Assembly (NCBI GenBank): GCA_001780035.1
Contig: MFEY01000004.1
Coordinates: forward strand, 81,405 to 145,404
Length of the DNA: 64,000 bases
Origin: Candidatus Doudnabacteria bacterium RIFCSPHIGHO2_12_FULL_48_16
GTDB lineage: Bacteria > Patescibacteriota > Doudnabacteria > UBA920 > O2-02-FULL-48-8
Direction: 5' to 3'
Shown here: one piece after another, positions 1 to 64,000 of the stretch
How positions within the stretch are numbered: position 1 is the stretch's first letter
Layout of the letters: every line of letters begins with the position of its first letter
Program-made: the position numbers and the translations under genes
The notes under the pieces: generated by a model
The model's input: the letters and a program-made list of their open reading frames with translations, nothing else
The model's database searches: none
Told to the model about the DNA's origin: nothing

Positions 1-152
1 CCCGGCTGATCCGCCGCAATATCCAGGAATTGATCGAGGACCCGCTCGCCGAGCAAATAATCACCGGGGAACTGGCGGAGATGAACGAGGTCCGGGTCGG
101 CATTGAGAACGAAAAAATTACGATCCGCCAAATCGAACTGGCCAAAGCCTGA
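1..152 (+). CDS. C-terminal fragment of a Clp/Hsp100 AAA+ chaperone (ClpB/ClpC-like). The 5' end is cut by the window edge.
   Basis: Frame-3 translation is RLIRRNIQELIEDPLAEQIITGELAEMNEVRVGIENEKITIRQIELAKA*, which matches the conserved C-terminal tail of ClpB/ClpC. The stop codon TGA is at 150-152. Confidence 0.5.
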   Translation, partial: RLIRRNIQELIEDPLAEQIITGELAEMNEVRVGIENEKITIRQIELAKA

Positions 153-172
153 AATAAAATTTATAAATAAAC

Positions 173-883
173 ATGGGGCTGACCAAGAATTTCAAAAAAC
201 TTGGGCAAGACTTGCTTGACCTAATTTTTCCTATTTCCTGCTTAATCTGCGGGGCGGATCAAACTTTTTTGTGCGCCCAGTGCCAAGCCCAACTCCCCCG
301 CCTGGATCAGCAGCAATGTATCGGCTGCCAAAAGCCTTCCCCGTTTGGCAAAACTCATCCGGATTGCATTTCAAAAAATACCGCTGACGGAGCTTTGGCC
401 GCCGCTCCTTACCGTGATCCCAATGTTGCTAAAATCATTGAAACCTTCAAATATAATTTTGTCTTCGAATTAGCCCGACCTTTGGCTGACCTGATAGTCG
501 AAACGGTTAATCGGCAGGGGCTGGACGAGTATTTCGGAGAGTTTACAATCATCCCGGTCCCCCTGCATCCGAGGCGCTACAACTGGCGGGGATTCAACCA
601 GGCCGAATTGTTGATCGCTGCATTGGCGGAAAAGCTGCAAATCCCGTGCGACCTTAAGCTGGTGGTCCGCGGCAAATTCACCAAGCCGCAAATCAAACTG
701 TCCGCCGAGGAACGGAAAAAAAACCTGGATAACGCATTTTCAATCATCGGTGATCCGATTAATAAAAAAATCCTGATCGTAGACGACGTTGTCACATCAG
801 GATCGACCGTCAATGAGCTGGCAAAAATCCTCAAACGCGCCGGCGCCAGCGAAGTCTGGGCCCTTTCCGCTGCGCATGGCTAA
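173..883 (+). CDS. comF: ComF family protein (phosphoribosyltransferase-type competence protein ComFC)
   Basis: The N-terminus has Cys-x2-Cys zinc-finger pairs (CLICG...CAQC, CIGC). The C-terminus has the PRTase motif ILIVDDVVTSGSTVNE. Confidence 0.8.
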   Translation: MGLTKNFKKLGQDLLDLIFPISCLICGADQTFLCAQCQAQLPRLDQQQCIGCQKPSPFGKTHPDCISKNTADGALAAAPYRDPNVAKIIETFKYNFVFELARPLADLIVETVNRQGLDEYFGEFTIIPVPLHPRRYNWRGFNQAELLIAALAEKLQIPCDLKLVVRGKFTKPQIKLSAEERKKNLDNAFSIIGDPINKKILIVDDVVTSGSTVNELAKILKRAGASEVWALSAAHG

Positions 884-1038
884 CCAATAAGTATATTTAC
901 TTGATCTTATCTTTAGAAAACGTGGTGACCTGCTCTCCATTCCAAAAATCATCAAGAGCCAGCCATCTATACTGCAGACCAATATCACCTGCCATAATTG
1001 GCTCAACTAGGCAAGGGATGAAGCCTGCGTCAGTATCA

Positions 1039-1410
1039 TCATCTTCTATAGTTATTGACTTTAAAAAAAATTGCTTTTCCCTGAAAATCTTTATTTAAAG
1101 AACGAACTGACTGTGGCAAAAGAGCTTTGAGATCTCGCATATCTCCACAATCAGCCAGACGGCCTTGGTCTTTAAAGTAGTTGTAAATATCTCTTATCTT
1201 GGCTCTAGGTCTAGTGCGATCATCTGTATAGGACCAAAACTGTAATGATTTACTATCATACTCGGATGGACCAGTGTTAGCTAACTCCGGATGTCGCGGC
1301 CTGCCGACGGGTTCTCCAGCCATAAGCGGCATATTACGGTCGACATGTATAATAACCGACGCGTCTTCTTGTTCAGGGTTGTGATTGCCAGAATCTTTAA
1401 GTTCTCCCAT
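1039..1410 (-). CDS. hypothetical protein
   Basis: A 123-aa ORF with no recognisable motifs. It is preceded on the minus strand by conserved element copy 1. Confidence 0.3.
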   Translation of the reverse strand: MGELKDSGNHNPEQEDASVIIHVDRNMPLMAGEPVGRPRHPELANTGPSEYDSKSLQFWSYTDDRTRPRAKIRDIYNYFKDQGRLADCGDMRDLKALLPQSVRSLNKDFQGKAIFFKVNNYRR

Positions 1411-1457
1411 ATTTAATAAAATTTAATAATATTTATTATGATCTTAGCTTTTTCTAA

Positions 1458-1560
1458 CTGGCGGTGTACCTGAGTCTGGTGCCGCCTCTATTCAGAGGTA
1501 TCATAAAGGATTTTAAAAATTCGAATAAAGGACAATTTAGGGCACGTGGGTCGGATTATT
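1458..1560 (-). promoter_or_regulatory. conserved structured element of about 105 nt, copy 1 (candidate cis-regulatory RNA or small ncRNA)
   Basis: This copy is nearly identical to the copy at 2036-2137 (TGGCGGTGTAC...TCAGAGGTAT.ATAA.GGAT...ATTTAGGCA.GTGGGTCGG). Compensatory substitutions sit in the predicted stems. It lies between the stop of gene 1556-1972 and the start of gene 1039-1410. Confidence 0.4.
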
Positions 1561-1972
1561 TCGTTGGCTTTTGAAAAAAACGCAGTTCTTCTTCGTCAAG
1601 GGATTTTGACTCTAGACCAAATTCATTTCGGATAGCCTTAATCAGCGGCTTCACATCTTCAGCCGTAAGTTGGATGATTTTACCCTGTCGTCCCTCAGAA
1701 AATTGTTTTTCTCGTTGATTATATAATTTATTAAACTTCAAGACTTCTCGAACAACATTATCAGAAGAAAAAAAGAATGTGTCATTAAGTACTATCAACG
1801 TATGCTCTTCAGGATTATTACTTAGAAATGCAGATAAGGGCTCGATTAATTTACTATATCTTTCGGCCTTAAACCTTAATTCAGCCTCGGTGCGTAATTT
1901 ACGAATCCCAAAAAAATAAGTCAAACCCGAACTTAAAAGTGCAGCTAAAACTATTTGAATAAAATCTTTCAT
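1556..1972 (-). CDS. hypothetical membrane-anchored protein
   Basis: A 138-aa ORF with an N-terminal hydrophobic helix (IVLAALLSSGLTYFF). It is preceded by conserved element copy 2. Confidence 0.4.
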   Translation of the reverse strand: MKDFIQIVLAALLSSGLTYFFGIRKLRTEAELRFKAERYSKLIEPLSAFLSNNPEEHTLIVLNDTFFFSSDNVVREVLKFNKLYNQREKQFSEGRQGKIIQLTAEDVKPLIKAIRNEFGLESKSLDEEELRFFQKPTK

Positions 1973-2035
1973 GAATAATGTATCTAACTCAGTTTATAAA
2001 AACTACCGTGTTGATCGCTCGATAACTAATTTTCT

Positions 2036-2137
2036 TGGCGGTGTACTCAGGTCTAGTACCACCTGTTCAGAGGTATTATAAGGGATATTTGAGCGTTCTG
2101 GTAGAGGGCGATTTTAGGCATGTGGGTCGGGGTCTAT
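2036..2137 (-). promoter_or_regulatory. conserved structured element of about 105 nt, copy 2
   Basis: See copy 1. It lies 63 nt upstream (minus sense) of the ATG of gene 1556-1972. Confidence 0.4.
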
Positions 2138-2241
2138 GACAAAGAATGAGACAGTCCTTAAGCCCTGTGTTTTGTGTCTTTATTATACCTAGAATTTTGA
2201 GGCTCTAGTAAGATAGGGTTATTAAACAAGGCAACAGGAAA

Positions 2242-2700
2242 TTAATTTGCTTGTCCCGTTGCTGCTACGCTTGGTCGTATCTGGACGGTTTGCGCGGTAA
2301 CGCTGCCATCGCTGTTAGCGGTTCCATTAACGGTAACCTGCTTCCCAACAACTAGATCATCTTTGGTCCCGTCTGTCATTTTTGAGACGGTTGTATTCTC
2401 AGATAGAAAAATTATTTTTGATCCGCCATCTGCAAGCTTAACCGTAATACTCTTGTCGTCCATGCTGATAATTTCCCCTCCAGCAAAACCGCCCGCGGCG
2501 TTAGCGCCACGCATACTACCTCCGCCAAAACCACCACCGTTTTGCATAAATTGCTGGCGTTGCTCGGCTGTTAAATTTTGACCGGCTGGAAAATTCCCAG
2601 CCGGAGTTTTTCCTTTGACATAAGTCATGCCGCCATAAAACGCACCACCCGCGACCGCAATTGCTACTACAGCAATTATCACAATATTTTTCTTATTCAT
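2242..2700 (-). CDS. small secreted/anchored protein, last gene of the ABC exporter operon
   Basis: N-terminal signal anchor ([19 protein letters not shown]) followed by a Gly-rich linker. A paralog lies at 34035-34436. Confidence 0.45.
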
Positions 2701-2731
2701 ATTTTTTCCTTTCCATTAATAACTTAATTAA

Positions 2732-3967
2732 TTATTCGTATCTCAAAGCTTCGATGGGATTAAGCCTGGACGCGCGCCTTGCCGGATAATAACCAAAAAT
2801 GACACCTATCCCCGCTGATACCCCAAAAGCTAGTAGCACTGAAGTATAATCGATCTGACTGGTTATCCCAAAATTCGATGCTATGAGAGAAACCGCCCAC
2901 CCAAAAATAACGCCAATCCCTCCTCCCACGAATGTCAAAATAATTGCTTCGGTTAAAAATTGGAAATTAATGTCCGAACGGGTTGCTCCAATTGCTTTTC
3001 TAAGGCCTATTTCTCGTGTCCGTTCTGTAACGGTAGTAAGCATCATATTCATAATTCCGATTCCGCCGACTAATAAAGAAATGCCGGCTATTGAAGCCAA
3101 TAGAATGGTCAAGGTTTCCGTGACGCTCGAGGCCGCTGAAACTAAATCAGATTGATTTTGAACGGTGAAATCGGCTGTGGCAATATCGCTCATGTTATGC
3201 CTTTGTAGCATTATTTGTGTGACCTGATTCTGGACCTCAGTCATCACCTCGGGATTTTCAGCCGAAACAGCGATCGAGCTGACATAGGCTTTGCCCGAAG
3301 CGCTTAGGCCAACCAAGTAACGCTGAGAAGCCGAGATAGGAACGAAAATCATATCATCTTGGTTAGTAAAGCCACTGCCTCCCTTGGCTTGGGTAACGCC
3401 GATCACCTTGAACTGAGTGCCGTTGATTCTGATAGTCTGGCCTATGGGATCAGTGCCCTCACCAAACAAAGTGTCTCGGGTGGTTGGCCCCAACACTGCA
3501 ACTTTGGAGGCATTTTTTACCTGCTCATCGTTTAAAAAAGAACCACTATCAATATTAAGGTTTCTCACTGTGGGGTAACCCGTTTCTGCCCCAATAACTT
3601 GAGTATTAGTGTTTGTGCCTTTAGCTGTAACCTGATAACGTCGGGACAATTCGGGACTGACGGCTTTAATATTAGTCAACTCTTCCTTAAGAGCATCCGC
3701 ATCTTCCTGGGTTAAAGTCTGAGCGCTCCCTAAGCCACCACTTACAGCAGCCCCCGTTGTTCGCTGAACCCCAGAAGAGACGGTAATTAAGTTAGAGCCG
3801 ATAGATTGAATGTTGGCTTCAATTGATCCTTGCGCACCTTGGCCAATTCCGACCATGGCGATAACCGAACCAATTCCGATAACTATACCCAGCATTGTCA
3901 GCGCGGTACGGACCTTATTTGCCGCTAGGGCGGTATAACTTTCTTGAAATATGTCCCTAGTTTTCAT
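2732..3967 (-). CDS. ABC transporter permease, MacB/FtsX family
   Basis: It has a MacB-like periplasmic core plus a C-terminal FtsX four-helix domain. The likely start is an internal Met (MKTRDIF...) that overlaps the ATPase stop by 11 nt. Confidence 0.85.
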   Translation of the reverse strand: MKTRDIFQESYTALAANKVRTALTMLGIVIGIGSVIAMVGIGQGAQGSIEANIQSIGSNLITVSSGVQRTTGAAVSGGLGSAQTLTQEDADALKEELTNIKAVSPELSRRYQVTAKGTNTNTQVIGAETGYPTVRNLNIDSGSFLNDEQVKNASKVAVLGPTTRDTLFGEGTDPIGQTIRINGTQFKVIGVTQAKGGSGFTNQDDMIFVPISASQRYLVGLSASGKAYVSSIAVSAENPEVMTEVQNQVTQIMLQRHNMSDIATADFTVQNQSDLVSAASSVTETLTILLASIAGISLLVGGIGIMNMMLTTVTERTREIGLRKAIGATRSDINFQFLTEAIILTFVGGGIGVIFGWAVSLIASNFGITSQIDYTSVLLAFGVSAGIGVIFGYYPARRASRLNPIEALRYE

Positions 3968-4673
3968 CTGAATCGGAATTAAATATTTTTTTATCTTTAT
4001 TCTCTTCGTCACTTAAAATCTGTCCGTCTCGGATTTGAATTATGCGGTCAGCGTGCCGGGCAACGTAAGGTTCGTGGGTGATAAGAATGATGGTATGGCC
4101 TTGGTCATTGAGGCGCTGGAATGTGCCTAAAACTATGTCTCCGGTCTTGGTGTCCAAATTACCAGTCGGCTCATCCGCCAAAAGCAATGTCGGATTATTT
4201 ACTAAGGCTCGGGCAATCGCGACTCTTTGCATCTGTCCTCCCGAAAGCTGGTTTGATAAATGATAGAACCTTGATTCATCCAAACCTGCCTGAAGCGAGG
4301 CTTTCTTTGCGAGCTCTTCTCGTTCCATGTTATCTATCCCTGCGTAAACTAACGGTAATGCGACATTCCTGAGTACTGTTGCTCTGGGGAGAAGATTAAA
4401 AGATTGGAAAACAAAACCAATTTTTTGGCGACGGATAACTGCTAGTTCATCATCAGTCAAAGTCGAAACATCCTGGCCATCCAAAATATACTTCCCCTTA
4501 GAAGGCGTGTCCAAGGCCCCCAAAATATGCATCATCGTTGATTTACCACTTCCTGAAGGTCCCATAATGGCGACAAATTCTCCATCTTTGATTGTAAAAG
4601 AAACATCTTTCAAAACTTTAGTTTCTACATCACCGTTAACGTAAGTCTTATAAATATTCTGACATTCAATCAT
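3957..4673 (-). CDS. ABC transporter ATP-binding protein (MacB/LolD-like)
   Basis: Walker A GPSGSGKST, ABC signature LSGGQMQRVAIARAL and Walker B LLLADEPT. Confidence 0.9.
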   Translation of the reverse strand: MIECQNIYKTYVNGDVETKVLKDVSFTIKDGEFVAIMGPSGSGKSTMMHILGALDTPSKGKYILDGQDVSTLTDDELAVIRRQKIGFVFQSFNLLPRATVLRNVALPLVYAGIDNMEREELAKKASLQAGLDESRFYHLSNQLSGGQMQRVAIARALVNNPTLLLADEPTGNLDTKTGDIVLGTFQRLNDQGHTIILITHEPYVARHADRIIQIRDGQILSDEENKDKKIFNSDSDEN

Positions 4674-4682
4674 GCAATTAAA

Positions 4683-6398
4683 TTAACGAGCTTGAAAAAA
4701 CTGTCCGCCACCACCGGTTTGTCCGCGACCAGTGCCTCCACCTAAGCCCGGAATTTGGGTCGAGCCAGAACTTGCGGCGCCAGTGGAATTAGGATTAATA
4801 GTTTGGGTTACTATCTGGTCTCCCGCTACAATGCCCGATACTATTTCTGTCATAGTATCATTAGAGATTCCCACTTCAACCGGCAGATTTTGAGGTTGGC
4901 GGTTTGAGTCAAGTGTTTGAACATACTTCATATTTCCACTGGTTTTCACGGCAGAGCTGGGTACAGCCAAAACATCAGTTTTAACATCTATAATTATGTC
5001 TGCAGATATGCTCATTGAGGGCTTAACACTTTCATCCTGAGTGTCAAAGCCGATCTTCACAGTATAACTTACAACTCCTTGGCTTGTAGTACCTAAAGCA
5101 CCTACTTCTACAACCTGTCCCGTGAGACTTAAGTCCTCAATGGCATCAAATGTCAGGGTTGCTTTCTGTCCAATTTTGATTTTTGCAGCGTCAACTTCAT
5201 TTACCGAGACGGTGGCCAACTGTTGTTTAGTGATAATTGTGGCAACGACTGTAGCCGCTGTAACCTGATCTCCCTTTTTATTGTTAAGGACAGCTACAAT
5301 CCCGTCGAAAGCGGCTTTTAAATTGTTATTATTATAATTATTCGAGGCTGATTGGAGGGAGGCTTGGGCCGAAAGCAGAGATGCTTTGGCAGAAGTTACG
5401 TCCGCGTTATCAGCTGGGGCTAATTTTTCTTCAAAAACAAGCTTAGCATCCGCCAGATTTTCTTCTGCATCCACCACAGCATCCTCTGCTGAATCAATAG
5501 CGTCTTGGTCTGTTTGGATAGCTTTTGTTTGATTTGACAGAGAACTATTATACGCACTGAGATTAGTGTAATATGCGCTGGAAGTTTTATTTGGCACATC
5601 AATGGTTAAGGTTGTGAATGAATAAAGGGTACCACTTGTTCCAAATGTAATGTAAAGTCCGTTGCCCAGAGGTCGAGCAAATCCTCGGTTCACAGAGTCG
5701 GATTGACTACCTAAACCAGAGACACTGTAATATATACCGGCACCTGTTGTATCGTAGAGGCTTATCGCGTATTGACCTTCCGTAGTGCCCGTATAACTTC
5801 CGCTCAAAGTCATAGTGGCTGTAGATAATAAATTATTAGACACTACCGTTAAACCTGAATTTAATAAAGTATTGTAAGCTTTGTCCACAGCCTGTTGCTG
5901 TTCTGTTACGGTAGTGTTGTAATCACGTTTTGCTTTCTCAACATTTTCTTTGGCATTATCGATAGCTTTTTGCGCATCCGTCACAGTTTTTTGGGCTGCC
6001 GTCAAATCACTGCCCGTGAGTCCGGCAATGAGCTTATCGTAATTAGCCTGGGCCTGGAGAACAGAAGCGCGAGCCTGTGCTAACAATACGTTGTTGTTGC
6101 TTTGATCCACCACAGCTATAACTTGGCCAGCTTTAACTTGATCGCCAGCTTTAACATTGACTGAGGTTAAAGCTCCTGTCCCACCAGGTTTCAGGTCAAT
6201 CTGATTTTCCGCCGATACTTGGCCGGAAGTTGAGACGGATACTGCGATTGTCGTTTTTTCTGCGACCCCCGTTACATACTGAGCTTGGGCAGTAGTGGAG
6301 TGGGTTTTTTGGTACCAAAAATAGCCGCCTATAATGGCGACAATGAGTAACCCCCCGATAATCTTATGTTTTTTAACAAAAATAAGTATTCTTTGCAT
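4683..6398 (-). CDS. HlyD/MacA-family periplasmic adaptor (membrane fusion protein)
   Basis: N-terminal TM helix, a long coiled-coil region, a beta-barrel-like C-terminus and a Gly-rich tail. It sits upstream of the ABC ATPase and permease genes. Confidence 0.7.
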   Translation of the reverse strand: MQRILIFVKKHKIIGGLLIVAIIGGYFWYQKTHSTTAQAQYVTGVAEKTTIAVSVSTSGQVSAENQIDLKPGGTGALTSVNVKAGDQVKAGQVIAVVDQSNNNVLLAQARASVLQAQANYDKLIAGLTGSDLTAAQKTVTDAQKAIDNAKENVEKAKRDYNTTVTEQQQAVDKAYNTLLNSGLTVVSNNLLSTATMTLSGSYTGTTEGQYAISLYDTTGAGIYYSVSGLGSQSDSVNRGFARPLGNGLYITFGTSGTLYSFTTLTIDVPNKTSSAYYTNLSAYNSSLSNQTKAIQTDQDAIDSAEDAVVDAEENLADAKLVFEEKLAPADNADVTSAKASLLSAQASLQSASNNYNNNNLKAAFDGIVAVLNNKKGDQVTAATVVATIITKQQLATVSVNEVDAAKIKIGQKATLTFDAIEDLSLTGQVVEVGALGTTSQGVVSYTVKIGFDTQDESVKPSMSISADIIIDVKTDVLAVPSSAVKTSGNMKYVQTLDSNRQPQNLPVEVGISNDTMTEIVSGIVAGDQIVTQTINPNSTGAASSGSTQIPGLGGGTGRGQTGGGGQFFQAR

Positions 6399-6512
6399 AT
6401 GTATATAAATTATTACAAAAATCCAAGCATATTATTTCATTGATAAACCCCCGCTCATAACGGGGGTTAGCGTTCCAAATTATTGTTTTTTACTTTCCTT
6501 TTTTAGCTTCTG

Positions 6513-6953
6513 CTAGAACCACCCTCCACGGAACCCTCTTCCATGACCCTTGCCAGTCCTATTATCTATTCGTTCCTGGTCGACTTTCAATCTTTGATCA
6601 GCTTGAGCTTGAGTGATCACCCCTTTATCCACTAAAGATTTGAGCTGATTGGCCAATTTTTGCTTAGCGGCTGACTTCATTTTCTCTTGAAGATCGGTTT
6701 CGCTTATACCGTTGGCTGTGGCTATTTCAGATAAGGTTTTCCCTTCAGCCCACCCTTGTTTTACGGCATCAACACTAATCCCCAAAAGACTGGCTTGTTG
6801 GGTAAACATGTCGGTTTGACGTTGAGCTACTTCTTCTGGAGTCGCGTTGTTCATTGGACCGAACCATCCGTGTGCCGAGGCTTGGCTGACCCCAAAGACT
6901 GCAAACGCCATGACAGGCAAGATTGTGTAAGCTAGGAGTTTTTTCATCTTCAT
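6513..6953 (-). CDS. hypothetical secreted protein
   Basis: Signal peptide MKMKKLLAYTILPVMAFAVFGVSQASA. Confidence 0.4.
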   Translation of the reverse strand: MKMKKLLAYTILPVMAFAVFGVSQASAHGWFGPMNNATPEEVAQRQTDMFTQQASLLGISVDAVKQGWAEGKTLSEIATANGISETDLQEKMKSAAKQKLANQLKSLVDKGVITQAQADQRLKVDQERIDNRTGKGHGRGFRGGWF

Positions 6954-7116
6954 AAGTTTTCCCTTTGTGTTAAATTATTGCTCTCGACCTTTTCCCAGAG
7001 AGGAATGGGGGTGAAAAGGGCTGTAAAAACGAATCCTCTCGATCGGATTTTACAGCCCTTGTCATATATTACTACACTCATGAAATCGAATTATTTCAAA
7101 AAATAAAAACCGCCTA

Positions 7117-7863
7117 TTATCTAGGCGGCGGCCTTCTTCCTCTAAAGCCCGGAGGTGCAGGAAAATCGTTCTCTTCTACTTTTCTAATAGAATCTGCTGT
7201 GACTGTGGAATCTTGACGTTGGCCTAAAACTACGATGTGATTATCTACAGCAATATCTTTTCCCGTAGGAAACTCTGTCTTATCATCTATTATAATATCG
7301 ATAATATCTCCCCGTGGATCGCTAATCTTAAAGCCTTTATCTATTATTTCAGTTACAGTACCCACAGCCACGTTTCCTGGTGGTCTTTGCATGCCAAATT
7401 GTCGATAAAATCCGCCGCCGATGGGCAAACGATGATCACGGGCTCGATCAAATAACCCTCTATGGAGAGGGGTTTGTGCTATCACAAATCCTCCCGTCAA
7501 AACAACCAAAATAACTCCGATTGTGCTGTAAAGCAATGGTTTTCTATATCCAAAAGAATACTTTTTTACCAAAAATTCCAGGAGTATAATAAATATAATT
7601 GCAATCAAAACTAAAATCCAAGGCAAGGAAGTAAATAATAATCTTGGACCCCCAAATCCTGGTATGAACCAAACACCCGTTTGGTGCAGAATAAAAATAA
7701 TAAAGCTAACCAGGTATATCCCAGTAAGAATCGAGAGAACTGTGCCCACAACCAGCAAGGTTGCCTGCAATAGAAAATGCCACTTCGGTCGCATGATTAC
7801 CTTTCCTGTTTCGATCGCCCCAAGCACATTATCTTTTATTGATTTGTGGTCGTTATTGTTCAT
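7117..7863 (-). CDS. membrane protein, putative anti-sigma factor partner
   Basis: Multiple TM helices. It overlaps the 3' end of the upstream ECF sigma gene by 11 nt. Confidence 0.4.
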   Translation of the reverse strand: MNNNDHKSIKDNVLGAIETGKVIMRPKWHFLLQATLLVVGTVLSILTGIYLVSFIIFILHQTGVWFIPGFGGPRLLFTSLPWILVLIAIIFIILLEFLVKKYSFGYRKPLLYSTIGVILVVLTGGFVIAQTPLHRGLFDRARDHRLPIGGGFYRQFGMQRPPGNVAVGTVTEIIDKGFKISDPRGDIIDIIIDDKTEFPTGKDIAVDNHIVVLGQRQDSTVTADSIRKVEENDFPAPPGFRGRRPPPR

Positions 7864-8443
7864 AATTTATGAATTTGTTATATACTTTCTTAAGTATAGT
7901 TTTTGCCCTTGTTAATCTTACCCCGACCGTAGAAACAGGAATATGAATAATTTCAGAAATACTTTGATAATCCAGGTCTTCAAAATAATATAGCACTAGC
8001 GGTTCGCGATATTTGGGATCTAACTTATCCAAACATTTATTTAAAATTTCTTGAATTTGTTTTAAATCAATATCTTTTTCGACATTTTCTTTCGCCACCG
8101 GATGCGGAAACAAAGTATCCGAATCAAAAAAAGTCAAAGGTTCGTGTCCCTTTTTTTTGATTTTGTTTATAAACTCGTTGTGTGCAATTCGATAAAGCCA
8201 GGAAGAAAATTTCCGGCTAATATCAAATCCCTGGATATTCGAATACGCTTTTAAAAACACATCTTGAACCGCATCTTCGCCATCATGGTAGCCAAAAAGG
8301 AATTTCTTCGAGTATCGCATCATTTTTGCTTCATAACGCTCAACTAGTATCCCGAATTGTTGAGTATCCCCGTGTTTTACCTGATTTGCGATTTCTTCAT
8401 CTGTCAAACTCGAATGAGAGAGGTTCATTAACATATTATACAA
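7853..8443 (-). CDS. RNA polymerase sigma factor, ECF / sigma-70 family
   Basis: Sigma-70 region 2 (DAVQDVFLKAY...WLYRIAHNEFINKIKKK) and region 4 (YREPLVLYYFEDLDYQSISEI...STVGVRLTRAK). Confidence 0.85.
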   Translation of the reverse strand: MYNMLMNLSHSSLTDEEIANQVKHGDTQQFGILVERYEAKMMRYSKKFLFGYHDGEDAVQDVFLKAYSNIQGFDISRKFSSWLYRIAHNEFINKIKKKGHEPLTFFDSDTLFPHPVAKENVEKDIDLKQIQEILNKCLDKLDPKYREPLVLYYFEDLDYQSISEIIHIPVSTVGVRLTRAKTILKKVYNKFINYEQ

Positions 8444-8463
8444 CGAAACCCATATTTTATTTC

Positions 8464-8497
8464 AAAAAACCAGCAGTTGATTAACTGCTGTTTTTTT
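8464..8497. terminator. bidirectional Rho-independent terminator
   Basis: AAAAAAC-CAGCAGTT-gatt-AACTGCTG-TTTTTTT. It lies downstream of the minus-strand tRNA-Ser. Confidence 0.55.
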
Positions 8498-8594
8498 GAT
8501 TTTCCAAGAAAATCTACTATCGAGCGTTTCAGGGACTCCCGCCTTCGCCAAGGCTACGGCGGGCAGGCGGGTCTTGTTCGATAACAGGTTCTTT

Positions 8595-8685
8595 TGGCGG
8601 AGAGAGTGGGATTCGAACCCACGAGACGGGTATTAGCCGTCACAGGTTAGCAACCTGTTGCCTTAAGCCACTCGGCCATCTCTCC
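8595..8685 (-). tRNA. tRNA-Ser (anticodon GCU)
   Basis: The reverse complement folds as GGAGAGA..ACAGG-TTGCTAA-CCTGT with a long variable arm (GACGGCTAATACCCGTC) and T-arm GTGGGTTCGAATCCCAC. CCA is encoded. Confidence 0.85.
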
Positions 8686-8761
8686 CTCTTAATCTGATAT
8701 ATTTTAACCCAAAAGCTTCCAAATAGCAATATAATCATACAATTTACTAAGTAAACCTTCG

Positions 8762-8812
8762 TTTTACAAATGCTTCGTCATTCGCTATAATATTATCGAT
8801 CGATAATATTAT
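8762..8812 (+). promoter_or_regulatory. sigma-70-like promoter (TTTTAC-17-TATAAT) overlapped by a 26-bp perfect palindromic operator
   Basis: ATAATATTATCGATCGATAATATTAT (8787-8812) is a perfect palindrome. It sits 17 nt before the ATG of the PaaX-like regulator gene. Confidence 0.5.
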
Positions 8813-8828
8813 TACCGGGGTCAAACAA

Positions 8829-9389
8829 ATGAAGGAGTCGCAAAAATACTTAACAGTTCAAGTCCTCAAACTTTTAGGTATGGGGGTTACCTTGACAGCC
8901 GTATCTTTGCTGTCCCCCACTTTTGTCTACGGAGCCCTCAAACGCTATGTAAAATATCGTCTCAACCAACCATATAAACGGGAACAAATCCGCAAAGCGG
9001 TTAATTACTTAAAACAAAAACGCTTTATCGCTTATCAGACCAAATCGGCCAAGAAACTGATTATTTTAACCAAAGCCGGCCAGCGGCGTTTACTGGAACT
9101 AAAAATTCTGGAGCTGAAAATCAAAAAAATCTCCTGGGATCAGCAATGGCGACTTGTCACTTTTGATATTCCAGAAAACGACAAAGCGGCCCGGTTTCGC
9201 TTCTGTCGGATGCTAAAGGATTTAGGCTTTTTTCACTTCCAACGCAGTGTCTTCATCCTGCCATATGCATGCGACAAACAAATCAGCCTAATCACGGAAT
9301 ATCTTAAAATTGACGCTTACGTCCATATTTTGACAACCAAGCGATTTCGAAGTGACCATCAACTTATTAAGCATTTTAGGCTTAAATAG
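8829..9389 (+). CDS. PaaX-like transcriptional regulator (winged helix plus PaaX/Cas2-like C-terminal fold)
   Basis: The motif RLVTFDIPENDKAARFRFCRMLKDLGFFHFQRSVFILPY resembles the PaaX C-terminal domain. Confidence 0.4.
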   Translation: MKESQKYLTVQVLKLLGMGVTLTAVSLLSPTFVYGALKRYVKYRLNQPYKREQIRKAVNYLKQKRFIAYQTKSAKKLIILTKAGQRRLLELKILELKIKKISWDQQWRLVTFDIPENDKAARFRFCRMLKDLGFFHFQRSVFILPYACDKQISLITEYLKIDAYVHILTTKRFRSDHQLIKHFRLK

Positions 9390-9451
9390 CTTAGTGTGAT
9401 AAAATAAACCTTGACTTTGTAACACTTTGTCGGATAATAACGTCTCTATTT

Positions 9452-9994
9452 ATGACTGACTCGGAACTCAAACAATTCTTAGAAAGGGCCCAAAACGGCG
9501 ATAGCGCGGCATTTTCCCGCCTTTACGATGAATTTGCCGAAAAGCTATACCGCTTTATTTTCTTCCGCGTCGGCCACAAAGAAGTCGCCGAGGACCTCCT
9601 GTCCGACACTTTTGTCAAAGCTTGGCAAAAATTAAAACAAGTCAACTCCCCCGCGGCCATAACCGGCTGGTTCTACCAGATCGCCCGAAACAACATCATC
9701 GATTACTATCGGATCAAGAAAGATTTTGTCCCACTCGAAGAAGTGGCCGAATTTCTGGAAGACGCAGTCAACCCGATCGATACGATCAATCTGAATATGG
9801 ACCAGGCCAAAATTTTGGAACTGCTGGTCAAGCTGCCCGGTGAACAACGGCTCGTACTCCAATATAAATTTTTTGAAGACTTAACGAACGAAGAGATCGC
9901 CTACATCTTAAATAAAACCGAAGGCGCCATTCGTGTCATTCAGCACCGCGCGCTCATCAAATTGAAAGACTTAGTCAAACGCAAGTCCAAATAA
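9452..9994 (+). CDS. RNA polymerase sigma factor, ECF family
   Basis: Region 2 (AEDLLSDTFVKAWQKL...WFYQIARNNIIDYYR) and region 4 (QRLVLQYKFFEDLTNEEIAYILNKTEGAIRVIQHRAL). Confidence 0.85.
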   Translation: MTDSELKQFLERAQNGDSAAFSRLYDEFAEKLYRFIFFRVGHKEVAEDLLSDTFVKAWQKLKQVNSPAAITGWFYQIARNNIIDYYRIKKDFVPLEEVAEFLEDAVNPIDTINLNMDQAKILELLVKLPGEQRLVLQYKFFEDLTNEEIAYILNKTEGAIRVIQHRALIKLKDLVKRKSK

Positions 9995-9995
9995 C

Positions 9996-11066
9996 ATGCC
10001 TAACGATCCGGAACAATTTATCGAACAAATGATCGAAGCCGCCAAACAACGGCAGGATCTTTCGGCATGGCAACACCATCGTGATCGCGAGACCTCGGAT
10101 CTGGCCAACCTGATTTTGGACTTAAGCTCTCTTCCCCGCCACCAGATTGAAATGCCAGACCTGGCCAAAATCCAAGGCCGGGTGCTAGACCGTATCAGCG
10201 TCCCTCAATCCGAACACCGCGGCATCTGGGCCAGTATCCCGAGTTTTCTCAAAATCGGCTCAGCCGTCTTCGGTTCACTGCTGATTGTGGTCAGTTTAAC
10301 CATGGGCGTGGCGGTCGCAGCTTTACAGAGCGGTCCGGACTCGGCCATTTATCCCTTAAAGAAGATCGTCGAAAATATCGAATTGCGATTAACTCCGGAG
10401 CAAGAAGTCGCCTCCCGGCAAATGCAGTTTGCTATAACTCGCGTGGAAGAAATACAGGCGGTCATCGAACAACAGCAACAAGGGCAGTTGAGCAACCAGG
10501 AAGCCAAGCAAATTATTTCTGCAACCGTCAAGGATTTGCAAAAATCCACCTCGGCGGCGGCCCGCAACACCAAAGCTCAGCCCAGATCAGCCATCGTCAA
10601 CAAACTGGCGGACATTAATAACAAATTGAAAATCGCGTCGATTAACAGTGAAGGGGAAGTCAGAATTGAAATCGAGAAAGCTCTGCAGTCAACCCAGGAT
10701 TCTCAAGCGGAAGCGATTAAGAATTTCGAGGAATCTGGCGTTAAAATCGCCAATCCCCCCTCTGATAACAACATCACCGCTTCCGGCAAATTGACTCAAG
10801 TTACCGAATCAACCGTTAACATCGGCACTGCCAAATTTTTGCTAACCAAAGAGACCAAATACGTCAACCTCAGCGCTGCTGATTTGAAGGCGGGATTAGT
10901 GGTTGACATTATCGGTCAAATCAAAGATAATAAGTCATACGCTGACCAAATAACGCTGATTGAACCCAAAGTTTCCGGGGAATCAACGGTTAGAACGGAA
11001 ATTATCAACCCAGAAATAGTTCCGCTGGATCCGAACAGTACCACAGAAACACAGACCGCGCACTAA
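9996..11066 (+). CDS. putative anti-sigma factor (single-pass membrane protein, DUF5667-like)
   Basis: Its start is 1 nt after the sigma-factor stop. It has a cytoplasmic N-terminus, one TM helix (FGSLLIVVSLTMGVAVAAL) and a long extracytoplasmic domain. Confidence 0.45.
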   Translation: MPNDPEQFIEQMIEAAKQRQDLSAWQHHRDRETSDLANLILDLSSLPRHQIEMPDLAKIQGRVLDRISVPQSEHRGIWASIPSFLKIGSAVFGSLLIVVSLTMGVAVAALQSGPDSAIYPLKKIVENIELRLTPEQEVASRQMQFAITRVEEIQAVIEQQQQGQLSNQEAKQIISATVKDLQKSTSAAARNTKAQPRSAIVNKLADINNKLKIASINSEGEVRIEIEKALQSTQDSQAEAIKNFEESGVKIANPPSDNNITASGKLTQVTESTVNIGTAKFLLTKETKYVNLSAADLKAGLVVDIIGQIKDNKSYADQITLIEPKVSGESTVRTEIINPEIVPLDPNSTTETQTAH

Positions 11067-11164
11067 ATTTTTCTAATTATGGCTTTGAGCCGTAATTAAC
11101 CCCCGCACCAAAAAGTTGGTAAGGGGTAAATCCCTAAAAAGGAAAGAAACTCATATGCGAACAA

Positions 11165-11189
11165 GGCCACGGGCAACCGTGGTCTTTTT
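11165..11189 (+). terminator. Rho-independent terminator
   Basis: GGCCACGG-gcaa-CCGTGGTC followed by TTTTT. Confidence 0.55.
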
Positions 11190-11208
11190 CGTATAAAAAT
11201 TTTCTTCA

Positions 11209-11258
11209 AATTAGAACTCCCCTCTCCCTCGACGGGAGAGGGGCCGGGGATGAGGGTG
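11209..11258. repeat. GC-rich hairpin element, family D copy 1
   Basis: TTAGAACTCCCCTCTCCC-tcgac-GGGAGAGGGGCCGGGGATGAGGGT. It is nearly identical to 59178-59228, including the preceding TTTCTTCA. Confidence 0.6.
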
Positions 11259-11311
11259 AATATAGCTTTTCGGTTAAAAAAATGATAGAATTAAAAAAAG
11301 TATAAGCGACC

Positions 11312-11401
11312 CAGGTGGGGTCGCATAGTGGTTTAGTGCACCGGTCTTGAAAACCGGAGTCGGTTAACGCCGACCGCGAGTTCGAATCTCGCCCCCACCG
11401 C
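11312..11401 (+). tRNA. tRNA-Ser (anticodon UGA)
   Basis: GGTGGGG acceptor stem, anticodon stem-loop CCGGT-CTTGAAA-ACCGG, long variable arm, T-arm GCGAGTTCGAATCTCGC, then CCCCACC-G-CCA. Confidence 0.85.
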
Positions 11402-11409
11402 CAAAAATT

Positions 11410-11919
11410 ATGCCGATTTCCAAAACTCCAATCAAACAATCCCCAAAACCGCGGCCCCGGGAAATTTCCTGGAAAACCCAAAGTAGCACTAATCCCAAGC
11501 GTTCGCTTGCCTGGTATGTCATTTTCATCATTTTGTCGTTAGCCGCCCTGACGTTCGCCATATTTTACTCCGAAAGCATTATTACCGTCATTACCTTCAG
11601 TTTGATCATTTTGGTGGTTCTGACCTTGTCCTTCATCACCCGGACGGAAACAACCTATCGACTGAGCCCCCTGGGAATCAGCGCCGGGCGGATGATTTAT
11701 CCTTACAAAACCATTAAGAAATTTTGGATTAACTACCGGCCGCCGGAAGTTAAAACCCTCAATCTCGAAACCACTGCCTATATCAACAATATTATCGCGA
11801 TCCAGTTAGGCAATCAGGATCCCGTGGCGGTGAAGCAATTTCTGGCACAATATCTGCGCCAGGATCTCGATCATGAAGAAACCGCTGCCGAGATCCTGGC
11901 CAGGCGTCTGAAAATTTGA
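11410..11919 (+). CDS. hypothetical membrane protein
   Basis: Two predicted TM helices. The start abuts the tRNA. Confidence 0.35.
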   Translation: MPISKTPIKQSPKPRPREISWKTQSSTNPKRSLAWYVIFIILSLAALTFAIFYSESIITVITFSLIILVVLTLSFITRTETTYRLSPLGISAGRMIYPYKTIKKFWINYRPPEVKTLNLETTAYINNIIAIQLGNQDPVAVKQFLAQYLRQDLDHEETAAEILARRLKI

Positions 11920-11949
11920 TATAGTATCAATCCAGTTCGCCCTCATCCC

Positions 11950-12213
11950 TTGTCCGGATTCGTTTATATACTTAAAGATGATCTAAATAAATATTATATT
12001 GGTAGTTGCGAAGATATTGATATTCGGCATAAAAGGCATTTAACTGGTTGGGTTCACACGACAAACCGAATGGAAAATCCGCGTGTAGTATTTTCTCAAC
12101 AATATCCTACAATCGAAGAAGCTCGAAAAATTGAACAAAGGCTTAAAAAACTAAAAAGAAAAGATTATATTACAAAGATTATTAATGATGGATATATCAA
12201 AATAAAACCATAA
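11950..12213 (+). CDS. GIY-YIG nuclease family protein (UPF0213-like)
   Basis: FVYILKDDLNKYYIGSCEDIDIRHKRH...EEARKIEQRLKK. Confidence 0.7.
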   Translation: MSGFVYILKDDLNKYYIGSCEDIDIRHKRHLTGWVHTTNRMENPRVVFSQQYPTIEEARKIEQRLKKLKRKDYITKIINDGYIKIKP

Positions 12214-12222
12214 TCACTATAA

Positions 12223-12297
12223 GCACCTGTCGTTCAACGGATAGGACTCAAGCTTGCGGAGCTTGTAATCGAGGTTCGATTCCTCGCGGGTGCACCA
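12223..12297 (+). tRNA. tRNA-Arg. The anticodon reads GCG, which is unusual: G34 rather than A/I34.
   Basis: GCACCTG acceptor stem, D-arm GTTC/GGAC, anticodon stem-loop CAAGC-TTGCGGA-GCTTG, T-arm CGAGGTTCGATTCCTCG, then CGGGTGC-A-CCA. Overall similarity to bacterial tRNA-Arg(ACG). Confidence 0.7.
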
Positions 12298-12371
12298 GAA
12301 ATATCCATTCGGCGGCACTTTTGGCCGTTTTAATTTTGCCTGCCTGCCAGTAGGCAGGTTATAATTCAACT

Positions 12372-14411
12372 ATGTTTGATCTCTCAACCCCCATTGAACA
12401 ACTATATCTGGTCGGGCCGGCTCGGGCCAAGCTCCTAAAAAATCTCGGGATCCATACCCTGGAAGACCTGCTTTTTTACTTCCCCCGGGGTCACCACGAT
12501 CTGTCTAAATTCAGCCGGATTGGCGAACTTAAGCTGGGCGAAACGGCCAATGTCAAAGTTAAAATATTGGAGAGTAAAACCTTCCGCACCAAAGTCCGGC
12601 GTCTAACCATTACCCAAGCGCTGGTGGAAGACGAAAGCGGCAGTATTCTGTGCGTCTGGTTCAACCAGCCTTATCTGGCCAAGGTCTTTCACCCGCGCGA
12701 AGAATTTATTTTTTCAGGCAAAGTGGTGGCCAGTAAAAATAAGCTGCAGCTGCAAAACCCCATTTATGAGCCGGTGCGGGACGAACAAGTCCACACCTCC
12801 CGCCTAGTACCGCTCTATGGCCTGACCGCCAATTTGACCCAAAAGCAGTTGCGTAGCATTATCAAGCTATATTTGGATAAGGTGCCGATTCCGGAATACT
12901 TACCCGCTCTGATATTAAAATCAGAAAACCTACTGGGCGAAACGGCCGCCGTCAGGCAGTTCCATTTTCCCGCCGATTACGCCGCCCTCAACAGCGCTCA
13001 AACGCGCTTGGCCTTTGATGAAATTTTCCAAACCCAGCTGCGCGTCCTGCGATACAAAAAATCCCGGGAACAAAACCGCGGCATCGTGATCCCCTTGGAC
13101 CCCGGGCTGGATCAAAAAATCGAATCACTTCCGTTTAAACTGACGCTAAGCCAAAAGGAGGCTTTGGCGGAAATCATCGAAGACTATCAGCGTCCCTATC
13201 CGGCCAACCGGCTGTTGGAAGGAGATGTTGGTAGCGGCAAGACGATTGTCGCGGCTCTGACTATGTGGCTAGCGGCCCAAAACGGGCTCCAGACGGCTTT
13301 GTTGTGCCCAACAGAGGTCCTCGCCAGCCAACACTATGCCAATCTGCTTAAATTATTCCTAAATGACGGACTGGACGTGGCGATTCTGACTTCCTCCCAA
13401 GCCAAACTCAACGGCAATCCGGTTTCCAGGCCGACCGTACTGGCTGCGATTCAAAACGGCAAATCAAAGATAGTCATCGGGACCCATGCCCTGCTGGAGC
13501 CACAGATTCGTTTCAAGACATTGTCCGTGATAGTAATCGACGAACAGCACCGGTTTGGGGTCCAGCAGCGATCCTGGCTCAAACACGACAGTCCCGCCCA
13601 CTTGTTAACGATGTCAGCCACGCCCATCCCCCGCACCCTGGCCCTGACCTTATACGGCGATTTGGATATTTCGATTCTCAAAGAGTTGCCGGCGGGCCGC
13701 CAGAAAATCCTGACCAAAATCGTCTCCGAACAGAATCGGGCCAAGGCCTACGAATTCATTGCCAAACAAATCGAAGCTGGCCGCCAGGCCTTCGTGATTT
13801 GCCCGTTGATTGAGGAGTCGGATAAACTGGAGGTCAAATCCGCCACGGCCGAATACAAAAAACTGGCGGCAGACGTATTTCCGCAGCTGAGAATCGGGCT
13901 CCTACACGGCAAGCTCAAGCCGGTGGAAAAAGAGCAGGTTATGCAAAAATTTAAGGACAACGAGTTGCAAATTCTGGTCTCCACTTCGGTCATTGAAGTC
14001 GGAGTGGATATAGCCAATGCAACCGTGATGATGATCGAAGGGTCAGAACGCTTCGGCCTGGCCCAACTGCATCAATTCCGGGGTCGGGTCGGCCGGAGCG
14101 ATCACAAATCCTACTGCTTTCTTTTTTCCAACGATCCCGAAGCGGAAAAAAATCCTCGACTGAAAGCCTTGGTGGAAAATTCCAACGGATTCGAATTGGC
14201 CGAAAAGGACCTGGCCATCCGAGGCGGCGGCGACCTGTATGGCACCCAGCAATCGGGCTATGATTTTAAAATTGCAACGCTCTCCAACCTGGATTTGGTC
14301 CAGCGCTCGCGTCGCTATGCCCAAGCCCTGATCAACGAAGATTTGACCCTAAATTCTCACCCCTTGCTAAAACAAAAAATCGACCGCGCGCCGGCGGTCC
14401 ATTTGGAATAA
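12372..14411 (+). CDS. recG: ATP-dependent DNA helicase RecG
   Basis: N-terminal wedge/OB domain, then helicase motifs DVGSGKT and DEQHRFGV, with a C-terminal RecG-type helicase domain. Confidence 0.9.
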   Translation: MFDLSTPIEQLYLVGPARAKLLKNLGIHTLEDLLFYFPRGHHDLSKFSRIGELKLGETANVKVKILESKTFRTKVRRLTITQALVEDESGSILCVWFNQPYLAKVFHPREEFIFSGKVVASKNKLQLQNPIYEPVRDEQVHTSRLVPLYGLTANLTQKQLRSIIKLYLDKVPIPEYLPALILKSENLLGETAAVRQFHFPADYAALNSAQTRLAFDEIFQTQLRVLRYKKSREQNRGIVIPLDPGLDQKIESLPFKLTLSQKEALAEIIEDYQRPYPANRLLEGDVGSGKTIVAALTMWLAAQNGLQTALLCPTEVLASQHYANLLKLFLNDGLDVAILTSSQAKLNGNPVSRPTVLAAIQNGKSKIVIGTHALLEPQIRFKTLSVIVIDEQHRFGVQQRSWLKHDSPAHLLTMSATPIPRTLALTLYGDLDISILKELPAGRQKILTKIVSEQNRAKAYEFIAKQIEAGRQAFVICPLIEESDKLEVKSATAEYKKLAADVFPQLRIGLLHGKLKPVEKEQVMQKFKDNELQILVSTSVIEVGVDIANATVMMIEGSERFGLAQLHQFRGRVGRSDHKSYCFLFSNDPEAEKNPRLKALVENSNGFELAEKDLAIRGGGDLYGTQQSGYDFKIATLSNLDLVQRSRRYAQALINEDLTLNSHPLLKQKIDRAPAVHLE

Positions 14412-15443
14412 CTATTTACTGACGACATGAAGATTGCCGTCGCCGGTATTGATAAAAAACAAACTGCTGCCAATCAACATTAGGTTTTTGGCAAAAATCT
14501 GCTGGTCGGATGAAAAAAAGTCATTCTGACGAAAGGTCAAAAGATCTTCCGTAAGAAAATCGTCCCCGCCGCCGTCTTTTTTGGGAATGGCAGCATAGAC
14601 CGTTTTGCCTTCCTTGTCGACCACTATCTTGTCCAGAGAAGTGTTCAGGTCCAGATCCGTCGCCTGTTTGCTGATCATATCAAATAAATAAACCCGCGGG
14701 TAAGCCGTAATCGCGCTTTGGGAAAATAAAAACCGGTTGGCTGAAATCCAGATTGCCTCCAGATTTTTGCCCGAATCAATTACCGTTAGAATTTCTCCTG
14801 TTTCCAAATTGACCGAATAAATCTTATTGACATTCCCGTCAACGATTGAACGGTAAAGCAAGGCGGTTTTGCCGTCCGGAGAAACTTTAATCTGTAAATC
14901 CGGCCAAAAGACGTCTTTAATTATAACAAAACCCGTGCCATCGCCATTGGCCATGGCCAGCTGCTGATGTTGATTGTCGGCTGATTGCCAGATATAAACG
15001 ATGCGCCGGCTATCCGGCATCCAATCGAGGCTTTTTATGTTGGCTGGCAGGGTAGTATAAACTTTTTTCTGGCTATTATAGTAGTCCTTGATTTCGCCGG
15101 TTGAACCCGAAGATATGGCAATAAAATCTTCGCCGGCCTGCGGCCATAAAATTTTTCGGATTGTGCCGGAAAGCAGCGGCAACGGATATTCGGTCAAACC
15201 TTCACCGTCGAGGTTGATCCGAAACAGCCGTCCTTCAGCATTAAAATACCAAATTCCTCCATTGTTTATCGCTGGAATTGGCGAAACCACCCGGTCGTTG
15301 CCGATTTTTTTTATTTGCGGCGCCGCGGCAATTGGTGGTTTGGTTTGATTTTTTACTTTCATGGCCCAAACCAAAAGCCCGCCGATAACGGCTAAAATCA
15401 ATGCTCCGATTGCCGCGATAATAACAAATTTGCGATTCATCAT
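14412..15443 (-). CDS. membrane-anchored TolB-like beta-propeller (PD40 repeat) protein
   Basis: TM helix (FVIIAAIGALILAVIGGLLVW). PD40-like SPDGKTALLY motif. The start was chosen at an internal Met to avoid overlap with the upstream gene. Confidence 0.4.
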   Translation of the reverse strand: MMNRKFVIIAAIGALILAVIGGLLVWAMKVKNQTKPPIAAAPQIKKIGNDRVVSPIPAINNGGIWYFNAEGRLFRINLDGEGLTEYPLPLLSGTIRKILWPQAGEDFIAISSGSTGEIKDYYNSQKKVYTTLPANIKSLDWMPDSRRIVYIWQSADNQHQQLAMANGDGTGFVIIKDVFWPDLQIKVSPDGKTALLYRSIVDGNVNKIYSVNLETGEILTVIDSGKNLEAIWISANRFLFSQSAITAYPRVYLFDMISKQATDLDLNTSLDKIVVDKEGKTVYAAIPKKDGGGDDFLTEDLLTFRQNDFFSSDQQIFAKNLMLIGSSLFFINTGDGNLHVVSK

Positions 15444-15454
15444 ATTGATTAAAT

Positions 15455-16828
15455 TTAATCGGTCGGCGGCGGATTCGGAAACGGCGCGCAATAACTGCCG
15501 GTCGGCGGCGTGGGAATATTGAATTCCACATGCACGTGCCCGGCGGTGGCGTTACGGGCAGGATTATGATATTCATCCAGCGTATTGGTCGCCGCGCCAT
15601 TGGGGAAATATCTTTGCGCGATGGCGAATAACCTGGCTATCCGGCCGTCTTGGTAGCCGGGCGGCAATGAATGAGTGTTTTGGTTCCAAGGCACGGTGGG
15701 ATTCCGCAAAGAAATATCCACGGCCTCGCCGCGACTATGGGCTGACGTTGTGCCGCTGGCCGTTTCTCCGTCCCCACGAAAGGCGCTGGTTATGGTGATT
15801 GAAAGCCCGGCCGCAGCAGCATCATTGGAAATTTGCTGAATCTTAACCAGCATACACTGTCTGACTCTGGGGTCGGACGTTCCCGGATCAACGCTGACTC
15901 CGCTCAATGCCACCAAATCAGATGGCTCCCAATCAAAACTGCCTGAAGCTCCGCCGCCGCCGCTCGCTCCCCCGCCAAAATTAGTGATGGCCAGCTTGGC
16001 GCAGATATCAACCGGAATGGCGCCGGTCCAACTGCCGACCTTGGAAACAACGCGGGCGGATAAGCCAGTTAAGCCCTTTTCGTTACACTTGCCAACCATG
16101 GCTGTAAATATAAACATCACTAGGGCGAAGAAGATTATTAGGCCCAGGATAATGAGCAGCGCGGGACCCCAAAATTCGACAGTCCCGGCAGCCACTCCAG
16201 CAGCTTCTGCGCCTTCGGCCGCTGTGGCCGCGCCGGCTGCCGCGCCGCCTTCGGCAGCGCCTGCAGCTTCCGCGCCCTCCATGCCGGCTTCTTCCGCTCC
16301 CATACTTTCCGCTTCAGCCGATTCAGCTTCTGCTTCCGGATTTTGGTCCTCGGATTGATTCTCTCCCTCTCCCTCTTCTTCATCTCCCTCTTCCTTGTCT
16401 TCGTCCTCGCCGCCTTCCTCATCCGCATTTTCTTTCTCCGGCTCTTCTTCCTCGTTTGATTCTTCCTGCTCTTCCGGCTCCGATTCTTCTTCAGATTCTT
16501 CTTCGGAAGGTTTTTTCTCAGGTTGGGGTTGTTCCTGCGGCCGCGGTTGTTCTTCCTGACTGGATTGCCGGCGGGTCTCGTCATCCAGGCGATCAGTAAT
16601 CTTAACCTTCCCCTCCGACCTGAGTCGAAGCTCCAGTATTTCTTTTTGTTGCAAATCTAAAAGAGTATCTTGACGAAGCTGTTCCTCGGCCTCTTGCAGG
16701 ATCCGCATCTCTTCTACTGACGGACCGGAAGCCTTCAATTTTTCCACAAACCAGTCATTGGCAGCAGCTAAGTCATCCTGTGGTTTGACCTCGTCCGTAG
16801 AATCTTCTTCCAGCGCATTATTGGCCAT
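15455..16828 (-). CDS. LAS-family zinc metallopeptidase (peptidase M15 / VanY-like peptidoglycan hydrolase). It has an N-terminal coiled coil, a poly-acidic tract and a TM helix.
   Basis: The C-terminal domain carries SAHSRGEAVDI (the H-x6-D zinc-binding motif) and HVHVE (the H-x-H motif). The upstream segment is E/D-rich (EEESEEESEPEEQEESNEEEEPEKENADEEGGEDEDKEEGDEEEGE) and is followed by the helix LLIILGLIIFFALVMFIF. Confidence 0.55.
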   Translation of the reverse strand: MANNALEEDSTDEVKPQDDLAAANDWFVEKLKASGPSVEEMRILQEAEEQLRQDTLLDLQQKEILELRLRSEGKVKITDRLDDETRRQSSQEEQPRPQEQPQPEKKPSEEESEEESEPEEQEESNEEEEPEKENADEEGGEDEDKEEGDEEEGEGENQSEDQNPEAEAESAEAESMGAEEAGMEGAEAAGAAEGGAAAGAATAAEGAEAAGVAAGTVEFWGPALLIILGLIIFFALVMFIFTAMVGKCNEKGLTGLSARVVSKVGSWTGAIPVDICAKLAITNFGGGASGGGGASGSFDWEPSDLVALSGVSVDPGTSDPRVRQCMLVKIQQISNDAAAAGLSITITSAFRGDGETASGTTSAHSRGEAVDISLRNPTVPWNQNTHSLPPGYQDGRIARLFAIAQRYFPNGAATNTLDEYHNPARNATAGHVHVEFNIPTPPTGSYCAPFPNPPPTD

Positions 16829-16831
16829 CTC

Positions 16832-18667
16832 CTATTCTCCTGTCACCGCTTGGGTTTGTTGCGCCTGCAGTTCTTTTTTCGCTTCCTCGATCTCGAGGGC
16901 CCGTTTGGGGTCAGTTGTAATTATCTGGTCTTCCATATAGGAAGCGATAATTTTGATCGCCACGTGCTTAATCCCGGCAAAAAATATTCCTTCCCCGACA
17001 TCGGATTCCAGCAGCAGATATTTTTCGCCTTCAGTTAAGAAGAAAGTTTTGGCAATCAGATCCACCGCAGCCGGCGATTGTTTCAACAGCAGCTGAATGG
17101 AGGAATTAGTGACAATTGGCTTGCCGTAAGGGCTTTGTAAAAAGTCGGTAACGTCCTGGGTGATGGTGGTCACGCCCAAATAATATTTGCGGGCGCGCTT
17201 CGCCATGCCGAATAAAAACTTAGCGGAATCATCATGCTGCATCATCCACCAGGCTTCATCTATGACCAAGATGCGTTTTTTGAGCGATGACCGCACGACG
17301 TTCCAGATGTAATTCAAAATGACGTAAATGGCAATTGGCCGGAGCGTATCTTCCAAATCCCGCACCGAAAATACGGCCAGCTGGTTATTTAGATTGATAT
17401 TGGTGGGCTGATTGAAGATGCCGCTGAATGTCCCTTGGGTATATTTGGTCAGCCGCTGCGCCAACGATTCGCCGCCGACCATGCCGGATAAAATTTCAAC
17501 CAGATCCTGCATAATCGGCGGTTCAATATTGTTGAAATTGGAGTTAGCCGTAATGTCTTTTTTGGCATAAGTTTCCCAAAGAGCACGATCCATAATCGCC
17601 TCTTCCGTAGGATCCAGTTTGCCCAACATTAAATTCATGAGCCCCAAAAGGCTGACGACCGCGGCCCGCAGGACATCTTCATTAGTCTCGCCTTCGATGC
17701 CGCGCGGCAAATCAAACGGATTAACCCGGGAATCCGAGTTGAGCGAGATATTGAGGAAGCTGCCGCCGACGGAATCGGACAAATGCTTATATTCGTTTTC
17801 CGGGTCGATGGCGATGACGTCCGCACCAAGCATTAAGGAGCGCAGAATTTCCAGCTTGACCGCGTAACTTTTACCACTGCCCGATTTGGCGAAAACAACG
17901 GAATTGGCGTTTTCCATCTGGAAGCGGTCAAACAAGATCAAACTGTTATTGTGCCGGTTGATTCCATAAAGAATCCCGTCGTTCGAGGTCAGTTCCGAAG
18001 AGACAAAGGGAAACGTCGTTGACAGCGGCTCGGTATTCATATTGGCGGCGATCGCCAGCTCGTCATTGCCGAGCGGTAAGGTGGAATTAAAACCCTGCTC
18101 CATCTGCAGCACGGCGGGCTTGGCGATGATTAATTTCGAGCCAAGCAGCGACTCGAGCGTGGAAGAAAGCTGGTCGAGTTCTTTGAGATCCCCGGCATAA
18201 ACCGTAAAGTAAATAGAGAAACGGAAATATCGTTCCGTGCCTTGCTGCAGCTTGTCCCGCAAAGATTCCACGTCCTGAAAGGCGGTTTGCATCATCGGAT
18301 CGCGGACGTTGCCTTTTTCCTGGCTGATCCGCATGCTGGCTTCGATGCGGCCAACCTGGCTTTTGAGCTTCTTCATAATCTCATCGGTCGACATCGGATA
18401 AATAAACTGGGCCATATCCATTTCCGCATCCATGTTGATGATCGGCGACAGCCAATCAACGGAAACGAACCGCGGGTAAGCCAACACGAAAAATGACCGG
18501 GCAAATTTGCCGGAAATCTCGACCGTATTCTGGCCGACCCGGAATGCCGCCGGAGCAATCAGGTCTTTGAGGGTATTAAGCCCCTCTTTATATTCCCGCT
18601 CCTTCTGCAGGATTTGCCGCTGCAAATCCCGGTTCGGATCGATCGATTGTGATTTAAATAGCGCCAT
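16832..18667 (-). CDS. type IV secretion ATPase, VirB4/TrbE/CagE family
   Basis: Walker A VVFAKSGSGKSYAV and Walker B RILVIDEAWWMM, with VirB4-type N- and C-terminal regions. Confidence 0.75.
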   Translation of the reverse strand: MALFKSQSIDPNRDLQRQILQKEREYKEGLNTLKDLIAPAAFRVGQNTVEISGKFARSFFVLAYPRFVSVDWLSPIINMDAEMDMAQFIYPMSTDEIMKKLKSQVGRIEASMRISQEKGNVRDPMMQTAFQDVESLRDKLQQGTERYFRFSIYFTVYAGDLKELDQLSSTLESLLGSKLIIAKPAVLQMEQGFNSTLPLGNDELAIAANMNTEPLSTTFPFVSSELTSNDGILYGINRHNNSLILFDRFQMENANSVVFAKSGSGKSYAVKLEILRSLMLGADVIAIDPENEYKHLSDSVGGSFLNISLNSDSRVNPFDLPRGIEGETNEDVLRAAVVSLLGLMNLMLGKLDPTEEAIMDRALWETYAKKDITANSNFNNIEPPIMQDLVEILSGMVGGESLAQRLTKYTQGTFSGIFNQPTNINLNNQLAVFSVRDLEDTLRPIAIYVILNYIWNVVRSSLKKRILVIDEAWWMMQHDDSAKFLFGMAKRARKYYLGVTTITQDVTDFLQSPYGKPIVTNSSIQLLLKQSPAAVDLIAKTFFLTEGEKYLLLESDVGEGIFFAGIKHVAIKIIASYMEDQIITTDPKRALEIEEAKKELQAQQTQAVTGE

Positions 18668-18711
18668 GGGTATAAATGTCTAATATCAAATTTCTAATGA
18701 CTAACAAAATG

Positions 18712-19017
18712 TTAAATGCTTAATTCTTTAATTTTATTAGCTTTAGATTTCTTTATAATAGCAACAAATATTAAAGTTAATTCGTTTGTTTCTTTCATAA
18801 GCTCTGTCGCTCTATCTTTTAATTCGGGAGTCGTGGTTATGAGCATTCTTAACCAGTGCTTCGTTTCTTTGGATTCTTTTTTACAAATCCCTAATTTATG
18901 CTCGAAATCTTTTCTAGTCTCTGCACAATCTGCCTCACAATAATTCGCTCCCACGCTAGTGCCAGATTTCACCAGCTGCCCAATTATTGGCAAAGTAACA
19001 ACATCTTTTGGGATCAT
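18712..19017 (-). CDS. four-helix-bundle protein (23S rRNA-IVS / Avd-like family). The N-terminus has no canonical start codon.
   Basis: It contains SVGANYCEA...RKDF...ICKKESKETKHWL. Family-typical sequence (DLEERTARFGEEIIKFAR) continues in frame upstream to a stop at 19111-19113. There is no ATG, GTG or TTG in between. Confidence 0.55.
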   Translation of the reverse strand: MIPKDVVTLPIIGQLVKSGTSVGANYCEADCAETRKDFEHKLGICKKESKETKHWLRMLITTTPELKDRATELMKETNELTLIFVAIIKKSKANKIKELSI

Positions 19018-19121
19018 CCTCGCGAATTTTATAATTTCTTCTCCAAATCTCGCCGTTCTTTCTTCTAAATCATAAACTTTATCGTTAGAAATTTTATTAG
19101 AAATTAGGCATTAGTAATCAG

Positions 19122-19865
19122 TCATTCTCCCGGACTCAAGTCGAGATCGCCGATGCTTTTGATCTTGATAGGTGAAGCCGTATTCAGGTTGTAACTGTTA
19201 TACATTAATTCCACCAGCTCTTCGGTGCTTAAAACCAGGGATTTAAGACTCATACCTCCCATGGCGCCGGCAACCTGGCTGACCCGCTTCATGAGTTCTT
19301 CCCGGCTTTTGTCAAAATCAGTTTGTTTTACGGAAATCTCGCGAGCCGGGCTCAACAGATTCATGATTTTCGACATGAATCCGGTTTTCCCGCCGCCGGC
19401 GATCAAAGGTATGATGACGTAAAAAGTTTTATTCATAATGCTGGCAAACTCAATCAGCTTGCCGACGTATTCGATATATTCTTGAGTTTGCAAACGCAAC
19501 AGCTCATTGGTTTGCTGCTGCATCACCGATCTCAACTTGTCCAGATAGCTATGGATATCAAGCTTTCTTGACTGCATTAAGATCTGGATTGGAAATTCCA
19601 GCGAATTTAAAAAATTCTGGTAGGTCGCAATCAGGGCATTTTGTTCCTCGCCGCTCTTTAAAGAAAAATTGACTGACGAGACCACAAGCACCGCCCGCAG
19701 CGAACCATCCTTGAGGACCACAACGCCTTCCTTGATCTCTTTGATATCCAAATACGCCTGGGTCGATGCCGAAGGCTTGTTCCCCGTCATAGAACTGGAT
19801 TGCATCTCTTGCTGGTTCATATTAAGTGTTGTGAGCTGCGTGACCGACCAACTCTTCCTCTTCAT
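19122..19865 (-). CDS. hypothetical T4SS-associated protein (VirB4 N-terminal-domain-like)
   Basis: The motif YLDIKEIKEGVVVLKDGSLRAVLVVSSVNFSLKS...FLNSLEFPIQI resembles the VirB4/TraC N-terminal region. Confidence 0.3.
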   Translation of the reverse strand: MKRKSWSVTQLTTLNMNQQEMQSSSMTGNKPSASTQAYLDIKEIKEGVVVLKDGSLRAVLVVSSVNFSLKSGEEQNALIATYQNFLNSLEFPIQILMQSRKLDIHSYLDKLRSVMQQQTNELLRLQTQEYIEYVGKLIEFASIMNKTFYVIIPLIAGGGKTGFMSKIMNLLSPAREISVKQTDFDKSREELMKRVSQVAGAMGGMSLKSLVLSTEELVELMYNSYNLNTASPIKIKSIGDLDLSPGE

Positions 19866-20265
19866 GGACTTTTTGGTCGAGCAAATAGGCTAATTTTTTC
19901 AAGCGGCTCTCCGGAGCTTCGATAGTGGTTCGTAACTGCGGCTGTTCCTGTTGCTTGGCAACTTTTTTGATTGTGATGATCGGTTCGACCCGATGAAACA
20001 CCCGGACATGGGGTTTGGATAAAAAATTTATAAAAGCTCCGATAAAACCAACCATGGGCCGGCCGTTAAATTTAGCGAAAGCCAAGGCCAGGCCCAATAC
20101 GGCAAACGGGAAGGAAAAAAAGAAAAAGAATACTGAAATTTTTAAAACTGAATAAAATAAGAGGATGATCCCGCCGGTCAGCAATAAAATCAAGAATTGC
20201 TTGAGGGTCAACGGACCGATCAGTTTATCCTCGACATCGGTAAATTGAGGGATGGCATACTGCAT
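19822..20265 (-). CDS. small two-TM membrane protein, VirB3/PrgI-like candidate
   Basis: Two hydrophobic helices (FLILLLTGGIILLFYSVL and AVLGLALAFA) followed by a charged tail. It lies upstream of the VirB4-like gene. Confidence 0.35.
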   Translation of the reverse strand: MQYAIPQFTDVEDKLIGPLTLKQFLILLLTGGIILLFYSVLKISVFFFFFSFPFAVLGLALAFAKFNGRPMVGFIGAFINFLSKPHVRVFHRVEPIITIKKVAKQQEQPQLRTTIEAPESRLKKLAYLLDQKVHEEEELVGHAAHNT

Positions 20266-20292
20266 GAAATATTGAATATGAATTATGAACTA

Positions 20293-20655
20293 TTAAAGAT
20301 TTTTAATAGTTCCCATTAACATTGCGCCAATTTTTTTCGAAAGCGAACTGGCGTTTTCGTACTCAGGTTTAGATATTAATCCTTCAGCAAACGAAAACTC
20401 GATAAGGTATTCGGATTCTTTTAGTGACCCGAACGATATTAGTAAAAAATTTTTGTGACTTTTGTCGCTCATGCGGGCATAACCCTCAATGTAATTTAAA
20501 ACCACAGAAAGACTCGCTCGTCGTAATTGAGAAATTATCCCATATATCTCATTTTTCGGAAATTTACGGGTTAAGGCGTAAATAAAATGGGCAAAATTGT
20601 CCATTTTTTGCCGTAATTGCTGATGGAAAATCATATTTATTTTAGTTTCAAGCAT
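20293..20655 (-). CDS. four-helix-bundle protein (23S rRNA-IVS / Avd-like family)
   Basis: Roughly 120 aa with a four-helix-bundle pattern. Family assignment is by similarity to the other copies, and confidence is moderate. Confidence 0.55.
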   Translation of the reverse strand: MLETKINMIFHQQLRQKMDNFAHFIYALTRKFPKNEIYGIISQLRRASLSVVLNYIEGYARMSDKSHKNFLLISFGSLKESEYLIEFSFAEGLISKPEYENASSLSKKIGAMLMGTIKNL

Positions 20656-20722
20656 TTTGATTTATATTTCAAATTTCATCCTTTATACTTCAAACATTAT
20701 ACCATAAAGGGCAAGACTTATC

Positions 20723-20749
20723 AAAAAAGCCCGGACGGGCTTATTTTAT
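20723..20749 (-). terminator. Rho-independent terminator (bidirectional)
   Basis: GCCCG-ga-CGGGC flanked by an A6 run and a T run. It sits immediately after the PIN gene stop. Confidence 0.6.
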
Positions 20750-21181
20750 GAAGTTTGAGAGCCAATTTACCCACCCCTCGCCTTCATCCTCCCAAATGCT
20801 CCAGAATTCCGCCGGCCGGACAATCCGCACCCCATGATACTTTTCCAATTTCAACAGATGCAAATCCGACGTGATCAAATAGTCTGCGCCGCTTGCTACG
20901 GCTGACTCTAAAATTTTATCGTCCTCAGGATCTTCCACAATCCGCAATTTCTCGCCCGTTGCCACGGGTTGGACGACTTCGAAAAAATATTCCAGCTTTT
21001 TAAGATAACCTTCGTCCGAAATTTTTCTCCGGGCCAAAAATTTATTTTCATTCAAGGTTGCCCGATTGGCGTAAGCCATAATCTGGTTGGCGATCACCAA
21101 ATCCAAGATTCTGTTTGCATACCGGTAATAATCTTCCGAAGCATCAATCAGCACATTGGTATCAATCACGACTTTGAGCAT
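20741..21181 (-). CDS. PIN-domain nuclease (VapC-like)
   Basis: VIDTNVLID at the N-terminus. Acidic residues in DPEDDKILESA and YLITSD match the PIN catalytic arrangement. Confidence 0.7.
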   Translation of the reverse strand: MLKVVIDTNVLIDASEDYYRYANRILDLVIANQIMAYANRATLNENKFLARRKISDEGYLKKLEYFFEVVQPVATGEKLRIVEDPEDDKILESAVASGADYLITSDLHLLKLEKYHGVRIVRPAEFWSIWEDEGEGWVNWLSNFIK

Positions 21182-21312
21182 GAGTTAAAAATGACTAATT
21201 ACTAATTTCTAATGACAAATAAAATTTTAAATTAAAAATGTCTAATGGTTTAATCATTGAGACATTATATCATTTTATTAGAAATTTGTAATTGGAAATT
21301 TGACATTCCGAC

Positions 21313-22614
21313 TTATAGCCGTTCTATTTCCTTCCGCAAATCCGCCATGGCCTCAAACTCGGCTTGGGTCATTTCTCCGGCGGCACCAGAACCGACCACC
21401 TTTGAATTGCCGTGAGCCATGTATGATTTGAATAAAGGGCTTTGTTCAAAAGCCGTGACCGCATAGTAAGGCAAAACATTGTTGGCTCGGGCCAAATTAG
21501 AAATTAGAGATTTTAAATTGGAAATTTGCGACTGCAAACTTCCTTGGCGCAAAAAACTCAAGTCAAGTTTTTTTAGATCATCGATAGTTTGAATCACTGA
21601 CATACGCGGACTGGACGCGGAATGCGGTGGACGTGTCTCGTCTTTGCGAGCGGCCATTTGACTAAGCACTGCTGTCGATGGCCGCGAAGCAATCTCTGAT
21701 TTGTGCCCGGGCAATTCGACGGTCTTGACTTCCCGTTGTATTTCTTGCGGAGTCATGGATATGGCCGGTTGAGGCTTGGGAGTAAATTTAACCGTCCCGG
21801 CTTGCATTTTGGCCTTAAATTCCTCCAAGGGAGCGCCGTGCGGAATTGGTGGCTTGCTTATGATCGGAAAAGCAATCTTCGGGCTAGTGGGCACGGGAGG
21901 GGTTGGGCGCAGAATCGACGACTGGGGGGTTCTTTCCACCACCGGGATATTCTTGGGATATTTAAGGTGATTATACACAGTTAGAATATTGGTGAGGAGT
22001 TGCCGGTCAGCCATGCTTAAGGTTTTCACATTGGGACTTGAATAAAAATACTGAGTCATCTCATAAGTCCCGGTTCTCAGTTTGGCCGGATCGGAATAGC
22101 TAATATAATCTTTCAGCCAATTGGCTATCGAGCCGATGACCTTGTCGCCCGATTTAAGGATCAAGGCTTGCGGGCCCAAAATTTCCTGATTACGGATTAA
22201 AGCGTCAATGAACATCTGACGTTCTCCGGCATCAGGGCCAATGCCCAATTCAAACATTCGCAGATACCGCTCCAAGCAATAGACGATGTCAATTTGCTTT
22301 TTGATTGACGGAATCACATTGCGCACCAAAATCCGCTCCTTGATTTTTTTGGTCTGATTTTGCAAAGACTGCCATTCCAGGGTTGATAAAACCACAAGCA
22401 GCCGGGCCGAAATATTTTGGTTCCGGATTGCTTTGCTGTTCTCTAAGAGTTTGGCCAACAAATCATAAAATTCCCTGGCCAAACCTGGCTCATAATTATA
22501 CATCGGATCCGCGGCAATTTTTTCGATCTGAATTATAACTTGCTGATTATTCAACTCATCCGGGGTCAGATGGTCGAGATCCTCTACTTGTATATTTTCT
22601 ATTTGAATGGTCAT
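21313..22614 (-). CDS. hypothetical protein (T4SS locus)
   Basis: A 433-aa ORF. Its stop overlaps the upstream gene start by 4 nt (ATGA), suggesting translational coupling. Confidence 0.35.
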   Translation of the reverse strand: MTIQIENIQVEDLDHLTPDELNNQQVIIQIEKIAADPMYNYEPGLAREFYDLLAKLLENSKAIRNQNISARLLVVLSTLEWQSLQNQTKKIKERILVRNVIPSIKKQIDIVYCLERYLRMFELGIGPDAGERQMFIDALIRNQEILGPQALILKSGDKVIGSIANWLKDYISYSDPAKLRTGTYEMTQYFYSSPNVKTLSMADRQLLTNILTVYNHLKYPKNIPVVERTPQSSILRPTPPVPTSPKIAFPIISKPPIPHGAPLEEFKAKMQAGTVKFTPKPQPAISMTPQEIQREVKTVELPGHKSEIASRPSTAVLSQMAARKDETRPPHSASSPRMSVIQTIDDLKKLDLSFLRQGSLQSQISNLKSLISNLARANNVLPYYAVTAFEQSPLFKSYMAHGNSKVVGSGAAGEMTQAEFEAMADLRKEIERL

Positions 22615-25600
22615 GGTCTGATTGGGTTACCTTCCCTGTCGATAGGGTTACCTCGGGCGTCAGTAAGAAAAGGTGCGGCTGGCGGCGCGGGCGGCTGAGG
22701 AACTTGAGCGCGCTGTTGTTGGCCGCCTCCTCCACCATCTACATTCTGTGCGCCTTTGGCTTGAGCGGCTTTCTTCATTACAAAAGAATAATTAAAATCA
22801 ACCGCTCTGTCACCATCCACGAAAACTTCTCTTTTGGCCGGGTCAGACTCGTAATTCAGATAAAGTTTCATGGTGGATAGCCCGCCTCTTTGGTTCTGGG
22901 GCAATCCCAATTTTTCCGCATACAACACTTGGGCCTGATCTCTCTGGTGAGTCCACAAATTCTGAACTTTTCTCAATTCATCGGAATTGTTAATGATCAG
23001 CCGGCCGTCATGCGTAACTTTCGTGGCCAGTTGGGTATCCTTAACCCGTGGTTGAATGTTCTGCACGCGATCCAGAGTTACCGGATCATTCATCAAATTA
23101 TTCTGCTGATCATAAAAGGCCTTCGAGGCGTCTGTGATATCGGTGGCACCCCAGTAAGTATTTCTGATTTCTTTACCATCGGTTCGAACATCAAACATCA
23201 GCTTGCCGTTAGCATCCCGCTTCTGCTCAGGCTCGGTAAACATCAGCTCGCCGGTATTCGCATTCCGCTTCTGCTGCCCGGTCGCCTCATCCATTATTGG
23301 TTTGACCGTCGTTGGATCCATGATCGGAGTTTTGCTCGTAATGATTTTTCCATCTGCATCCAACTCACCCATAATCGGCGCCAGACCGTGGGGAGCCATA
23401 GTGACCAAATCATTGACCTTTTTCTTGCTAAACTCACCTTTGGCATAATCGGCCTGATGAGTATTATCAAGTGTCTTGATCTTATGGCCAAAGCCGTTGT
23501 CTCTTTCCGGCCCGACTTCCTTCATGCCCTCTTCCCACATGCTGGTATCTGGATTGAAGAAAGTGTGTCCCAAGTATTCCGGATGATTGGTATTTTTGCC
23601 CATATCCTCCATATCTTCTCCGATAAACCGCATGGCCTGCTCGCCTTTTCCCAAATAAGTCATTAATAACCGGTGAACGGTGTCCGGGCTATTAATGGCC
23701 ACTGACTGGGTGCCGTCGGGGTGCGTGATTTTCTCTCCATATTTTTCAGTAAAATGCTTCATTCTCATTAAATCATCAGTAAAGCCGTTGGCCGCGACTG
23801 CCTTCATTATTGCCAACCGGGTCGTTTCCCCTTCATGGCCGCCGATACCTTCGGCTTCGACCGCCAGCTGCATCAACTGCTCTTTCTTCATATCGGTCAA
23901 AAACTTCAGCTTTTCATTTTCCGCTCGTCGTTCGACCAATTGCGCATGCGGTAGGGTCGTGCCGGTCCATAAGCGTTCGGCGATTTGTTGGCCATAAGCG
24001 GTGGCGAGCTCTGTTTGATGGTGAGCCAGTTCTTCGCCTCTTTTCGAAAAACCCTTATACGTGCCGACTGGATTAAGCGCGGCATAAGCAAATCGGGCCA
24101 GTTTGCTCGGCTTCTTGCCGCCTTCCGTATGCAGCAATTTGCCCGTGGCTTCGTTATATTTTCGGCCGGCAAAACGGCCCATCCCGTGGCCAATCCCCTT
24201 TAGGGCTGCTGTAGCCGTTCCTTGCACCCCATGCACAATCATCTCCCCGCCCACCATGCCGGCTTCCTTGGCCACCAACAATGACGCGGCCAGAAATGCG
24301 CATAAAATCCAAAATTTAAACGAGGTGTTCTCCGCTCCGGTAATCGCAAATCGCGGGTCGTTGGCGACCAGGATGGTCAACCGGATCATAAACATGGCCA
24401 CCGGCGCCCAGATTAAATATTTAACAAAATGGCTCCACCACTCTTCCGAATATTTTTCCGTAGCCGGCAAAATCCGGGCCACATAAGCCACCGGCGAAAA
24501 AATGATCAGGACATAGAGCCCGACCAGCCGGATAATAAACATCGCGGCCAAAGCCAGATAAACCACCAGCCCCACGATCGCGTAAGCGATCTTGCCAAGA
24601 CCCAGGGCCAAACCCTCCTGCCAGCTGACATTGCCGCTGAATAACTCCTTAAAATCCAGCACGCTGAAAATCGCGCCCATGACCCCGTCGAGCCCATTGC
24701 CGCGGAAAATCAAAGCCAACAAATTGACCGCCTTCATGATCTCGACCGCGATAACCTGGCTAAAGTTAACCAAAATTGCCATGATGACCAGGTGGCCGAG
24801 CAAGTGGCGATAATCATAACTTTCGATATGCAAAATCGCAGCCAGAGCAATCACAATCAAAATGATAATAAAGAACATGTTGCAGATATCGCGAACGATT
24901 GCCCAACCGATATTGACCGCGGCAGGCATGGTCGAGATATCCAGGGCCGCTCCGGATGCATACGAGAACACTTCCGCCGCCAAGGCCGTCAAAATCGAAA
25001 GAGCGGAGGCCACGACGGACAAAACCATATTTAAGATCCAGCCAATGAAATCCCCACCGGCTGAAGCGCCCACGATCTTACCAACGTTCGCTTTCTGTTT
25101 GGTTGCCCATTGATCTTGAGTAAATGTAGTCCCTAAGACCAATTTAGTTTGAAAATTAAGAGCCAAGGTGCTTCGGGCGAGCTTGCCGTCTTTATTCCAA
25201 AATCCATTGGTGTCTACTTGGACAGTGCCGTCGACCACCTCACAAATTGTCGTGGGACGTTGGGCGTTAATCGGTCCGGTTAACCCTTGTCCCAACGCGG
25301 CTTTGAGATCCCCACCGGTTACTATGCTGACCAATCTGGACAATATATCGCAATTGGCCTTGCTGGCCGGGTTATTGGCAGCGTCAAAATCAGTTTTTGT
25401 AACTTTTACTGCCGGCGTCTTGGCGGACGGCGTCCAGGTTCCGCCCGCTGCAATGCAACCCTTTTGCCAACGATCAGGACCCGTACCGACCGGAGCCACA
25501 GGGGATGTTGCACCAGTGCAGGTCCCGTCGTCCGAAACCTGGGCAAACGCCAAATTCGCCAATGCAAAATTAGCGAGCAGGACAAGTGCTAGCAGTTGGA

Positions 25601-25631
25601 TTATTCGGTTATGTTTCGGGTTCGAGGACAT
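22611..25631 (-). CDS. VirB6/TrbL-like polytopic membrane protein with a large C-terminal hydrophilic domain
   Basis: Signal peptide, a block of at least six TM helices (about residues 200-480), then a hydrophilic tail of about 500 aa ending in a G- and P-rich segment. It sits in a VirB4 neighbourhood. Confidence 0.45.
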   Translation of the reverse strand: MSSNPKHNRIIQLLALVLLANFALANLAFAQVSDDGTCTGATSPVAPVGTGPDRWQKGCIAAGGTWTPSAKTPAVKVTKTDFDAANNPASKANCDILSRLVSIVTGGDLKAALGQGLTGPINAQRPTTICEVVDGTVQVDTNGFWNKDGKLARSTLALNFQTKLVLGTTFTQDQWATKQKANVGKIVGASAGGDFIGWILNMVLSVVASALSILTALAAEVFSYASGAALDISTMPAAVNIGWAIVRDICNMFFIIILIVIALAAILHIESYDYRHLLGHLVIMAILVNFSQVIAVEIMKAVNLLALIFRGNGLDGVMGAIFSVLDFKELFSGNVSWQEGLALGLGKIAYAIVGLVVYLALAAMFIIRLVGLYVLIIFSPVAYVARILPATEKYSEEWWSHFVKYLIWAPVAMFMIRLTILVANDPRFAITGAENTSFKFWILCAFLAASLLVAKEAGMVGGEMIVHGVQGTATAALKGIGHGMGRFAGRKYNEATGKLLHTEGGKKPSKLARFAYAALNPVGTYKGFSKRGEELAHHQTELATAYGQQIAERLWTGTTLPHAQLVERRAENEKLKFLTDMKKEQLMQLAVEAEGIGGHEGETTRLAIMKAVAANGFTDDLMRMKHFTEKYGEKITHPDGTQSVAINSPDTVHRLLMTYLGKGEQAMRFIGEDMEDMGKNTNHPEYLGHTFFNPDTSMWEEGMKEVGPERDNGFGHKIKTLDNTHQADYAKGEFSKKKVNDLVTMAPHGLAPIMGELDADGKIITSKTPIMDPTTVKPIMDEATGQQKRNANTGELMFTEPEQKRDANGKLMFDVRTDGKEIRNTYWGATDITDASKAFYDQQNNLMNDPVTLDRVQNIQPRVKDTQLATKVTHDGRLIINNSDELRKVQNLWTHQRDQAQVLYAEKLGLPQNQRGGLSTMKLYLNYESDPAKREVFVDGDRAVDFNYSFVMKKAAQAKGAQNVDGGGGGQQQRAQVPQPPAPPAAPFLTDARGNPIDREGNPIRP

Positions 25632-25708
25632 GGGGGTTTAAAATTTCAAATGTCAAATTACAAATGTCAAACAAAATACTTAGTTTTGAAATTTGTTATT
25701 TGTCATTT

Positions 25709-27820
25709 CTAACATGGCGTATTAGTGAGGTAACACGCGTCGGCCGGATCACCCGGGTCAATCGGGGCGGAATAATGGACTCCCGGATCACCGGATGGCG
25801 GCATCGGCAGCCAGGCCGGGATATTGGTTTCGCTGACGCTGCCCAAGATATCAACTCCAGAATTATCGGGATAGGAGAACACGTCGGCAGAGAAGCCGTT
25901 GCATTGACTGGTATGGTAAGTGACCGTCAGCCCGGCGCCTTCTCCCCGCAGGGCCCAGGCGACGCGTTTGACGATTTCAAATCCCCCGCAATAGCTGTTC
26001 AGGGCAATGCCTTTGGATTCGACGTATCGTTTGACATTGGCGACCAGCTCCGTGCGATCGGCGGACTTGCAGGCAATGTTGTCCGGCTCATCGACGCAAG
26101 TCGGACCGTCTTCGTCGCCTTCATCGCCCGGATCAATAATGTCCGGCGGAACCACCTCCCCGGCCGCCTGGACATTGGGGTTGTCGCACCGGCCAATGGC
26201 TGCTTTGGTGTCCTTCAAATATTGAAGCATATCCTGGTTGCTCTGAATCAGAGCACCCAAGCCGCCGCCGCCGTTGCCGCGCAGGCGGGAGAGATCCATG
26301 TCCTGATCCTTCTGGATCGATTGGCTCATTTTCGACAGGAAATGCTGATAGCGGCTGATCGCAATTTCCATATTGTCGAAATAATTGCTCCGGTAATTTT
26401 GAATATTGTTAAGCAGGTTATCGATCGCCGAATCCGCCAGACCGGCGCGGCGGGCCCAGATATCAGCATCAGACTTGTTTACAAAATTGTCGCCGTCCGG
26501 CTTGATATGATCTTTGTGCGTCAAAATAAAGTCGTTAAATTCGGCCAGCGCGGCTACGGCCTGATCCAGGGATTGGCAGATCGGCGTAAAATAAGGCGAG
26601 GTTTTGACTTCGCTGGATTTTTTGCAATTCGGCGCCGTGCCGCCGTGGTAACAAACGTCGGAGATAGTATTGAGCTGATTGTCGCCGTCGACGTCCTGGC
26701 CCTCCGGAATATTGTCACCATCCAGATCAAGATCCCGAATCAGCGGCGCCACGCCGTTATCGGCTTGATAGCCGCTGCCGGATTCGTTAAAGGTCCCGCC
26801 GGATTTGGTGAGGTTTAATTTATTAAAAATGAAACTGCCCAGCAGCGACCCGATGGTGCTGTAGAGATTGTCATGGAGGCCAAAGTTATCCTGGAAGACG
26901 GTCTGAATCGCATTCGTGGCAAAATTATGGATGAACGCGGATGGATTCTGAATGGCGGACTGAGCAATCCCGGTGGAATCAACTTTCCACTCCCCGCCGG
27001 CGAGGATGCAATCTGACAGATTGGTAATCGGCTGCTTGGGATAATAAAAAGTCTCAGCTTCAGGATCGGACGGATCCGACGAATAGATTTCCGGATAGGA
27101 GAACTGGACGTTGGTGCAAATGCGCGGCACAATCCCGGTCGGGGTCGAGCGGTCGTTTTTCAACCCCTGGCTGTTGGCAGTTTCCGACCCGGCCGCTTTC
27201 TCCGAATCGGCGACCATGCGGCCAAACTCCCCATACAACTCTTGCTGGGTAAAATCCGGCGGACTGGAAAAATATGCCCGCGCCGCGGCAAAATAATACT
27301 TATCTTCCACGAACGCCCCATTTGGATTTAAAATCCGGTTGGAGTTGATGCCGCCCCGCTCGTAATAAAATTTATCGATTTTTTGCCGCAGCGCAGCCAT
27401 CAACGGCTTGCTGTTGCCCGAAGAGTCCGTAACCGTGGCGCGGTTATTGATGTCGCGGGCCAGCAATCCATAAATGGCGCGCAGATCGGGATCCGAAACA
27501 TTGTCGTATATATATTTATTCAAATAATATCCGGACAAGACTTTGTCGTAAGCCAGATAATCCTTAATCCGATATTTATCAATCAGTTTGTCGACAAATC
27601 TAGTCAGATATTTGTTAGCATAGCTGATGGCGATTCGCTGCGCGGCCGCCAAGCCGATGTCTTTGAAAACATCATACCAGTTGGCCACCTCGGTATTGAA
27701 TGTAAAGTCGCCGACGCCGAATAGCGCTTCAGCTGGCTTGGGTTTGATCACGAAAAACTGCCCGCCAACCAGTGAAATTAGGACCAAGCCTATGGCAATT
27801 TTTCGAAAAATCATTTTCAT
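25709..27820 (-). CDS. large secreted protein with a Cys-rich C-terminus
   Basis: Signal peptide (IAIGLVLISLVGG), acidic DxDGD-type motifs and 14 Cys residues in the last 150 aa. Confidence 0.4.
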   Translation of the reverse strand: MKMIFRKIAIGLVLISLVGGQFFVIKPKPAEALFGVGDFTFNTEVANWYDVFKDIGLAAAQRIAISYANKYLTRFVDKLIDKYRIKDYLAYDKVLSGYYLNKYIYDNVSDPDLRAIYGLLARDINNRATVTDSSGNSKPLMAALRQKIDKFYYERGGINSNRILNPNGAFVEDKYYFAAARAYFSSPPDFTQQELYGEFGRMVADSEKAAGSETANSQGLKNDRSTPTGIVPRICTNVQFSYPEIYSSDPSDPEAETFYYPKQPITNLSDCILAGGEWKVDSTGIAQSAIQNPSAFIHNFATNAIQTVFQDNFGLHDNLYSTIGSLLGSFIFNKLNLTKSGGTFNESGSGYQADNGVAPLIRDLDLDGDNIPEGQDVDGDNQLNTISDVCYHGGTAPNCKKSSEVKTSPYFTPICQSLDQAVAALAEFNDFILTHKDHIKPDGDNFVNKSDADIWARRAGLADSAIDNLLNNIQNYRSNYFDNMEIAISRYQHFLSKMSQSIQKDQDMDLSRLRGNGGGGLGALIQSNQDMLQYLKDTKAAIGRCDNPNVQAAGEVVPPDIIDPGDEGDEDGPTCVDEPDNIACKSADRTELVANVKRYVESKGIALNSYCGGFEIVKRVAWALRGEGAGLTVTYHTSQCNGFSADVFSYPDNSGVDILGSVSETNIPAWLPMPPSGDPGVHYSAPIDPGDPADACYLTNTPC

Positions 27821-27923
27821 CCCGTTAGAAATAATGATTAGTTAAATAATTAATGTTTTTGATAATCAACCCGTTGGAGTATAATTTGTCTGATGTTTTG
27901 CTATGTAAAATTTCTAACGGGAT

Positions 27924-28853
27924 TCATTGCGGGAATTCCTTGGCCAAAAATTGTTTTTCGAAATCCAGGCGTTGTTGGACCGCCAAAAATTGCTGGACTT
28001 TGTCATACCAAGCATCGCTGCCAGCGGCGGATAAATCAGTCGGTGCCGGTAAAATTTCCGACAACAGGCCAAACATGGCGATGTTATATTTATGGAACAT
28101 CAAAAATCTTTTCGGGACCGGAATGGTTTTTAATTCCATCGCGAGCAAACCGGCTTTGATCTTGATATCGGTGACCTCGGCATCGGATCCGGATTTCAAA
28201 ATCTGCGTGATGCCGGCGAGATTCTGCTGCGGAAAATATTGGCTGACGGCGGATTGCATCCGCGAGCTGTATTCGTTGTAAGCGCTGGCGGTTTCCAAGT
28301 AAACTATTTGCAGCTTGTCATCTTCCACCAGGGGCAGTGTGACCTTGGCAATATCGTTCGAATCAGCCACCATCTTCTGGATGTCTTCGGCAAAGACCAA
28401 GCTCTCCCCGAGGATGTTGTCCGGGTCGGCCTGTTGCTCAAACGTCACGCGGCCATGCTTACTCGGATCAAATCCCGCCGTGACCAGTTGCCCGTCATTG
28501 AGCGTGTCTTTGGCCGTGTAAGGATTGAGCGGCTCGGTGTGATAAAAATATTCCTGTGCATTGGTCAGCTTGTCCTGATCCGGATCGGCGTCCATCTGAC
28601 AAGTCGACTGATCGCATACGGAGCTGCCAAAGTATTCCTGCAGCCACCAGCCGGGCAGGCCAAGATCAACCGGTTTGGTATCGGCCAGGGTATTGCCGGT
28701 TTGATTATGCGGCCGGAAAAATGCTGAAATTCCGGCGACGGAGAGAGCCAAAATTAAAACAGCCAAAACAGCTTTCCGTTTGTATTTTTGGAAGCGGCCG
28801 GTGGCTGCCAGAAACGTGCCGTAATTGTGATTTTTCTTTTTGTTTCGGTGCAT
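27924..28853 (-). CDS. membrane-anchored protein with thrombospondin-type-3-like acidic repeats
   Basis: N-terminal TM helix (AVLAVLILALSVAGISAFF). DADPDQDKLTNAQE motif. Confidence 0.4.
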   Translation of the reverse strand: MHRNKKKNHNYGTFLAATGRFQKYKRKAVLAVLILALSVAGISAFFRPHNQTGNTLADTKPVDLGLPGWWLQEYFGSSVCDQSTCQMDADPDQDKLTNAQEYFYHTEPLNPYTAKDTLNDGQLVTAGFDPSKHGRVTFEQQADPDNILGESLVFAEDIQKMVADSNDIAKVTLPLVEDDKLQIVYLETASAYNEYSSRMQSAVSQYFPQQNLAGITQILKSGSDAEVTDIKIKAGLLAMELKTIPVPKRFLMFHKYNIAMFGLLSEILPAPTDLSAAGSDAWYDKVQQFLAVQQRLDFEKQFLAKEFPQ

Positions 28854-28950
28854 TGAACAATAAGACCCGGGCAGGCCTTACTCTCTCATTATTGATTGTT
28901 TTTGGGCGTTTTTGTTTTTGTTTCGAACTTTATCTCAAACTTGTATATAT

Positions 28951-28979
28951 ATTATAGCACAAAAAGCCGAACTTGTCTA
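28951..28979 (-). promoter_or_regulatory. sigma-70 promoter TAGACA-17-TGcTATAAT
   Basis: The reverse complement of 28951-28979 gives the -35, a 17-nt spacer and an extended -10. A nearly identical module lies downstream of the paralogous 4HB gene at 40309-40337. Confidence 0.5.
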
Positions 28980-29029
28980 GCCCAAAAAGAACGAACAGCG
29001 TTGAGCGTGCAGCGTAGAGAAAGGGCTAC

Positions 29030-29383
29030 TTAATTTTTGAGCTTGAAGATCATTGAATAAAGCATTTTTTGTACTTCTTCTAACAAGGCTTCTGCCCTAA
29101 AGTAATCAATATTAGAATACTGTTCTTTGGAAATAACAACCTGAGTTTCCAGTTCCGCAGCTGAACCCATAGCAATGCCCAAAAACTGAATAAACTCCCT
29201 CTGGTGATTCCTTCGATATCCTTCCGCGATGTTCGACGGGATTGCAACTGCTGCTCTTTGCATCTGAGAAACTAATCCATACATTTCAGTCTTAGGCATT
29301 TGTTTAGTGGCTGAATAGATCTCGTTTACGAGCTTAATTGCTTTTTGCCAAACTATAAGTTCTTTGAATGAATTTACTTTCAT
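29030..29383 (-). CDS. four-helix-bundle protein (23S rRNA-IVS / Avd-like family)
   Basis: MKVNSFKELIVWQKAIKLVNEIY...QMQRAAVAIPSNIAEGYRRNHQREFIQFLGIAMGSAAELETQ is a textbook family signature. Confidence 0.75.
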   Translation of the reverse strand: MKVNSFKELIVWQKAIKLVNEIYSATKQMPKTEMYGLVSQMQRAAVAIPSNIAEGYRRNHQREFIQFLGIAMGSAAELETQVVISKEQYSNIDYFRAEALLEEVQKMLYSMIFKLKN

Positions 29384-29393
29384 AAATTTTAAA

Positions 29394-30314
29394 TTAATTA
29401 TTTTCTGAACGCTGTCCGCTGTACGCTACACGCTTATAGAGTTCCACCCACTGTTCGATCTTCAAATCCTGGGGGCGAGTGGTCGGCTCAATCCCCGCTT
29501 GTTTGAGTAATTGCCATGTCTGCTCTTTGTTCATTTTCAAGCCGTTGGCCAGGGTGTTGTGAATCTGCTTTCGTTTGCCGGCAAAAGCAATCTTAACGAT
29601 GCGGAAAAAAGTTTTTTTGTCTTTGATCTCCGGATATTTGTCGCGCGGCGTGATTTTTAAAACCACGGAGTCAACTTCCGGCTGGGGCCAGAAACTTTCC
29701 TTGGGCACGCTCAGGACAATTTCAGCGTCGGCGTAAATCTGCACCGAAATCCCCAGAATGGAAAGTTCGCCCGCGCTAGCTGTCACCCGCTCCCCCACTT
29801 CCTTCTGGACCATGAGGACCATCGAGGTTGGTTTGTTTGCCATTTCCAGAAAAGTTTGTAACAGTTTGCTGGTGAGGTAATATGGAATGTTCGCCACGAC
29901 TTTATAATCGCCGGTAATGTGCTCAGAAAGATTGAATTTTAAAATATCTAAATTAAAAACTTTGTTTTTCTGCAACCCCGAACCTTGTCCCGGACTCCGA
30001 TCCGGGATTGATTCGGGGTCTTTTCGACGAGATCCTGAATTAAATTCAGGATTGCGCCGCAGCAACTCCGCCAACTTTGAATCCTTCTCGACCGCGATAA
30101 CTCGCCCCGCTCGTTTCACCAGTTCAAAAGTCAACACGCCCAACCCCGGGCCGACTTCCAAAACCACATCGCCCGGCTGCAGCTCGGCCGCGGCCACAAT
30201 CCCCTGCAAGGCAGCTTGGTCAACCAAAAAATTCTGACCGAGATAATCGCGAGGTTTCAAGCCGTGATGTTTTAAAAAAGTTTTAAGATTTTCTACGTCT
30301 ATGAGATTATTCAT
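29394..30314 (-). CDS. rsmA: 16S rRNA (adenine1518/1519-N6)-dimethyltransferase RsmA/KsgA, with a roughly 25-aa in-frame insertion
   Basis: SAM-binding motif LEVGPGLGVLT, and NIPYY. The insertion EFNSGSRRKDPESIPDRSPGQGSGLQ is encoded by nested palindromes. Confidence 0.85.
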   Translation of the reverse strand: MNNLIDVENLKTFLKHHGLKPRDYLGQNFLVDQAALQGIVAAAELQPGDVVLEVGPGLGVLTFELVKRAGRVIAVEKDSKLAELLRRNPEFNSGSRRKDPESIPDRSPGQGSGLQKNKVFNLDILKFNLSEHITGDYKVVANIPYYLTSKLLQTFLEMANKPTSMVLMVQKEVGERVTASAGELSILGISVQIYADAEIVLSVPKESFWPQPEVDSVVLKITPRDKYPEIKDKKTFFRIVKIAFAGKRKQIHNTLANGLKMNKEQTWQLLKQAGIEPTTRPQDLKIEQWVELYKRVAYSGQRSENN

Positions 30315-30423
30315 GATTTAAATGTCAAATTTCTAATTTCCAATGACTAATGAAATGTTTAATGCTAAAATGCTTTAATTTTTAAAAAATTATGGCATTT
30401 GGCATTTTGTTTGAAATTAGTCA

Positions 30424-32445
30424 TTAATAATTTGTTATTCTTGTTATTAGCTCCTCCGGTATTGCCTTCAGGATCCTCGACGGAACGCTGATGTTCCTCG
30501 AGCCGTATTGCCGGCGTGACTGGGCGTGCACCAAAAACAGCATCTTGCGCGCCCGCGTCACCCCGACATAAGCCAGCCGCACTTCTTCGGCAATATCTTT
30601 AGGATCGAGGATCGAGCGCGAGTGCGGCAGTAAACCTTCTTCCAATCCGACCATAAACACTGTGTCAAACTCCAGACCCTTGGCCTGATGCAAGGTCATT
30701 AGGGTAACTTTGGGGGTGTTCAGATCCGCTTCGTCGGCCGAGGTCATCAGGGCCACTTCCTCCAAAAAACGGCTGACCGCTTCCTTCCAGGGCAAACGCT
30801 TGAATGCCCCGGCGACGTTGATCAGCTCCAGCACGTTTTCCCACCGGCCCTCGCCCTCTTCGCTGCCGTCCCGCAAAAACTTCTCATAACCGCTCAGCTT
30901 AATCACCTGGCCCAGGACATCCAGGATATTCGCCGACTCTTCTATGCCGGTTATAAAATTAATCATTTCAAAAAAACCTTTAACCGACGGCTTCTTGAAA
31001 AACAACTCCGAGAGCAGCGGTTCGTCCTTTTCCAGCAGAGCATCTTTGAGGAGTTTGAATGACTGCTCACCGATCCCGCGCGCGGGCTTGTTGATCACCC
31101 GCTTGAGGCTGACCAGATCATTTTGATTGACCAGCAGGCGCAGGTAGCAAAGGATATCTTTGATTTCCGCGCGCTCGTAGAATTTCAATCCGCCAACGAT
31201 CTGGTATGGAATCGAGGAGGCGATAAAAGCTTCTTCGAATGCCCGGGATTGAAAATGCGTCCGGTAAAGCACGGCGATCTGGTTGAGGCCCTGGCGGTTT
31301 TTGAGTTTGGGCAACACGCGGCCCCAGGATTTCTTCATCAGGCGCGACAAAATACCCTGATCTTCCGACTGGTCATCAGTTAAATATTCCAGTTCGGTTT
31401 CCTTGGTCGTAACCGGCGGATCCTGAATGTTCAAAATTCGACCGGCAACGAAATAGGCTTCGGTTGTTTCGTCTTCGGCCGAAAATAAGTTGGGCAGGCC
31501 GCCGGTTTCGTTATCGGTCCAGAGGCGTTTTTTGTGCTGATGGGAATTGAGTTCGATGATTTTTTCGGCAATCCGCAAAATCGGCGAGGTGGAACGGTAA
31601 TTCTGCTCCAGGCGGATAATTTTGCAATCCGGGTAATCATCCTCAAAATCCAGGATATTCTGCAAATTGGCGCCGCGAAAACCATAAATGGCCTGAGCAT
31701 CGTCGCCGACCACAAAAATGTTTTTATGCGCTTGCGCCAACATCTTGGTCCACAAATATTGCACATGGTTGGTGTCCTGATACTCATCGACCAGAATATA
31801 CTGCCAGAGCGCCTGATATTTTTTCAAAATTTCCGGATGCTTCTGAAAAATTTGAACCGGCAGCATAAGCAGATCGCCAAAATCCACGGCATTGTTTTTG
31901 AGCAAACCGTCCTGGTAACGGCGATAAACTTCGCGGGCGGTTTGGGTGAACTTTTTGTCCTTTTCGTCCAAATCCCCGGGCTCCAGGAGGTTATTTTTGG
32001 CCCGGTCAATAACAGCGGCAAACAGCGCCGGTTTAAATTTGGTCGGATCCAGCTTGAGCGCAATCAAAATATCCTTAAGCAGGCTTTCCTGGTCATCGTT
32101 GTCATAAATCACAAAATTGGGCGTTAAGCCGACTAGGCGACTTTCGGCCCGCAGGATCCTGACCCCGATCGAATGGAAGGTTCCCATAGTAGGAGAATTT
32201 GAAATTTTATCAGGCGCTTGCAAAAGCTTAACAATCCGTTCCTTCATCTCCCCCGCTGCCTTATTGGTAAAGGTCACTGCCAAGATATTGTGCGGCTTAA
32301 TCCCCAATTTCTTGATAAGATAAACGATGCGCATGGTTAAGCACCGAGTCTTGCCGCTGCCGGCCCCGGCCAAGATCAAAACCGGCCCCAGCGGGGCGGT
32401 CACGGCTTCAAGCTGGGCTTTATTTAGACCGGAATTAGTATCCAT
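30424..32445 (-). CDS. pcrA: ATP-dependent DNA helicase PcrA/UvrD/Rep family
   Basis: AGAGSGKT Walker A, VTFTNKAAGEMKERI, and the UvrD C-terminal domain. Confidence 0.85.
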   Translation of the reverse strand: MDTNSGLNKAQLEAVTAPLGPVLILAGAGSGKTRCLTMRIVYLIKKLGIKPHNILAVTFTNKAAGEMKERIVKLLQAPDKISNSPTMGTFHSIGVRILRAESRLVGLTPNFVIYDNDDQESLLKDILIALKLDPTKFKPALFAAVIDRAKNNLLEPGDLDEKDKKFTQTAREVYRRYQDGLLKNNAVDFGDLLMLPVQIFQKHPEILKKYQALWQYILVDEYQDTNHVQYLWTKMLAQAHKNIFVVGDDAQAIYGFRGANLQNILDFEDDYPDCKIIRLEQNYRSTSPILRIAEKIIELNSHQHKKRLWTDNETGGLPNLFSAEDETTEAYFVAGRILNIQDPPVTTKETELEYLTDDQSEDQGILSRLMKKSWGRVLPKLKNRQGLNQIAVLYRTHFQSRAFEEAFIASSIPYQIVGGLKFYERAEIKDILCYLRLLVNQNDLVSLKRVINKPARGIGEQSFKLLKDALLEKDEPLLSELFFKKPSVKGFFEMINFITGIEESANILDVLGQVIKLSGYEKFLRDGSEEGEGRWENVLELINVAGAFKRLPWKEAVSRFLEEVALMTSADEADLNTPKVTLMTLHQAKGLEFDTVFMVGLEEGLLPHSRSILDPKDIAEEVRLAYVGVTRARKMLFLVHAQSRRQYGSRNISVPSRILKAIPEELITRITNY

Positions 32446-32824
32446 AGTCTAACCATTATAACCCAGCCTTCGAATTAAGAATAACGAATTATGAATTAGG
32501 GTATTTTCCATAATTCCTCATTCCTACTTCCTTATTCCGGCTTGTGGATAAGAACATTGACCAAACCGGCCGGGTCTGGTAAAATTGACCCTAGTGATTT
32601 CGGACGTAACGGATCCCACAGTTAACCCCACAATTTGGCTTATATAAGGTTTTTTTGTGAGTAATTTCGTATGGGTAAAGTAAGCTTTTGAGTGGGTTTA
32701 AAAGGCGACTATTATTTTATCTATTTATCAAAAATTTGCCTCTCTCTGCATCCGGCTGGCAACGAACTGGAAAACCAACGGCAAATTTACAATCCATCCG
32801 TTCAAATCCCTGCATTCTCGGCAC

Positions 32825-33982
32825 TTGCTGCCTTTGTCTATTGGGGACTACGCGGCGCGTTTCAGTCTCGAGCTGGTGCTGGTCGGTTTGACCATTGCCG
32901 GCATCTGGGCCAATGTTCTCGTCACTCATCACGCTTCCACTTCCAATCCGGACCAAAGCGTGATTTTTTCATTCTTAAAATCGCATCCCGGCCTGAACCG
33001 CAAACTGCTTTCGGCCGCGGACACAACCACGATTTTCTCCAAATCCGACCAGCGCTTAACCCTCTCCTCGCAGTCTTTGGGGGTGGTCCTGGCCGCACAG
33101 CCGGTGGACACCAATCCTCATGCCACTACGGCTTCCACCATGCAGGACGATGTCATTGTTAAAACCAACCCGTCGGACACTCAAGGGGTCCCCCGCAACG
33201 GCTTTACCACTTATCAAGTCCAGCCCGGCGACACGCTCATCGATATCGCCTCCAGCTTCGGAGTTTCCCCCCAGACCGTGATGCTGGAGAACAAAATTAC
33301 CGACGACCGGCAGCTCAAAGCCGGCCAGGATCTGACCATTCTGCCGACGACCGGCATCAGCCATACTGTCGGAGAATCAGATTCCTTGGAATCCTTACTG
33401 GCCAAATACAAAATCTCTGCCGATGACTTTTTGGATGCCAATAACATTGAGTCCTTCGACGACTTGGCCATCGGCACCGACATCGTAATCCCCCTGCAAA
33501 ACGTCACACTCCCCGCTCTGGTCAAACCCGCAGCCAGGTTTGTCAAAGACGAAAGCAATAAAATCGCCCTCAAACAAGCCTCTGTTCCAGCCGACTTCCT
33601 GGGCGCCGCACTTGATTTTATCTGGCCGACTCCGGTCCGCACAATCACCCAGGGCTTCTCCAAACGCCACACCGGCCTGGATATTTCCGACAGCAAAAAG
33701 GAGCCGGTTTACGCGGCCTGCACCGGATTCGTGGAAATCTCAGGATACCAGGCTAACGGCTACGGCAATAATATCGTCATAAATTGCGGCAGTGGATTCA
33801 AGACCCGCTATGGCCATCTTTCCGAACTTTATGTTTCAGCCGGTGATTATGTGACCAAGGGACAATTGATCGGCAAACAGGGCCGCACCGGCCGCGTCCG
33901 CGGCGCCACCGGCATTCACCTGCACTTTGAGGTCATCAAAAACGGCGTCCGGGTCAACCCTCTAAGCTACGTCAAACCATAA
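32825..33982 (+). CDS. LysM-domain M23 family metallopeptidase
   Basis: LysM repeats (YQVQPGDTLIDIASSFGVSPQTV). M23 motifs HTGLDI...GHLS...GIHLHFEV. The true start is uncertain. Confidence 0.7.
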   Translation: MLPLSIGDYAARFSLELVLVGLTIAGIWANVLVTHHASTSNPDQSVIFSFLKSHPGLNRKLLSAADTTTIFSKSDQRLTLSSQSLGVVLAAQPVDTNPHATTASTMQDDVIVKTNPSDTQGVPRNGFTTYQVQPGDTLIDIASSFGVSPQTVMLENKITDDRQLKAGQDLTILPTTGISHTVGESDSLESLLAKYKISADDFLDANNIESFDDLAIGTDIVIPLQNVTLPALVKPAARFVKDESNKIALKQASVPADFLGAALDFIWPTPVRTITQGFSKRHTGLDISDSKKEPVYAACTGFVEISGYQANGYGNNIVINCGSGFKTRYGHLSELYVSAGDYVTKGQLIGKQGRTGRVRGATGIHLHFEVIKNGVRVNPLSYVKP

Positions 33983-34034
33983 ATAGTGGCATATAAAAAT
34001 CCTCCGGCATGCCGGAGGATTTTTGTTGTTTAGT

Positions 34035-34436
34035 CTATTGGCCGATGATCTGAATCTTGTCCGCCTGATAAACTCCGGCCTTGGGCGGATCGGAAAAATA
34101 AACCACGATCTGCTGTTTGTCCTTGAAATCTGCAAGTGTCGCATCCACAATCTTTATGGTCTTGCCATCTTTGGCCTGCTTCACCAATTTGGTTTCAGCG
34201 GAAATCTGAGCTGAATAATTGTTCGCACCTTCGGCAAAATCAATCTTGGTCGCTGAAACAGCGGACACGGTCCCCATAATGAAGTTGGGGTTCTTCGGGT
34301 CAAATGTTTCGCTAGTTTGCTTGCTGCTGTCGAGCTTTTTTTCGTCATCAGAATTATTTGATTTAGATTGCATTGCCACATATGCTCCGACGGCGAGCAC
34401 CGCGACCACGACCACTGTGATAATTGTTTTATTCAT
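34035..34436 (-). CDS. small secreted protein (paralog of 2242-2700)
   Basis: Signal anchor (IITVVVVAVLAVGAYVA). Confidence 0.4.
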   Translation of the reverse strand: MNKTIITVVVVAVLAVGAYVAMQSKSNNSDDEKKLDSSKQTSETFDPKNPNFIMGTVSAVSATKIDFAEGANNYSAQISAETKLVKQAKDGKTIKIVDATLADFKDKQQIVVYFSDPPKAGVYQADKIQIIGQ

Positions 34437-34483
34437 ATTTTTAGTTAATTATTTATTAATTAGTTAATTATTTATTTTATGGA

Positions 34484-36634
34484 TTAGGGTGGAAAGTTCT
34501 GCGTACATGGCGTATTTACCGGACAATTATTGACCTGCCAGTTATACCCGGGTTTATTGGCCGGAGTGATGGTCCAGCTGCTGTAAGGCTTGGCAGAATA
34601 GGATCCGGTGCTGCTGCCACCACCGGCTGAGACACTTGGACAGGCCGGGCTGGTCAGCGGGCAGGTAATCGTCCACGTGGTAGGTGTCGAGGAATTAACT
34701 TCAATCGTGCCTTGATTAAGTTTGGTAAAGGAAGCGCTACCACAAGCGCCCAATGAAGTTCCATAATTCTCATTGGTGGCGTAGACATGAACATTCATAA
34801 CTCCAAGCCCGGAGTGATTATTCAAAATGACGGTCGCGGTCCAAGTTCCCCCGCCGGCATTAGCCCCCTGATACCAGATAATATCATCCTGTCCGTCTTG
34901 GTCGGACCATATCGGGAATTGGACGGCTGTCGCATTTGCGACCCCAGTGGCTGACACGACCATGGTGCTGGCGGACGTCGTCCATGTCCCGGCGGCAGAA
35001 CCGCCCGTGCACGTCGGCTGCGCATTGATATTGATGATGACTGTATCCGTAGCTGTTCCATTCGCGCCCGTGCAATCGACGCGATAAGTGTTATTGGTCG
35101 TCATGTTGCCGGTCGCAACACTCGGTTGCGCTGTCCCAGTCCAGCCCGTATCTGCATTGTTAAGTCCGCCACCGGTAACATACAATGAGCAAGAAGTAGT
35201 GTTGATTGAGGTCCAGCTTAAGGTCGCTGAAGTATTGTTATTGATAGAAATCGGGCCGTCCGAACCATTGGCTTTAATATCCACAGTTGGTAGCGCACAA
35301 ACAAAAGCGGAAACTGGCGAATAAATCAGGTCCGGATTTCCGCCACTATTAAGATCAATGGCATACATATTGATCGTATGACTGGCGCCATCTTTCCAGG
35401 CACTTGGAATAGTATATGTGAAGCCATGATTCTTATTGCCTGGCAAATCGCCTCGGAAATCCCCAGCCGAGATATTCGTATAGAAACTGCCGTTGTGGTA
35501 GATGTGGATTTGGATGGCGGTATCCGAAAAATCAGGATCCCAAGCCCAACCGGACATGGTCGCACAGTTGCTATTATTATTCGTACTGTTGGTATTGCTT
35601 TCCAAAACTCCTGTGGCCTGTTGGGAAGCAGCCACGGTCACGGTTACCGTAGCTCCAGGATTTCCGCCAGCTACACCCGAACAACTTATGTTGTACGTGG
35701 TTTCGCCGGTGATATTGGTCGCAGTCCATGTGCCGCTTACGCCTCCTGTGCCGCCTGGAGGTGTGGGACCCGGGCCGGAGACCTTGCCCACAGCGCACGA
35801 GGTAGTGCTGGCGGTGGACCAGGCCAAGGTGGATGAACCGCCAAAAGCGATTGAGGTCGGGTCGGCAGTAAAGCCGATGGTGTAGGGGGCGTAAGTAGTG
35901 TAGGTAGCCTGATCACAATACGTATCGCCAGTGGTGGCATTCGACATGTAGGCATGGGTGAAAACGGTTCCATAGCCTGGATGGCTACTCATATTTATAT
36001 CGATATACCACGTACCGCTTCCCGCATTTGTCCCATCGTACCAAACAATATCGTCCTGACCCCCTGATTCGGACCAAGTGGGGAAAAGCACAGCCGTGGC
36101 ATTGGCCACACCATTGGCGTTTACGCGTTGCGTGGTATTGCCGTAAACAGCCGTGCCGTCAGGAGTTGCTGAGGAACAGGTGGGCGGCGGAGGAGGGGGA
36201 GGCGGATTGGCACAAGTATAGTAGCCGTCCGACTGGGGTCCCCAGTTACCCCAACCGTCCCGTGCATGTATCCACCAGTGGTAACTATGCCCAGGCGTGG
36301 TGCTGATCGAGGTCGAAGGTCCAGTGTAGGGCTTGTTTTCGGGAATCCAAAAGCTGGTTAGGTAAGCACCGCCCGCCGTATCGTCCGCGATTCGAAAATA
36401 TGCATCATACGGAGGCATGGCATTCCAGCTCATAGAAGCAGTGGTTCCGGCACCCCCGCAGGAGCCAACTAAACCGGTGGGAGTTGGGAACCAATCAATG
36501 TAGGTCGCCGCCTTGGCTGATTTGGCCGCAATAAATAATCCCGCGAACAGGAGGACAGAAAAAATAATTGTGAGTTTAAGTTTGTTTGTCATTTGAAATT
36601 TGATGTTTGTAATTTCCATAAAATTGCTTCGCAA
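34484..36634 (-). CDS. secreted surface protein with Ig-like repeats and a repeated W..GQDDI.WY domain
   Basis: Signal peptide, a poly-Pro linker (PPPPPPPPT), and repeated Cys-pair Ig-like modules of about 90 aa (ATLSWTSINTTSCS...YRVDCTG). Two copies of the VLFPTWSESGGQDDIVWY-type domain. Confidence 0.5.
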   Translation of the reverse strand: MRSNFMEITNIKFQMTNKLKLTIIFSVLLFAGLFIAAKSAKAATYIDWFPTPTGLVGSCGGAGTTASMSWNAMPPYDAYFRIADDTAGGAYLTSFWIPENKPYTGPSTSISTTPGHSYHWWIHARDGWGNWGPQSDGYYTCANPPPPPPPPTCSSATPDGTAVYGNTTQRVNANGVANATAVLFPTWSESGGQDDIVWYDGTNAGSGTWYIDINMSSHPGYGTVFTHAYMSNATTGDTYCDQATYTTYAPYTIGFTADPTSIAFGGSSTLAWSTASTTSCAVGKVSGPGPTPPGGTGGVSGTWTATNITGETTYNISCSGVAGGNPGATVTVTVAASQQATGVLESNTNSTNNNSNCATMSGWAWDPDFSDTAIQIHIYHNGSFYTNISAGDFRGDLPGNKNHGFTYTIPSAWKDGASHTINMYAIDLNSGGNPDLIYSPVSAFVCALPTVDIKANGSDGPISINNNTSATLSWTSINTTSCSLYVTGGGLNNADTGWTGTAQPSVATGNMTTNNTYRVDCTGANGTATDTVIININAQPTCTGGSAAGTWTTSASTMVVSATGVANATAVQFPIWSDQDGQDDIIWYQGANAGGGTWTATVILNNHSGLGVMNVHVYATNENYGTSLGACGSASFTKLNQGTIEVNSSTPTTWTITCPLTSPACPSVSAGGGSSTGSYSAKPYSSWTITPANKPGYNWQVNNCPVNTPCTQNFPP

Positions 36635-36636
36635 TT

Positions 36637-39600
36637 TTATGGCGCGACTTCCCGGAAACTCGGCACCTGGCCTTTGTTCTTATTCACGATAATCGTCGGC
36701 GCGCAGGCGATTTTGGATCGTGCCTCGCTATCCGTATAATAAACTACGCCGCAGTTGGTGACAATTTCCTGCGATCCGCTGCTGGCACTGGCAGTAAAAG
36801 TTGCATCAAATGTCACCAGCCAGTTGTTGGCGATATTTTTGATACCGCTGACATTGAATCTTAACCCGGAATTACCGCCAGCCAAACAGGCGGCATTGTT
36901 TTGGCTGATGCCGGAGCTAGCTGAGCCGCTGCCGCTCACGCTCAGGTTTCGGATATCCGTCAGATTGCCGCTGGCGTTGTCGCAGATGTAATTAACCGTG
37001 GCGTTCGCCGGACCGTCGTTGACGATGGTGATTTGGTAGGTCAGAGTATCCCCGTCTTTGATCACGGTAGTCCCACTATAGGCTGCGCCATTGACCCTGA
37101 TCAAGGCTTTGGATGAAGATGAGAGGTTGGCAACACAGGCCACATTCATGGCATTGGCGCTGCCAGAATAAGCTTCCAACGGATCAATAACAACGCCGCG
37201 GTGCGCGCTGACGCGATAATAATACCGGACATTGGTCTGCGGAGGTGTATCTTGGTAGGAGCGGACACCGGTGCCGAGCAACCCCGAGATCGGACTGCCC
37301 CAGGTAGCGCCATCTATAGAGCGGTAAACATAAAAGCCATTCTCTACGCCATTGTTACTGTAGCTCCAGGTCGTCGTAATGGTCTGGCAGGGAATATTGC
37401 TTACTGAGACACCGGTAGGCTCATTCAATGTCAGAGCTGTATATGTGATGCCAAACACCAGGCTCGCCGAAGCAGTGACTGTAAAATTCGCACTGTCGCA
37501 CCAGACAAACCCGGCAGATCCGTTCCAAAGGTATACGTGGACGTTGACCCCGCCGGTGCCCGGATGAGCGGACATGGGAATATCGTAATACCATTGATTG
37601 CCGCTGAGGATATTACCCTCATACCAGATTAAATCGTCTTGCCCCCCTGTATCAGTCCAGGCTGGGAAATAAACCATTCCGGTATTGCCACTGACACCGT
37701 TGGCAAAAGTCCGACGGGTGGATTGGGCGGTGGAAATGCTGTCGCTGTCCGGAGTAGCTGAAGTGCAAGTCATCCCCGAAGGAGCGTTAACGTTCACTGT
37801 CACGCTGGCAGTGGCAGCACCGTTATCGCAATTGACCGTGTAGGTGGTGGTAGCGGTGAGATTTCCAGTGCTGTTACTGCCCGAAGTCCCGGTCCACCCA
37901 CCGGGTGAAACCGAACAAGAAGTAACATTAGCCGAACCCCAAGTGATATCTGCCGCAGTGTTGTTGGAAATAGTAATTGAAGTCGGTTGGCCGTTGGCTT
38001 TGATCCAGACTGTGGGACCGGCTGGTGGAACGGTGACATTGAAATTCGCCGAGTCGCACCATTGATTGCTGAAATTAGCATTGGTCATGTAAACATGAAC
38101 ATTGACGTGGCTGGCTGGCAGGTTCCCGGAAACGGGAATATCCACGTACCATTCATTGCCGCTTAGGATCGCGCCTGGGTACCAAACGGCACCGGCCCCG
38201 CCTTGGGCATCAGTAAATGTCGGGAACCAGACATTTGTCGCGTTGACCACGCCATTGGCATAGGTGCGCCGGGTGGGGGCGGTTGTATAAACCGAATCCT
38301 CATCTGGGGTGGCGGATGTGCAAGTCGGGGCCGTAGGAGGGGGTGGCGCAGAATTCACGTCCACAGTCACGCTGTCCGAGGCTGAGCCTCCTGCGCCAGT
38401 GCAATTGACTGTATAAGTAGAAGCGGCGGTAAGATTGCCCGTGCTTTGACTGCCCGACGTGCCGGTCCAGCCGGTTTGAGCAACTGTGCAGGAACTGGCA
38501 TTGGTCGAGGACCAAGAAACTGTGCTGGCGGTATTGTTATCAACCGGGTTCGGATTGGCGGAAATTGATGCGGTGGGAGCTACCGGCGGAGGGCCGCCGC
38601 AGTTTGCCTGGGTGGCGCTGATACTAAGAGTATTTGAAGAAGTGGTGCTGCCACTGGGGTTGCTGGCAATTATATGGTACTCATAAGTTTGATTCTTCGA
38701 AACGCTATCAGCGTATTGATCGAGCTCGGCATATGTCAGGTTGGATGCCACCACTGCCCACGAACCGCTGCCCTGCCTTCTTTCAAGCGTATATGTGACC
38801 GCACCCGAAGATTGACTGCTGTTGACTTCGACTTCCGGGTTGGGCCAGTTGAAACAGGAAAGATTTGTAAGGCTAAAGGCTCCGGGCGGACTGCCGCCGG
38901 ATGATTGGACTGTCACTATCGTATCCCAGGTGCGAAAATCTTCTCCGCCCATACGGGCCGGCCCAGCAACTCGCAGACTAAAAATATATGTGCCGGGAGT
39001 ATTTAAAGCTATGGGCAAACTCCAGCTCTCAGTATCCTCCGGCATACCGTCGCTGTCATCCCAGAAACCACCGATGCCGTTTGGCCCCTCCATAAACATC
39101 TGGCGGCTCGGCACAGTCCCAGTGGTCGTCCAAGAAAACTGCGGTGACACTCCGGTCGCAATCGAAGGAGTAAGAAGACTAGAGCTGTCCAAACTTGTAA
39201 ATTCGCGGCGATGCATTGTCCATTTGACTTGCACGTCATTTTCGTTGAAAAATGTTTGATGAACCTTGAGCCTGACTACCAAATGAGAATAGTAAGTGTA
39301 GTCCAAAGAATCAATGCCGCCAGTAACGATTGAAGGGCTTCCAGTATCATCTCCCGGTGAGCCTTCATATGTTTGGACTGTATTGCAAAAGCCGTCGCCC
39401 CAGGCCGATGTGTTATTGACACAAAATTCGATACCCGGGGAGGGATTGTCGTTTTGCAAAATTTGCCAGTCAATTTGATAAACCTGGCCCCAATTGCCAG
39501 GAAAGACAGATAAAAATAAAGCTGTGACCGGGTCATTCCTTCCATCAGAAGAAAGTCCGGTTGTGACGGTTTTGGTCGTGCCATCGGACCCCTCTGGATC

Positions 39601-39759
39601 GGGCTGCGGCGGATCGTCTTCCTGGCAGGTATCGGTAAAATCCTGGTTCGGCGGCGGGCAATCGCCAGCAGCGTGAACCCGATGCGGGCTGATCAAATAA
39701 ACGCCGACCAGAAGCGGAATTAAAAATAATAAAACTTTAGTTGAATTGTTGAGCTTCAT
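36637..39759 (-). CDS. secreted surface protein, paralog of 34484-36634 (Ig-like repeats, three QDD..WY domains, fibronectin-like modules)
   Basis: Signal peptide. Repeated SWSSTNASSCTV...YTVNCTG modules. QGGAGAVWYPG and GGQDDLIWYEG domains. Confidence 0.5.
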   Translation of the reverse strand: MKLNNSTKVLLFLIPLLVGVYLISPHRVHAAGDCPPPNQDFTDTCQEDDPPQPDPEGSDGTTKTVTTGLSSDGRNDPVTALFLSVFPGNWGQVYQIDWQILQNDNPSPGIEFCVNNTSAWGDGFCNTVQTYEGSPGDDTGSPSIVTGGIDSLDYTYYSHLVVRLKVHQTFFNENDVQVKWTMHRREFTSLDSSSLLTPSIATGVSPQFSWTTTGTVPSRQMFMEGPNGIGGFWDDSDGMPEDTESWSLPIALNTPGTYIFSLRVAGPARMGGEDFRTWDTIVTVQSSGGSPPGAFSLTNLSCFNWPNPEVEVNSSQSSGAVTYTLERRQGSGSWAVVASNLTYAELDQYADSVSKNQTYEYHIIASNPSGSTTSSNTLSISATQANCGGPPPVAPTASISANPNPVDNNTASTVSWSSTNASSCTVAQTGWTGTSGSQSTGNLTAASTYTVNCTGAGGSASDSVTVDVNSAPPPPTAPTCTSATPDEDSVYTTAPTRRTYANGVVNATNVWFPTFTDAQGGAGAVWYPGAILSGNEWYVDIPVSGNLPASHVNVHVYMTNANFSNQWCDSANFNVTVPPAGPTVWIKANGQPTSITISNNTAADITWGSANVTSCSVSPGGWTGTSGSNSTGNLTATTTYTVNCDNGAATASVTVNVNAPSGMTCTSATPDSDSISTAQSTRRTFANGVSGNTGMVYFPAWTDTGGQDDLIWYEGNILSGNQWYYDIPMSAHPGTGGVNVHVYLWNGSAGFVWCDSANFTVTASASLVFGITYTALTLNEPTGVSVSNIPCQTITTTWSYSNNGVENGFYVYRSIDGATWGSPISGLLGTGVRSYQDTPPQTNVRYYYRVSAHRGVVIDPLEAYSGSANAMNVACVANLSSSSKALIRVNGAAYSGTTVIKDGDTLTYQITIVNDGPANATVNYICDNASGNLTDIRNLSVSGSGSASSGISQNNAACLAGGNSGLRFNVSGIKNIANNWLVTFDATFTASASSGSQEIVTNCGVVYYTDSEARSKIACAPTIIVNKNKGQVPSFREVAP

Positions 39760-39777
39760 TATTGAGCTATATAAACT

Positions 39778-40275
39778 TTATAATGCCTGGAACGATTCCA
39801 AGAAATTTTCCACGCTCTGATCCATCTTGGCCGGCTGGCCGGGCGAGATTTCAAAAATTATTTTGCGGCCATCAGGCGCTTGCCACAGCAAATCGGTAAA
39901 CGTTACGGTCGAAGCGGCTCGCCCCTCCATGGCCGGCACTTGCCTTTCGATATCGACGCGGATCATGGTTTTGCCGCCAACTGTTATCTGACGGCCTTTA
40001 TCAAGACCCAAAGCCTCAATGATACTTTCGGGGTATTCGATTTTCACCAAAATGCTGGGTTTCGATGAATCCGCGGCATTTTCGCTAACCCGAACATAAC
40101 CTTGGGACGGCGAAGCGAGCCAGGTTTCCGGCTTCTCAAAACTGACTTTATTGGTCTGATCTATGTAAGGCTGATAAACCAGCGGAGCGGGACTTTGATT
40201 GCGTAAATAGAAAAAAGCCCCTGCTACAAGGACTAAAATTACAATTATGGAGATAACTGTGACCTTTAGTTTCAC
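39778..40275 (-). CDS. membrane-anchored hypothetical protein (GTG start)
   Basis: The promoter at 40309-40337 lies inside the longer ORF. The first in-frame start after it is GTG, giving MKLKVTVISIIVILVLVAGAFFY. Confidence 0.4.
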   Translation of the reverse strand: MKLKVTVISIIVILVLVAGAFFYLRNQSPAPLVYQPYIDQTNKVSFEKPETWLASPSQGYVRVSENAADSSKPSILVKIEYPESIIEALGLDKGRQITVGGKTMIRVDIERQVPAMEGRAASTVTFTDLLWQAPDGRKIIFEISPGQPAKMDQSVENFLESFQAL

Positions 40276-40308
40276 TTTTGTTTCGATCGTCTTTCTGAAT
40301 TTGAATAT

Positions 40309-40337
40309 ATTATAGCATATATTCGACAAGTGCGCAA
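40309..40337 (-). promoter_or_regulatory. sigma-70 promoter TTGCGC-17-TGcTATAAT
   Basis: This is a paralog of the promoter at 28951-28979. Confidence 0.45.
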
Positions 40338-40378
40338 CTCTTTGAAAGCGTGGGGCGTTGAGCGTACAGCAGAGAGGT

Positions 40379-40699
40379 TTATTTATCCTTAAGCTTTGAA
40401 ATCATGACGTAAAGCATTCTCTGTATTTCATCTAAAAGCGCTTCAGCTTTGGAATAATCGATATCCGTATATTGTTGCTTACAAATAATAAGCTGGGTCT
40501 CGAGTTCAGCAGCTGATGAAATGGCAATCGCTAAAAATTGTATAAATTCTGCTCTATGATTTCTCCTATAGCCTTCTGCAATGTTCGAAGGAATTATAAC
40601 GGCAGCCCGCTGCATTTGCGAGGATAGACCATAAATTTCATTGACCAATTCAATTGATTTTTGCCAAACAATGAGTTCTTTGTACGAATTTAGTTTCAT
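40379..40699 (-). CDS. four-helix-bundle protein (23S rRNA-IVS / Avd-like family). Paralog of 29030-29383 with an internal deletion of about 9 aa.
   Basis: MKLNSYKELIVWQKSIELVNEIY...QMQRAAVIIPSNIAEGYRRNHRAEFIQFLAIAISSAAELETQ. The start was moved to an internal Met (MKLNSYKEL) by homology with 29030-29383. Confidence 0.65.
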   Translation of the reverse strand: MKLNSYKELIVWQKSIELVNEIYGLSSQMQRAAVIIPSNIAEGYRRNHRAEFIQFLAIAISSAAELETQLIICKQQYTDIDYSKAEALLDEIQRMLYVMISKLKDK

Positions 40700-40812
40700 A
40701 AATATTTTAGTTATTTTTCTCAACGCTCTACGCTTGGCAATAAAAAACAGGGAGCGACGCTTGTGCATCACTCCCCGCAAACAGACGAAGGTGGCCTGAC
40801 CGCAAGATCAGA

Positions 40813-41292
40813 TCACTGAACGATCAGCGTCGGCGACTGGCGAGAATCCGCGCCGTAGGCGTCGCTGATCTGCGCCATCGGGGTGTATACGCCGGTCTTC
40901 TTCGCCACGAAGTCGGTGAGCATGTTGGCGTTGAAGCTTGCTTGCACAGGGCTGTCCGGGCGGCTGATCTCGGCAACGACGTTGCCGGCCGGATCAAAGA
41001 CCTTGAGGCTCCGATTCACGTTGCGGTCCGTGTTGACCGTGGCTATCATGACAACCCGGATATTCGAACCCATGGGCACGGGTCCGGTCACGAGTGGGCC
41101 GCGCGGATCCCCGAGTCCCGTCGGCGCGTAGTGGAACTCGATGCCGGTGATGACGGGGGCCGTGGGCGTAGTTCCCACCGGCGGCGGATCCGGCTGAGTC
41201 GGGCTCCGCTTTCCGCAGGCGGCGAGGGCGCTGAGCATCAAGCACAGCGCCAAGATCACGACGACGTTCGACGCGGCGTTGCGCTTGGTCAT
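40813..41292 (-). CDS. lipoprotein (GC-rich island gene 1)
   Basis: Lipobox LSALAAC. Strong SD GGGAGG sits 7 nt before the ATG. GC is high. Confidence 0.5.
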   Translation of the reverse strand: MTKRNAASNVVVILALCLMLSALAACGKRSPTQPDPPPVGTTPTAPVITGIEFHYAPTGLGDPRGPLVTGPVPMGSNIRVVMIATVNTDRNVNRSLKVFDPAGNVVAEISRPDSPVQASFNANMLTDFVAKKTGVYTPMAQISDAYGADSRQSPTLIVQ

Positions 41293-41402
41293 TACATCCT
41301 CCCTTTGGATGTGTGAAGGCCCTTGTGGGGCCGGTTGTGTGCTAGTGGTTCTATCGTAACTGGGAATTATACACCTGAACAGGGATTTTGTCAAGTGGAA
41401 AA

Positions 41403-41438
41403 GTCAAAAAAACGGCTGTGGTTAGCCGTTTTTTTGAC
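41403..41438 (-). terminator. Rho-independent terminator (bidirectional)
   Basis: GTCAAAAAAACGGCT-gtggtt-AGCCGTTTTTTTGAC. Confidence 0.65.
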
Positions 41439-41529
41439 TTTATATAATCTTTAAATAAGCATAAAAACAGGGGTTTCCCAGAACTCTCTGGAAAACCCCG
41501 TATAACGAGCACCTGCCACAGGTCGCCGA

Positions 41530-42399
41530 CTACCGTTGCAGCGTCGTGGTAGCGGCTGCTAGTACCGATTCCAATTCAGCGGCGAACTGAGCCGTGAGAT
41601 CGCCCTTGCTGTCCCCGTCTTCCACCCAGGGCTTCTTGTTGATGCCGCCCTCGTGTTTGCGCTGGAAGACCCGAACGCGAACAGTAGCAGCGCCGTTGTT
41701 ATCGATGACCTGGACCACGGCCCTGTCTTCACAGCGATTGCCGATGCCGCAGCGTCGATTGTGACCCCACTCGGTCGAAATCCGATCGCCCTCGATCTTG
41801 TAGTCGGCGTTGCGGCTTTCGAAAAACGTTTTCAACGTTTTCGTTACCGCGATAGGCGCCAGCGTTGTCGGAATTACTGCCGGCTCGCCGTCCTTCAACT
41901 TCTTGCCGTCAACGGTGCTGCTGTCCTTCTTACCGCCGACGAGCCCCGCCAGTCCAAACATCGGAAACTTGCGGCCGCGGGAGGCGGGTTTCTGGTCAGG
42001 AGCCTCCGGGGTAATCGTTGGAGCGGTCGGAACGGTGGTGGCCACAACTGGCGTCGCGTTCACTGGTGCGGGTTCGGGCGAATACGGTTTGCCCAAGACG
42101 GCGGCAATGACTCGGCCCGAAAGCTTGACGGCCTTGAGCGCGATGAGGCCGTCGGCCGAAGTATCAAACGATTTATTCGACGCCGCCTCGATCGCGTTCA
42201 CGATCTCTTGTTCGGTGAACCCGGCGGCGTGCAGTTTGAGCACGTCTTCGTTCGTGAATGGTCTTGGCTTCGCCGATTCGGCAGGAGCCGGTGCTTGTGT
42301 CGCGGCCGCGGGCTTGGGCTTGGCCTTGGTAGCCTGCGCCCAGACCACGCTTCCCGACAGGACGAAACAGATTGCCGCGACAAACAGACGACTTCTCAT
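41530..42399 (-). CDS. secreted protein (GC-rich island gene 2)
   Basis: Signal peptide LFVAAICFVLSGSVVWAQA. SD GGAGG sits 5 nt before the ATG (MRSRLF...). Confidence 0.45.
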   Translation of the reverse strand: MRSRLFVAAICFVLSGSVVWAQATKAKPKPAAATQAPAPAESAKPRPFTNEDVLKLHAAGFTEQEIVNAIEAASNKSFDTSADGLIALKAVKLSGRVIAAVLGKPYSPEPAPVNATPVVATTVPTAPTITPEAPDQKPASRGRKFPMFGLAGLVGGKKDSSTVDGKKLKDGEPAVIPTTLAPIAVTKTLKTFFESRNADYKIEGDRISTEWGHNRRCGIGNRCEDRAVVQVIDNNGAATVRVRVFQRKHEGGINKKPWVEDGDSKGDLTAQFAAELESVLAAATTTLQR

Positions 42400-42556
42400 A
42401 ATTTCCTCCATCAAGTTGTGATCAATTCAGTAGCCTAATTGTAGTCCAAACCCAATTTAAAATCAAAACGCCAAACTACGGGAATAGCTTGGCTACAGTG
42501 ATAAAAAACGAGGGGTTCTCCGGAAAATGAATCCCGAAAAACCCCTAGCGACCGCT

Positions 42557-43219
42557 TCACCTCGGCCAGTATACGACCTGGACTAAGCCCTTGTAGGCGC
42601 CTAGGGTGTCCAGGCCATACGCGGCGACCGTGACTGTGAGATGCCGCGACGGCGAAGCGGTTGCTCCGACGCCGAGACCGAAGATCGGCAGCCAGGAATG
42701 GCCTTCGAAAATTTCGACCACGCTCTCGGAAGATATGGGCGGTCCATCGTATCGCCGGGTTCCGGGCGCGGGCTGGAACTTGGCGACTGAACCGCTGACC
42801 TTCCCGACCCCGCCGTGAACTGTAAGCATGGGCGCCACCGGCCACTTGGTCGGGCCGAAGCGGAACTGCCTCTCGACCTTGAGACCGCGAATCGCGACGT
42901 TGTCCGTGACAAAGCGGTAGAAGCCGTCGTTGGCCGAGCTCCCGTCTTTTATTCGGATCTGCGTGAACGTAATCCGGATCATGGAATGACCCGGGCGGCC
43001 GCGCGCCGCGCCGACATCGAATGTCCGGCCGGTCATGTCGAGCTCCAGCCCGATCTTCTCCATGAACGTGGACAGCGGCCCGCTGTCGAGCTTGCCGAGT
43101 GTCCCGCCCGCCGTCGGCGCCCATTGCGAGTCCTCTTTGGATTGCGCCGCGACCGGTGAAGCGGCACAGAGGGCCGCCAGACCAACCACCATCGCCACCA
43201 TCAGTCGTAACCGTGTCAT
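42557..43219 (-). CDS. secreted protein (GC-rich island gene 3)
   Basis: Signal peptide MVAMVVGLAALCAASPVAAQ. SD AGGAGG sits 6 nt before the ATG. Confidence 0.45.
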   Translation of the reverse strand: MTRLRLMVAMVVGLAALCAASPVAAQSKEDSQWAPTAGGTLGKLDSGPLSTFMEKIGLELDMTGRTFDVGAARGRPGHSMIRITFTQIRIKDGSSANDGFYRFVTDNVAIRGLKVERQFRFGPTKWPVAPMLTVHGGVGKVSGSVAKFQPAPGTRRYDGPPISSESVVEIFEGHSWLPIFGLGVGATASPSRHLTVTVAAYGLDTLGAYKGLVQVVYWPR

Positions 43220-43402
43220 GTTGATCCTCCTCAGAATCTGACGTGTTGATTGCCGTGATTGCCTCGCATCATAACTCAAGCAAAGCCCCGCAGTCAAGGC
43301 CGCGGGGCTTTATAAAAACTCTAGAATTATTTGATCTTGCCCTACTCGCCGATGCGGCCGGAGACGCCATCTAAAACCTTAAGTTTTTTTAGACCATATT
43401 TC

Positions 43403-45172
43403 CTACTGCACCGTCGTGCCCTTATTGTTGAGCGTATCGTCGTCAATTGACGCTGTATCCACCACCGCAATTGGGACGGTTTGCAAGGCTTGCCCCACAA
43501 ACGCATCAGTACCGGTGGCCGCAATGTCTTTGAGCAGAATCATGGGCTTGTTGCGGTCCGAGTCGGTCGGCGTAACTTCGATCTGGAATGTAACTTTGGC
43601 CGCGGGCGAAAACTTGCCGGTGAATGCCGGCACGGTTCCGAGGAGCCAGCGAATCTTGCCGGAATTGGAATCATAAACCAAGCGGCTCTTTTCCGAATCT
43701 GGCACGATGACATTTTTCCAAGCGGAGGGCGCTAGGGGCATAGAGGCCACAACCTGGGTATCGGTGGAATCGTTGGAGGAATTGGACAGCAGGAACGTCA
43801 CAGCGAACAGGGTCGGCTTGCCGACTTCCATGGGCGCGCTACCGGAAACAAAATCCCCCTGCACCTGCAGATCAAGGCTGGAGATGAGTTTCAAAGATGA
43901 GGCCAGAGCCTTGGTCGGCTTACTCGCTTCGTCGGAGCTGATGCTGGCGGAAACCGCGACCGACTGGTTTTTGAGATTGCTGCCGATGGTCGATCTAAGC
44001 GGCACGCTGAACCGCAGCCGGCCGGCTTCGTTCGGCGACAGGATCGACAGACCGGGACTGGTCGCGGCTTTCCAGGTGATCGTATGATTGGTGATGATGG
44101 CGTCGGAGGCGACAATCCGGGCATAATCAATGGCCGGGCTTTCCAGCTGAACCGCAATCACCAGATTGTTGAGACCGATGTTGCCCTTGTTGGAATAATC
44201 AAGATCGTAATTGATCGTCTCGCCGAGCCGGACAAAATCTTTGTGATCGGCGCTCACGCTAAGGGATAGCGCGGCCGGGACAATCCGGAACGTGGCCGTG
44301 GCCGTAATCTGCGGCGCAAAGTTGTTATTGATGATCTGGCCCAGCCAGGCCGTGACCAGCTGTTGTGAATTGGCGTCCCCGGTAAAGCTGCCCGTGATAT
44401 CGAGGCTGGCGGAACTGTTGGTTAGGAGCTTGGGCAATTTCCAAAAATTGTTGCCACGCGACGGGGGTTGCTCACTGGAGCTGAAGATATAACCGGGCGG
44501 GTAGCTTAATTCCACGGCCAGATTGTCGAAATCCTGAGGCGTGACATTGGTAAAGGTCACGGAAAAAGTCGTGTCCTGTCCGCCGATGACATCGACCGGG
44601 CCCGCAATGTCCATGGTCAGATCCGGCGGCAGGATGTTGGTGTGGATGGATTCCTCGATGACAAAAATCGAATTGAAATTGGACAGCTTGTATTGCAGCC
44701 TGGCTTTGATTTGCTTGTCCTCGCCGGTCGAGCCGGATAATTTGCCGCGCACCACGACCGCGCTGTCCTGGCCGGCCGGCACCGGCGGGAGATTAAAGCT
44801 CGATCCCCCGGCCATGGTCGGCATGGGCGTGGCGGATTTAAACGTCCAACCCGAGGGATAAAAAATTTCCAGCGTCAGCCCGACCAAGTCGGCGTTCTCA
44901 CCGTTGCGGTAAGTGATCGTATATTCCGCTTCGTTGTTGGAGGTAATCTGCGACGGGCCCTTGATCAGGAGCAAAACGTTGCTGGACTTGGGCGCAATGC
45001 TGTTGTTGCCCGACAGGAAATACCAAAAAATTCCGGCGATCAGAAGAAGGGCCGCGGCGGCGGCGATCCAGACCGTGTTTTTTTTGAACCAATGCCGAAA
45101 CCCCCTGTCCGGGTTATTATACTCAACCGGAATCTCGCTGCGGGTTTTATCGTCTAAAATTTGATCTTCCAT
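43403..45172 (-). CDS. membrane-anchored surface protein with DUF11/CARDB-like repeat domains
   Basis: N-terminal TM helix (VWIAAAAALLLIAGIFWYFL) followed by repeated beta-sandwich-like modules. Confidence 0.4.
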   Translation of the reverse strand: MEDQILDDKTRSEIPVEYNNPDRGFRHWFKKNTVWIAAAAALLLIAGIFWYFLSGNNSIAPKSSNVLLLIKGPSQITSNNEAEYTITYRNGENADLVGLTLEIFYPSGWTFKSATPMPTMAGGSSFNLPPVPAGQDSAVVVRGKLSGSTGEDKQIKARLQYKLSNFNSIFVIEESIHTNILPPDLTMDIAGPVDVIGGQDTTFSVTFTNVTPQDFDNLAVELSYPPGYIFSSSEQPPSRGNNFWKLPKLLTNSSASLDITGSFTGDANSQQLVTAWLGQIINNNFAPQITATATFRIVPAALSLSVSADHKDFVRLGETINYDLDYSNKGNIGLNNLVIAVQLESPAIDYARIVASDAIITNHTITWKAATSPGLSILSPNEAGRLRFSVPLRSTIGSNLKNQSVAVSASISSDEASKPTKALASSLKLISSLDLQVQGDFVSGSAPMEVGKPTLFAVTFLLSNSSNDSTDTQVVASMPLAPSAWKNVIVPDSEKSRLVYDSNSGKIRWLLGTVPAFTGKFSPAAKVTFQIEVTPTDSDRNKPMILLKDIAATGTDAFVGQALQTVPIAVVDTASIDDDTLNNKGTTVQ

Positions 45173-45190
45173 ATGATTTTCTTTTTAGAT

Positions 45191-45230
45191 CTCCCCTCCC
45201 CTGACGAGGGGAGGGGGTCGGGGGTGGGGT
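45191..45230. repeat. GC-rich hairpin element (family C-like)
   Basis: CTCCCCTCCCCT-gac-GAGGGGAGGGGG followed by TCGGGGGTGGGGT. Confidence 0.55.
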
Positions 45231-45234
45231 CAAT

Positions 45235-45783
45235 TTAATTTATAATAAGCATAAACTCTTCGGATTTCAGATGGCGGTCCAGAATCGATTCCACGAAATC
45301 CACTACCGCGCTGTGGGACTGGGCCTGCTTAGGCGAACCAAAGCCCAAATCTTGAGCCAGGTTCAGCGCAAAGTTGTCGATCAGATCATGGCCGTGGATC
45401 TGTTCCGCCTTATCCAGCTCCTGCAGGAAATTTTTCAACAGCTCAAAGGCCTGCTCGTTGGGATGCTCATCCGCGGTCATCTTGAGCATCAGCTCCGCGG
45501 CATAGAACGCCACCGCCGCTTTTTTTAGATCTTCGCGCAGGCTGCCGAACTGCCGGATGGATTTGACGCCAATCAGAGTTGCCAGGCCGTGATGGCCGGC
45601 TAGGTCAATCTCGCAAATCCCCAAGTCGGCCAAGCAAAAATTTAGTTTGCTTTTAAGCAGACGCACGCCGCGCGCTAGGGCCCGCACTTTGCCCGCCTGT
45701 TTGGTCCAGAGCGTTAAAATTTGATCCGCCTCGCGGTAATTTTGTTTTTTTAAAATAATGCCTGTTAGTTTTTTGTATTTCAT
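45235..45783 (-). CDS. recO: DNA repair protein RecO (short form)
   Basis: N-terminal OB-fold pattern GIILKKQNYREADQILTLWTKQAGKVRALARG. Confidence 0.55.
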   Translation of the reverse strand: MKYKKLTGIILKKQNYREADQILTLWTKQAGKVRALARGVRLLKSKLNFCLADLGICEIDLAGHHGLATLIGVKSIRQFGSLREDLKKAAVAFYAAELMLKMTADEHPNEQAFELLKNFLQELDKAEQIHGHDLIDNFALNLAQDLGFGSPKQAQSHSAVVDFVESILDRHLKSEEFMLIIN

Positions 45784-45790
45784 AGTGTTA

Positions 45791-45903
45791 TTCCCCTCCC
45801 CTCCCCTCCCAGGGGAGGGTGGCCGGAGGCCGGGTGGGGTAGTTTATATAAGCTACCTCTCTGTCGCTTCGCGACATCTCTCCTGAAAGGAGAGATGAAC
45901 TGC
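45791..45903. repeat. composite hairpin element: family C tail followed by family B head
   Basis: CCCCTCCCAGGGGAGGGTGGCCGGAGGCCGGGTGGGGTAGTTTAT followed by TATAAGCTACCTCTCTGTCGCTTCGCGACATCTCTCCTGAAAGGAGAGATGAACTGC. Confidence 0.6.
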
Positions 45904-45910
45904 CACTAAA

Positions 45911-48900
45911 CTATTCTAATTTTAGAGATATCTTCTTGCCATCCACGTCAATTTCCGTCCCGCCGGATTCTTTCACCATCTTCGAAATATACTTCTTTTT
46001 GGTATCAATCAACTCCATTGCTGCGGCTAAATCCGAGTCATCTGTATTATAACTCAATGTTACCGGTTGCCCAACTTTAAACCCGAGCTTTTTGCGCATT
46101 TCCTGCACCGCGCGGGTAAGTTCCGCTGCCAGGCCTTCCTGCTTGAGTTCTGAAGTAATGTTTAGATCAAATTCCAGCTTGTCCCCTGCTTTGACGGCTT
46201 TGACGTTCAATTCGTCCGCGAGAATTTCTTCAAACTCTTGGGCCAGTTGCTTGCCTGAATAACCAAACGAATTCAACGGCTGGCGCAGTTTGATGTTCGC
46301 CGCCTTGCGCAAAGAGTGCCCCTGCTCCACCAGATCCCGCACCATTTGCATTTGATTCAAGACTGCTGTTTGATCTGGGGTCAATTCCAATTGCTCCGGC
46401 CATTTGGCCAAGTGAACCGATGGCACTTCCAGACGGCGGTTAAGATTTTGATATATCAGTTCTCCGAGATAAGGCATGGTCGGGGCGATAACTTTGGCCA
46501 ATGTCAGCAGGGCGTGGCGCAAGGTGCCAAAAAAATGAGCATCTTTGCGGCCGCGACTTCTGCGCAGATACCAAGTTGATAATTCATTGATGTAATTTTC
46601 AATCGCGCGCGTGGCTTTAACCGTATTGTAACCATCGAGCTGATCGGTAACTTCATTCACAAGCTCTTGAGTTTTGGCCACGATCCAAAGATCAAGAACT
46701 GATTTGAAATTTGAAATTTGAAATTTGAAATTTTTCTCAGGTTCCCAACCCGCCTCGTTGGCATAAGTCACGAAGTAATTAAACACATTCCATAGGATCA
46801 AAATATTCTTGCGGTAAATTATGCCCAATTCCCGTTCGCTGAAATTCAAATCCTCGGCCTGCATGACCGGCGAATTCATCAGGTAAAACCGCAGGGCGTC
46901 GACCCCGTATTTTTCGATCATCAGCCACGGATCCGGATAATTGCGCTTGGATTTGCTCATCTTCGCCCCATCCTCAGCCAGGATCGTGCCAGTGGTCAGG
47001 ATATTTTCAAATGGCGCAGAATTGAACAAAATCTGGGCCATGACATGCATGACGTAAAACCAGGCCCGGGTTTGGGGCAAGTATTCCACGACAAACTGCC
47101 CGGGAAACCGGCTCTTAAAAATTTCTCCTTGGGCGAACGGATAGTGATATTCGGCAAACGGCATGGAACCGGCTTCAAACCAGGAGTCAAAAATTTCGCT
47201 GATGCGATGGGCCGGCTGGCCACATTCTTTGCATTTGATCACAACTTCATCAATATATGGCCGATGCAAATCCAGAATGCTGACATCAATCTCATAAATC
47301 TTATCAGTGTGGTTATTCGGATTCTCCTGTTCCGAGCCATAATGCTCCAACAACACCCATAAGGGGTCGCCGTGACCCACGACCACTATGCGTTTGCCTT
47401 CGTATTTTTGATTAATTTCATTCACGAACGCCACCATTCGCTGTTGCACCTGGGTCAGCGTTTCGCCGCCTTCCGGCGCTTCTTTCCAAATATCATGATG
47501 CGCAATATAATCATAAAATTCTGAGACCGGCCGATTGTCATAAATGCCGGTGTCGTATTCACGCAAGCGGGCATCTGTCATTACCGGAGCCCCTAAGTGC
47601 TTACCGATAATTTCGGCGGTGGATTTGGTGCGTAAAAAATCCGAGGAAAAAATTAAATCGACGCCACCTCTGTCTTTGAGGCCTTGGGTGACTTTTTCAG
47701 CATTCTCGAATCCCTTGTCCGTCAAAGGGTATTTATCCGTTTCGAGTTTAGTGCTACTGACCCGCAATGTATTTTTGGTGGATTGTCCATGGCGCACAAA
47801 ATAAAACGTATTTCGGTTCAGACCAAGATCTTTGATGGATCCCACTACATTCACATGTCCGACTTCGCACTTCCAGACCGGAATCGGATTGCCCCAGTAG
47901 CGGTTGCGGGAAATATTCCAGTCCGGCGCGGCTTCCACGGATTTCTGGTAGCGGCCATGCTTAAGATGGTCAGGATACCAGTTCATCTGCGCCTCGTTGG
48001 TGCGCAACAAATCCGGTTTCACTTTCTGCACATTTACAAACCAGGCCGGAATGGCATTGTAGAACAGCGCCGTGCCGCAACGCCAGCAGTGCGGATACGA
48101 GTGCTGGTGCTGCTGTTTGGCAAACATCAATCCCCTGGCTTCCAAATCTTTCTTGATTGTTTTTTCCGCCGCTTTGAAATACTGACCCCGGATCAAACTT
48201 GGCGCGTTATCGTTAAAAATGCCTTTTTCGTCCAAAAGCGGGACAACCGGCAGGCCTTCTTTAAGCCCCAAATTGTAATCGTCTTCGCCATAAACCACAG
48301 CCGTGTGCACCACGCCGGTGCCATCTTCAATATTAACAAAATCCGCGGCGTAGACTTTGTAAGATTTGTCCGAGTGAACCGCCGGCACGTCGAACAGGGG
48401 CTCATAGGAGAGACCGACAAGTTCTGAACCCTTAAACGGAAAATCGAGAATCGAGAATCGAGAATCGGGGTGCAATTTCATGAGATCGTTCACCCGATCT
48501 TTAGCCAAGAGATAAACCTCCTGATTCATTTTTACCTTCACATAATCAATATCCTTACCAACGGCGAGAGCTACGTTACCGGGTAGAGTCCATGGTGTTG
48601 TGGTCCAAGCCAATATAAAAGTATTAACGAATTTCGGATTACGAATTGCGAATTTTACGGTCACCGCTTCTTCCGTCACATCCCGGTAGCTATTATCCAT
48701 AGCAACCTCAAAGTTGGACACCGGCGTTTCGCAGCGCGGGCAATACAGCAGCACCTTGCGGCCTTCGTAAATCAAACCCTGCTCGTAAACCTGTTTGAAC
48801 GCCCACCAAACGGATTCCATATAATCCCGATCCATGGTCTTGTAGGAATTGTCGAACTCCACCCAGCGCGCGATCCGCCGGATGGTTTTGCGCCACTCGG

Positions 48901-49285
48901 CGACATACATCAGCACCATACTGCGGCAGGTTTCGTTGAATTTCTTGATGCCCAACTGTTCGATCTGCTTTTTGCCGGAAATTTTGAGTTCGCGTTCGAC
49001 AATTTCTTCGATCGGCAGGCCGTGGCAATCCCAGCCCCAGCGCCGCCGGACAAACCGGCCCTGCATCGTCTGATAGCGCGGGATTGCGTCTTTGACGACC
49101 GACGGCAAAATGCTACCGTAGTGCGGCAGGCCGGTGGCAAACGGTGGGCCATCATAAAAAGTATAAGGTTTCCCTTGTTTGGTTTGCTCCAGGGATTTCT
49201 GAAAAATCTGGTTGTCCTCCCAAAACTTCAGTATCTCTTCTTCCAGTTTCGGAAAATCTGGCTTTGGTTGTATTGGGTTAAACAT
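45911..49285 (-). CDS. ileS: isoleucyl-tRNA synthetase, carrying an inserted histidine-phosphatase (PGM-like) domain and several short-repeat insertions
   Basis: HIGH-type motif PPFATGLPHYGSIL, KMSKS, and an anticodon-binding C-terminus. The segment of about 176 aa from FYFVRHGQS to VVVGHGDP (residues about 493-668) matches GpmB/SixA-type histidine phosphatases. Confidence 0.9.
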   Translation of the reverse strand: MFNPIQPKPDFPKLEEEILKFWEDNQIFQKSLEQTKQGKPYTFYDGPPFATGLPHYGSILPSVVKDAIPRYQTMQGRFVRRRWGWDCHGLPIEEIVERELKISGKKQIEQLGIKKFNETCRSMVLMYVAEWRKTIRRIARWVEFDNSYKTMDRDYMESVWWAFKQVYEQGLIYEGRKVLLYCPRCETPVSNFEVAMDNSYRDVTEEAVTVKFAIRNPKFVNTFILAWTTTPWTLPGNVALAVGKDIDYVKVKMNQEVYLLAKDRVNDLMKLHPDSRFSILDFPFKGSELVGLSYEPLFDVPAVHSDKSYKVYAADFVNIEDGTGVVHTAVVYGEDDYNLGLKEGLPVVPLLDEKGIFNDNAPSLIRGQYFKAAEKTIKKDLEARGLMFAKQQHQHSYPHCWRCGTALFYNAIPAWFVNVQKVKPDLLRTNEAQMNWYPDHLKHGRYQKSVEAAPDWNISRNRYWGNPIPVWKCEVGHVNVVGSIKDLGLNRNTFYFVRHGQSTKNTLRVSSTKLETDKYPLTDKGFENAEKVTQGLKDRGGVDLIFSSDFLRTKSTAEIIGKHLGAPVMTDARLREYDTGIYDNRPVSEFYDYIAHHDIWKEAPEGGETLTQVQQRMVAFVNEINQKYEGKRIVVVGHGDPLWVLLEHYGSEQENPNNHTDKIYEIDVSILDLHRPYIDEVVIKCKECGQPAHRISEIFDSWFEAGSMPFAEYHYPFAQGEIFKSRFPGQFVVEYLPQTRAWFYVMHVMAQILFNSAPFENILTTGTILAEDGAKMSKSKRNYPDPWLMIEKYGVDALRFYLMNSPVMQAEDLNFSERELGIIYRKNILILWNVFNYFVTYANEAGWEPEKNFKFQISNFKSVLDLWIVAKTQELVNEVTDQLDGYNTVKATRAIENYINELSTWYLRRSRGRKDAHFFGTLRHALLTLAKVIAPTMPYLGELIYQNLNRRLEVPSVHLAKWPEQLELTPDQTAVLNQMQMVRDLVEQGHSLRKAANIKLRQPLNSFGYSGKQLAQEFEEILADELNVKAVKAGDKLEFDLNITSELKQEGLAAELTRAVQEMRKKLGFKVGQPVTLSYNTDDSDLAAAMELIDTKKKYISKMVKESGGTEIDVDGKKISLKLE

Positions 49286-49299
49286 GAGTTTGGCTTTAT

Positions 49300-49410
49300 C
49301 TATAACTCCCTCGCTAACGCTGTATCTGACGCACCCCCTCTTACATTAAGAGGGGGTAAGACAGCATCTGCCCCTCCCCTTAATGTAAGGGGAGGCTGGG
49401 AGGGGTTATA
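49300..49410. repeat. TIR-flanked double-hairpin element, family A copy 1
   Basis: TATAACTCCC...CCCCCTCTTAcatTAAGAGGGGG...CCCCTTAatgTAAGGGG...GGGAGGGGTTATA. It lies in the ileS leader. Confidence 0.7.
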
Positions 49411-49608
49411 ATTCTTAGTTAAAAAATAAAAACAAATAAAAGCCTTGTTGTTTTGCGATCCCTTCCGCCGGCTGGCGGAGGGAGGTACCATCGCAATTCC
49501 TTTTGGCTCTTAATTCTGCTCTTTACGCCGAGCGCGCGGTAGGCTTCGCATCCGGTTGATAGCCGGCATCGCCTTTAACCTCCATATTATAGCAAATTGG
49601 CCAAAATT

Positions 49609-49636
49609 AAACACCCCACATGGGTGCGGGGTGTTT
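49609..49636 (-). terminator. Rho-independent terminator
   Basis: Minus sense reads AACACCCCGCACCCATGTGGGGTGTT followed by TAATTTT. Confidence 0.5.
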
Positions 49637-49649
49637 AAAATCTTATATA

Positions 49650-50405
49650 TTACGATTGGGCAAAAGCGGCCTTCAAATTTTGCCGGGCGGTTTCCAGAGC
49701 GGCCTTGAATGCCTGGTTGGCATCCCGCACCGCCTGGTTGCGGGTTTGGGTCAAATTCTTAATTTGCCCACCCAGCTTGTCCAGGTCTTTGTTGGCCTGC
49801 TGAAATTTATCTTTCGCCGCCTGCTGGGCGCTCATAAGTGTCCGGCGCACGGTGGCGGGATCAACCGAAGCGGCGCAATCGGTTTTGGCTTTGGCCATAG
49901 CCGCCGCAACATCGGCCTTAAACGTGGTGGCATTGGCTTTGATGGCATCCTGCCGTTTGGTAACCAGACTTTCCTGACTGGTGCGGAAATCCGCCATCGC
50001 TTTATCGACGGCGGCTTTGCGCACCTCTTGCGCGGCCGCAACGGCAGCCCTAAACGCGGCTAGGGCCGAGAGCTGCGCCTCGGTCAGAGCGTCGGATTCC
50101 AAATCGGAAAGGCGTTCATCCAAATCGGCTTTGGCCTGGTCGCGTTTTTCCTGAACCTGTTTCACACGACTCTCTTTGCGCTCCTTAAGCTGATTGAACA
50201 CCTCCGTTCGCTTACTGCCCCGATCCTGATCGACTTTGACCAGTTTGGAATTGACTTCACCGGTAACGTTGGCAATCCGGGTGCAGAAATTTTTGGCATC
50301 CGAAGCTGGGGCGGTCGGTTTGTCTTCGCGGGCCAGGCCCAGCGCCGGGGTCAGAATGAATCCCAGGGTCGCCAGAATCAAACTGAAATTTTTAATAGTT
50401 CGCAT
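49650..50405 (-). CDS. secreted coiled-coil protein
   Basis: Signal peptide (MRTIKNFSLILATLGFILTPALGLA), then an Ala/Lys/Gln-rich helical sequence. Confidence 0.4.
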   Translation of the reverse strand: MRTIKNFSLILATLGFILTPALGLAREDKPTAPASDAKNFCTRIANVTGEVNSKLVKVDQDRGSKRTEVFNQLKERKESRVKQVQEKRDQAKADLDERLSDLESDALTEAQLSALAAFRAAVAAAQEVRKAAVDKAMADFRTSQESLVTKRQDAIKANATTFKADVAAAMAKAKTDCAASVDPATVRRTLMSAQQAAKDKFQQANKDLDKLGGQIKNLTQTRNQAVRDANQAFKAALETARQNLKAAFAQS

Positions 50406-50640
50406 TGGTCGCTCCTTCATAGTCGTTAACGATCGTCTGGTCGGAATTTATGACATCGTCATCGGACTGTAAATTAACTGCTTCTTCGCTATCCACGCTC
50501 GCATTAAGGTTGCTGACCGCGGCGTCCACCCGGCTCGCCGAGTTGGATTCCGTGGAATTGCCGGTGCTGGCTTGGTTGCCGGCATTGCAGGCGGCCGCCA
50601 GCAGCATTAACCCGGCGGTTAAAAACAGAATTTTTTTCAT
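50392..50640 (-). CDS. small lipoprotein-like secreted protein
   Basis: MKKILFLTAGLMLLAAAC lipobox. Confidence 0.4.
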   Translation of the reverse strand: MKKILFLTAGLMLLAAACNAGNQASTGNSTESNSASRVDAAVSNLNASVDSEEAVNLQSDDDVINSDQTIVNDYEGATNANY

Positions 50641-50702
50641 AAATCTCTAGTTAATGACATTTCAATTATATCACATAATGAAACGGCCTAACGGCAGCAA
50701 TG

Positions 50703-50987
50703 TTACATCCCGCACCTTTTTGCTTGGAGAATACTGTTTTCGAGTCTGATCTTAAGTTCACTTAAGCCCTTACCGTGATGTTTAAGTTTCTTTTCTCTGG
50801 CTGCCGCATCATCCACCGAAAGGTATGCTTCGTAATAAATTAAGTGCCAGGGACCAAACTTACTAGTGAATCCGTTCTGGCCAGAGTTATGTTCAAATAT
50901 CCTTCTGTCCAAATCGTTAGTGATACCAACATAAAATTTTCTTTTCGCGGATGGTTCCAGATTATACAGAATATATGTATAGTACAT
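50703..50987 (-). CDS. GIY-YIG nuclease family protein (UPF0213-like)
   Basis: YYTYILYNLEPSAKRKFYVGITNDLDRRIFEHN...AAAREKKLK. Confidence 0.7.
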   Translation of the reverse strand: MYYTYILYNLEPSAKRKFYVGITNDLDRRIFEHNSGQNGFTSKFGPWHLIYYEAYLSVDDAAAREKKLKHHGKGLSELKIRLENSILQAKRCGM

Positions 50988-51005
50988 CGCAAAAAAAGTG
51001 CGGGA

Positions 51006-52652
51006 TTACATTTCCTCGAGGGCTTGAATCCCCAATAACTCCAAGCCTTTGCCCAGTGTATTTTTGGCTTTGGCAATCAAAGCCAGGCGGAAATTTTTTA
51101 CAGTTTGGTCTTTTTCGGACAGAATATGGCTTTCGTGGTAAAACTTGTTGATCAAACCGGCCAAATTATACAGATAATTGGCCAGGATATTGGGCAGATA
51201 ATCCGCCAGGGTATCGTCAACAATTTCGGACAGGATAGAAAGCTTAAACAAAAGCTCCCTTTCGGTATTTGAAATTTGGGATTTGGGATTTATTTGAAAT
51301 TTGGGATTTGTAATTTGAGATTTCTTCAATATGCTAGAGAGTCTAGCATAGGCATATTGCAAATACGGGCCACTGTTCCCTTCGAAATCCAAAACTTCTT
51401 CCCAGCTAAACTCAATGTCACTGTGACGGTTGTGTTTGAGGATAAAATATTTCAACGCGCCTTTGGTCACGGCCTTAATTACACCTTGTTTATCCTTTAA
51501 ATCCGGATTTTTCTCCGCAATGACTTGCGCCACTTTTTCTTCGGCCTGAGCAATTACATCCAAAGCCAAAATCATATTCCCCTTACGGGTCGAGAGCGCT
51601 TCACCTTTGAAACTGACAAAGCCATAATCAATATGCGCGCCTTCTCCCTCTTCGATTTTTTCCATTCGGTGCAGGATGGCAAACAGCTGCTTATAATGAT
51701 GCGACTGCCGGTTATCGACAACATATAAGTGTTTTTTGAATCCCTCTTTTTGCGCAAATATAAAGGTTGCCAAATCGCGTAATAAATAAGTCGTGCCACC
51801 GTCAGATTTCACAATCACAGCTATTCCAAGTTTCTGTTGTTCAAGATTAACAATCCTCGCTCCCCGCTCTCCGGTTTGCAAAATATCCTTGCTTTCAAGT
51901 TCGGTAAGCACCCCGGGCATTTTGTCTTCGTAAAAACTTTCCGGCCAGTGATGATCAAACGGCAAGATATCCATCAGTTGATTGATCTGCAAAAACTGCT
52001 TCACGCTGTCCTCGACCAAGTCCTGCCAGATTTTTCGATTCTCCTGATCACCCTGTTCCAATTTCACGAACTCTTGCTTCGCTGACTCGTGAATCGACGG
52101 ATCTTTTTCTGCCTCTTGGTTAAGTTGAGCGTAGATTTTCTCGTTCACTTTGCCGAATTTTTTGACAGCCAAAATCAAAAATCCAAATTGCGTGCCCCAA
52201 TCCCCCATATGGGTATCGGATTCCACTTTTTCTCCAACAAACAGCAACATGCGCTTGATTGCATCGCCAATAACCGCAGTTTCCAAATGGCCGATATGAA
52301 GAGGCTTGGCAATGTTGGGCTGGAAGTATTCGAGGAGGATCTTCTCCGAGCGCTGAGGGTTGAGCGCTGAGGGTTGAGTTAACAACTCGTTGTTCTTTAA
52401 GCGAAAATTGATAAATCCCGGCCCGGCTATTTCCACAGTTTCAAACATAGCCTTATCCATTTTCTCAATCAAATTTTTGGCCACATCCTGCGGTTTTTGC
52501 TTTGACAATTTGGCCCAAACCAACGCGGCATTGGTGGCATAATCGCCAAACTTCGCATCCGGATATGTCAGATCAAAGTTAAATTCGGCTGACGCTGGTC
52601 CCATCGCCGTCTGGATGATTTGTTTGATCTTTTCGCGCATTAGCATGAGCAT
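51006..52652 (-). CDS. argS: arginyl-tRNA synthetase
   Basis: HIGH motif PNIAKPLHIGHL, a DALR anticodon-binding C-terminus, and an in-frame low-complexity insertion KKSQITNPKFQINPKSQISNT. The start was placed at an internal Met because the annotated N-terminus overlaps repeat A2. Confidence 0.85.
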   Translation of the reverse strand: MLMLMREKIKQIIQTAMGPASAEFNFDLTYPDAKFGDYATNAALVWAKLSKQKPQDVAKNLIEKMDKAMFETVEIAGPGFINFRLKNNELLTQPSALNPQRSEKILLEYFQPNIAKPLHIGHLETAVIGDAIKRMLLFVGEKVESDTHMGDWGTQFGFLILAVKKFGKVNEKIYAQLNQEAEKDPSIHESAKQEFVKLEQGDQENRKIWQDLVEDSVKQFLQINQLMDILPFDHHWPESFYEDKMPGVLTELESKDILQTGERGARIVNLEQQKLGIAVIVKSDGGTTYLLRDLATFIFAQKEGFKKHLYVVDNRQSHHYKQLFAILHRMEKIEEGEGAHIDYGFVSFKGEALSTRKGNMILALDVIAQAEEKVAQVIAEKNPDLKDKQGVIKAVTKGALKYFILKHNRHSDIEFSWEEVLDFEGNSGPYLQYAYARLSSILKKSQITNPKFQINPKSQISNTERELLFKLSILSEIVDDTLADYLPNILANYLYNLAGLINKFYHESHILSEKDQTVKNFRLALIAKAKNTLGKGLELLGIQALEEM

Positions 52653-52685
52653 AGTATATCTGATAAAATTAACGCAGACAATAAT

Positions 52686-52792
52686 TATAACTCCCCCGCG
52701 AACTCTCAGTTGACGCACCCCCTCTTACATTAAGAGGGGGTGGAGTAGCGGCTGCTCTCCCCTTAATGTAAGGGGAGGGTGGGAGGGGTTAT
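52686..52792. repeat. TIR-flanked double-hairpin element, family A copy 2
   Basis: Same architecture as 49300-49410. It lies between the argS start and smpB. Confidence 0.7.
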
Positions 52793-52803
52793 TTTTCCTC
52801 CCT

Positions 52804-53253
52804 ATGCCTTCCCTCGCCAACAACCGCAAAGCTTTCCATGATTACTCGATCGAATCCACGCTCGAGGCCGGCTTGGTCTTGGCCGGCCATGAAGTCAAAA
52901 GCATCCGCAACGGGCAGGTCTCGCTCAATGGCGCCTATGTCACGATCCGCCTGGGCGAAGCCTGGCTGCGCAATGCGTATATTGGCAAATACAAACAAGC
53001 CTCGGGCCTGGAGGGCATCGATGAATCCCGCGAACGAAAGCTGCTCCTCAATAAACACGAGATCATTAAACTGCAGGATCTGCTCAAATCCAAAGGCTTA
53101 ACTCTGGTGCCGCTGGAAATTTACACATCCAAGGGGCGGCTGAAATTAAAAATCGGCGTCGGAAGAGGCAAAAAGCAATTCGACAAGCGCGAATCGATAA
53201 AGAAGAAAGAACTTAAAAGAGGCTTGGATAGAAAGATGAGGACGCGGGTATAA
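52804..53253 (+). CDS. smpB: SsrA-binding protein SmpB
   Basis: NRKAFHDYSIE...AGLVLAGHEVKSIRNGQVSLNGAYV. Confidence 0.9.
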   Translation: MPSLANNRKAFHDYSIESTLEAGLVLAGHEVKSIRNGQVSLNGAYVTIRLGEAWLRNAYIGKYKQASGLEGIDESRERKLLLNKHEIIKLQDLLKSKGLTLVPLEIYTSKGRLKLKIGVGRGKKQFDKRESIKKKELKRGLDRKMRTRV

Positions 53254-53727
53254 CTACCTCTCTGTCGGCTTCGCCGACATCTCTCCTGGAAGGAGAGATG
53301 AACTGCAGGTTAATTAAATATATGAAACTGCTTGAAAATTTAATTTTGGGTTCCCGGAGTTTAAGAAAAAACCAAACGCCTTGGGAAAATAAACTTTGGT
53401 ATAATCTCAGAGCCAAAAGATTTAAAGGATACCGTTTCCGAAGACAATTTGTTATTGGTTACTATATAGTTGACTTTTGCTGCTTTGAAAAGAAACTAAT
53501 TATAGAATTAGATGGGGGCCAACACAACGAAGAACAAACTCAACTAAATGATAAAGAAAGAACCGAATTTCTGAAATCACAAGGCTTCAAAGTAATAAGA
53601 TTTTGGAACAATGATATTCAAAAAAATCTCCCGGAAGTTTTAGAAACTATATTAGATAACTTGAAATAAAAAAATCCCCTCCCCTTCCAGGGGAGGGTGG
53701 CGCGAAGCGCCGGGTGGGGTAGTTATT
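53250..53727 (+). mobile_element. TIR-bounded element of about 478 bp carrying a DUF559 endonuclease gene (family B head, gene, family C tail)
   Basis: TATAACTACCTCTCTG (left) and GGGGTAGTTAT (right) are inverted repeats. A gene-less B+C version sits at 54316-54429. The element's first bases overlap the smpB stop codon. Confidence 0.5.
53322..53669 (+). CDS. DUF559 endonuclease-domain protein (Vsr/restriction-endonuclease-like fold)
   Basis: LRKNQTPWENKLWYNLRAKRFKGYRFRRQFVIGYYIVDFCC...IELDGGQHNEE. An alternative start lies at 53298, inside the repeat. Confidence 0.65.
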   Translation: MKLLENLILGSRSLRKNQTPWENKLWYNLRAKRFKGYRFRRQFVIGYYIVDFCCFEKKLIIELDGGQHNEEQTQLNDKERTEFLKSQGFKVIRFWNNDIQKNLPEVLETILDNLK

Positions 53728-53730
53728 ATT

Positions 53731-53757
53731 CTGGTGGAGCTGGGGAGAATTGCACTC
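53731..53757. repeat. 27-bp exact direct repeat of the tmRNA 3' end (the second copy, 53886-53912, is part of ssrA)
   Basis: CTGGTGGAGCTGGGGAGAATTGCACTC occurs identically twice, 128 bp apart. Confidence 0.8.
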
Positions 53758-53886
53758 GTTCGCGCTTATGCGCTCACCTCGGGGCAGCGCCGAAAGCTAT
53801 TAATACGCTTTCGTCGACGCTCGACTTCGGCTGATGCCTCGTCTCGCTTCTGCCCGGAGTGCAATCAATGTGCTTTATTAAATTCC

Positions 53887-54271
53887 TGGTGGAGCTGGGG
53901 AGAATTGCACTCCCGTCCAAAAATTTTTGGCAAACACGTCTACAAGCTTAGACCGCTTTATGGTGTCCCCCAAGCAATAGAAGCGGACCAAAGCTGCTTG
54001 AGGTGAGCTCTAAGTGTCTTTTGGCTGTCGAGCACCGGCCAAAATGAGTCCGGATAATATAACACCTGTGATCCGCGCACAGACTTTACGGAGCAGATGG
54101 GTTATCGCTTAATTAAGCAACAGCCAGAGCAGGAGAGAATGCAAAAGCATTCTTAATTCTGCTTACCAATGAATTGGCATTTATGATTTGCCTTATTTTT
54201 TTAACCGAGAAATTAGGCTAATCGGACTTGCGGTATCTGTCAAAGAACTCTTGTCGAAGCTTAGCAGCCCC
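53887..54271 (-). ncRNA. ssrA: tmRNA (ssrA)
   Basis: Minus-strand 5' end GGGGCUGCUAAGCUUCGACAAGAG and 3' end GGACGGGAGUGCAAUUCUCCCCAGCUCCACCA (T-arm plus acceptor with a G3-U pair). An internal tag-like ORF ends ...SPALAVA-UAA. It is adjacent to smpB. Confidence 0.75.
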
Positions 54272-54281
54272 TCGTCAAAGC

Positions 54282-54310
54282 ATTTTAGCATAATATAAGA
54301 GTATTTTCAA
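54282..54310 (-). promoter_or_regulatory. candidate ssrA promoter TTGAAA-17-TAAAAT
   Basis: Located about 10 nt upstream of the mature tmRNA 5' end. Confidence 0.35.
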
Positions 54311-54315
54311 GCTTT

Positions 54316-54429
54316 TTAATTACCTCTCTGTCGGCTTCGCCGACATCTCTCCTGGAAGGAGAGAATAAACTGCTGATTTGCCCTCCCCTTCCAGGGGAAG
54401 GTGCCGCGAAGCGGCGGGAGGGTAGTTAC
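54316..54429. repeat. gene-less B+C double-hairpin element (a MITE-like derivative of the 53250-53727 element)
   Basis: The family B hairpins (GTCGGCttcgGCCGAC, TCTCTCCtggaaGGAGAGA) and the family C hairpins (CCCTCCCCTtccAGGGGAAGG, GCCGCGAAGCGGC) are directly joined, flanked by ...TTAATTACCTC and GGTAGTTAC. Confidence 0.65.
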
Positions 54430-54483
54430 TCTTTACAAAAACTGTATTTTCCTCTATAATTACTGCGTATTAAACATAAACCG

Positions 54484-54999
54484 ATAGCATTTAGAACTCG
54501 CATCAACAATCAAATAAGAGTCCCGGAGGTCCGCTTGATCGATGACCAAGGCAAAATGCTTGGGATCATGAAGATCGAAGAGGCAATGGCTTTAGCCAAA
54601 GAGCGCGAAGTCGATTTGGTTGAGGTCTCCCCCACGGCCAAGCCGCCGGTGGTCAAGCTTCTGGACTACGACAAATACCGCTATCAGCAGGAAAAAGCGG
54701 CGCAAGAAGCCCGAAAAAAAGTAAAAAAGGTTATGGTCAAAGGGATCCGGCTTTCCGTCCGCATCGGTGACCACGATCTGGTGTTCAAAGCCAAGAAAAC
54801 CTCGGAGTTTCTGGCCGAAGGCCATAAAATCAAGGTTGATGTGGTTATGCGCGGCCGCGAACAGGCCCACCCGGAATTGGCTTTCAATCTCATGAAGCGG
54901 TTTCAGGAAACTATCACCACTCCCTTTGTCAAAGAAACTGGCCCGTCCCGCATGGGGGGAACTATAAGTATAATCATAGCTCCCTCAAGCAAATCCTAA
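54484..54999 (+). CDS. infC: translation initiation factor IF-3, probably with a non-AUG (ATA/ATT-class or TTG) start
   Basis: The in-frame upstream extension ...INNQIRVPEVRLIDDQG matches the IF-3 N-terminus. No ATG is available; the ORF caller used TTG at 54535. A TATAAT box lies at 54454-54459. Confidence 0.75.
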   Translation: MAFRTRINNQIRVPEVRLIDDQGKMLGIMKIEEAMALAKEREVDLVEVSPTAKPPVVKLLDYDKYRYQQEKAAQEARKKVKKVMVKGIRLSVRIGDHDLVFKAKKTSEFLAEGHKIKVDVVMRGREQAHPELAFNLMKRFQETITTPFVKETGPSRMGGTISIIIAPSSKS

Positions 55000-55074
55000 T
55001 GATTCGAATTAGGAATCAGGAATTAGGAATAACGGGGCCCTAATTCATAATTCATTATTCATAATTCCTTTTAC

Positions 55075-55260
55075 ATGCAAAAGACGAACAAGCGAATCAG
55101 CAAAACTTTTTGGAAAACCGGATCCGGCAAGCTTATGCGCCGCAAGTCTGGCCAAGCCCATTTCAACTCCCGCGAACGCGGCAACACCACCAGCAATAAG
55201 CGCCGCGATTTGGCGGTCTCCAAGGCCGACCGCAGAATTTCATTAGTAATGGGTAAGTAA
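55075..55260 (+). CDS. rpmI: 50S ribosomal protein L35
   Basis: A basic 61-aa protein (MQKTNKRISKTFWKTGSGKLMRRK...) following infC. Confidence 0.85.
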   Translation: MQKTNKRISKTFWKTGSGKLMRRKSGQAHFNSRERGNTTSNKRRDLAVSKADRRISLVMGK

Positions 55261-55334
55261 AGATTAAAAATTGCGGATTACGCATTACGGATTAATTCGT
55301 AATCCGAAATCCGTAATTAACTAATTAAACAATT

Positions 55335-55679
55335 ATGACCAGAGTCAAACGCGGCGTTGCCGCCCACAAGCGACGCAAATATTTTCTCAAACGCACCAAA
55401 GGGTTTACCAACCGCCGGTCCACCAACGCAATCGCGGCCAAGGAAGCCTTGCTGCATGCTGATTCTTACACCTATGCCCACCGCCGGCTGCGCAAGCGGG
55501 ATTTAAGAAAACTCTGGACGATCCGGACCAATGCCGCCAGCCGCGAACACGGCATGACGTTCAGCAAGCTGATGGGCAGCCTGCGCAAGCAGCAAATCGG
55601 CATCAACAAAAAAATGCTGGCCGAGCTAGCCGTCCGCCACCCGGAAGTGTTTGAAAAAATCGTCGCTTCGGTTAAGTAA
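55335..55679 (+). CDS. rplT: 50S ribosomal protein L20
   Basis: MTRVKRGVAAHKRRKYFLKRTKGF...LRKLWTIRTNAA. Confidence 0.9.
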   Translation: MTRVKRGVAAHKRRKYFLKRTKGFTNRRSTNAIAAKEALLHADSYTYAHRRLRKRDLRKLWTIRTNAASREHGMTFSKLMGSLRKQQIGINKKMLAELAVRHPEVFEKIVASVK

Positions 55680-55687
55680 GCTTGGAG

Positions 55688-55813
55688 TATAACTCCCCCG
55701 CTGACTCCTTTATGACGCACCCCCTCTTATATTAAGAGGGGGTTTTAAAAAACCTGTCTTTCCTCCCCTTAAAATAAGGGGAGGTGGCGCGTTAGCGCCG
55801 GAGGGGTTAATAT
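55688..55813. repeat. TIR-flanked double-hairpin element, family A variant (loops TAT/AAAA, extra GCGCGTTAGCGCC hairpin). It doubles as the rplT terminator.
   Basis: CCCCCTCTTAtatTAAGAGGGGG is followed by TTTTAAAAAA. Confidence 0.65.
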
Positions 55814-55819
55814 ATAGGC

Positions 55820-56518
55820 ATGTCAACAAAACTTAAATCTATCACTAAAGGCTCTCAAATTATGGATCAAATTTTTTGGGAGCTTTTAAAATTGCTAAAC
55901 AGCGGTCAGCCAGCCACTGAATTAAGCCTGGCGCAGTTTATTAAAAAACGAGCCAAACAATTGGGCGCCTCGGGCTTGGCCTTCCCGCCAATTGTCTCCT
56001 TTGGCCCGAACTCGGCGGAGATTCATCATAAGCCCAACAAAACGCGCATTGGGAAAAACAATTTCTTAATGCTGGATTATGGCGTTAAGGTTAACGGTTA
56101 CTGCTCGGATTTCACCCGGACTTTGTTCCTGGGCAGGCCGCAAAAAATCCACGAAAAAATTTATAACACGGTTCTGAGAGCGCAGTTAGCAGGCTTAAAA
56201 CTGGTAAAACCCGAGGCTGAGTGTTTCCGGATTGATCTGGCCGCCCGAGAAGTAATAATTGAGGCCGGTTTTGGCCGGCATTATAACCACCATACCGGAC
56301 ATGCCGTTGGTAAAAAAATCCATGAACCCCCGAGCTTCTCGGCGACATCTCCCTCCACGCTCTCCGCTTCCCGCTCCCCCCTCATTATGACTGTCGAGCC
56401 TGGTATTTACCTGCCCGGCAGGTTTGGCGTCAGAATCGAGGATATGGTTTTAGTTTCAAACAAGCCCAAGATATTTTCCAAAGTGCCGAAAGATTTTAAA
56501 TCGATGATAGTGGCTTAG
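55820..56518 (+). CDS. M24-family metallopeptidase (aminopeptidase P / methionine-aminopeptidase-like catalytic domain)
   Basis: LDYGVKVNGYCSDFTRT...HHTGHAVG...EPGIY...RIEDMVLV carries pita-bread fold metal ligands. There is an S/P-rich insert (SFSATSPSTLSASRSP). Confidence 0.6.
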   Translation: MSTKLKSITKGSQIMDQIFWELLKLLNSGQPATELSLAQFIKKRAKQLGASGLAFPPIVSFGPNSAEIHHKPNKTRIGKNNFLMLDYGVKVNGYCSDFTRTLFLGRPQKIHEKIYNTVLRAQLAGLKLVKPEAECFRIDLAAREVIIEAGFGRHYNHHTGHAVGKKIHEPPSFSATSPSTLSASRSPLIMTVEPGIYLPGRFGVRIEDMVLVSNKPKIFSKVPKDFKSMIVA

Positions 56519-56521
56519 ATA

Positions 56522-56630
56522 TATAACTCCCCCGCAAACGCTTGATCTAACGCACCCCCTCTTACATTAAGAGGGGGTAAGATAGCAGTTGCTCCTCCCC
56601 TTAATGTAAGGGGAGGCTGGGAGGGGTTAT
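56522..56630. repeat. TIR-flanked double-hairpin element, family A copy 4
   Basis: Same architecture as the other family A copies. Confidence 0.7.
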
Positions 56631-56709
56631 TTTCCAACCAACCGAAAACCGCCTGGGCTTTTCCCGAGGCGGTTTTCGTAATTCCTAATTCGTACTTCGT
56701 AATTCGATT

Positions 56710-59160
56710 CTATTTCACTCCCGCGATAACCTGGTCGATATCGGCGGTATCTTGCTTGTTGGCGACCAGAATTTCTCGCACTTTTTCGAATGCGCTAAGC
56801 GCCTTGGCCTTATCCCCTTTTTGCTGATACGCTAGCCCGAGGCTGTAGTGAGCATTGGCGTATTCGGCATTCAAAGCCACCACTTTCTGGAAAATTCCGA
56901 TAGCTTCATCGTAATTTTTCTGATTGTAGGTGAGGCGACCTTGTTCAAACAAGACGTCCGGGTTAGTCGGGAACAGCCCGGCGGCTTCATCCATTTTCTT
57001 TTTGGCTTCCTCGGCTCTTTGGTCGGCTTCCAAAACGCGCGAGAGCTGGATGTAGAATTCCGGCAGATCATTTTTCAGTTCTATCGCCTTATTTAGCTCG
57101 GCCACCGAATGCTTGATCATTTCCGGATCGATTTTGGTCGGCTGATTGCCATTGGCGTCCGGCTCTTTGGAACTATCAGCCACATTGGCGGCGCCAAAGT
57201 AAGCCTGGCCCAATTGATAGTGCAGCGCCGGATTGTTGGGATCATGCTCAATCGCCGATTTGAGCGAACTAATGACATATTGATCGGCGCCGGCAGCCAA
57301 GGGCTTGATGTCGGCGTAAAACTGCGCCAAGGCCTGCCAGTTGGATGCTTTGGCCGGAGAAATCTGCACGGCCAGTTGGCCGGCTTTGATCAATTCGCTC
57401 ATTAGATTCTGGATTAGATTGGCGTCCGGTTTGGGCTTAGACCCTTCTTCCTGGGCGCGCAAGATTATGCTTTGACCGTAAGTCAGATAATAGACGTCCC
57501 GGTAAGGATTCAGACTGATGGCGCGGGCGAACTGGTTGGAGAGCGCCGTCGGGTCCGGTTTTTCCCGGTTAGCTTGCTTGATGCCGGTGGCGTAGGCGAC
57601 TTCTCCGCCATAAATCGTGGCTTCAAAGAACGCTCCGATCAGAATGGCCGCCAGCAAGAGGAGGGAAACGAACATCCACGATAGCGCAGCGCGAGGCGAC
57701 GATGACATGGACATGGGCGATGATTCCAATTCGCTTTCTTCCCCGCTCATGTGAGCCATAGCCATAAAGACGCCGAGCGAGAGCCAGTAAAGGAAATAAA
57801 ACGTCGCGTTGAAAAAATAGAAGAAGTGAGCGATATAAAGCGCGAGCCAGACGACGAAAAAGCCAAAAGCGTGCTTCCAGCCGACATGCTCGGCTTTTTT
57901 GAGCAAGAAATACAACCCATAAACCAGGAACAGTAGGCTTAAGAGCTCGAACACCAGCAGGCCCAAAATGCCGGTTTCAATGGCGATATTGCCGATCTCG
58001 GACGACGCCCGGTCAAAATTCAGGCTCCAGACAATCGTCTTGTTCAGTTCCGGCGGTTTGATCTGACCAAAAACAATTCCGGTGGTGCCAGGGCCCGAGC
58101 CGAGGATCGCGCTTTTGGCCCCTTCTTTCATGGAGTTGCCAACCAGGGTCCAAGTGGTGGAATTGGATAACTGCACTTCCACCGGCAGGTCAATGTTGAC
58201 CAGGTTGCGGGGGTTAACGGCCGCCGGCAAAAATTGGAACGAAATGAACAAAACGCTGATGACCAGCATGACCATGGGTTTCCAAAACCAGGTCGGCGAG
58301 GATTGATGCTCCCCCTGGATTGCCATGGAGATGGCGAGGAACGCGACCATAGCCAGGCCCAAGACCAGCCAGGCGACAAAGGCGTTGATCAAAAACAAAA
58401 TTGCCAGAGAGACCAAGGTCAGCAGCCACAACATGGCGGTTTTGACCCGGCCCCGGCTGCTACCCATGAAGAACATCCATTGGACAAACACGACAGAGAC
58501 CGCGCTAAAGATCGCCAAACCCACCTGGCTGCCGATGGGATTGAATCCGCGGTTATGGGTAAAGGCCGCTGGCAGAAGATAAATCCCCAACAGCTGGAAC
58601 AAACTGTATACCAAAACGATGCCGGAGCCGAGCAAAAAATAGTTGGTGAGCCGTTTGATTGTCTGTTCCCGTTTCAAGTTGTTGACGATCACGAAGTAAA
58701 ACAAGACCAGGCTGAGGACAGAAATGAAACTACCGGAAAACCGGCCATAATAGCCCAGAAAAGACGAGACCTTATCAATCGACATCAGGCTGGTGAGCAG
58801 GTAAACGCCCAGGTAGGCCAAGAGGATATAATCAAGCGACGTTTTGACCCAGGAGACAGACCGGGTAGTTAAAATTTTAATGACCCAGACAGCCAGCATA
58901 AGGACGACGCCGAAAAAGATCAAGGTCAGTTTGTTGAAGTCGCGGACTTCGGTGGTTAAGGAAGTAAACAGCACCGGCACCAGCAGAACCAAGGCATAGA
59001 GACAGAAATTAATGATCTTGTGGAACCGCGAAAAATCCACAGTCTGGGCGGCCGCCGCCGCATGGCCGGAAGCATGCTGAACCAGGTTGTGGTGGTCAGC
59101 GGCTGGCCCGCCTAGACTCGCGCTAGGCGAGGCTGGTTTGCGCTTCATAAAATCGAGCAT
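56710..59160 (-). CDS. O-antigen ligase/polymerase-like polytopic membrane protein with a C-terminal TPR domain
   Basis: A Wzy_C-like domain of about 12 TM helices, followed by TPR repeats (YHLGQAYFGAAN..., AHYSLGLAYQQKGDKAKA). Confidence 0.55.
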   Translation of the reverse strand: MLDFMKRKPASPSASLGGPAADHHNLVQHASGHAAAAAQTVDFSRFHKIINFCLYALVLLVPVLFTSLTTEVRDFNKLTLIFFGVVLMLAVWVIKILTTRSVSWVKTSLDYILLAYLGVYLLTSLMSIDKVSSFLGYYGRFSGSFISVLSLVLFYFVIVNNLKREQTIKRLTNYFLLGSGIVLVYSLFQLLGIYLLPAAFTHNRGFNPIGSQVGLAIFSAVSVVFVQWMFFMGSSRGRVKTAMLWLLTLVSLAILFLINAFVAWLVLGLAMVAFLAISMAIQGEHQSSPTWFWKPMVMLVISVLFISFQFLPAAVNPRNLVNIDLPVEVQLSNSTTWTLVGNSMKEGAKSAILGSGPGTTGIVFGQIKPPELNKTIVWSLNFDRASSEIGNIAIETGILGLLVFELLSLLFLVYGLYFLLKKAEHVGWKHAFGFFVVWLALYIAHFFYFFNATFYFLYWLSLGVFMAMAHMSGEESELESSPMSMSSSPRAALSWMFVSLLLLAAILIGAFFEATIYGGEVAYATGIKQANREKPDPTALSNQFARAISLNPYRDVYYLTYGQSIILRAQEEGSKPKPDANLIQNLMSELIKAGQLAVQISPAKASNWQALAQFYADIKPLAAGADQYVISSLKSAIEHDPNNPALHYQLGQAYFGAANVADSSKEPDANGNQPTKIDPEMIKHSVAELNKAIELKNDLPEFYIQLSRVLEADQRAEEAKKKMDEAAGLFPTNPDVLFEQGRLTYNQKNYDEAIGIFQKVVALNAEYANAHYSLGLAYQQKGDKAKALSAFEKVREILVANKQDTADIDQVIAGVK

Positions 59161-59177
59161 TTGGTTTGGTTTTCTTC

Positions 59178-59228
59178 ATCTTAGAACTCCCCTCTCCCGC
59201 TCCGGGAGAGGGGCCGGGGGTGAGGGTA
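59178..59228. repeat. GC-rich hairpin element, family D copy 2
   Basis: TTAGAACTCCCCTCTCCC-gctcc-GGGAGAGGGGCCGGGGGTGAGGGT. It is a paralog of 11209-11258. Confidence 0.6.
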
Positions 59229-59306
59229 ATCTAAAATTTAATATTTTTAATAGTTATTAACAGCTATTTCTCCCCAATAATAGCAAATTTTAATAGATTT
59301 GGGAAT

Positions 59307-59790
59307 TATAACTCCCCCGCTAACCCTCAGCTGAGGCACCCCCTCTTACATTAAGAGGGGGTGAACTGCAGATTAATTCTTTGGGCAGTATTCTAAGATT
59401 TTGTCGTATATCCCGTCGATATTTTCTATTACCTCATTATTCCAAAATCTTAATTCTCTAATATCGTTAGCTAATAAATAAGCCGTTCTTTCCTGATCAT
59501 ATTCTTTTTGTTCATCAGCGTGCTGACCTCCATCTAACTCAATGGCTAACCTCAATTCGGGACAATAAAAATCGAGAATATAATACCCGACGCTATATTG
59601 CCTTAAAAATTTATAGTCATTGCATTGTTTATTTCTTAGTACCTTCCAAAGTAACGATTCACAATCAGTTTGATTTTTTCTTAACTGCTGTCTTCGTGAT
59701 TTAATTTTCGGGTTGTTATATATTAGCTTCATCTTTGCGTTAGATGGCAGTTAACCCTCCCTTAATGTAAGGGAGGGTTAGGGTGGGTTA
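59307..59790. mobile_element. Family A element split by a DUF559 gene: a roughly 484-bp putative full-length copy of the family A double-hairpin element
   Basis: The left half is TATAACTCCCCCGC...GCACCCCCTCTTAcatTAAGAGGGGGT (59307-59362). The DUF559 gene lies at 59373-59732. The right half is AACCCTCCCTTAatgTAAGGGAGGGTTAGGGTGGGTTAT (59751-59790). Confidence 0.5.
59373..59732 (-). CDS. DUF559 endonuclease-domain protein
   Basis: LRKNQTDCESLLWKVLRNKQCNDYKFLRQYSVGYYILDFYC...IELDGGQHADEQ. It is a paralog of 53322-53669. Confidence 0.65.
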   Translation of the reverse strand: MKLIYNNPKIKSRRQQLRKNQTDCESLLWKVLRNKQCNDYKFLRQYSVGYYILDFYCPELRLAIELDGGQHADEQKEYDQERTAYLLANDIRELRFWNNEVIENIDGIYDKILEYCPKN

Positions 59791-59792
59791 TT

Positions 59793-62700
59793 TTACGGTG
59801 CTACTGGCTCCCCTGCCTCGCCAGCAGGCAGGTCGGCCGGCGGTGGGGTACCAGAATCAGCTGATGGGGTCACATCTTCTCCGCTTGGCAACTCTGAACT
59901 GGTTTCAGAGTCCCCGGTTTGAGATCCTGCCTGCCCGCCGGCTTGTCCGTCCGTAGTTTCAACGGAGGCGGAAGCGTCAGATGAAGGCTGGGATTCCTCT
60001 ACCGGCGGCTCTTCTGCAGGCGGAGTTTCTTCTCCCCCGCTCGTGCTGTCCCCGGAAACTGTTCCCTGTTCGCTGTTATCTGTCGTCTGACTATTCAAGC
60101 CCGCGTTCTGCAACAGCGTCTGCAACTGATTCTTGTCGATACAAACATCTTCCAGGCAGAGCCGCACGGCCACGATGGTGCCGTCCTCGCCAATGCTCCA
60201 CTTTCCTTGCAAGCCGGCAATGGATTTGACGTTGACGAACGCATGGCCGTTGCCGTCCAGATCCTGGGCCAGACTGATTAGCTGGCCGGAGAGATCCTGC
60301 GCCACATCGATATGCTGATAGCCGAGATTAACAAAAACCAAAACTGAATCTAATCCTTCTGTGCCACCCTGTGAATCTTCCAAAGCAATACCAATGGATT
60401 GGCCCGATTCGGTCATCTTGGCGGCGTATCCTGGCAATTGACTGGAAACAGTCAGCCGATCACCGGCATGGATCTGGCCGTTTTCTTCGGAAACCTTCAC
60501 CGGCACGCGACCAACTAAGGCCACGGGTTTTTGCAGGGCAAGTTTCCCCGGATTTTTCCAATCATAATTCATGACCGGACCCGGGGCCGTGGAAATTACC
60601 CCGATAAGCGTATGAGCGCCGGTGGCTGGGGCCACGGCAAAGCCATCGTCATTCGAGCTGGTGGCCACCATTTCCACAACCTCCCCGGGCTGGGGCGAGC
60701 CTTGGGTGTAATACATTTCGGCGACGTCGGCGGGAGTGGAATAGACATTGGCATCAGAATAGACTGAGCCGTCAGCCGTGATCTTAAAGTGCACAGTATC
60801 CACCCCGGAACCGACCGTGGAATCGGATTCAATGGAGAAGACGGATTGGGCGTCCGTGGATTCTTCAGTATTGATGTAGATACCTTCCAGGTTAGCGGCA
60901 TCGGTTTGGTTAATGACTAATTTACCGGTAGTCGGGCTGGTTTCCCCAATCCCGACGTTGCCGGCGCCTGTAATATGCATCGCTTCTGTTAGAACTCCCG
61001 CGTTATATGTCCGCAATCGCAATGCCGTCGTGCCTGAACTGTCCGAACGACGAGCTTGTAGGTAAGTGATATCACCTCCGGAAATAGGTACCATGTAGAT
61101 ATTGCCTACGGCATAGAATGCGCCGCTAGCGTTAGTGCCACTATCCGCTAACCAAATATCCCCGGAGCTATCAACATCTAATTTCCCCCTAGGGCTCGTG
61201 CTCCCGATGCCGACATTGCCGCCTAAGAAGGCCGCGGCGTAGTTGGCGCCAGCCCCGGTCGGAGTATTCACAGTTAAGCCATAGGCATTAGTCGCGGTCG
61301 AGACAGCGGTGACAGGAACTAAAATACCATGCGAGTTTGTAATGGCTACATTTGTGGACTTGATGGGGTTGGCTACGATTAAGCCTGCGGCATCAGTTAC
61401 GGTCTGGTTGGCATTGGTGCCGACCAGAGTCATGGCACCAATCTGGGCGCCGTAGAAAGTAGCGTAAGTGGTAGGGTCAGCGCCGGAAAGAGTAACTGTG
61501 TGGGCTCTTTGAGTGATACCGGAGACTCCCGCGGCGGCAAAGGTGCCAGTGGAGAGAATATCCAGCTTGGATGCGGGAGCAGTGGTGCCAATGCCGACGT
61601 TGCCGCCATTTAAGATTGTAAGGACTCCACTGCCTGCTCCGGAAGTGCCCAAACGCAAATTATTTCCAGTGGCGGCGTTTACGTCAGTATTTGTGCCGTC
61701 CACTGTGATACTAAACCTTGTGGCAGCTGTAGCGGCAGCGCCAATTCTGAATGCTTCACCTGTGACATCCGCACCCAGAGATAGGTGTAATTTAGTGCCT
61801 GGAGTCGTCGTCCCGATGCCGACGAGGCCGGCGGAATCGATTGTCATCCGCGTGCCCGTACCAGCAGCGCCGTCAGTCTGGAACAAAAGTTTGGAATAAG
61901 CGCTTGTGGCATGATCGTATTGTGCCACAATACCGGCTTCTATTGAGCTGGCTCCCATCAATGAAATCTTGGCGTAATCAGTATTGGCGGCTTGGGTTAC
62001 CAAACCTTGAGTTCGACTGACCGCACGAGTGGTGGTGGAAGATGAATATACGTGCAATAATTGAGCTGGATTCGTCGTCCCGATGCCGACGTTGCCCCCT
62101 AAGAACGCCGCCGCATAGTTGTTGGTAGCGCCAGTGGAAGCATTTACTGTCAGGCCGTAAGAATTAGTGGCGGTAGAAACAGCAGTAGCGGGAATCAAAA
62201 TTCCGTGAGTATTGGTAAGAGCCACATTCGTAGATTTAATCGGGTTGGCTACAATTAGTCCGGCCGCATCTGTGACGGTCTGGTTGATATTAGTGCCTAC
62301 TAAGGTCACAGCACCAATCTGGGCGCCGTAGAAAGTGGCGTAAGTAGTTGGGTCTGCGCCGGAGAGAGTGATGGTGTGGGCTCGCTGTGTAATTCCAGAA
62401 ACGCCGGCTGCGGCAAAGGTACCGGTGGAAAGAATATCCAGCTTGGAGGCGGGAACGCTAGTCCCAATGCCGACGTTGCCACTTGGAACAATGAAATTTT
62501 CTGTGTCCCGAGGAACCTGCCAAATATTGTGATAAACACTTGAGTAATATGTACGGAATAAAACATCGTCTGTTCCACCTGCTCCATCAATGAGGATTTC
62601 AGCATAGTTATTGTCAGCTCCACCAAGTGTCGAGCCTTGTCTCCAGGCTATACGCGGACTACCACCAGCTACGTCAGAAGATGAAATGATGCCGACTACG

Positions 62701-64000
62701 TCCAAAGGATTGATCGGATCCGTCGTCCCGATACCGACGTTGCCGGAACTTTCTATCCTCATCCTCTCCACTGCCGCCGAGGTAGTGGCTGTGCCGAATA
62801 CCAAGGCCGTGCTGTTGACTGTGGCGCTAAAAGTCGCTTCTGCTTCTGCCCAGATTCCAGCACCGGCGAGTATTGCATCAGAGCCATCGGATTCTAATGG
62901 TGAATTGAAATTGATTCTTCCTAGTTGATCATCATCAATGATGGTGAGTTCCTTGGTGGATAAAGTGAGAATACCTGCGCTTGTTGCTCCTGTGCCTACT
63001 GGTCCTTGGACGTCGAGAAGGGATTGCGGGACGGTGGTATTGATGCCGACGTTGCCATCCTTAGTCAGACGCATCTTTTCGGTTGGAGAGGTATCACCGG
63101 TTTCCCAAGCGAAGTATCCACCGCCTGCCGCAAACGAACCACTCGTCTGAATCTTCGTTCTGAAAACAAGACCTGCGCCAGAACCGTTCGGACGAAGCAT
63201 CTCCATCTCTGATGTGGCCAACTTCAGGCCGTAAGTTGTACTCGGAGCGCTGAGAATCAGGCCGAACTGCCCGACCGTGTCGGTCGTGTTGATATCTAGT
63301 TTCTGGCTTGGGTCTGTTCTCCCGATGCCGACTTCACCAGTGCCTAAGATCGTCATGCGGGCCGTATTGGCCGTGCCGAAATGGATATTCTTATTTGTGC
63401 TTAAAGTACTGGCATACAAGATGGTGTCGTAAGCGCTACTACCCGGAAGCAGTGCGCCAGCAGAGCTACCCTCAACTGCCAAATAACCGTTGTTGCCCGT
63501 ATTGGCAAATCCTAATACCACTCCGTTAGTTCCAGTAGTTGAAGTTATTTGCACCCGGCCGGTTGCCGCCTGAACTTCCAGCGGGAAGACTGGATTCGTC
63601 GTCCCGATACCCACATTCCCTCCCAAGAATGCTGCGGCATAGTTGTTGGTTGCGCCAGTTGGAGTATTAACTGTCAGGCCGTAAGAATTAGTGGCGGTAG
63701 AGACAGCGGTAACAGGAATTAAAATTCCATGAGTATTGGTGAGAGCCACATTAGTGGATTTGATTGGGTTGGCCACGATCAGACCAGCGGCATCTGTGAC
63801 GGTCTGGTTGATATTAGTGCCAGCCAAAGTCATGGCACCAATCTGAGCGCCGTAGAAGGTAGCGTAAGTAGTCGGGTCAGCGCCAGAGAGAGTGACTGTG
63901 TGTGCTCTTTGAGTGATACCGGAAACCCCGGCGGCGGCAAAGGTGGCTGTTGGGAGAATGTCGAGTTTGGAAGCCGGGCTTGCTGTGCCGATACCGATAT
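59793..64000 (-). CDS. giant tandem-repeat surface/fibre-like protein. It is N-terminally incomplete: the ORF stays open to the window edge.
   Basis: At least four repeats of about 165 aa (…AGVSGITQRAHTITLSGADPTTYATFYGAQIGAVTLVGTNINQTVTDAAGLIVANPIKSTNVALTNTHGILIP…GGNVGIGTT). It has a C-terminal globular region and an acidic S/P/E-rich tail. Region 63834-64000 continues the repeat in frame with no stop codon. Confidence 0.5.
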   Translation of the reverse strand, partial: IGIGTASPASKLDILPTATFAAAGVSGITQRAHTVTLSGADPTTYATFYGAQIGAMTLAGTNINQTVTDAAGLIVANPIKSTNVALTNTHGILIPVTAVSTATNSYGLTVNTPTGATNNYAAAFLGGNVGIGTTNPVFPLEVQAATGRVQITSTTGTNGVVLGFANTGNNGYLAVEGSSAGALLPGSSAYDTILYASTLSTNKNIHFGTANTARMTILGTGEVGIGRTDPSQKLDINTTDTVGQFGLILSAPSTTYGLKLATSEMEMLRPNGSGAGLVFRTKIQTSGSFAAGGGYFAWETGDTSPTEKMRLTKDGNVGINTTVPQSLLDVQGPVGTGATSAGILTLSTKELTIIDDDQLGRINFNSPLESDGSDAILAGAGIWAEAEATFSATVNSTALVFGTATTSAAVERMRIESSGNVGIGTTDPINPLDVVGIISSSDVAGGSPRIAWRQGSTLGGADNNYAEILIDGAGGTDDVLFRTYYSSVYHNIWQVPRDTENFIVPSGNVGIGTSVPASKLDILSTGTFAAAGVSGITQRAHTITLSGADPTTYATFYGAQIGAVTLVGTNINQTVTDAAGLIVANPIKSTNVALTNTHGILIPATAVSTATNSYGLTVNASTGATNNYAAAFLGGNVGIGTTNPAQLLHVYSSSTTTRAVSRTQGLVTQAANTDYAKISLMGASSIEAGIVAQYDHATSAYSKLLFQTDGAAGTGTRMTIDSAGLVGIGTTTPGTKLHLSLGADVTGEAFRIGAAATAATRFSITVDGTNTDVNAATGNNLRLGTSGAGSGVLTILNGGNVGIGTTAPASKLDILSTGTFAAAGVSGITQRAHTVTLSGADPTTYATFYGAQIGAMTLVGTNANQTVTDAAGLIVANPIKSTNVAITNSHGILVPVTAVSTATNAYGLTVNTPTGAGANYAAAFLGGNVGIGSTSPRGKLDVDSSGDIWLADSGTNASGAFYAVGNIYMVPISGGDITYLQARRSDSSGTTALRLRTYNAGVLTEAMHITGAGNVGIGETSPTTGKLVINQTDAANLEGIYINTEESTDAQSVFSIESDSTVGSGVDTVHFKITADGSVYSDANVYSTPADVAEMYYTQGSPQPGEVVEMVATSSNDDGFAVAPATGAHTLIGVISTAPGPVMNYDWKNPGKLALQKPVALVGRVPVKVSEENGQIHAGDRLTVSSQLPGYAAKMTESGQSIGIALEDSQGGTEGLDSVLVFVNLGYQHIDVAQDLSGQLISLAQDLDGNGHAFVNVKSIAGLQGKWSIGEDGTIVAVRLCLEDVCIDKNQLQTLLQNAGLNSQTTDNSEQGTVSGDSTSGGEETPPAEEPPVEESQPSSDASASVETTDGQAGGQAGSQTGDSETSSELPSGEDVTPSADSGTPPPADLPAGEAGEPVAP

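Follow-up and report, generated by a model that had tools for sequence, protein, structure and literature searches.

DUF559 nuclease genes within intrastrand triplex motif repeats: a candidate selfish unit in Doudnabacteria and other bacteria

Introduction

The stretch of DNA analysed here, referred to as the window, comprises 64,000 nt of a contig of Candidatus Doudnabacteria bacterium RIFCSPHIGHO2_12_FULL_48_16. It contains two small DUF559 genes, each of which splits a hairpin element in the middle; copies of these elements without a gene lie nearby. DUF559 is among the commonest orphan nuclease families. The locus raises the question of what these hairpins are, whether their association with the nuclease extends beyond this genome, and whether the nuclease moves them. 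The initial annotation proposed an undescribed class of mobile element with the hairpins as terminal inverted repeats (TIRs) and the nuclease as mobility enzyme, an interpretation which is partly supported by the analysis described below.

Two Hairpin Elements Split by DUF559 Genes

The features of the window are listed with their strand where one is assigned; the hairpin modules are intrastrand triplex motifs (TMs), as set out in the following section.

53249-53727: locus 1, 479 bp, consisting of module B, gene 1 and module C
53249-53300: TM module B, C-tail orientation (DNA fold z=-4.46; repeat family D12), with third strand 53249-53262 (TATAACTACCTCTC), mini-hairpin 53265-53277 and main hairpin 53278-53300
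53300-53321, plus strand: centre or spacer of locus 1 with GAACTGCAGGTTAATT
53322-53669, plus strand: gene 1, DUF559 (YcjD-like, Vsr-fold) nuclease, 115 aa (Pfam PF04480, E=4.9e-42, 142.7 bits)
53677-53727: TM module C, G-tail orientation (fold z=-3.23; mirror rule 9/9), with hairpin 53677-53697, mini-hairpin 53699-53711 and third strand GGGTGGGGTAGTTAT to 53727
54316-54430: gene-less B+C composite of two TMs, third strands outward (alignment to full unit; fold z=-5.81)
45799-45895: third B/C copy in reversed order (C then B), third strands inward, about 7 nt apart
59307-59790: locus 2, 484 bp, consisting of family A left arm, gene 2 (minus strand) and family A right arm
59307-59363: family A left TM (fold z=-4.16; mirror rule 9/10), with third strand 59307-59320, mini-hairpin 59325-59336 and hairpin 59337-59363
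59373-59732, minus strand: gene 2, DUF559 nuclease, 119 aa (Pfam PF04480, E=6.3e-34, 116.6 bits)
59752-59790: family A right TM (fold z=-6.32; mirror rule 9/10; inverted repeat I12), with hairpin 59752-59780 and third strand GGGTGGGTTA 59781-59790
49301-49412: gene-less family A composite
52686-52795: gene-less composite of family A, in the argS-smpB interval
55688-55815: gene-less family A variant, right arm with a module-C-like mini-hairpin
56522-56633: gene-less family A composite (fold z=-6.18; mirror rule 9/10 in both arms)
59189-59227: canonical single TM, CCCCTCTCCC-loop-GGGAGAGGGG CC GGGGGTGAGGGT (repeat family D10; mirror rule 10/10)

Both proteins match PF04480 over the full domain and above its gathering score of 20.6 bits, and they share 48% identity in a pairwise alignment. 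An alternative upstream ATG of gene 1 at 53298 would yield 123 aa, but homologues agree with the 115-aa start; the stop codon of gene 2 lies inside GAACTGCAGATTAATT. Protein 1 matches PDB 3HRL (E=2.4e-25), indicating a restriction-endonuclease-like core. NCBIfam PRK09767 was also matched, at 1.4e-30, yet under its equivalog cut-off. In an alignment of 86 homologues, numbered according to window protein 1, this protein possesses all invariant residues (E22, D51, E62, D64, H68, D77, and R93), and alignment of protein 2 to protein 1 revealed the motifs DF...ELDGGQH...RFWNN. Profile searches of the window proteins returned only DUF559, MTES_1575 and PvuRts1I-like matches and none to Pfam Vsr (PF03852), and no cytosine methyltransferase gene lies next to the DUF559 genes in the window. 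Sources often name DUF559 proteins "very-short-patch-repair endonuclease." The DUF559 gene is the sole ORF of both units, neither of which encodes a known transposase class (DDE, HUH, serine, or tyrosine). A literature search found no biochemistry of any YcjD-type protein. Gene 1 neighbors smpB and the tmRNA gene, while gene 2 lies beside genes for a giant surface protein and a TPR protein.

The central position of a DUF559 gene in two hairpin elements, the starting point of the initial annotation, is borne out by the Pfam matches and the split copies at both loci. The gene-less composite at 54316-54430 indeed corresponds to locus 1 without the ORF: the B arm is identical at 46/47 positions and the C arm at 35/38 plus 10/12, with a centre of 17 nt as opposed to about 378 nt in locus 1. 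The proposed B-gene-C order holds at locus 1 but is not general, as the copy at 45799-45895, located between a 1124-aa gene and recO, reads C then B and displays the common third-strand arrangement. Likewise, the split of family A between its hairpins by the opposite-strand paralog is evident from four intact copies, in which 16–20 nt separate the hairpins. A shared 16-mer, GAACTGCAGRTTAATT, is found in the window at 53300 and 59363 only, with 0.09 matches expected by chance. It was considered as a cassette end or a cleavage site. The cassette-end reading was rejected, given that the genes are oppositely oriented to it and that AACTGC also occurs in gene-less centres; the 16-mer is a central element of the repeat composite and not part of a gene cassette. 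The AACTGC part of GAACTGCAGGTTAATT recurs at 54364 and 45895 in the middle of gene-less copies, and at locus 2 the left AACTGC has its inverted partner in GGCAGTTAAC, just before the right TM.

Within the window, recO and an M24 peptidase gene are likewise flanked by TMs, and because of this TM flanking alone is weak evidence here. The specific feature in the window is the central split of a hairpin element by a gene.

The Hairpins Are Variants of Intrastrand Triplex Motif Repeats

In E. coli and hundreds of other genomes, BoxC/PIT/TM repeats have been recorded since the 1990s. Earlier work on them includes that of Bachellier and colleagues in the 1990s and of Hoyne and Maher in 2000 and 2002. 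We know of no origin, spread mechanism, function or partner protein of these repeats. The hairpin modules of the window are variants of these BoxC/PIT/TM (TMECO) repeats and do not constitute a new TIR class, contrary to the initial annotation (Holder et al., 2015; PMC4666352). They share with the published repeats a hairpin with a C/T-rich and a purine-rich part, after which comes a G-rich strand in mirror symmetry to the purine arm, as well as an intergenic, multi-copy occurrence, often as inverted pairs, with presence varying between strains.

In the window stems the 5' arm is pyrimidine and the 3' arm purine, over a length of 8–13 bp (the motif requires 6–15 bp) and with 3-nt loops, and the hairpins are considerably more stable than shuffled sequence (z from -3.2 to -6.3). 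The mirror rule, by which G stands opposite G and A or T opposite A, holds at 8/8 to 10/10 positions for all seven modules tested, with 8/8 in module B. The TATAAC/GTTATA ends are triplex third strands mirroring the purine arm of each hairpin; their interpretation as Watson-Crick TIRs was rejected, since each tail follows its own hairpin and not the opposite tail. Across loci, the third strand matches its own purine arm at 0.9 or above in 59% of cases as opposed to 4% for foreign arms, with a match of 0.92 to the own and 0.81 to a foreign arm. Family A right arms and single TMs show a 3-nt offset as second loop, and in modules B, C and A-left the second loop measures 14–19 nt and folds as a mini-hairpin, compared to N3 in the TMECO consensus and 1–6 nt in ITxF (PMC4666352). 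This mini-hairpin variant is also present in Alphaproteobacteria. The single TM at 59189-59227, with sister copies at 11219-11257 and 45193-45231, follows the architecture of the TMECO consensus, except that each arm is longer by one pair and the second loop measures 2 nt, whereas families A, B and C differ from the published repeats in the mini-hairpin, in A/T-extended stems and in their usual occurrence as composites whose third strands point outward. By CD or NMR, folding into a triplex has been demonstrated only for an E. coli TMECO oligonucleotide (PMC4666352).

It is highly improbable that the flanks are instead RNA elements of the DUF559 transcript, i.e., structured UTRs, terminators or a stem sequestering the ribosome-binding site. 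A purine arm or G-tail 8–40 nt upstream of the start codon could act as Shine-Dalgarno sequence, and the mRNA could be bridged by base pairing of its G-tail with its C-tail, but the family A tails match their own hairpin 9/10 while differing mutually at two positions, which follows the triplex rule, and purine-motif triplexes do not form in RNA. Furthermore, most copies are gene-less, no Rfam family matched in the window or 14 other loci, and PIT elements showed neither promoter nor terminator activity in published tests (PMC4666352). On the same tests, together with the absence of T-runs, the ordinary terminators that the initial annotation had named as a possible objection were rejected.

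DUF559 Genes and Triplex Motifs Are Associated Across Bacteria

Inspection of DUF559 genes elsewhere, a check suggested in the initial annotation, supported the association well beyond the window. An inverted TM pair, defined by an upstream/downstream inverted-repeat score of at least 15, brackets 63/85 DUF559 genes from many phyla as opposed to 7/660 control small ORFs (Mann-Whitney p=3e-41 for the score). C/T-arm hairpins reach 5.8/kb within 150 nt of a DUF559 gene compared to 0.089/kb elsewhere, an approximately 65-fold enrichment, and at least one is present at 76/83 DUF559 loci. The link between gene and repeat is general and involves the DUF559 family in more than 10 phyla. A literature search found nothing linking DUF559/YcjD (COG2852) to BoxC/intrastrand-triplex repeats, and bracketing of a DUF559 gene, as seen in the window and 76/83 other loci, was described in none of the papers found; the repeats themselves were already known.

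The dominant layout is hairpin to G-tail, gene, C-tail to hairpin, with the outward third strands of the window representing the minority type, and unit spans cluster at 428–440 bp. The gene occupies the dyad centre with third strands in or out (window, L187, L188, and Deinococcus), a position that agrees more readily with palindrome-centre targeting than with fixed ends of a transposon. Where a locus contains solo TMs, their stem and loop are identical to those bracketing its DUF559 gene. Sequence variation of the TMs follows the gene copy, and TMs are about 6–10 fold more conserved than synonymous sites in the adjoining gene (p-distance 0.06 vs. dS 0.36–0.74). The DUF559 copies in turn show dN/dS values of 0.05–0.15, invariant putative catalytic residues and stops in only 3/86, demonstrating that protein and TMs are both under strong constraint.

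An indirect association, in which TMs are generic structural elements of intergenic DNA or recombination hot-spots, dense in this genome, between which small horizontally acquired genes land, would accommodate the TM-flanked recO and M24 peptidase gene and the hypervariable TM loci of E. coli (PMC4666352). With the observed enrichment, the 63/85 as opposed to 7/660 bracketed genes, one gene family across more than 10 phyla, and TMs that co-vary with the gene copy and are about 6–10 fold more conserved than synonymous sites, it is the least probable of the readings considered.

Relocated Units, Deletion Derivatives and Empty Sites

Among unit pairs with at least 80% DNA identity, 38/50 lack shared flanking synteny, and homology between copies begins and ends at the TM hairpins. 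This is also the case for two units on a single contig (L037 and L067), which are 88% identical with homology bounded by TMs. In the lineage of protein 2, the family A arrangement is found beside T2SSE/polA (L187) and LigD (L188), and gene 2 homologues elsewhere with matching arrangement show 83% and 72% identity. Gene-less derivatives formed by internal deletion, as postulated in the initial annotation, are represented by the window composite at 54316-54430 and by a 151-bp copy (L040) with about 290 bp deleted; its left end is preserved over 85 nt, reaching about 30 nt into the ORF, and its right TM is kept as well. DUF559 and its TMs are a discrete, recurrent unit of about 430–450 bp well beyond this genome.

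The proposed comparison of occupied and empty sites was successful in part. The smpB-ssrA site holds a DUF559 unit only in the window; in four relatives (L107, L109, L112, and L114) smpB abuts the tmRNA gene or a short terminator-like hairpin intervenes, and in L104 a gene-less TM pair is present. A target-site duplication was not found at 43 loci (longest direct end match 3.95 vs. 3.69 in controls). Near-identical copies at different sites, or recent identical multi-copy spread, were not found. Each of the two window proteins, in its exact form, is confined to a single syntenic locus, and strain-level contigs (L001-L018) are 99.8–100% identical to the window without indels or empty/filled alleles. 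DUF559 was detected in 34/72,556 entries of a plasmid collection and 2/50,697 of a phage collection, indicating that plasmids and phages are not the vehicles.

TnsA of Tn7 is a PD-(D/E)xK nuclease that acts in transposition and needs TnsB. This precedent, with TnsA listed as transposase (PMC3424549), could suggest a classical cut-and-paste or copy-paste transposon with TMs as terminal inverted repeats and DUF559 as transposase, a reading that would also suit the inverted terminal modules of 35–60 nt, the compact size and the gene-less derivatives. It is nevertheless improbable: target-site duplications are absent, inward and outward third-strand arrangements both occur, the inverted repeat of some loci (L099 and L073) runs more than 120 nt past the TMs, and the protein of about 115 aa has no DNA-binding or strand-transfer domain, where TnsA itself depends on a partner.

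ycjD in E. coli

In E. coli, the DUF559 gene ycjD adjoins TMECO #9 and is single-copy at essentially one fixed locus in 3377 genomes, and no sign of its ongoing spread was found in the E. coli collection. TMs are present in 5408/5426 E. coli genomes. Gene-less elements in genomes devoid of a DUF559 gene had been named in the initial annotation as an observation that would speak against it, and formally they exist, as approximately 2,030 E. coli genomes contain TMs but no blastn-detectable ycjD; TMs can accordingly persist without it. In 59 chromosomes chosen as a spread sample, repeats are markedly fewer where ycjD is lacking, with a median of 3.5 TMs as opposed to 15 in ycjD-positive chromosomes, a difference confounded by phylogroup.

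These data bear on whether DUF559 could be a host-serving, structure-specific nuclease acting on TM hairpin or triplex DNA in fork rescue, repair or defence. Such a role, with TM flanks that reflect autoregulation or TM build-up and with TMs that spread otherwise, is rather unlikely. The low dN/dS and invariant catalytic residues, the fixed ycjD locus, the TMs in genomes without ycjD and the Caulobacter DUF559 protein VsrA, a chromosomal Vsr-like nuclease (PMC12907096), are all in its favor; given strong purifying selection and rarity on plasmids and phages, a host-beneficial gene fits as well as a selfish one. A host function would, however, have to account for homology that stops exactly at the TMs in unrelated contexts, including two copies on one contig, for an internal-deletion derivative that retains the ORF start and for a site that is empty in relatives. 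Regulation in particular leaves the dyad-centre position in both TM orientations unexplained.

A Candidate Homing-Like Unit

The favored explanation, which on balance is somewhat probable, is that loci 1 and 2 each represent the full-length form of a compact selfish unit of about 430–480 bp, homing-like or REPIN-RAYT-like, in which an inverted TM pair has a YcjD-type DUF559 gene at its dyad centre. The gene-less TM pairs and solo TMs are best read as its non-autonomous derivatives or empty targets, and we infer a role of the nuclease in mobility. A hydrolytic PD-(D/E)xK nuclease alone cannot rejoin DNA, which counts against a selfish unit, as do the single fixed ycjD locus, TMs without ycjD, the TM-flanked recO and M24 peptidase gene, and the lack of target-site duplications and of near-identical copies at different sites. 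Similarly, in E. coli no mobility genes were ever found near TMs and no TMs on mobile elements (Holder et al., 2015; PMC4666352).

In single-stranded DNA, the G-rich third strand of a TM may fold back onto its pyrimidine/purine hairpin to form an intrastrand triplex. In the proposed mechanism, the small nuclease would recognize the folded structure (hairpin, triplex or cruciform) instead of a long sequence and would cut at or near the centre of the TM pair. Host recombination might then repair the break from a gene-bearing copy, with the 35–50-nt TM arms as homology, and the net effect would be homing into a repeated palindromic target. In trans, such cutting could lead to TM gain, loss and collapse, which would correspond to the described "genomic instability."

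More tentatively, and short of being probable, YcjD-type DUF559 proteins may be the long-missing enzymes of BoxC/PIT/TM repeats and define a new phylum-spanning selfish class, in which the nuclease would spread its gene and the repeats by break-induced copying. If true, this would account for DUF559 as an orphan family and for the "genomic instability" reported at TM loci. Action of the nuclease on folded DNA would represent a mode of end or target recognition that is new among mobile elements, with possible use as a structure-specific nuclease. The cross-phylum link renders both the role of DUF559 and the origin of the repeats directly testable in E. coli K-12, which harbors ycjD and 23 TMs.

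Comparison With Known Systems

With Vsr and Caulobacter VsrA, the DUF559 proteins share fold and catalytic core (PMC12907096), but they differ from Vsr in the lack of a PF03852 match and of an adjacent cytosine methyltransferase, their context being repeats and not a dcm-vsr pair. Like IS200/IS605 elements and MITEs, the units have subterminal DNA hairpins, no target-site duplication, short internal-deletion derivatives and probably a single-stranded DNA stage. In contrast to these, the window units lack TnpA/TnpB and end in symmetric inverted copies, and the DUF559 protein, unlike the enzymes of IS200/IS605, cannot form covalent DNA intermediates.

Homing endonucleases of this fold, both free-standing and carried by introns, include I-Ssp6803I and I-Bth0305I. 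The latter (PDB 3R3P) has been grouped with Vsr/DUF559 (PMC3424549). As with homing endonucleases, a small nuclease gene lies within its putative target and gene-less alleles exist; the gene interrupts a sequence that is intact elsewhere, namely in the window composites and at smpB-ssrA in relatives, and spread would use host recombination, for which no target-site duplication is expected. The DUF559 gene differs in that its host sequence is neither an intron nor an intein nor a gene for a protein, and in that it would target a repeated palindrome of non-coding DNA, with recognition probably by structure.

REP/REPIN-RAYT systems were reportedly described by Nunvar in 2010 and by Bertels and Rainey in 2011. 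In these as in the present case, a usually single-copy gene lies between inverted structured repeats of a family that is also scattered gene-less, paralogs pair with different repeat families (gene 1 with B/C and gene 2 with A), and repeat number tracks gene presence, with phylogroup as a confounder in E. coli. The window enzyme, however, is a Vsr-like PD-(D/E)xK hydrolase where RAYTs are IS200-type Y1/HUH transposases; a triplex-capable hairpin takes the place of the REP, and the DUF559 gene itself appears relocated between related genomes. By analogy, the system would in function resemble a REPIN-RAYT relationship combined with a free-standing homing endonuclease rather than a classical transposase.

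DUF559 genes and hairpin modules in the window

The window derives from a Candidatus Doudnabacteria genome from Rifle groundwater and carries two DUF559 genes. Each is bracketed by two hairpin modules, which are also found joined and gene-less elsewhere in the window:

53322-53669, plus strand, DUF559 ORF 1 (PF04480, E=4.9e-42)
59373-59732, minus strand, DUF559 ORF 2 (PF04480, E=6.3e-34)
54316-54430, gene-less family B+C copy
49301, 52686, 55688 and 56522, gene-less family A copies
45799-45895, third B/C copy, in the order C then B

The two proteins are 48% identical, and their nearest solved structure is 3HRL, an uncharacterised Neisseria "endonuclease-like protein" (E=2.4e-25). The 16-mer GAACTGCAGRTTAATT is restricted to the two DUF559 loci (chance expectation 0.09 matches). 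The Pfam matches, the gene-less copies and this shared 16-mer therefore bear out the initial annotation, which had described DUF559 genes inside hairpin elements. In this repeat-dense stretch recO and an M24 peptidase gene are ordinary genes, yet they are module-flanked too. An exact-protein search located each protein at one syntenic locus only, in contigs 99.8-100% identical, and identified no identical copies at different sites.

The modules have the architecture of intrastrand triplex motifs

Each module consists of a hairpin, whose 5' arm is C/T-rich and whose 3' arm is purine, followed by a G-rich segment that mirrors the purine arm and, in the window, joins the hairpin directly or via a GC mini-hairpin. 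The mirror rule holds for all seven modules of the window that were tested (scores 8/8 to 10/10), including the "TATAAC..." and "...GTTATA" ends that had been spotted initially. The left and right tails of family A differ exactly as their own hairpins do (GGGGGAG vs GGAGGGG), so each tail goes with its hairpin rather than with the opposite tail. The same architecture defines the BoxC, PIT or "intrastrand triplex motif" (TM; TMECO in E. coli) repeats, whose consensus is CCCTCNCCC N3-6 GGGNGAGGG N3 GGGNGAGGG; CD and NMR have demonstrated triplex formation by the E. coli TMECO oligonucleotide, and the loci are reported to be hypervariable (Holder et al., 2015; PMC4666352). The motif is known from >260 genomes; E. 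coli K-12 has 23 copies, of which five occur as inverted pairs (PMC4666352). Rfam holds no family matching the repeats. Canonical copies in the window are:

11219, 45193 and 59189, canonical TMs

Association of DUF559 genes with TMs across taxa

The comparison covered 80 loci with relatives of protein 1 (the product of ORF 1), one genome per species, and several more obtained by exact look-up, from CPR phyla, Alpha- and Gammaproteobacteria, Melainabacteria, Dehalococcoidia, Elusimicrobia, Deinococcus and Rickettsiales. In almost all fetched loci an inverted TM pair with mutually reverse-complementary arm loops brackets the DUF559 gene, most commonly as hairpin and G-tail, gene, C-tail and hairpin, with total unit spans clustering at 428-440 bp. 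A flank-to-flank inverted-repeat score of at least 15 was reached by 63/85 DUF559 genes vs 7/660 small ORFs that served as controls within these loci (p=3e-41). Co-location by chance is a rival explanation of the association. TM-type hairpins occur at 5.8/kb within 150 nt of a DUF559 gene vs 0.089/kb elsewhere. Neisseria NGO0050, whose product was solved as PDB 3HRL, and a DUF559 gene on a Deinococcus plasmid are likewise TM-flanked. The association is general and extends beyond the window genome.

Two loci show further repeat structure. The flanks of NGO0050 (L184, Neisseria gonorrhoeae, a 2.17 Mb record labelled plasmid) are ~90-nt direct, not inverted, repeats, each terminating in a TM. In L034, from another genome, truncated TM hairpins form tandem arrays with a 44-nt period (9690-9960 and 16990-17620), one adjoining the DUF559 unit and the other 7 kb away, a minisatellite-like expansion of the repeat.

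Selection on protein and repeats

The DUF559 protein is under strong purifying selection, with dN/dS of 0.05-0.15, seven invariant putative active-site residues and stops in only 3/86 copies. A rival explanation is that DUF559 is a host-serving nuclease that processes TMs. The TMs diverge by 6% vs 36-74% at synonymous sites of the adjoining gene. A further rival reading takes them as RNA-level UTR elements of the DUF559 transcript.

Evidence for relocation of the unit

Among 50 pairs of units (gene plus bracketing TMs) with at least 80% DNA identity, 38 lack synteny throughout the 3 kb to the left and to the right, and their homology starts and stops at the TM hairpins; one such pair, 88% identical, lies on a single contig. 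A gene-less 151-bp copy in L040 retains both TMs and, next to the left one, approximately the first 30 nt of the ORF; ~290 bp are missing, and the copy resembles a MITE descended from its autonomous parent. Solo TMs of a locus share stem and loop type with those beside its DUF559 gene. At the smpB-ssrA site, the tmRNA gene of four related Doudnabacteria follows smpB directly or past a short terminator-like hairpin, and one relative has a gene-less TM pair; among the relatives compared, only the window carries a DUF559 unit there. Homologues of protein 2 (83% and 72% identity) keep the family A arrangement, with the gene exactly between AACTGC and GCAGTT, and neighbour T2SSE/polA or LigD genes, unlike the window copy. 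The association with TMs, the unit boundaries, the derivatives and the constraint are established here.

In several Doudnabacteria genomes a DUF559 gene occupies the slot 3' of a giant surface-protein gene and/or 5' of a T2SSE gene. The lineages differ, being protein-1-like in loci L019 and L022 and protein-2-like in L187 and the window (59373-59790), which may point to one cassette having replaced another at a single site.

ycjD and TMs in E. coli

In K-12 a degenerate hairpin is present at the stop codon of the DUF559 gene ycjD, and TMECO #9 lies ~170 nt downstream of the gene. Between ycjD and TMECO #9 (1351040-1351407, L103) is a degenerate second copy of the final ~20 ycjD codons (ENMETVLENIRQGLNR...), suggesting either that another DUF559 unit has decayed there or that a copying event was aborted.

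ycjD is found at one locus in 3377/5426 E. coli genomes and TMs in 5408/5426, and TMs therefore persist without detectable ycjD. Gene-less elements in genomes lacking the gene, which the initial annotation had named as refuting its reading, are thus present in this species, as far as ycjD can be detected. Among 59 chromosomes chosen as a spread sample, a comparison confounded by phylogroup, the median TM number was 15 (range 9-24) in ycjD-positive vs 3.5 (range 1-13) in ycjD-negative strains (p=2e-9). REPINs decay after loss of their RAYT, and the lower TM numbers of ycjD-negative strains resemble this decay. The hrpB-mrcB BoxC pair is present in K-12, missing in UPEC957C and reduced to a single hairpin in N5D43. 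According to a published survey, ycjD sits at the position of the eefRABCD operon; this applies to phylogroups A, B1 and C and, as an independent case, to ST69 and ST182 (PMC12817139).

Other features of the window

A perfect 27-nt direct repeat (53731-53757 and 53886-53912, copies 128 nt apart) directly follows the first DUF559 unit and duplicates the tmRNA gene's 3' end. Missing from the relatives compared at smpB-ssrA, it resembles an att-type scar left by an element formerly integrated at ssrA. A small GIY-YIG gene in L089, another genome's locus, lies between the arms of a 50-nt inverted repeat of a different kind; the window's own GIY-YIG ORF lacks TM flanks. The AT-rich repeats of types ATTTGAAATTTG and AATTAGGAATCAGGAATTAGG are often imperfect palindromes near ribosomal-protein genes and are unrelated to TMs.

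53887-54271, minus strand, tmRNA gene
50703-50987, minus strand, 94-aa GIY-YIG nuclease ORF with a small ORF on one side and argS on the other
18671-51323 (families D2, D7, D11), 55001-55067, 55270-55330 and 56677-56710, AT-rich intergenic repeats
59793-63833, minus strand, C-terminal part of a NosD/beta-helix surface protein (>4,600 aa in full contigs), with internal 300-nt repeats

Proposed mechanism and relation to known systems

A classical transposon would be another explanation for the unit; no target-site duplication was found at the unit ends, and a hydrolytic nuclease core of ~115 aa cannot make up a complete transposase. Plasmids and phages seldom carry the DUF559 gene. At this size the core also cannot recognise a long sequence. 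The gene lies at the dyad centre irrespective of whether the third strands face inward, as in most taxa, or outward, as in the window, L187, L188 and Deinococcus, and the palindrome reaches >120 nt past the TMs in some loci (L099, L073). These properties favour structure-guided cutting. We thus favour a model, in which we infer cleavage, target and copying alike, whereby the nuclease would cut at the centre of a TM pair, which would then be recombinationally copied from a gene-bearing copy, amounting to homing into a repeated palindrome; the same nuclease may act in trans on gene-less TMs.

The TM repeats and the DUF559 family are each already known. Holder et al. explicitly saw no mobility functions near TMs (PMC4666352), and our literature search found no paper describing the pairing. 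The DUF559-TM unit is best placed with known kinds, as homing-endonuclease-like or REPIN-RAYT-like, with a substantial chance that it constitutes a new class of structure-guided selfish element.

Follow-up and report, generated by a model that had tools for sequence, protein, structure and literature searches.

A gene-less 155-bp unit at a duplicated tmRNA 3′ end in a Doudnabacteria genome: a putative relic of an integrative element

Introduction

Why does an intact tmRNA gene in a Candidatus Doudnabacteria genome have, a short way beyond its end, a second exact copy of its own 3′ end? In the literature, integration into tDNA is defined by a direct gene-end repeat lying beyond an intact gene. 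An initial annotation of this locus had offered two readings of the duplication: an island was lost and left an att scar, or a neighbouring hairpin or DUF559 element targets the site. We have followed up both by examining the gene, the repeat and the DNA that it encloses, by comparing the locus with those of relatives and by sampling tmRNA genes elsewhere. A decayed relic of an integrative element appears to us the most probable origin, and several other explanations have to be weighed against it.

Results

The tmRNA gene and its setting

The window is the whole 64-kb stretch of DNA that was analysed. The features on which the argument draws are the following.

52804-53253, plus strand: smpB (Pfam PF01668; ORF list)
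53251-53730, plus strand: DUF559 cassette, adjacent to the att-type unit and outside it (repeats; Pfam PF04480)
53251-53298: hairpin A, part of the DUF559 cassette
53298-53669, plus strand: DUF559 ORF (PF04480, E=6e-42)
53677-53730: hairpin B, inverted relative to A, part of the DUF559 cassette
53668-53697, minus strand: first terminator-like site downstream of the tmRNA gene, CCCTCCCCTGGAAGGGGAGGG then a T-run, inside hairpin B (consensus scan)
53731-53757, minus strand: distal copy of the repeat, an attR-like displaced fragment (exact match; sequence reading)
53758-53885, minus strand: spacer, 128 bp, gene-less, unique, 54% GC, with several hairpins (comparison of the window with fetched loci)
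53856-53865, plus strand: 10-nt inverted copy of the T-arm segment GGAGTGCAAT in the spacer (2 copies in the window versus 0.12 expected)
53886-53912, minus strand: proximal copy of the repeat, attL-like (exact match; placed in the tRNA-like domain by Rfam alignment)
53887-54271, minus strand: tmRNA gene (ssrA), standard one-piece (ARAGORN; Rfam RF00023)
54282-54310, minus strand: predicted tmRNA promoter TTGAAA-17-TAAAAT, with TG ahead of the -10 hexamer (consensus scan, 10/12 matches)
54317-54364 and 54381-54433, plus strand: ORF-less hairpin pair A′ and B′, outside the att-type unit

The 385-nt tmRNA gene that the initial annotation had read on the minus strand, from 54271 to 53887, is borne out by both programs. 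It is the only tmRNA call of ARAGORN, which also gave the tag ANSLVSRIKNAFAFSPALAVA*, and Rfam RF00023 matches it over the full length of the model (positions 1-374; 118.3 bits, E=1e-45) with coordinates that agree with those of ARAGORN; ends, tag and prediction hold. Relatives have -35 and -10 elements equivalent to those of the predicted promoter, at the same distance from GGGG as here. The gene smpB, which had been described as next to the tmRNA gene, is indeed near, but it is not immediately adjacent: the two are convergent, and 633 bp separate smpB from the tmRNA 3′ end. Read along the plus strand, the order is argS (minus), smpB (plus), hairpin A, the DUF559 ORF (plus), hairpin B, the distal repeat, the 128-bp spacer, the tmRNA gene (minus), its promoter, A′B′ and infC (plus). 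The locus is also present in a Candidatus Doudnabacteria MAG (Patescibacteria/CPR; GCA_001777705.1, contig MFEU01000011.1).

Two other gene architectures were tried and rejected. The permuted (two-piece) tmRNA model RF04321 scored 25.7 bits, below its gathering score of 47, and the standard model fits over its full length; the sub-threshold match is explained by the duplicated T-arm and acceptor. An interruption by an intron was also rejected, as the gene is contiguous and no intron family of Rfam matched even at E<=10.

The direct repeat

The 27-mer GAGTGCAATTCTCCCCAGCTCCACCAG has exactly two exact copies in the window, both on the minus strand. No further copy was found in the 64 kb at up to 3 mismatches, nor any in 100 shuffles, and the 3 kb around the gene contain no degenerate extra copies of the tmRNA ends at up to 4-5 mismatches. 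The initial annotation had spoken of the last 27 nt of the gene as being repeated exactly. The exact 27-bp repeat is there, but it spans tmRNA positions -26 to +1, that is, the last 26 nt and one flanking G after CCA. Placed on the Rfam alignment, the block begins with the final 3 nt of the T-stem 5′ strand, takes in the complete T-loop (TGCAATT) and continues through the 3′ strands of the T-stem and the acceptor to ACCA and a single nt beyond the gene. The distance of 128 bp between the copies had been given correctly (53758-53885).

The distal copy lies 128 bp downstream (3′) of the gene, in the same orientation. It is preceded by ACGAG, which permits only 3 of the 5 T-stem pairs, so it is not a functional tRNA-like end by itself. 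The two copies are 100% identical and the native one therefore cannot be told from sequence. A generic repeat, found at unrelated places, would have deprived the duplication of its meaning; outside the locus, the core occurs only as the genuine tmRNA 3′ end of related bacteria, and all seven matches of a metagenome scan with the 24-nt core were ordinary single-copy tmRNA 3′ ends.

The 128-bp spacer

The ~20 nt of the spacer nearest to the tmRNA gene are AT-rich and the remainder is GC-rich. The ORF list holds no credible ORF within its 128 bp, and the sole ORF that overlaps the distal fragment (53734-54006, plus strand) is a spurious antisense frame, called as a gene in no assembly. There is no other copy of the spacer in the 64-kb window or in any fetched locus, and no Rfam family falls on it, even at E<=10. 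Its predicted fold has a free energy of -54.8 kcal/mol (z = -2.96 versus shuffles). The 10-nt length of the inverted T-arm match was reached by 2 of 200 shuffles.

We rejected a transposon or MITE with a target-site duplication: the spacer is single-copy in the 64 kb and across all loci, and is a member of neither hairpin family dispersed through the window. Moreover, its sole inverted match is set back 20 nt from the edge of the spacer, and the pairing partner of this match is the repeat rather than the opposite end of the insert.

Assembly and strain comparison

At least 8 contigs, which come from independent assemblies and samples, show one and the same repeat-spacer-repeat arrangement, and the 27-bp repeat is shorter than any assembly k-mer; an assembly artefact is thereby excluded. 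The same contigs, at least 8 from one population, showed no presence/absence polymorphism at the locus. We defined the empty-site junction as GGACGGGAGTGCAATTCTCCCCAGCTCCACCAGAATAATAAC, ...GGACGGGAGTGCAATTCTCCCCAGCTCCACCAGAATAATAACTACC and the circle (attP) junction as GCGCGAACGAGTGCAATTCTCCCCAGCTCCACCAGGAATTTAAT, ...GCGCATAAGCGCGAACGAGTGCAATTCTCCCCAGCTCCACCAGGAATTTAATAAAGC, and neither variant occurs among these strain contigs. A difference between strains in the presence of a GIY-YIG gene was traced to differing gene calls.

Relatives and local rearrangement

We compared 17 Doudnabacteria-type smpB/ssrA/infC loci, the window included, and the window alone has a second copy of the tmRNA 3′ end. 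In the closest other species (L099; SmpB 90%, IF3 87%), the 3′-end sequence is identical and in single copy, and neither the spacer nor DUF559 is present. The 3′ end is likewise single in L100, L086, L087 and 12 further loci. The minimal convergent state is that of L086, where CCA is followed by 6 nt, one bidirectional terminator and the smpB stop; in the other Doudnabacteria-type loci, CCA is directly followed by a terminator or by a different hairpin, and the trailer predicted for the window (see below) is found in none of them. Since L099 and the 15 other loci have a single 3′ end, the comparison of sequences places the 155-bp insertion within the lineage or species of the window. An island between the repeats, for which the initial annotation had suggested looking in related genomes, was found in none of them; the relatives represent empty sites.

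In 13 of the 17 loci, smpB, ssrA and infC share one strand; the remaining four, namely the window, L006, L086 and L087, have ssrA inverted in place. This recurrent in-place flipping of ssrA is one of the more interesting leads in its own right.

The duplication might be the by-product of a local rearrangement made without an integrase, be it the ssrA inversion, the insertion of a hairpin or DUF559 element or the repair of a break, and it would then have survived only through regenerating an intact tmRNA gene. The ~1.3-kb interval is indeed very dynamic, as it differs from that of L099 by the in-place inversion of ssrA, the insertion of the DUF559 cassette and that of the hairpin pair. Moreover, the 10-nt inverted T-arm copy in the spacer could be the trace of a fold-back or template switch, an imperfect similarity runs a few nt past both repeat copies (GGAATTTAATAA versus GAATAATAA), and an analogous duplication is found at the other end of the gene in L013 (see below). 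However, L006, L086 and L087 are flipped and none of the three has the repeat, which rules out the flip as its source. The spacer is not rearranged native DNA either, since its local alignments with 17 native intergenic segments of the relatives and the window, local or orthologous, are not significant after correction for multiple tests. The repeat is bounded by the T-loop and by the end of the gene, like repeats that integrases have made elsewhere, and a random repair duplication does not predict such bounds. Moreover, unique spacers enclosed by exact direct repeats at close range are, apart from this one, very rare in these genomes. We consider an origin by local rearrangement unlikely.

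Integrases, donors and short units at other tmRNA genes

No tyrosine integrase (PF00589) and no resolvase family was found in the spacer or in window positions 1-59 kb, the part of the contig searched for the integrase that the initial annotation had proposed to look for. The 27-mer, its 21-mer core and two spacer substrings gave zero matches against viral_contigs; the whole repeat-spacer-repeat unit matched phages at chance level only (E=0.6, tail genes) and no plasmid. There was no attP-bearing donor element in the viral, phage, plasmid and JGI metagenome collections and no intact island at the tmRNA site in any relative. Bearing on a descent from an ICE, IME or prophage, no spacer homologue was found in any collection searched.

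How often tmRNA 3′ ends are repeated elsewhere was assessed on 48 tmRNA genes, identified by ARAGORN over 87 loci from SmpB and core-sequence scans, with ~6 kb available for each. An extra copy of the 3′ end is present in 10 of the 48, clearly direct and downstream in nine; L071, one of the ten, has two 14-mers on both strands. In L023, L030, L044, L049, L051 and L061, a copy runs from within the T-loop (-16 to -20) to a point 0 to +10 beyond the gene; in the remaining repeat-bearing loci, copies start further upstream or are short matches at the very end of the gene. The spacers span 100 bp to 4.3 kb: 100 bp in L030, 179 and 184 bp in two Paenibacillus, 407 bp in Cohnella, then 0.9-4.3 kb. 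The two ~4-kb repeat-bounded Cohnella segments contain no integrases, and their ORFs are cargo. The sample is thus without an integrase-bearing positive control.

A close counterpart of the window is L030 (CPR, Moraniibacteriota): its repeat of 21 bp encloses a spacer of 100 bp without genes, AT-rich on the proximal side and with a GC-rich hairpin on the distal side. In Paenibacillaceae, the ~180-bp spacers form one conserved family, on which no Rfam family falls in Paenibacillus, and in L049 two units stand in tandem. In Paenibacillus, the ~180-bp units keep their synteny and have diverged as fast as the flanking genes, a sequence pattern that suggests vertical inheritance rather than mobility; synteny between Paenibacillaceae species stops exactly at the distal repeat, as is typical of an integration hot spot. 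A mirror case at the 5′ end was met in L013, where a 32-bp exact repeat (13 nt upstream and the first 19 nt of the tmRNA) encloses a 72-bp GC-rich spacer. By analogy, this counterpart also fits integrative elements, since Islander counts a 5′ fragment upstream in 159 of 3,919 islands (PMC4383910). Short relics are thus common, with spacers of just 100-400 bp in several loci, including L030. That att-bounded relics of very small size seem to be in excess at tmRNA genes is another of the more interesting leads.

The 155-bp unit might instead be an integrative element in miniature that is not autonomous. It would form a circle of attP size, without genes, which could still be excised and integrated in trans by a tmRNA-specific integrase from a phage or from another part of the genome, and it would thus be the site-specific-recombinase counterpart of a MITE. 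Gene-less spacers about the size of an attP do recur (72 bp at the L013 5′ end, 100 bp in L030, 128 bp in the window and ~180 bp in Paenibacillaceae), about 5 of the 11 extra copies that lie within 6 kb have spacers shorter than 500 bp, the two repeat copies here have both stayed perfectly intact, and the spacer is predicted to be strongly structured. Against this, the spacer is single-copy in the window and absent from all other sequences searched, the strain contigs hold no empty-site or circle-junction variant, and the integrase search of window positions 1-59 kb was empty. In addition, the Paenibacillus units look vertically inherited and no sequence is common to the spacers of different lineages. 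Both the mobile circle and its supply of integrase from elsewhere appear quite unlikely to us. It is likewise quite unlikely that gene-less integrative mini-elements of 70-180 bp are a real class of attP-sized circles parasitising tmRNA-specific integrases in trans. Each would consist of a tmRNA gene-end copy and a structured arm, with the 155-bp unit of the window, the 121-bp unit of L030 and the 104-bp 5′-end unit of L013 as independent CPR members, and we take this composition and membership to be just as unlikely.

The 3′ trailer of the tmRNA transcript

On the minus strand, the consensus scan found no terminator-like site between 53887 and 53697, and the first one downstream of the gene is inside hairpin B. 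From the promoter and terminator scans, the tmRNA transcript would thus probably carry a structured 3′ trailer of ~215 nt, made up of the spacer and the distal repeat and ending at the hairpin B terminator. The predicted MFE structure joins the 10-nt inverted segment to the distal repeat in a stem; the tmRNA T-arm would be an equally possible partner for this segment.

The second copy could therefore have a function as RNA, if the trailer and the duplicated 3′ end guided 3′ processing, stabilised the precursor or served as an alternative acceptor or T-arm partner. Such a trailer should be transcribed, is predicted to fold well and would be complementary to the T-arm in its 5′ part. However, the T-stem of the distal copy is incomplete (3/5 pairs), the permuted-tmRNA model stays far from its gathering score (25.7 versus 47 bits), and the trailer occurs in no other Doudnabacteria-type locus, so that neither conservation nor covariation speaks for it; we regard a function of this kind as very improbable.

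The DUF559 cassette and the hairpin units

Hairpin A′ is 98% identical to A and B′ 90% identical to B, and the A′B′ pair (54317-54433) sits between the tmRNA promoter and the infC promoter. The hairpin units were found by head-motif searches. The head of hairpin B (GGTAGTTA) ends at 53725, so that the DUF559 element does stop close to the distal copy, as first annotated, but at 5 nt, or at 3-5 nt depending on the choice of end, rather than at 3 bp. DUF559 ORFs nested in hairpin pairs are a further lead of interest.

The initial annotation had suggested that the hairpin or DUF559 element targets this site, which would mean that the element recognises the tmRNA 3′-end sequence and that the distal copy is, or marks, its insertion site. 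The proximity of hairpin B speaks for it, but of the hairpin units in the window (at least 9), a single one is next to the repeat, and the rest stand at ordinary gene ends; the other family-1 pair (54317-54433) and the five family-2 units occupy ordinary intergenic sites with no tRNA-like end near, nor is there one near the second DUF559 cassette (59309-59785). Furthermore, the window has 3 tRNA genes, all without such a hairpin or DUF559 neighbour, no third repeat bounds the cassette, and the DUF559 cassette and gene are absent from the ssrA loci of all relatives. The suggestion found no support, and we attach hardly any likelihood to it.

Discussion

Our results favour the view that the 155-bp unit (the 128-bp spacer and one 27-bp repeat) is, as its anatomy and its likeness to known remnants suggest, rather probably a decayed, CIME-like, gene-less relic of a tmRNA-targeting integrative element. 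An integrative element would have recombined with the tmRNA gene in or beside the T-loop, its attP bearing a duplicate of the tmRNA 3′ end that reached from the T-loop to just beyond CCA. The gene would have been made whole again at integration by the proximal copy (attL), its former 3′ end being pushed downstream to become the distal copy (attR). The later loss of the integrase and of all cargo would then have left a gene-less, att-flanked relic, an extreme CIME-like remnant.

The evidence for the relic is the intact tmRNA gene, the exact and canonical repeat, the unique and foreign-looking spacer, and the empty sites in the relatives. Against it stands the outcome of the searches described above, as the data contained no integrase, no donor, no intact island in relatives and no strain polymorphism. 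For this reason, it is from the form of the locus that we infer a recombinase step, which of the copies was the original, and a former larger island between the two. Moreover, a remnant of just 128 bp requires a near-complete internal deletion that spared both att sites, and random deletion would not be expected to make spacers cluster at 100-400 bp, as they do in several lineages; both points count against a relic. Of the two readings in the initial annotation, the island lost with an att scar left behind is nevertheless the best supported: the position, the orientation, the configuration, the recurrence in 10 of 48 loci and the empty sites speak for it, and its loss itself is deduced from anatomy and analogy.

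If the relic reading is true, an integrative element that targets tmRNA has at some time entered a genome of the Doudnabacteria (CPR/Patescibacteria). To our knowledge, few such integrative elements have been documented in the tiny, streamlined genomes of CPR/Patescibacteria. It would also mean that near-total erosion of such elements is possible with both att sites intact. Short att-bounded relics of this kind could still serve as landing pads for new elements by accretion. Finders of the Islander type drop intervals shorter than 2 kb or without an integrase (PMC4383910), and thus relics like the 155-bp unit, together with the ~20% of tmRNA loci that have short-range repeats in our small sample, are invisible to them. 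The signature of tDNA integration is already known and our finding leaves the understanding of tmRNA and of integration unchanged.

Comparison with known systems

The criteria by which Islander recognises tDNA islands include an end fragment, its orientation and configuration, a CDS filter, a PF00589 integrase and a length of 2-200 kb (PMC4383910). At our locus, the target gene is intact (ARAGORN; Rfam full length, 118 bits), the 27-mer (-26 to +1) is an end fragment, both copies lie on the minus strand with the distal one 128 bp 3′ of the gene, as the orientation and configuration filters demand, and the fragment is intergenic with a spurious overlapping ORF, so that it passes the CDS filter. 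The locus departs from the class in its integrase, as the 128 bp hold no ORF and window positions 1-59 kb no PF00589 or resolvase, and in its length, with a spacer of 128 bp and a unit of 155 bp.

The same likeness and difference hold for the ssrA islands of Dehalococcoides, which have 20-bp repeats and insert in the T-loop (PMC3146451). Like these islands and those of Islander/TIGER (PMC4383910), our locus has an intact tmRNA gene followed downstream by a direct repeat of its 3′ end in the same orientation; here too the putative insertion point falls at the T-loop, as the block of identity starts 3 nt 5′ of it and ends at +1. The repeat from the T-loop to the gene end measures 20 bp in Dehalococcoides (PMC3146451) and 27 bp here. 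However, ssrA islands and tDNA islands are 2-200 kb long with an integrase or integration module by attL, whereas here there are 128 bp, no ORF and no integrase within 59 kb. The integrase-less ssrA islands of Dehalococcoides have been read as cis-mobilizable elements (PMC3146451).

The unit also resembles a CIME (PMC5704250) in that a pair of intact att-like repeats flanks it at a tDNA target and that genes for recombination or transfer are absent from it; its 128 bp without an ORF are consistent with the loss of integration and transfer genes by which CIMEs are recognised. In contrast, CIMEs have kilobases of cargo and a recognisable ICE or IME ancestry (PMC5704250), and here there are 128 bp, no recognisable ancestry and att sites that are putative. 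In our own sample, L030 and the Paenibacillus and Cohnella loci (17-21-bp repeats) share with the window a direct repeat from the T-loop to the gene end and a gene-less spacer of 100-400 bp; the Paenibacillaceae spacer, however, opens with a terminator and is kept across species, whereas that of the window is species-specific and without a terminator. Finally, T-loop group I introns and circularly permuted two-piece genes (PMC11915505) concern the same region, the T-loop and the 3′ tRNA-like half, but unlike those interrupted tmRNA genes the gene here is contiguous, standard and intron-free. Taken together, we file the 155-bp unit as working like an att-flanked relic, and not as a member of the island class proper.

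Orientation of ssrA and the flanking hairpin units

In four of the 17 Doudnabacteria-type smpB/ssrA loci, the ssrA cassette of about 0.5 kb is inverted in place between smpB and infC.

Flipped ssrA: window 53731-54316; loci L006, L086 and L087
Unflipped ssrA (comparison set): loci L007-L014, L085, L088, L090, L092, L099 and L100

The inversion seems to be recurrent among these loci because ssrA is unflipped in L099, the nearest relative of the window (SmpB 90%). The flipped segment of the window has hairpin units B (53677-53730) and A' (54317-54364) on either side, and these are inverted repeats with their heads facing inward. In one of the other flipped loci, L086, an exact 130-bp direct repeat with an 89-bp gap between its copies was also seen at 5033-5381; repetition within a coding sequence or an artefact of the assembly may lie behind it.

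Hairpin units also enclose, as inverted pairs, each of the two DUF559 paralogs of the window, which are 47% identical, and occur as "empty" pairs without an ORF.

53251-53730: DUF559 cassette 1, hairpin family 1 (TAAYTACC...)
59309-59785: DUF559 cassette 2, hairpin family 2 (TATAACTCCCCCGC...AAGAGGGGGT)
54317-54433, 52686-52778 and 55688-55784: ORF-less hairpin pairs of families 1 and 2

The empty pairs are located at other gene ends, with only about 15 nt between their units. Together, the DUF559 genes and hairpin pairs look like either a small mobile cassette accompanied by miniature derivatives, or the result of ORF insertion into terminator hairpins.

Structures at the tmRNA 3' end

The Rfam model tmRNA_permuted gave matches below its gathering score of 47 in the window (53726-53947, minus strand, 25.7 bits) and in L049, a Paenibacillus/Cohnella locus (6984-7132, 31.7 bits), both spanning the tmRNA 3' end and the downstream repeat. 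The duplicated T-arm and acceptor, rather than a two-piece tmRNA gene, probably account for the matches.

In three species, a homologous structured element starts at the first nucleotide past the tmRNA CCA and carries long terminal inverted repeats (TGAACCAYTCGC...GCGARTGGTTYA).

L010 6896-7000: post-CCA structured element
L013 7937-8040: post-CCA structured element
L099 1454-1558: post-CCA structured element

Apparent compensatory changes point to conservation of a trailer or terminator structure.

Other features of the window and its relatives

The window and the L096-L098 strains share 99.88% identity across 9.8 kb, and 10 substitutions relative to these strains are packed into 40 bp of smpB (52914-52953), a pattern that resembles a short tract of recombination or gene conversion. 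The isoleucyl-tRNA synthetase (45911-49285, minus strand, 1124 aa) contains a histidine-phosphatase domain (PF00300) between two tRNA-synt_1 segments, an insertion also present in the relative L100. A type IV secretion-like cluster (VirB4/TraG-like, PrgI, TraC-like) lies at about 15400-27800 alongside several large unannotated genes, and genes of the 23S_rRNA_IVP/bAvd family occur in at least four copies dispersed in the window (18.7, 20.3, 29.0 and about 40.4 kb). A PaaX_M/Cas2-like gene (8829-9389, plus strand) adjoins tRNA-Ser(gct) (8595-8685, minus strand), and its homologue in L013 (6569-7063), surrounded by three copies of a palindromic repeat of about 40 bp, neighbours the tmRNA gene, just upstream of a 32-bp repeat region. 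This association with tRNA-like genes may be a coincidence.

Repeated tmRNA ends in other genomes

Paenibacillus and Cohnella carry a conserved element of about 180 bp directly 3' of the tmRNA gene, in which a terminator and a GC-rich structured part are followed by a final repeat of 17-21 bp that copies the 3' end of the tmRNA.

L044 6989-7188; L061 6994-7194; L042; L051 8217-8438: the ~180-bp element
L049 7019-7445: the same element as two tandem copies

The element matched no family in Rfam, and its distal repeat is the exact end point of inter-species synteny. In L013 (7437-7572), a 72-bp GC-rich hairpin lies between the copies of an exact 32-bp direct repeat made up of tmRNA nucleotides 1-19 and the 13 nt upstream of them, a 5'-end counterpart of the 3'-end feature of the window. 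Finally, in L030 (4466-4607), from Candidatus Moraniibacteriota, the tmRNA 3' end from the T-loop to +1 is present as two direct 21-bp copies with a gene-less 100-bp spacer between them. The architecture is that seen in the window, here in another CPR lineage.
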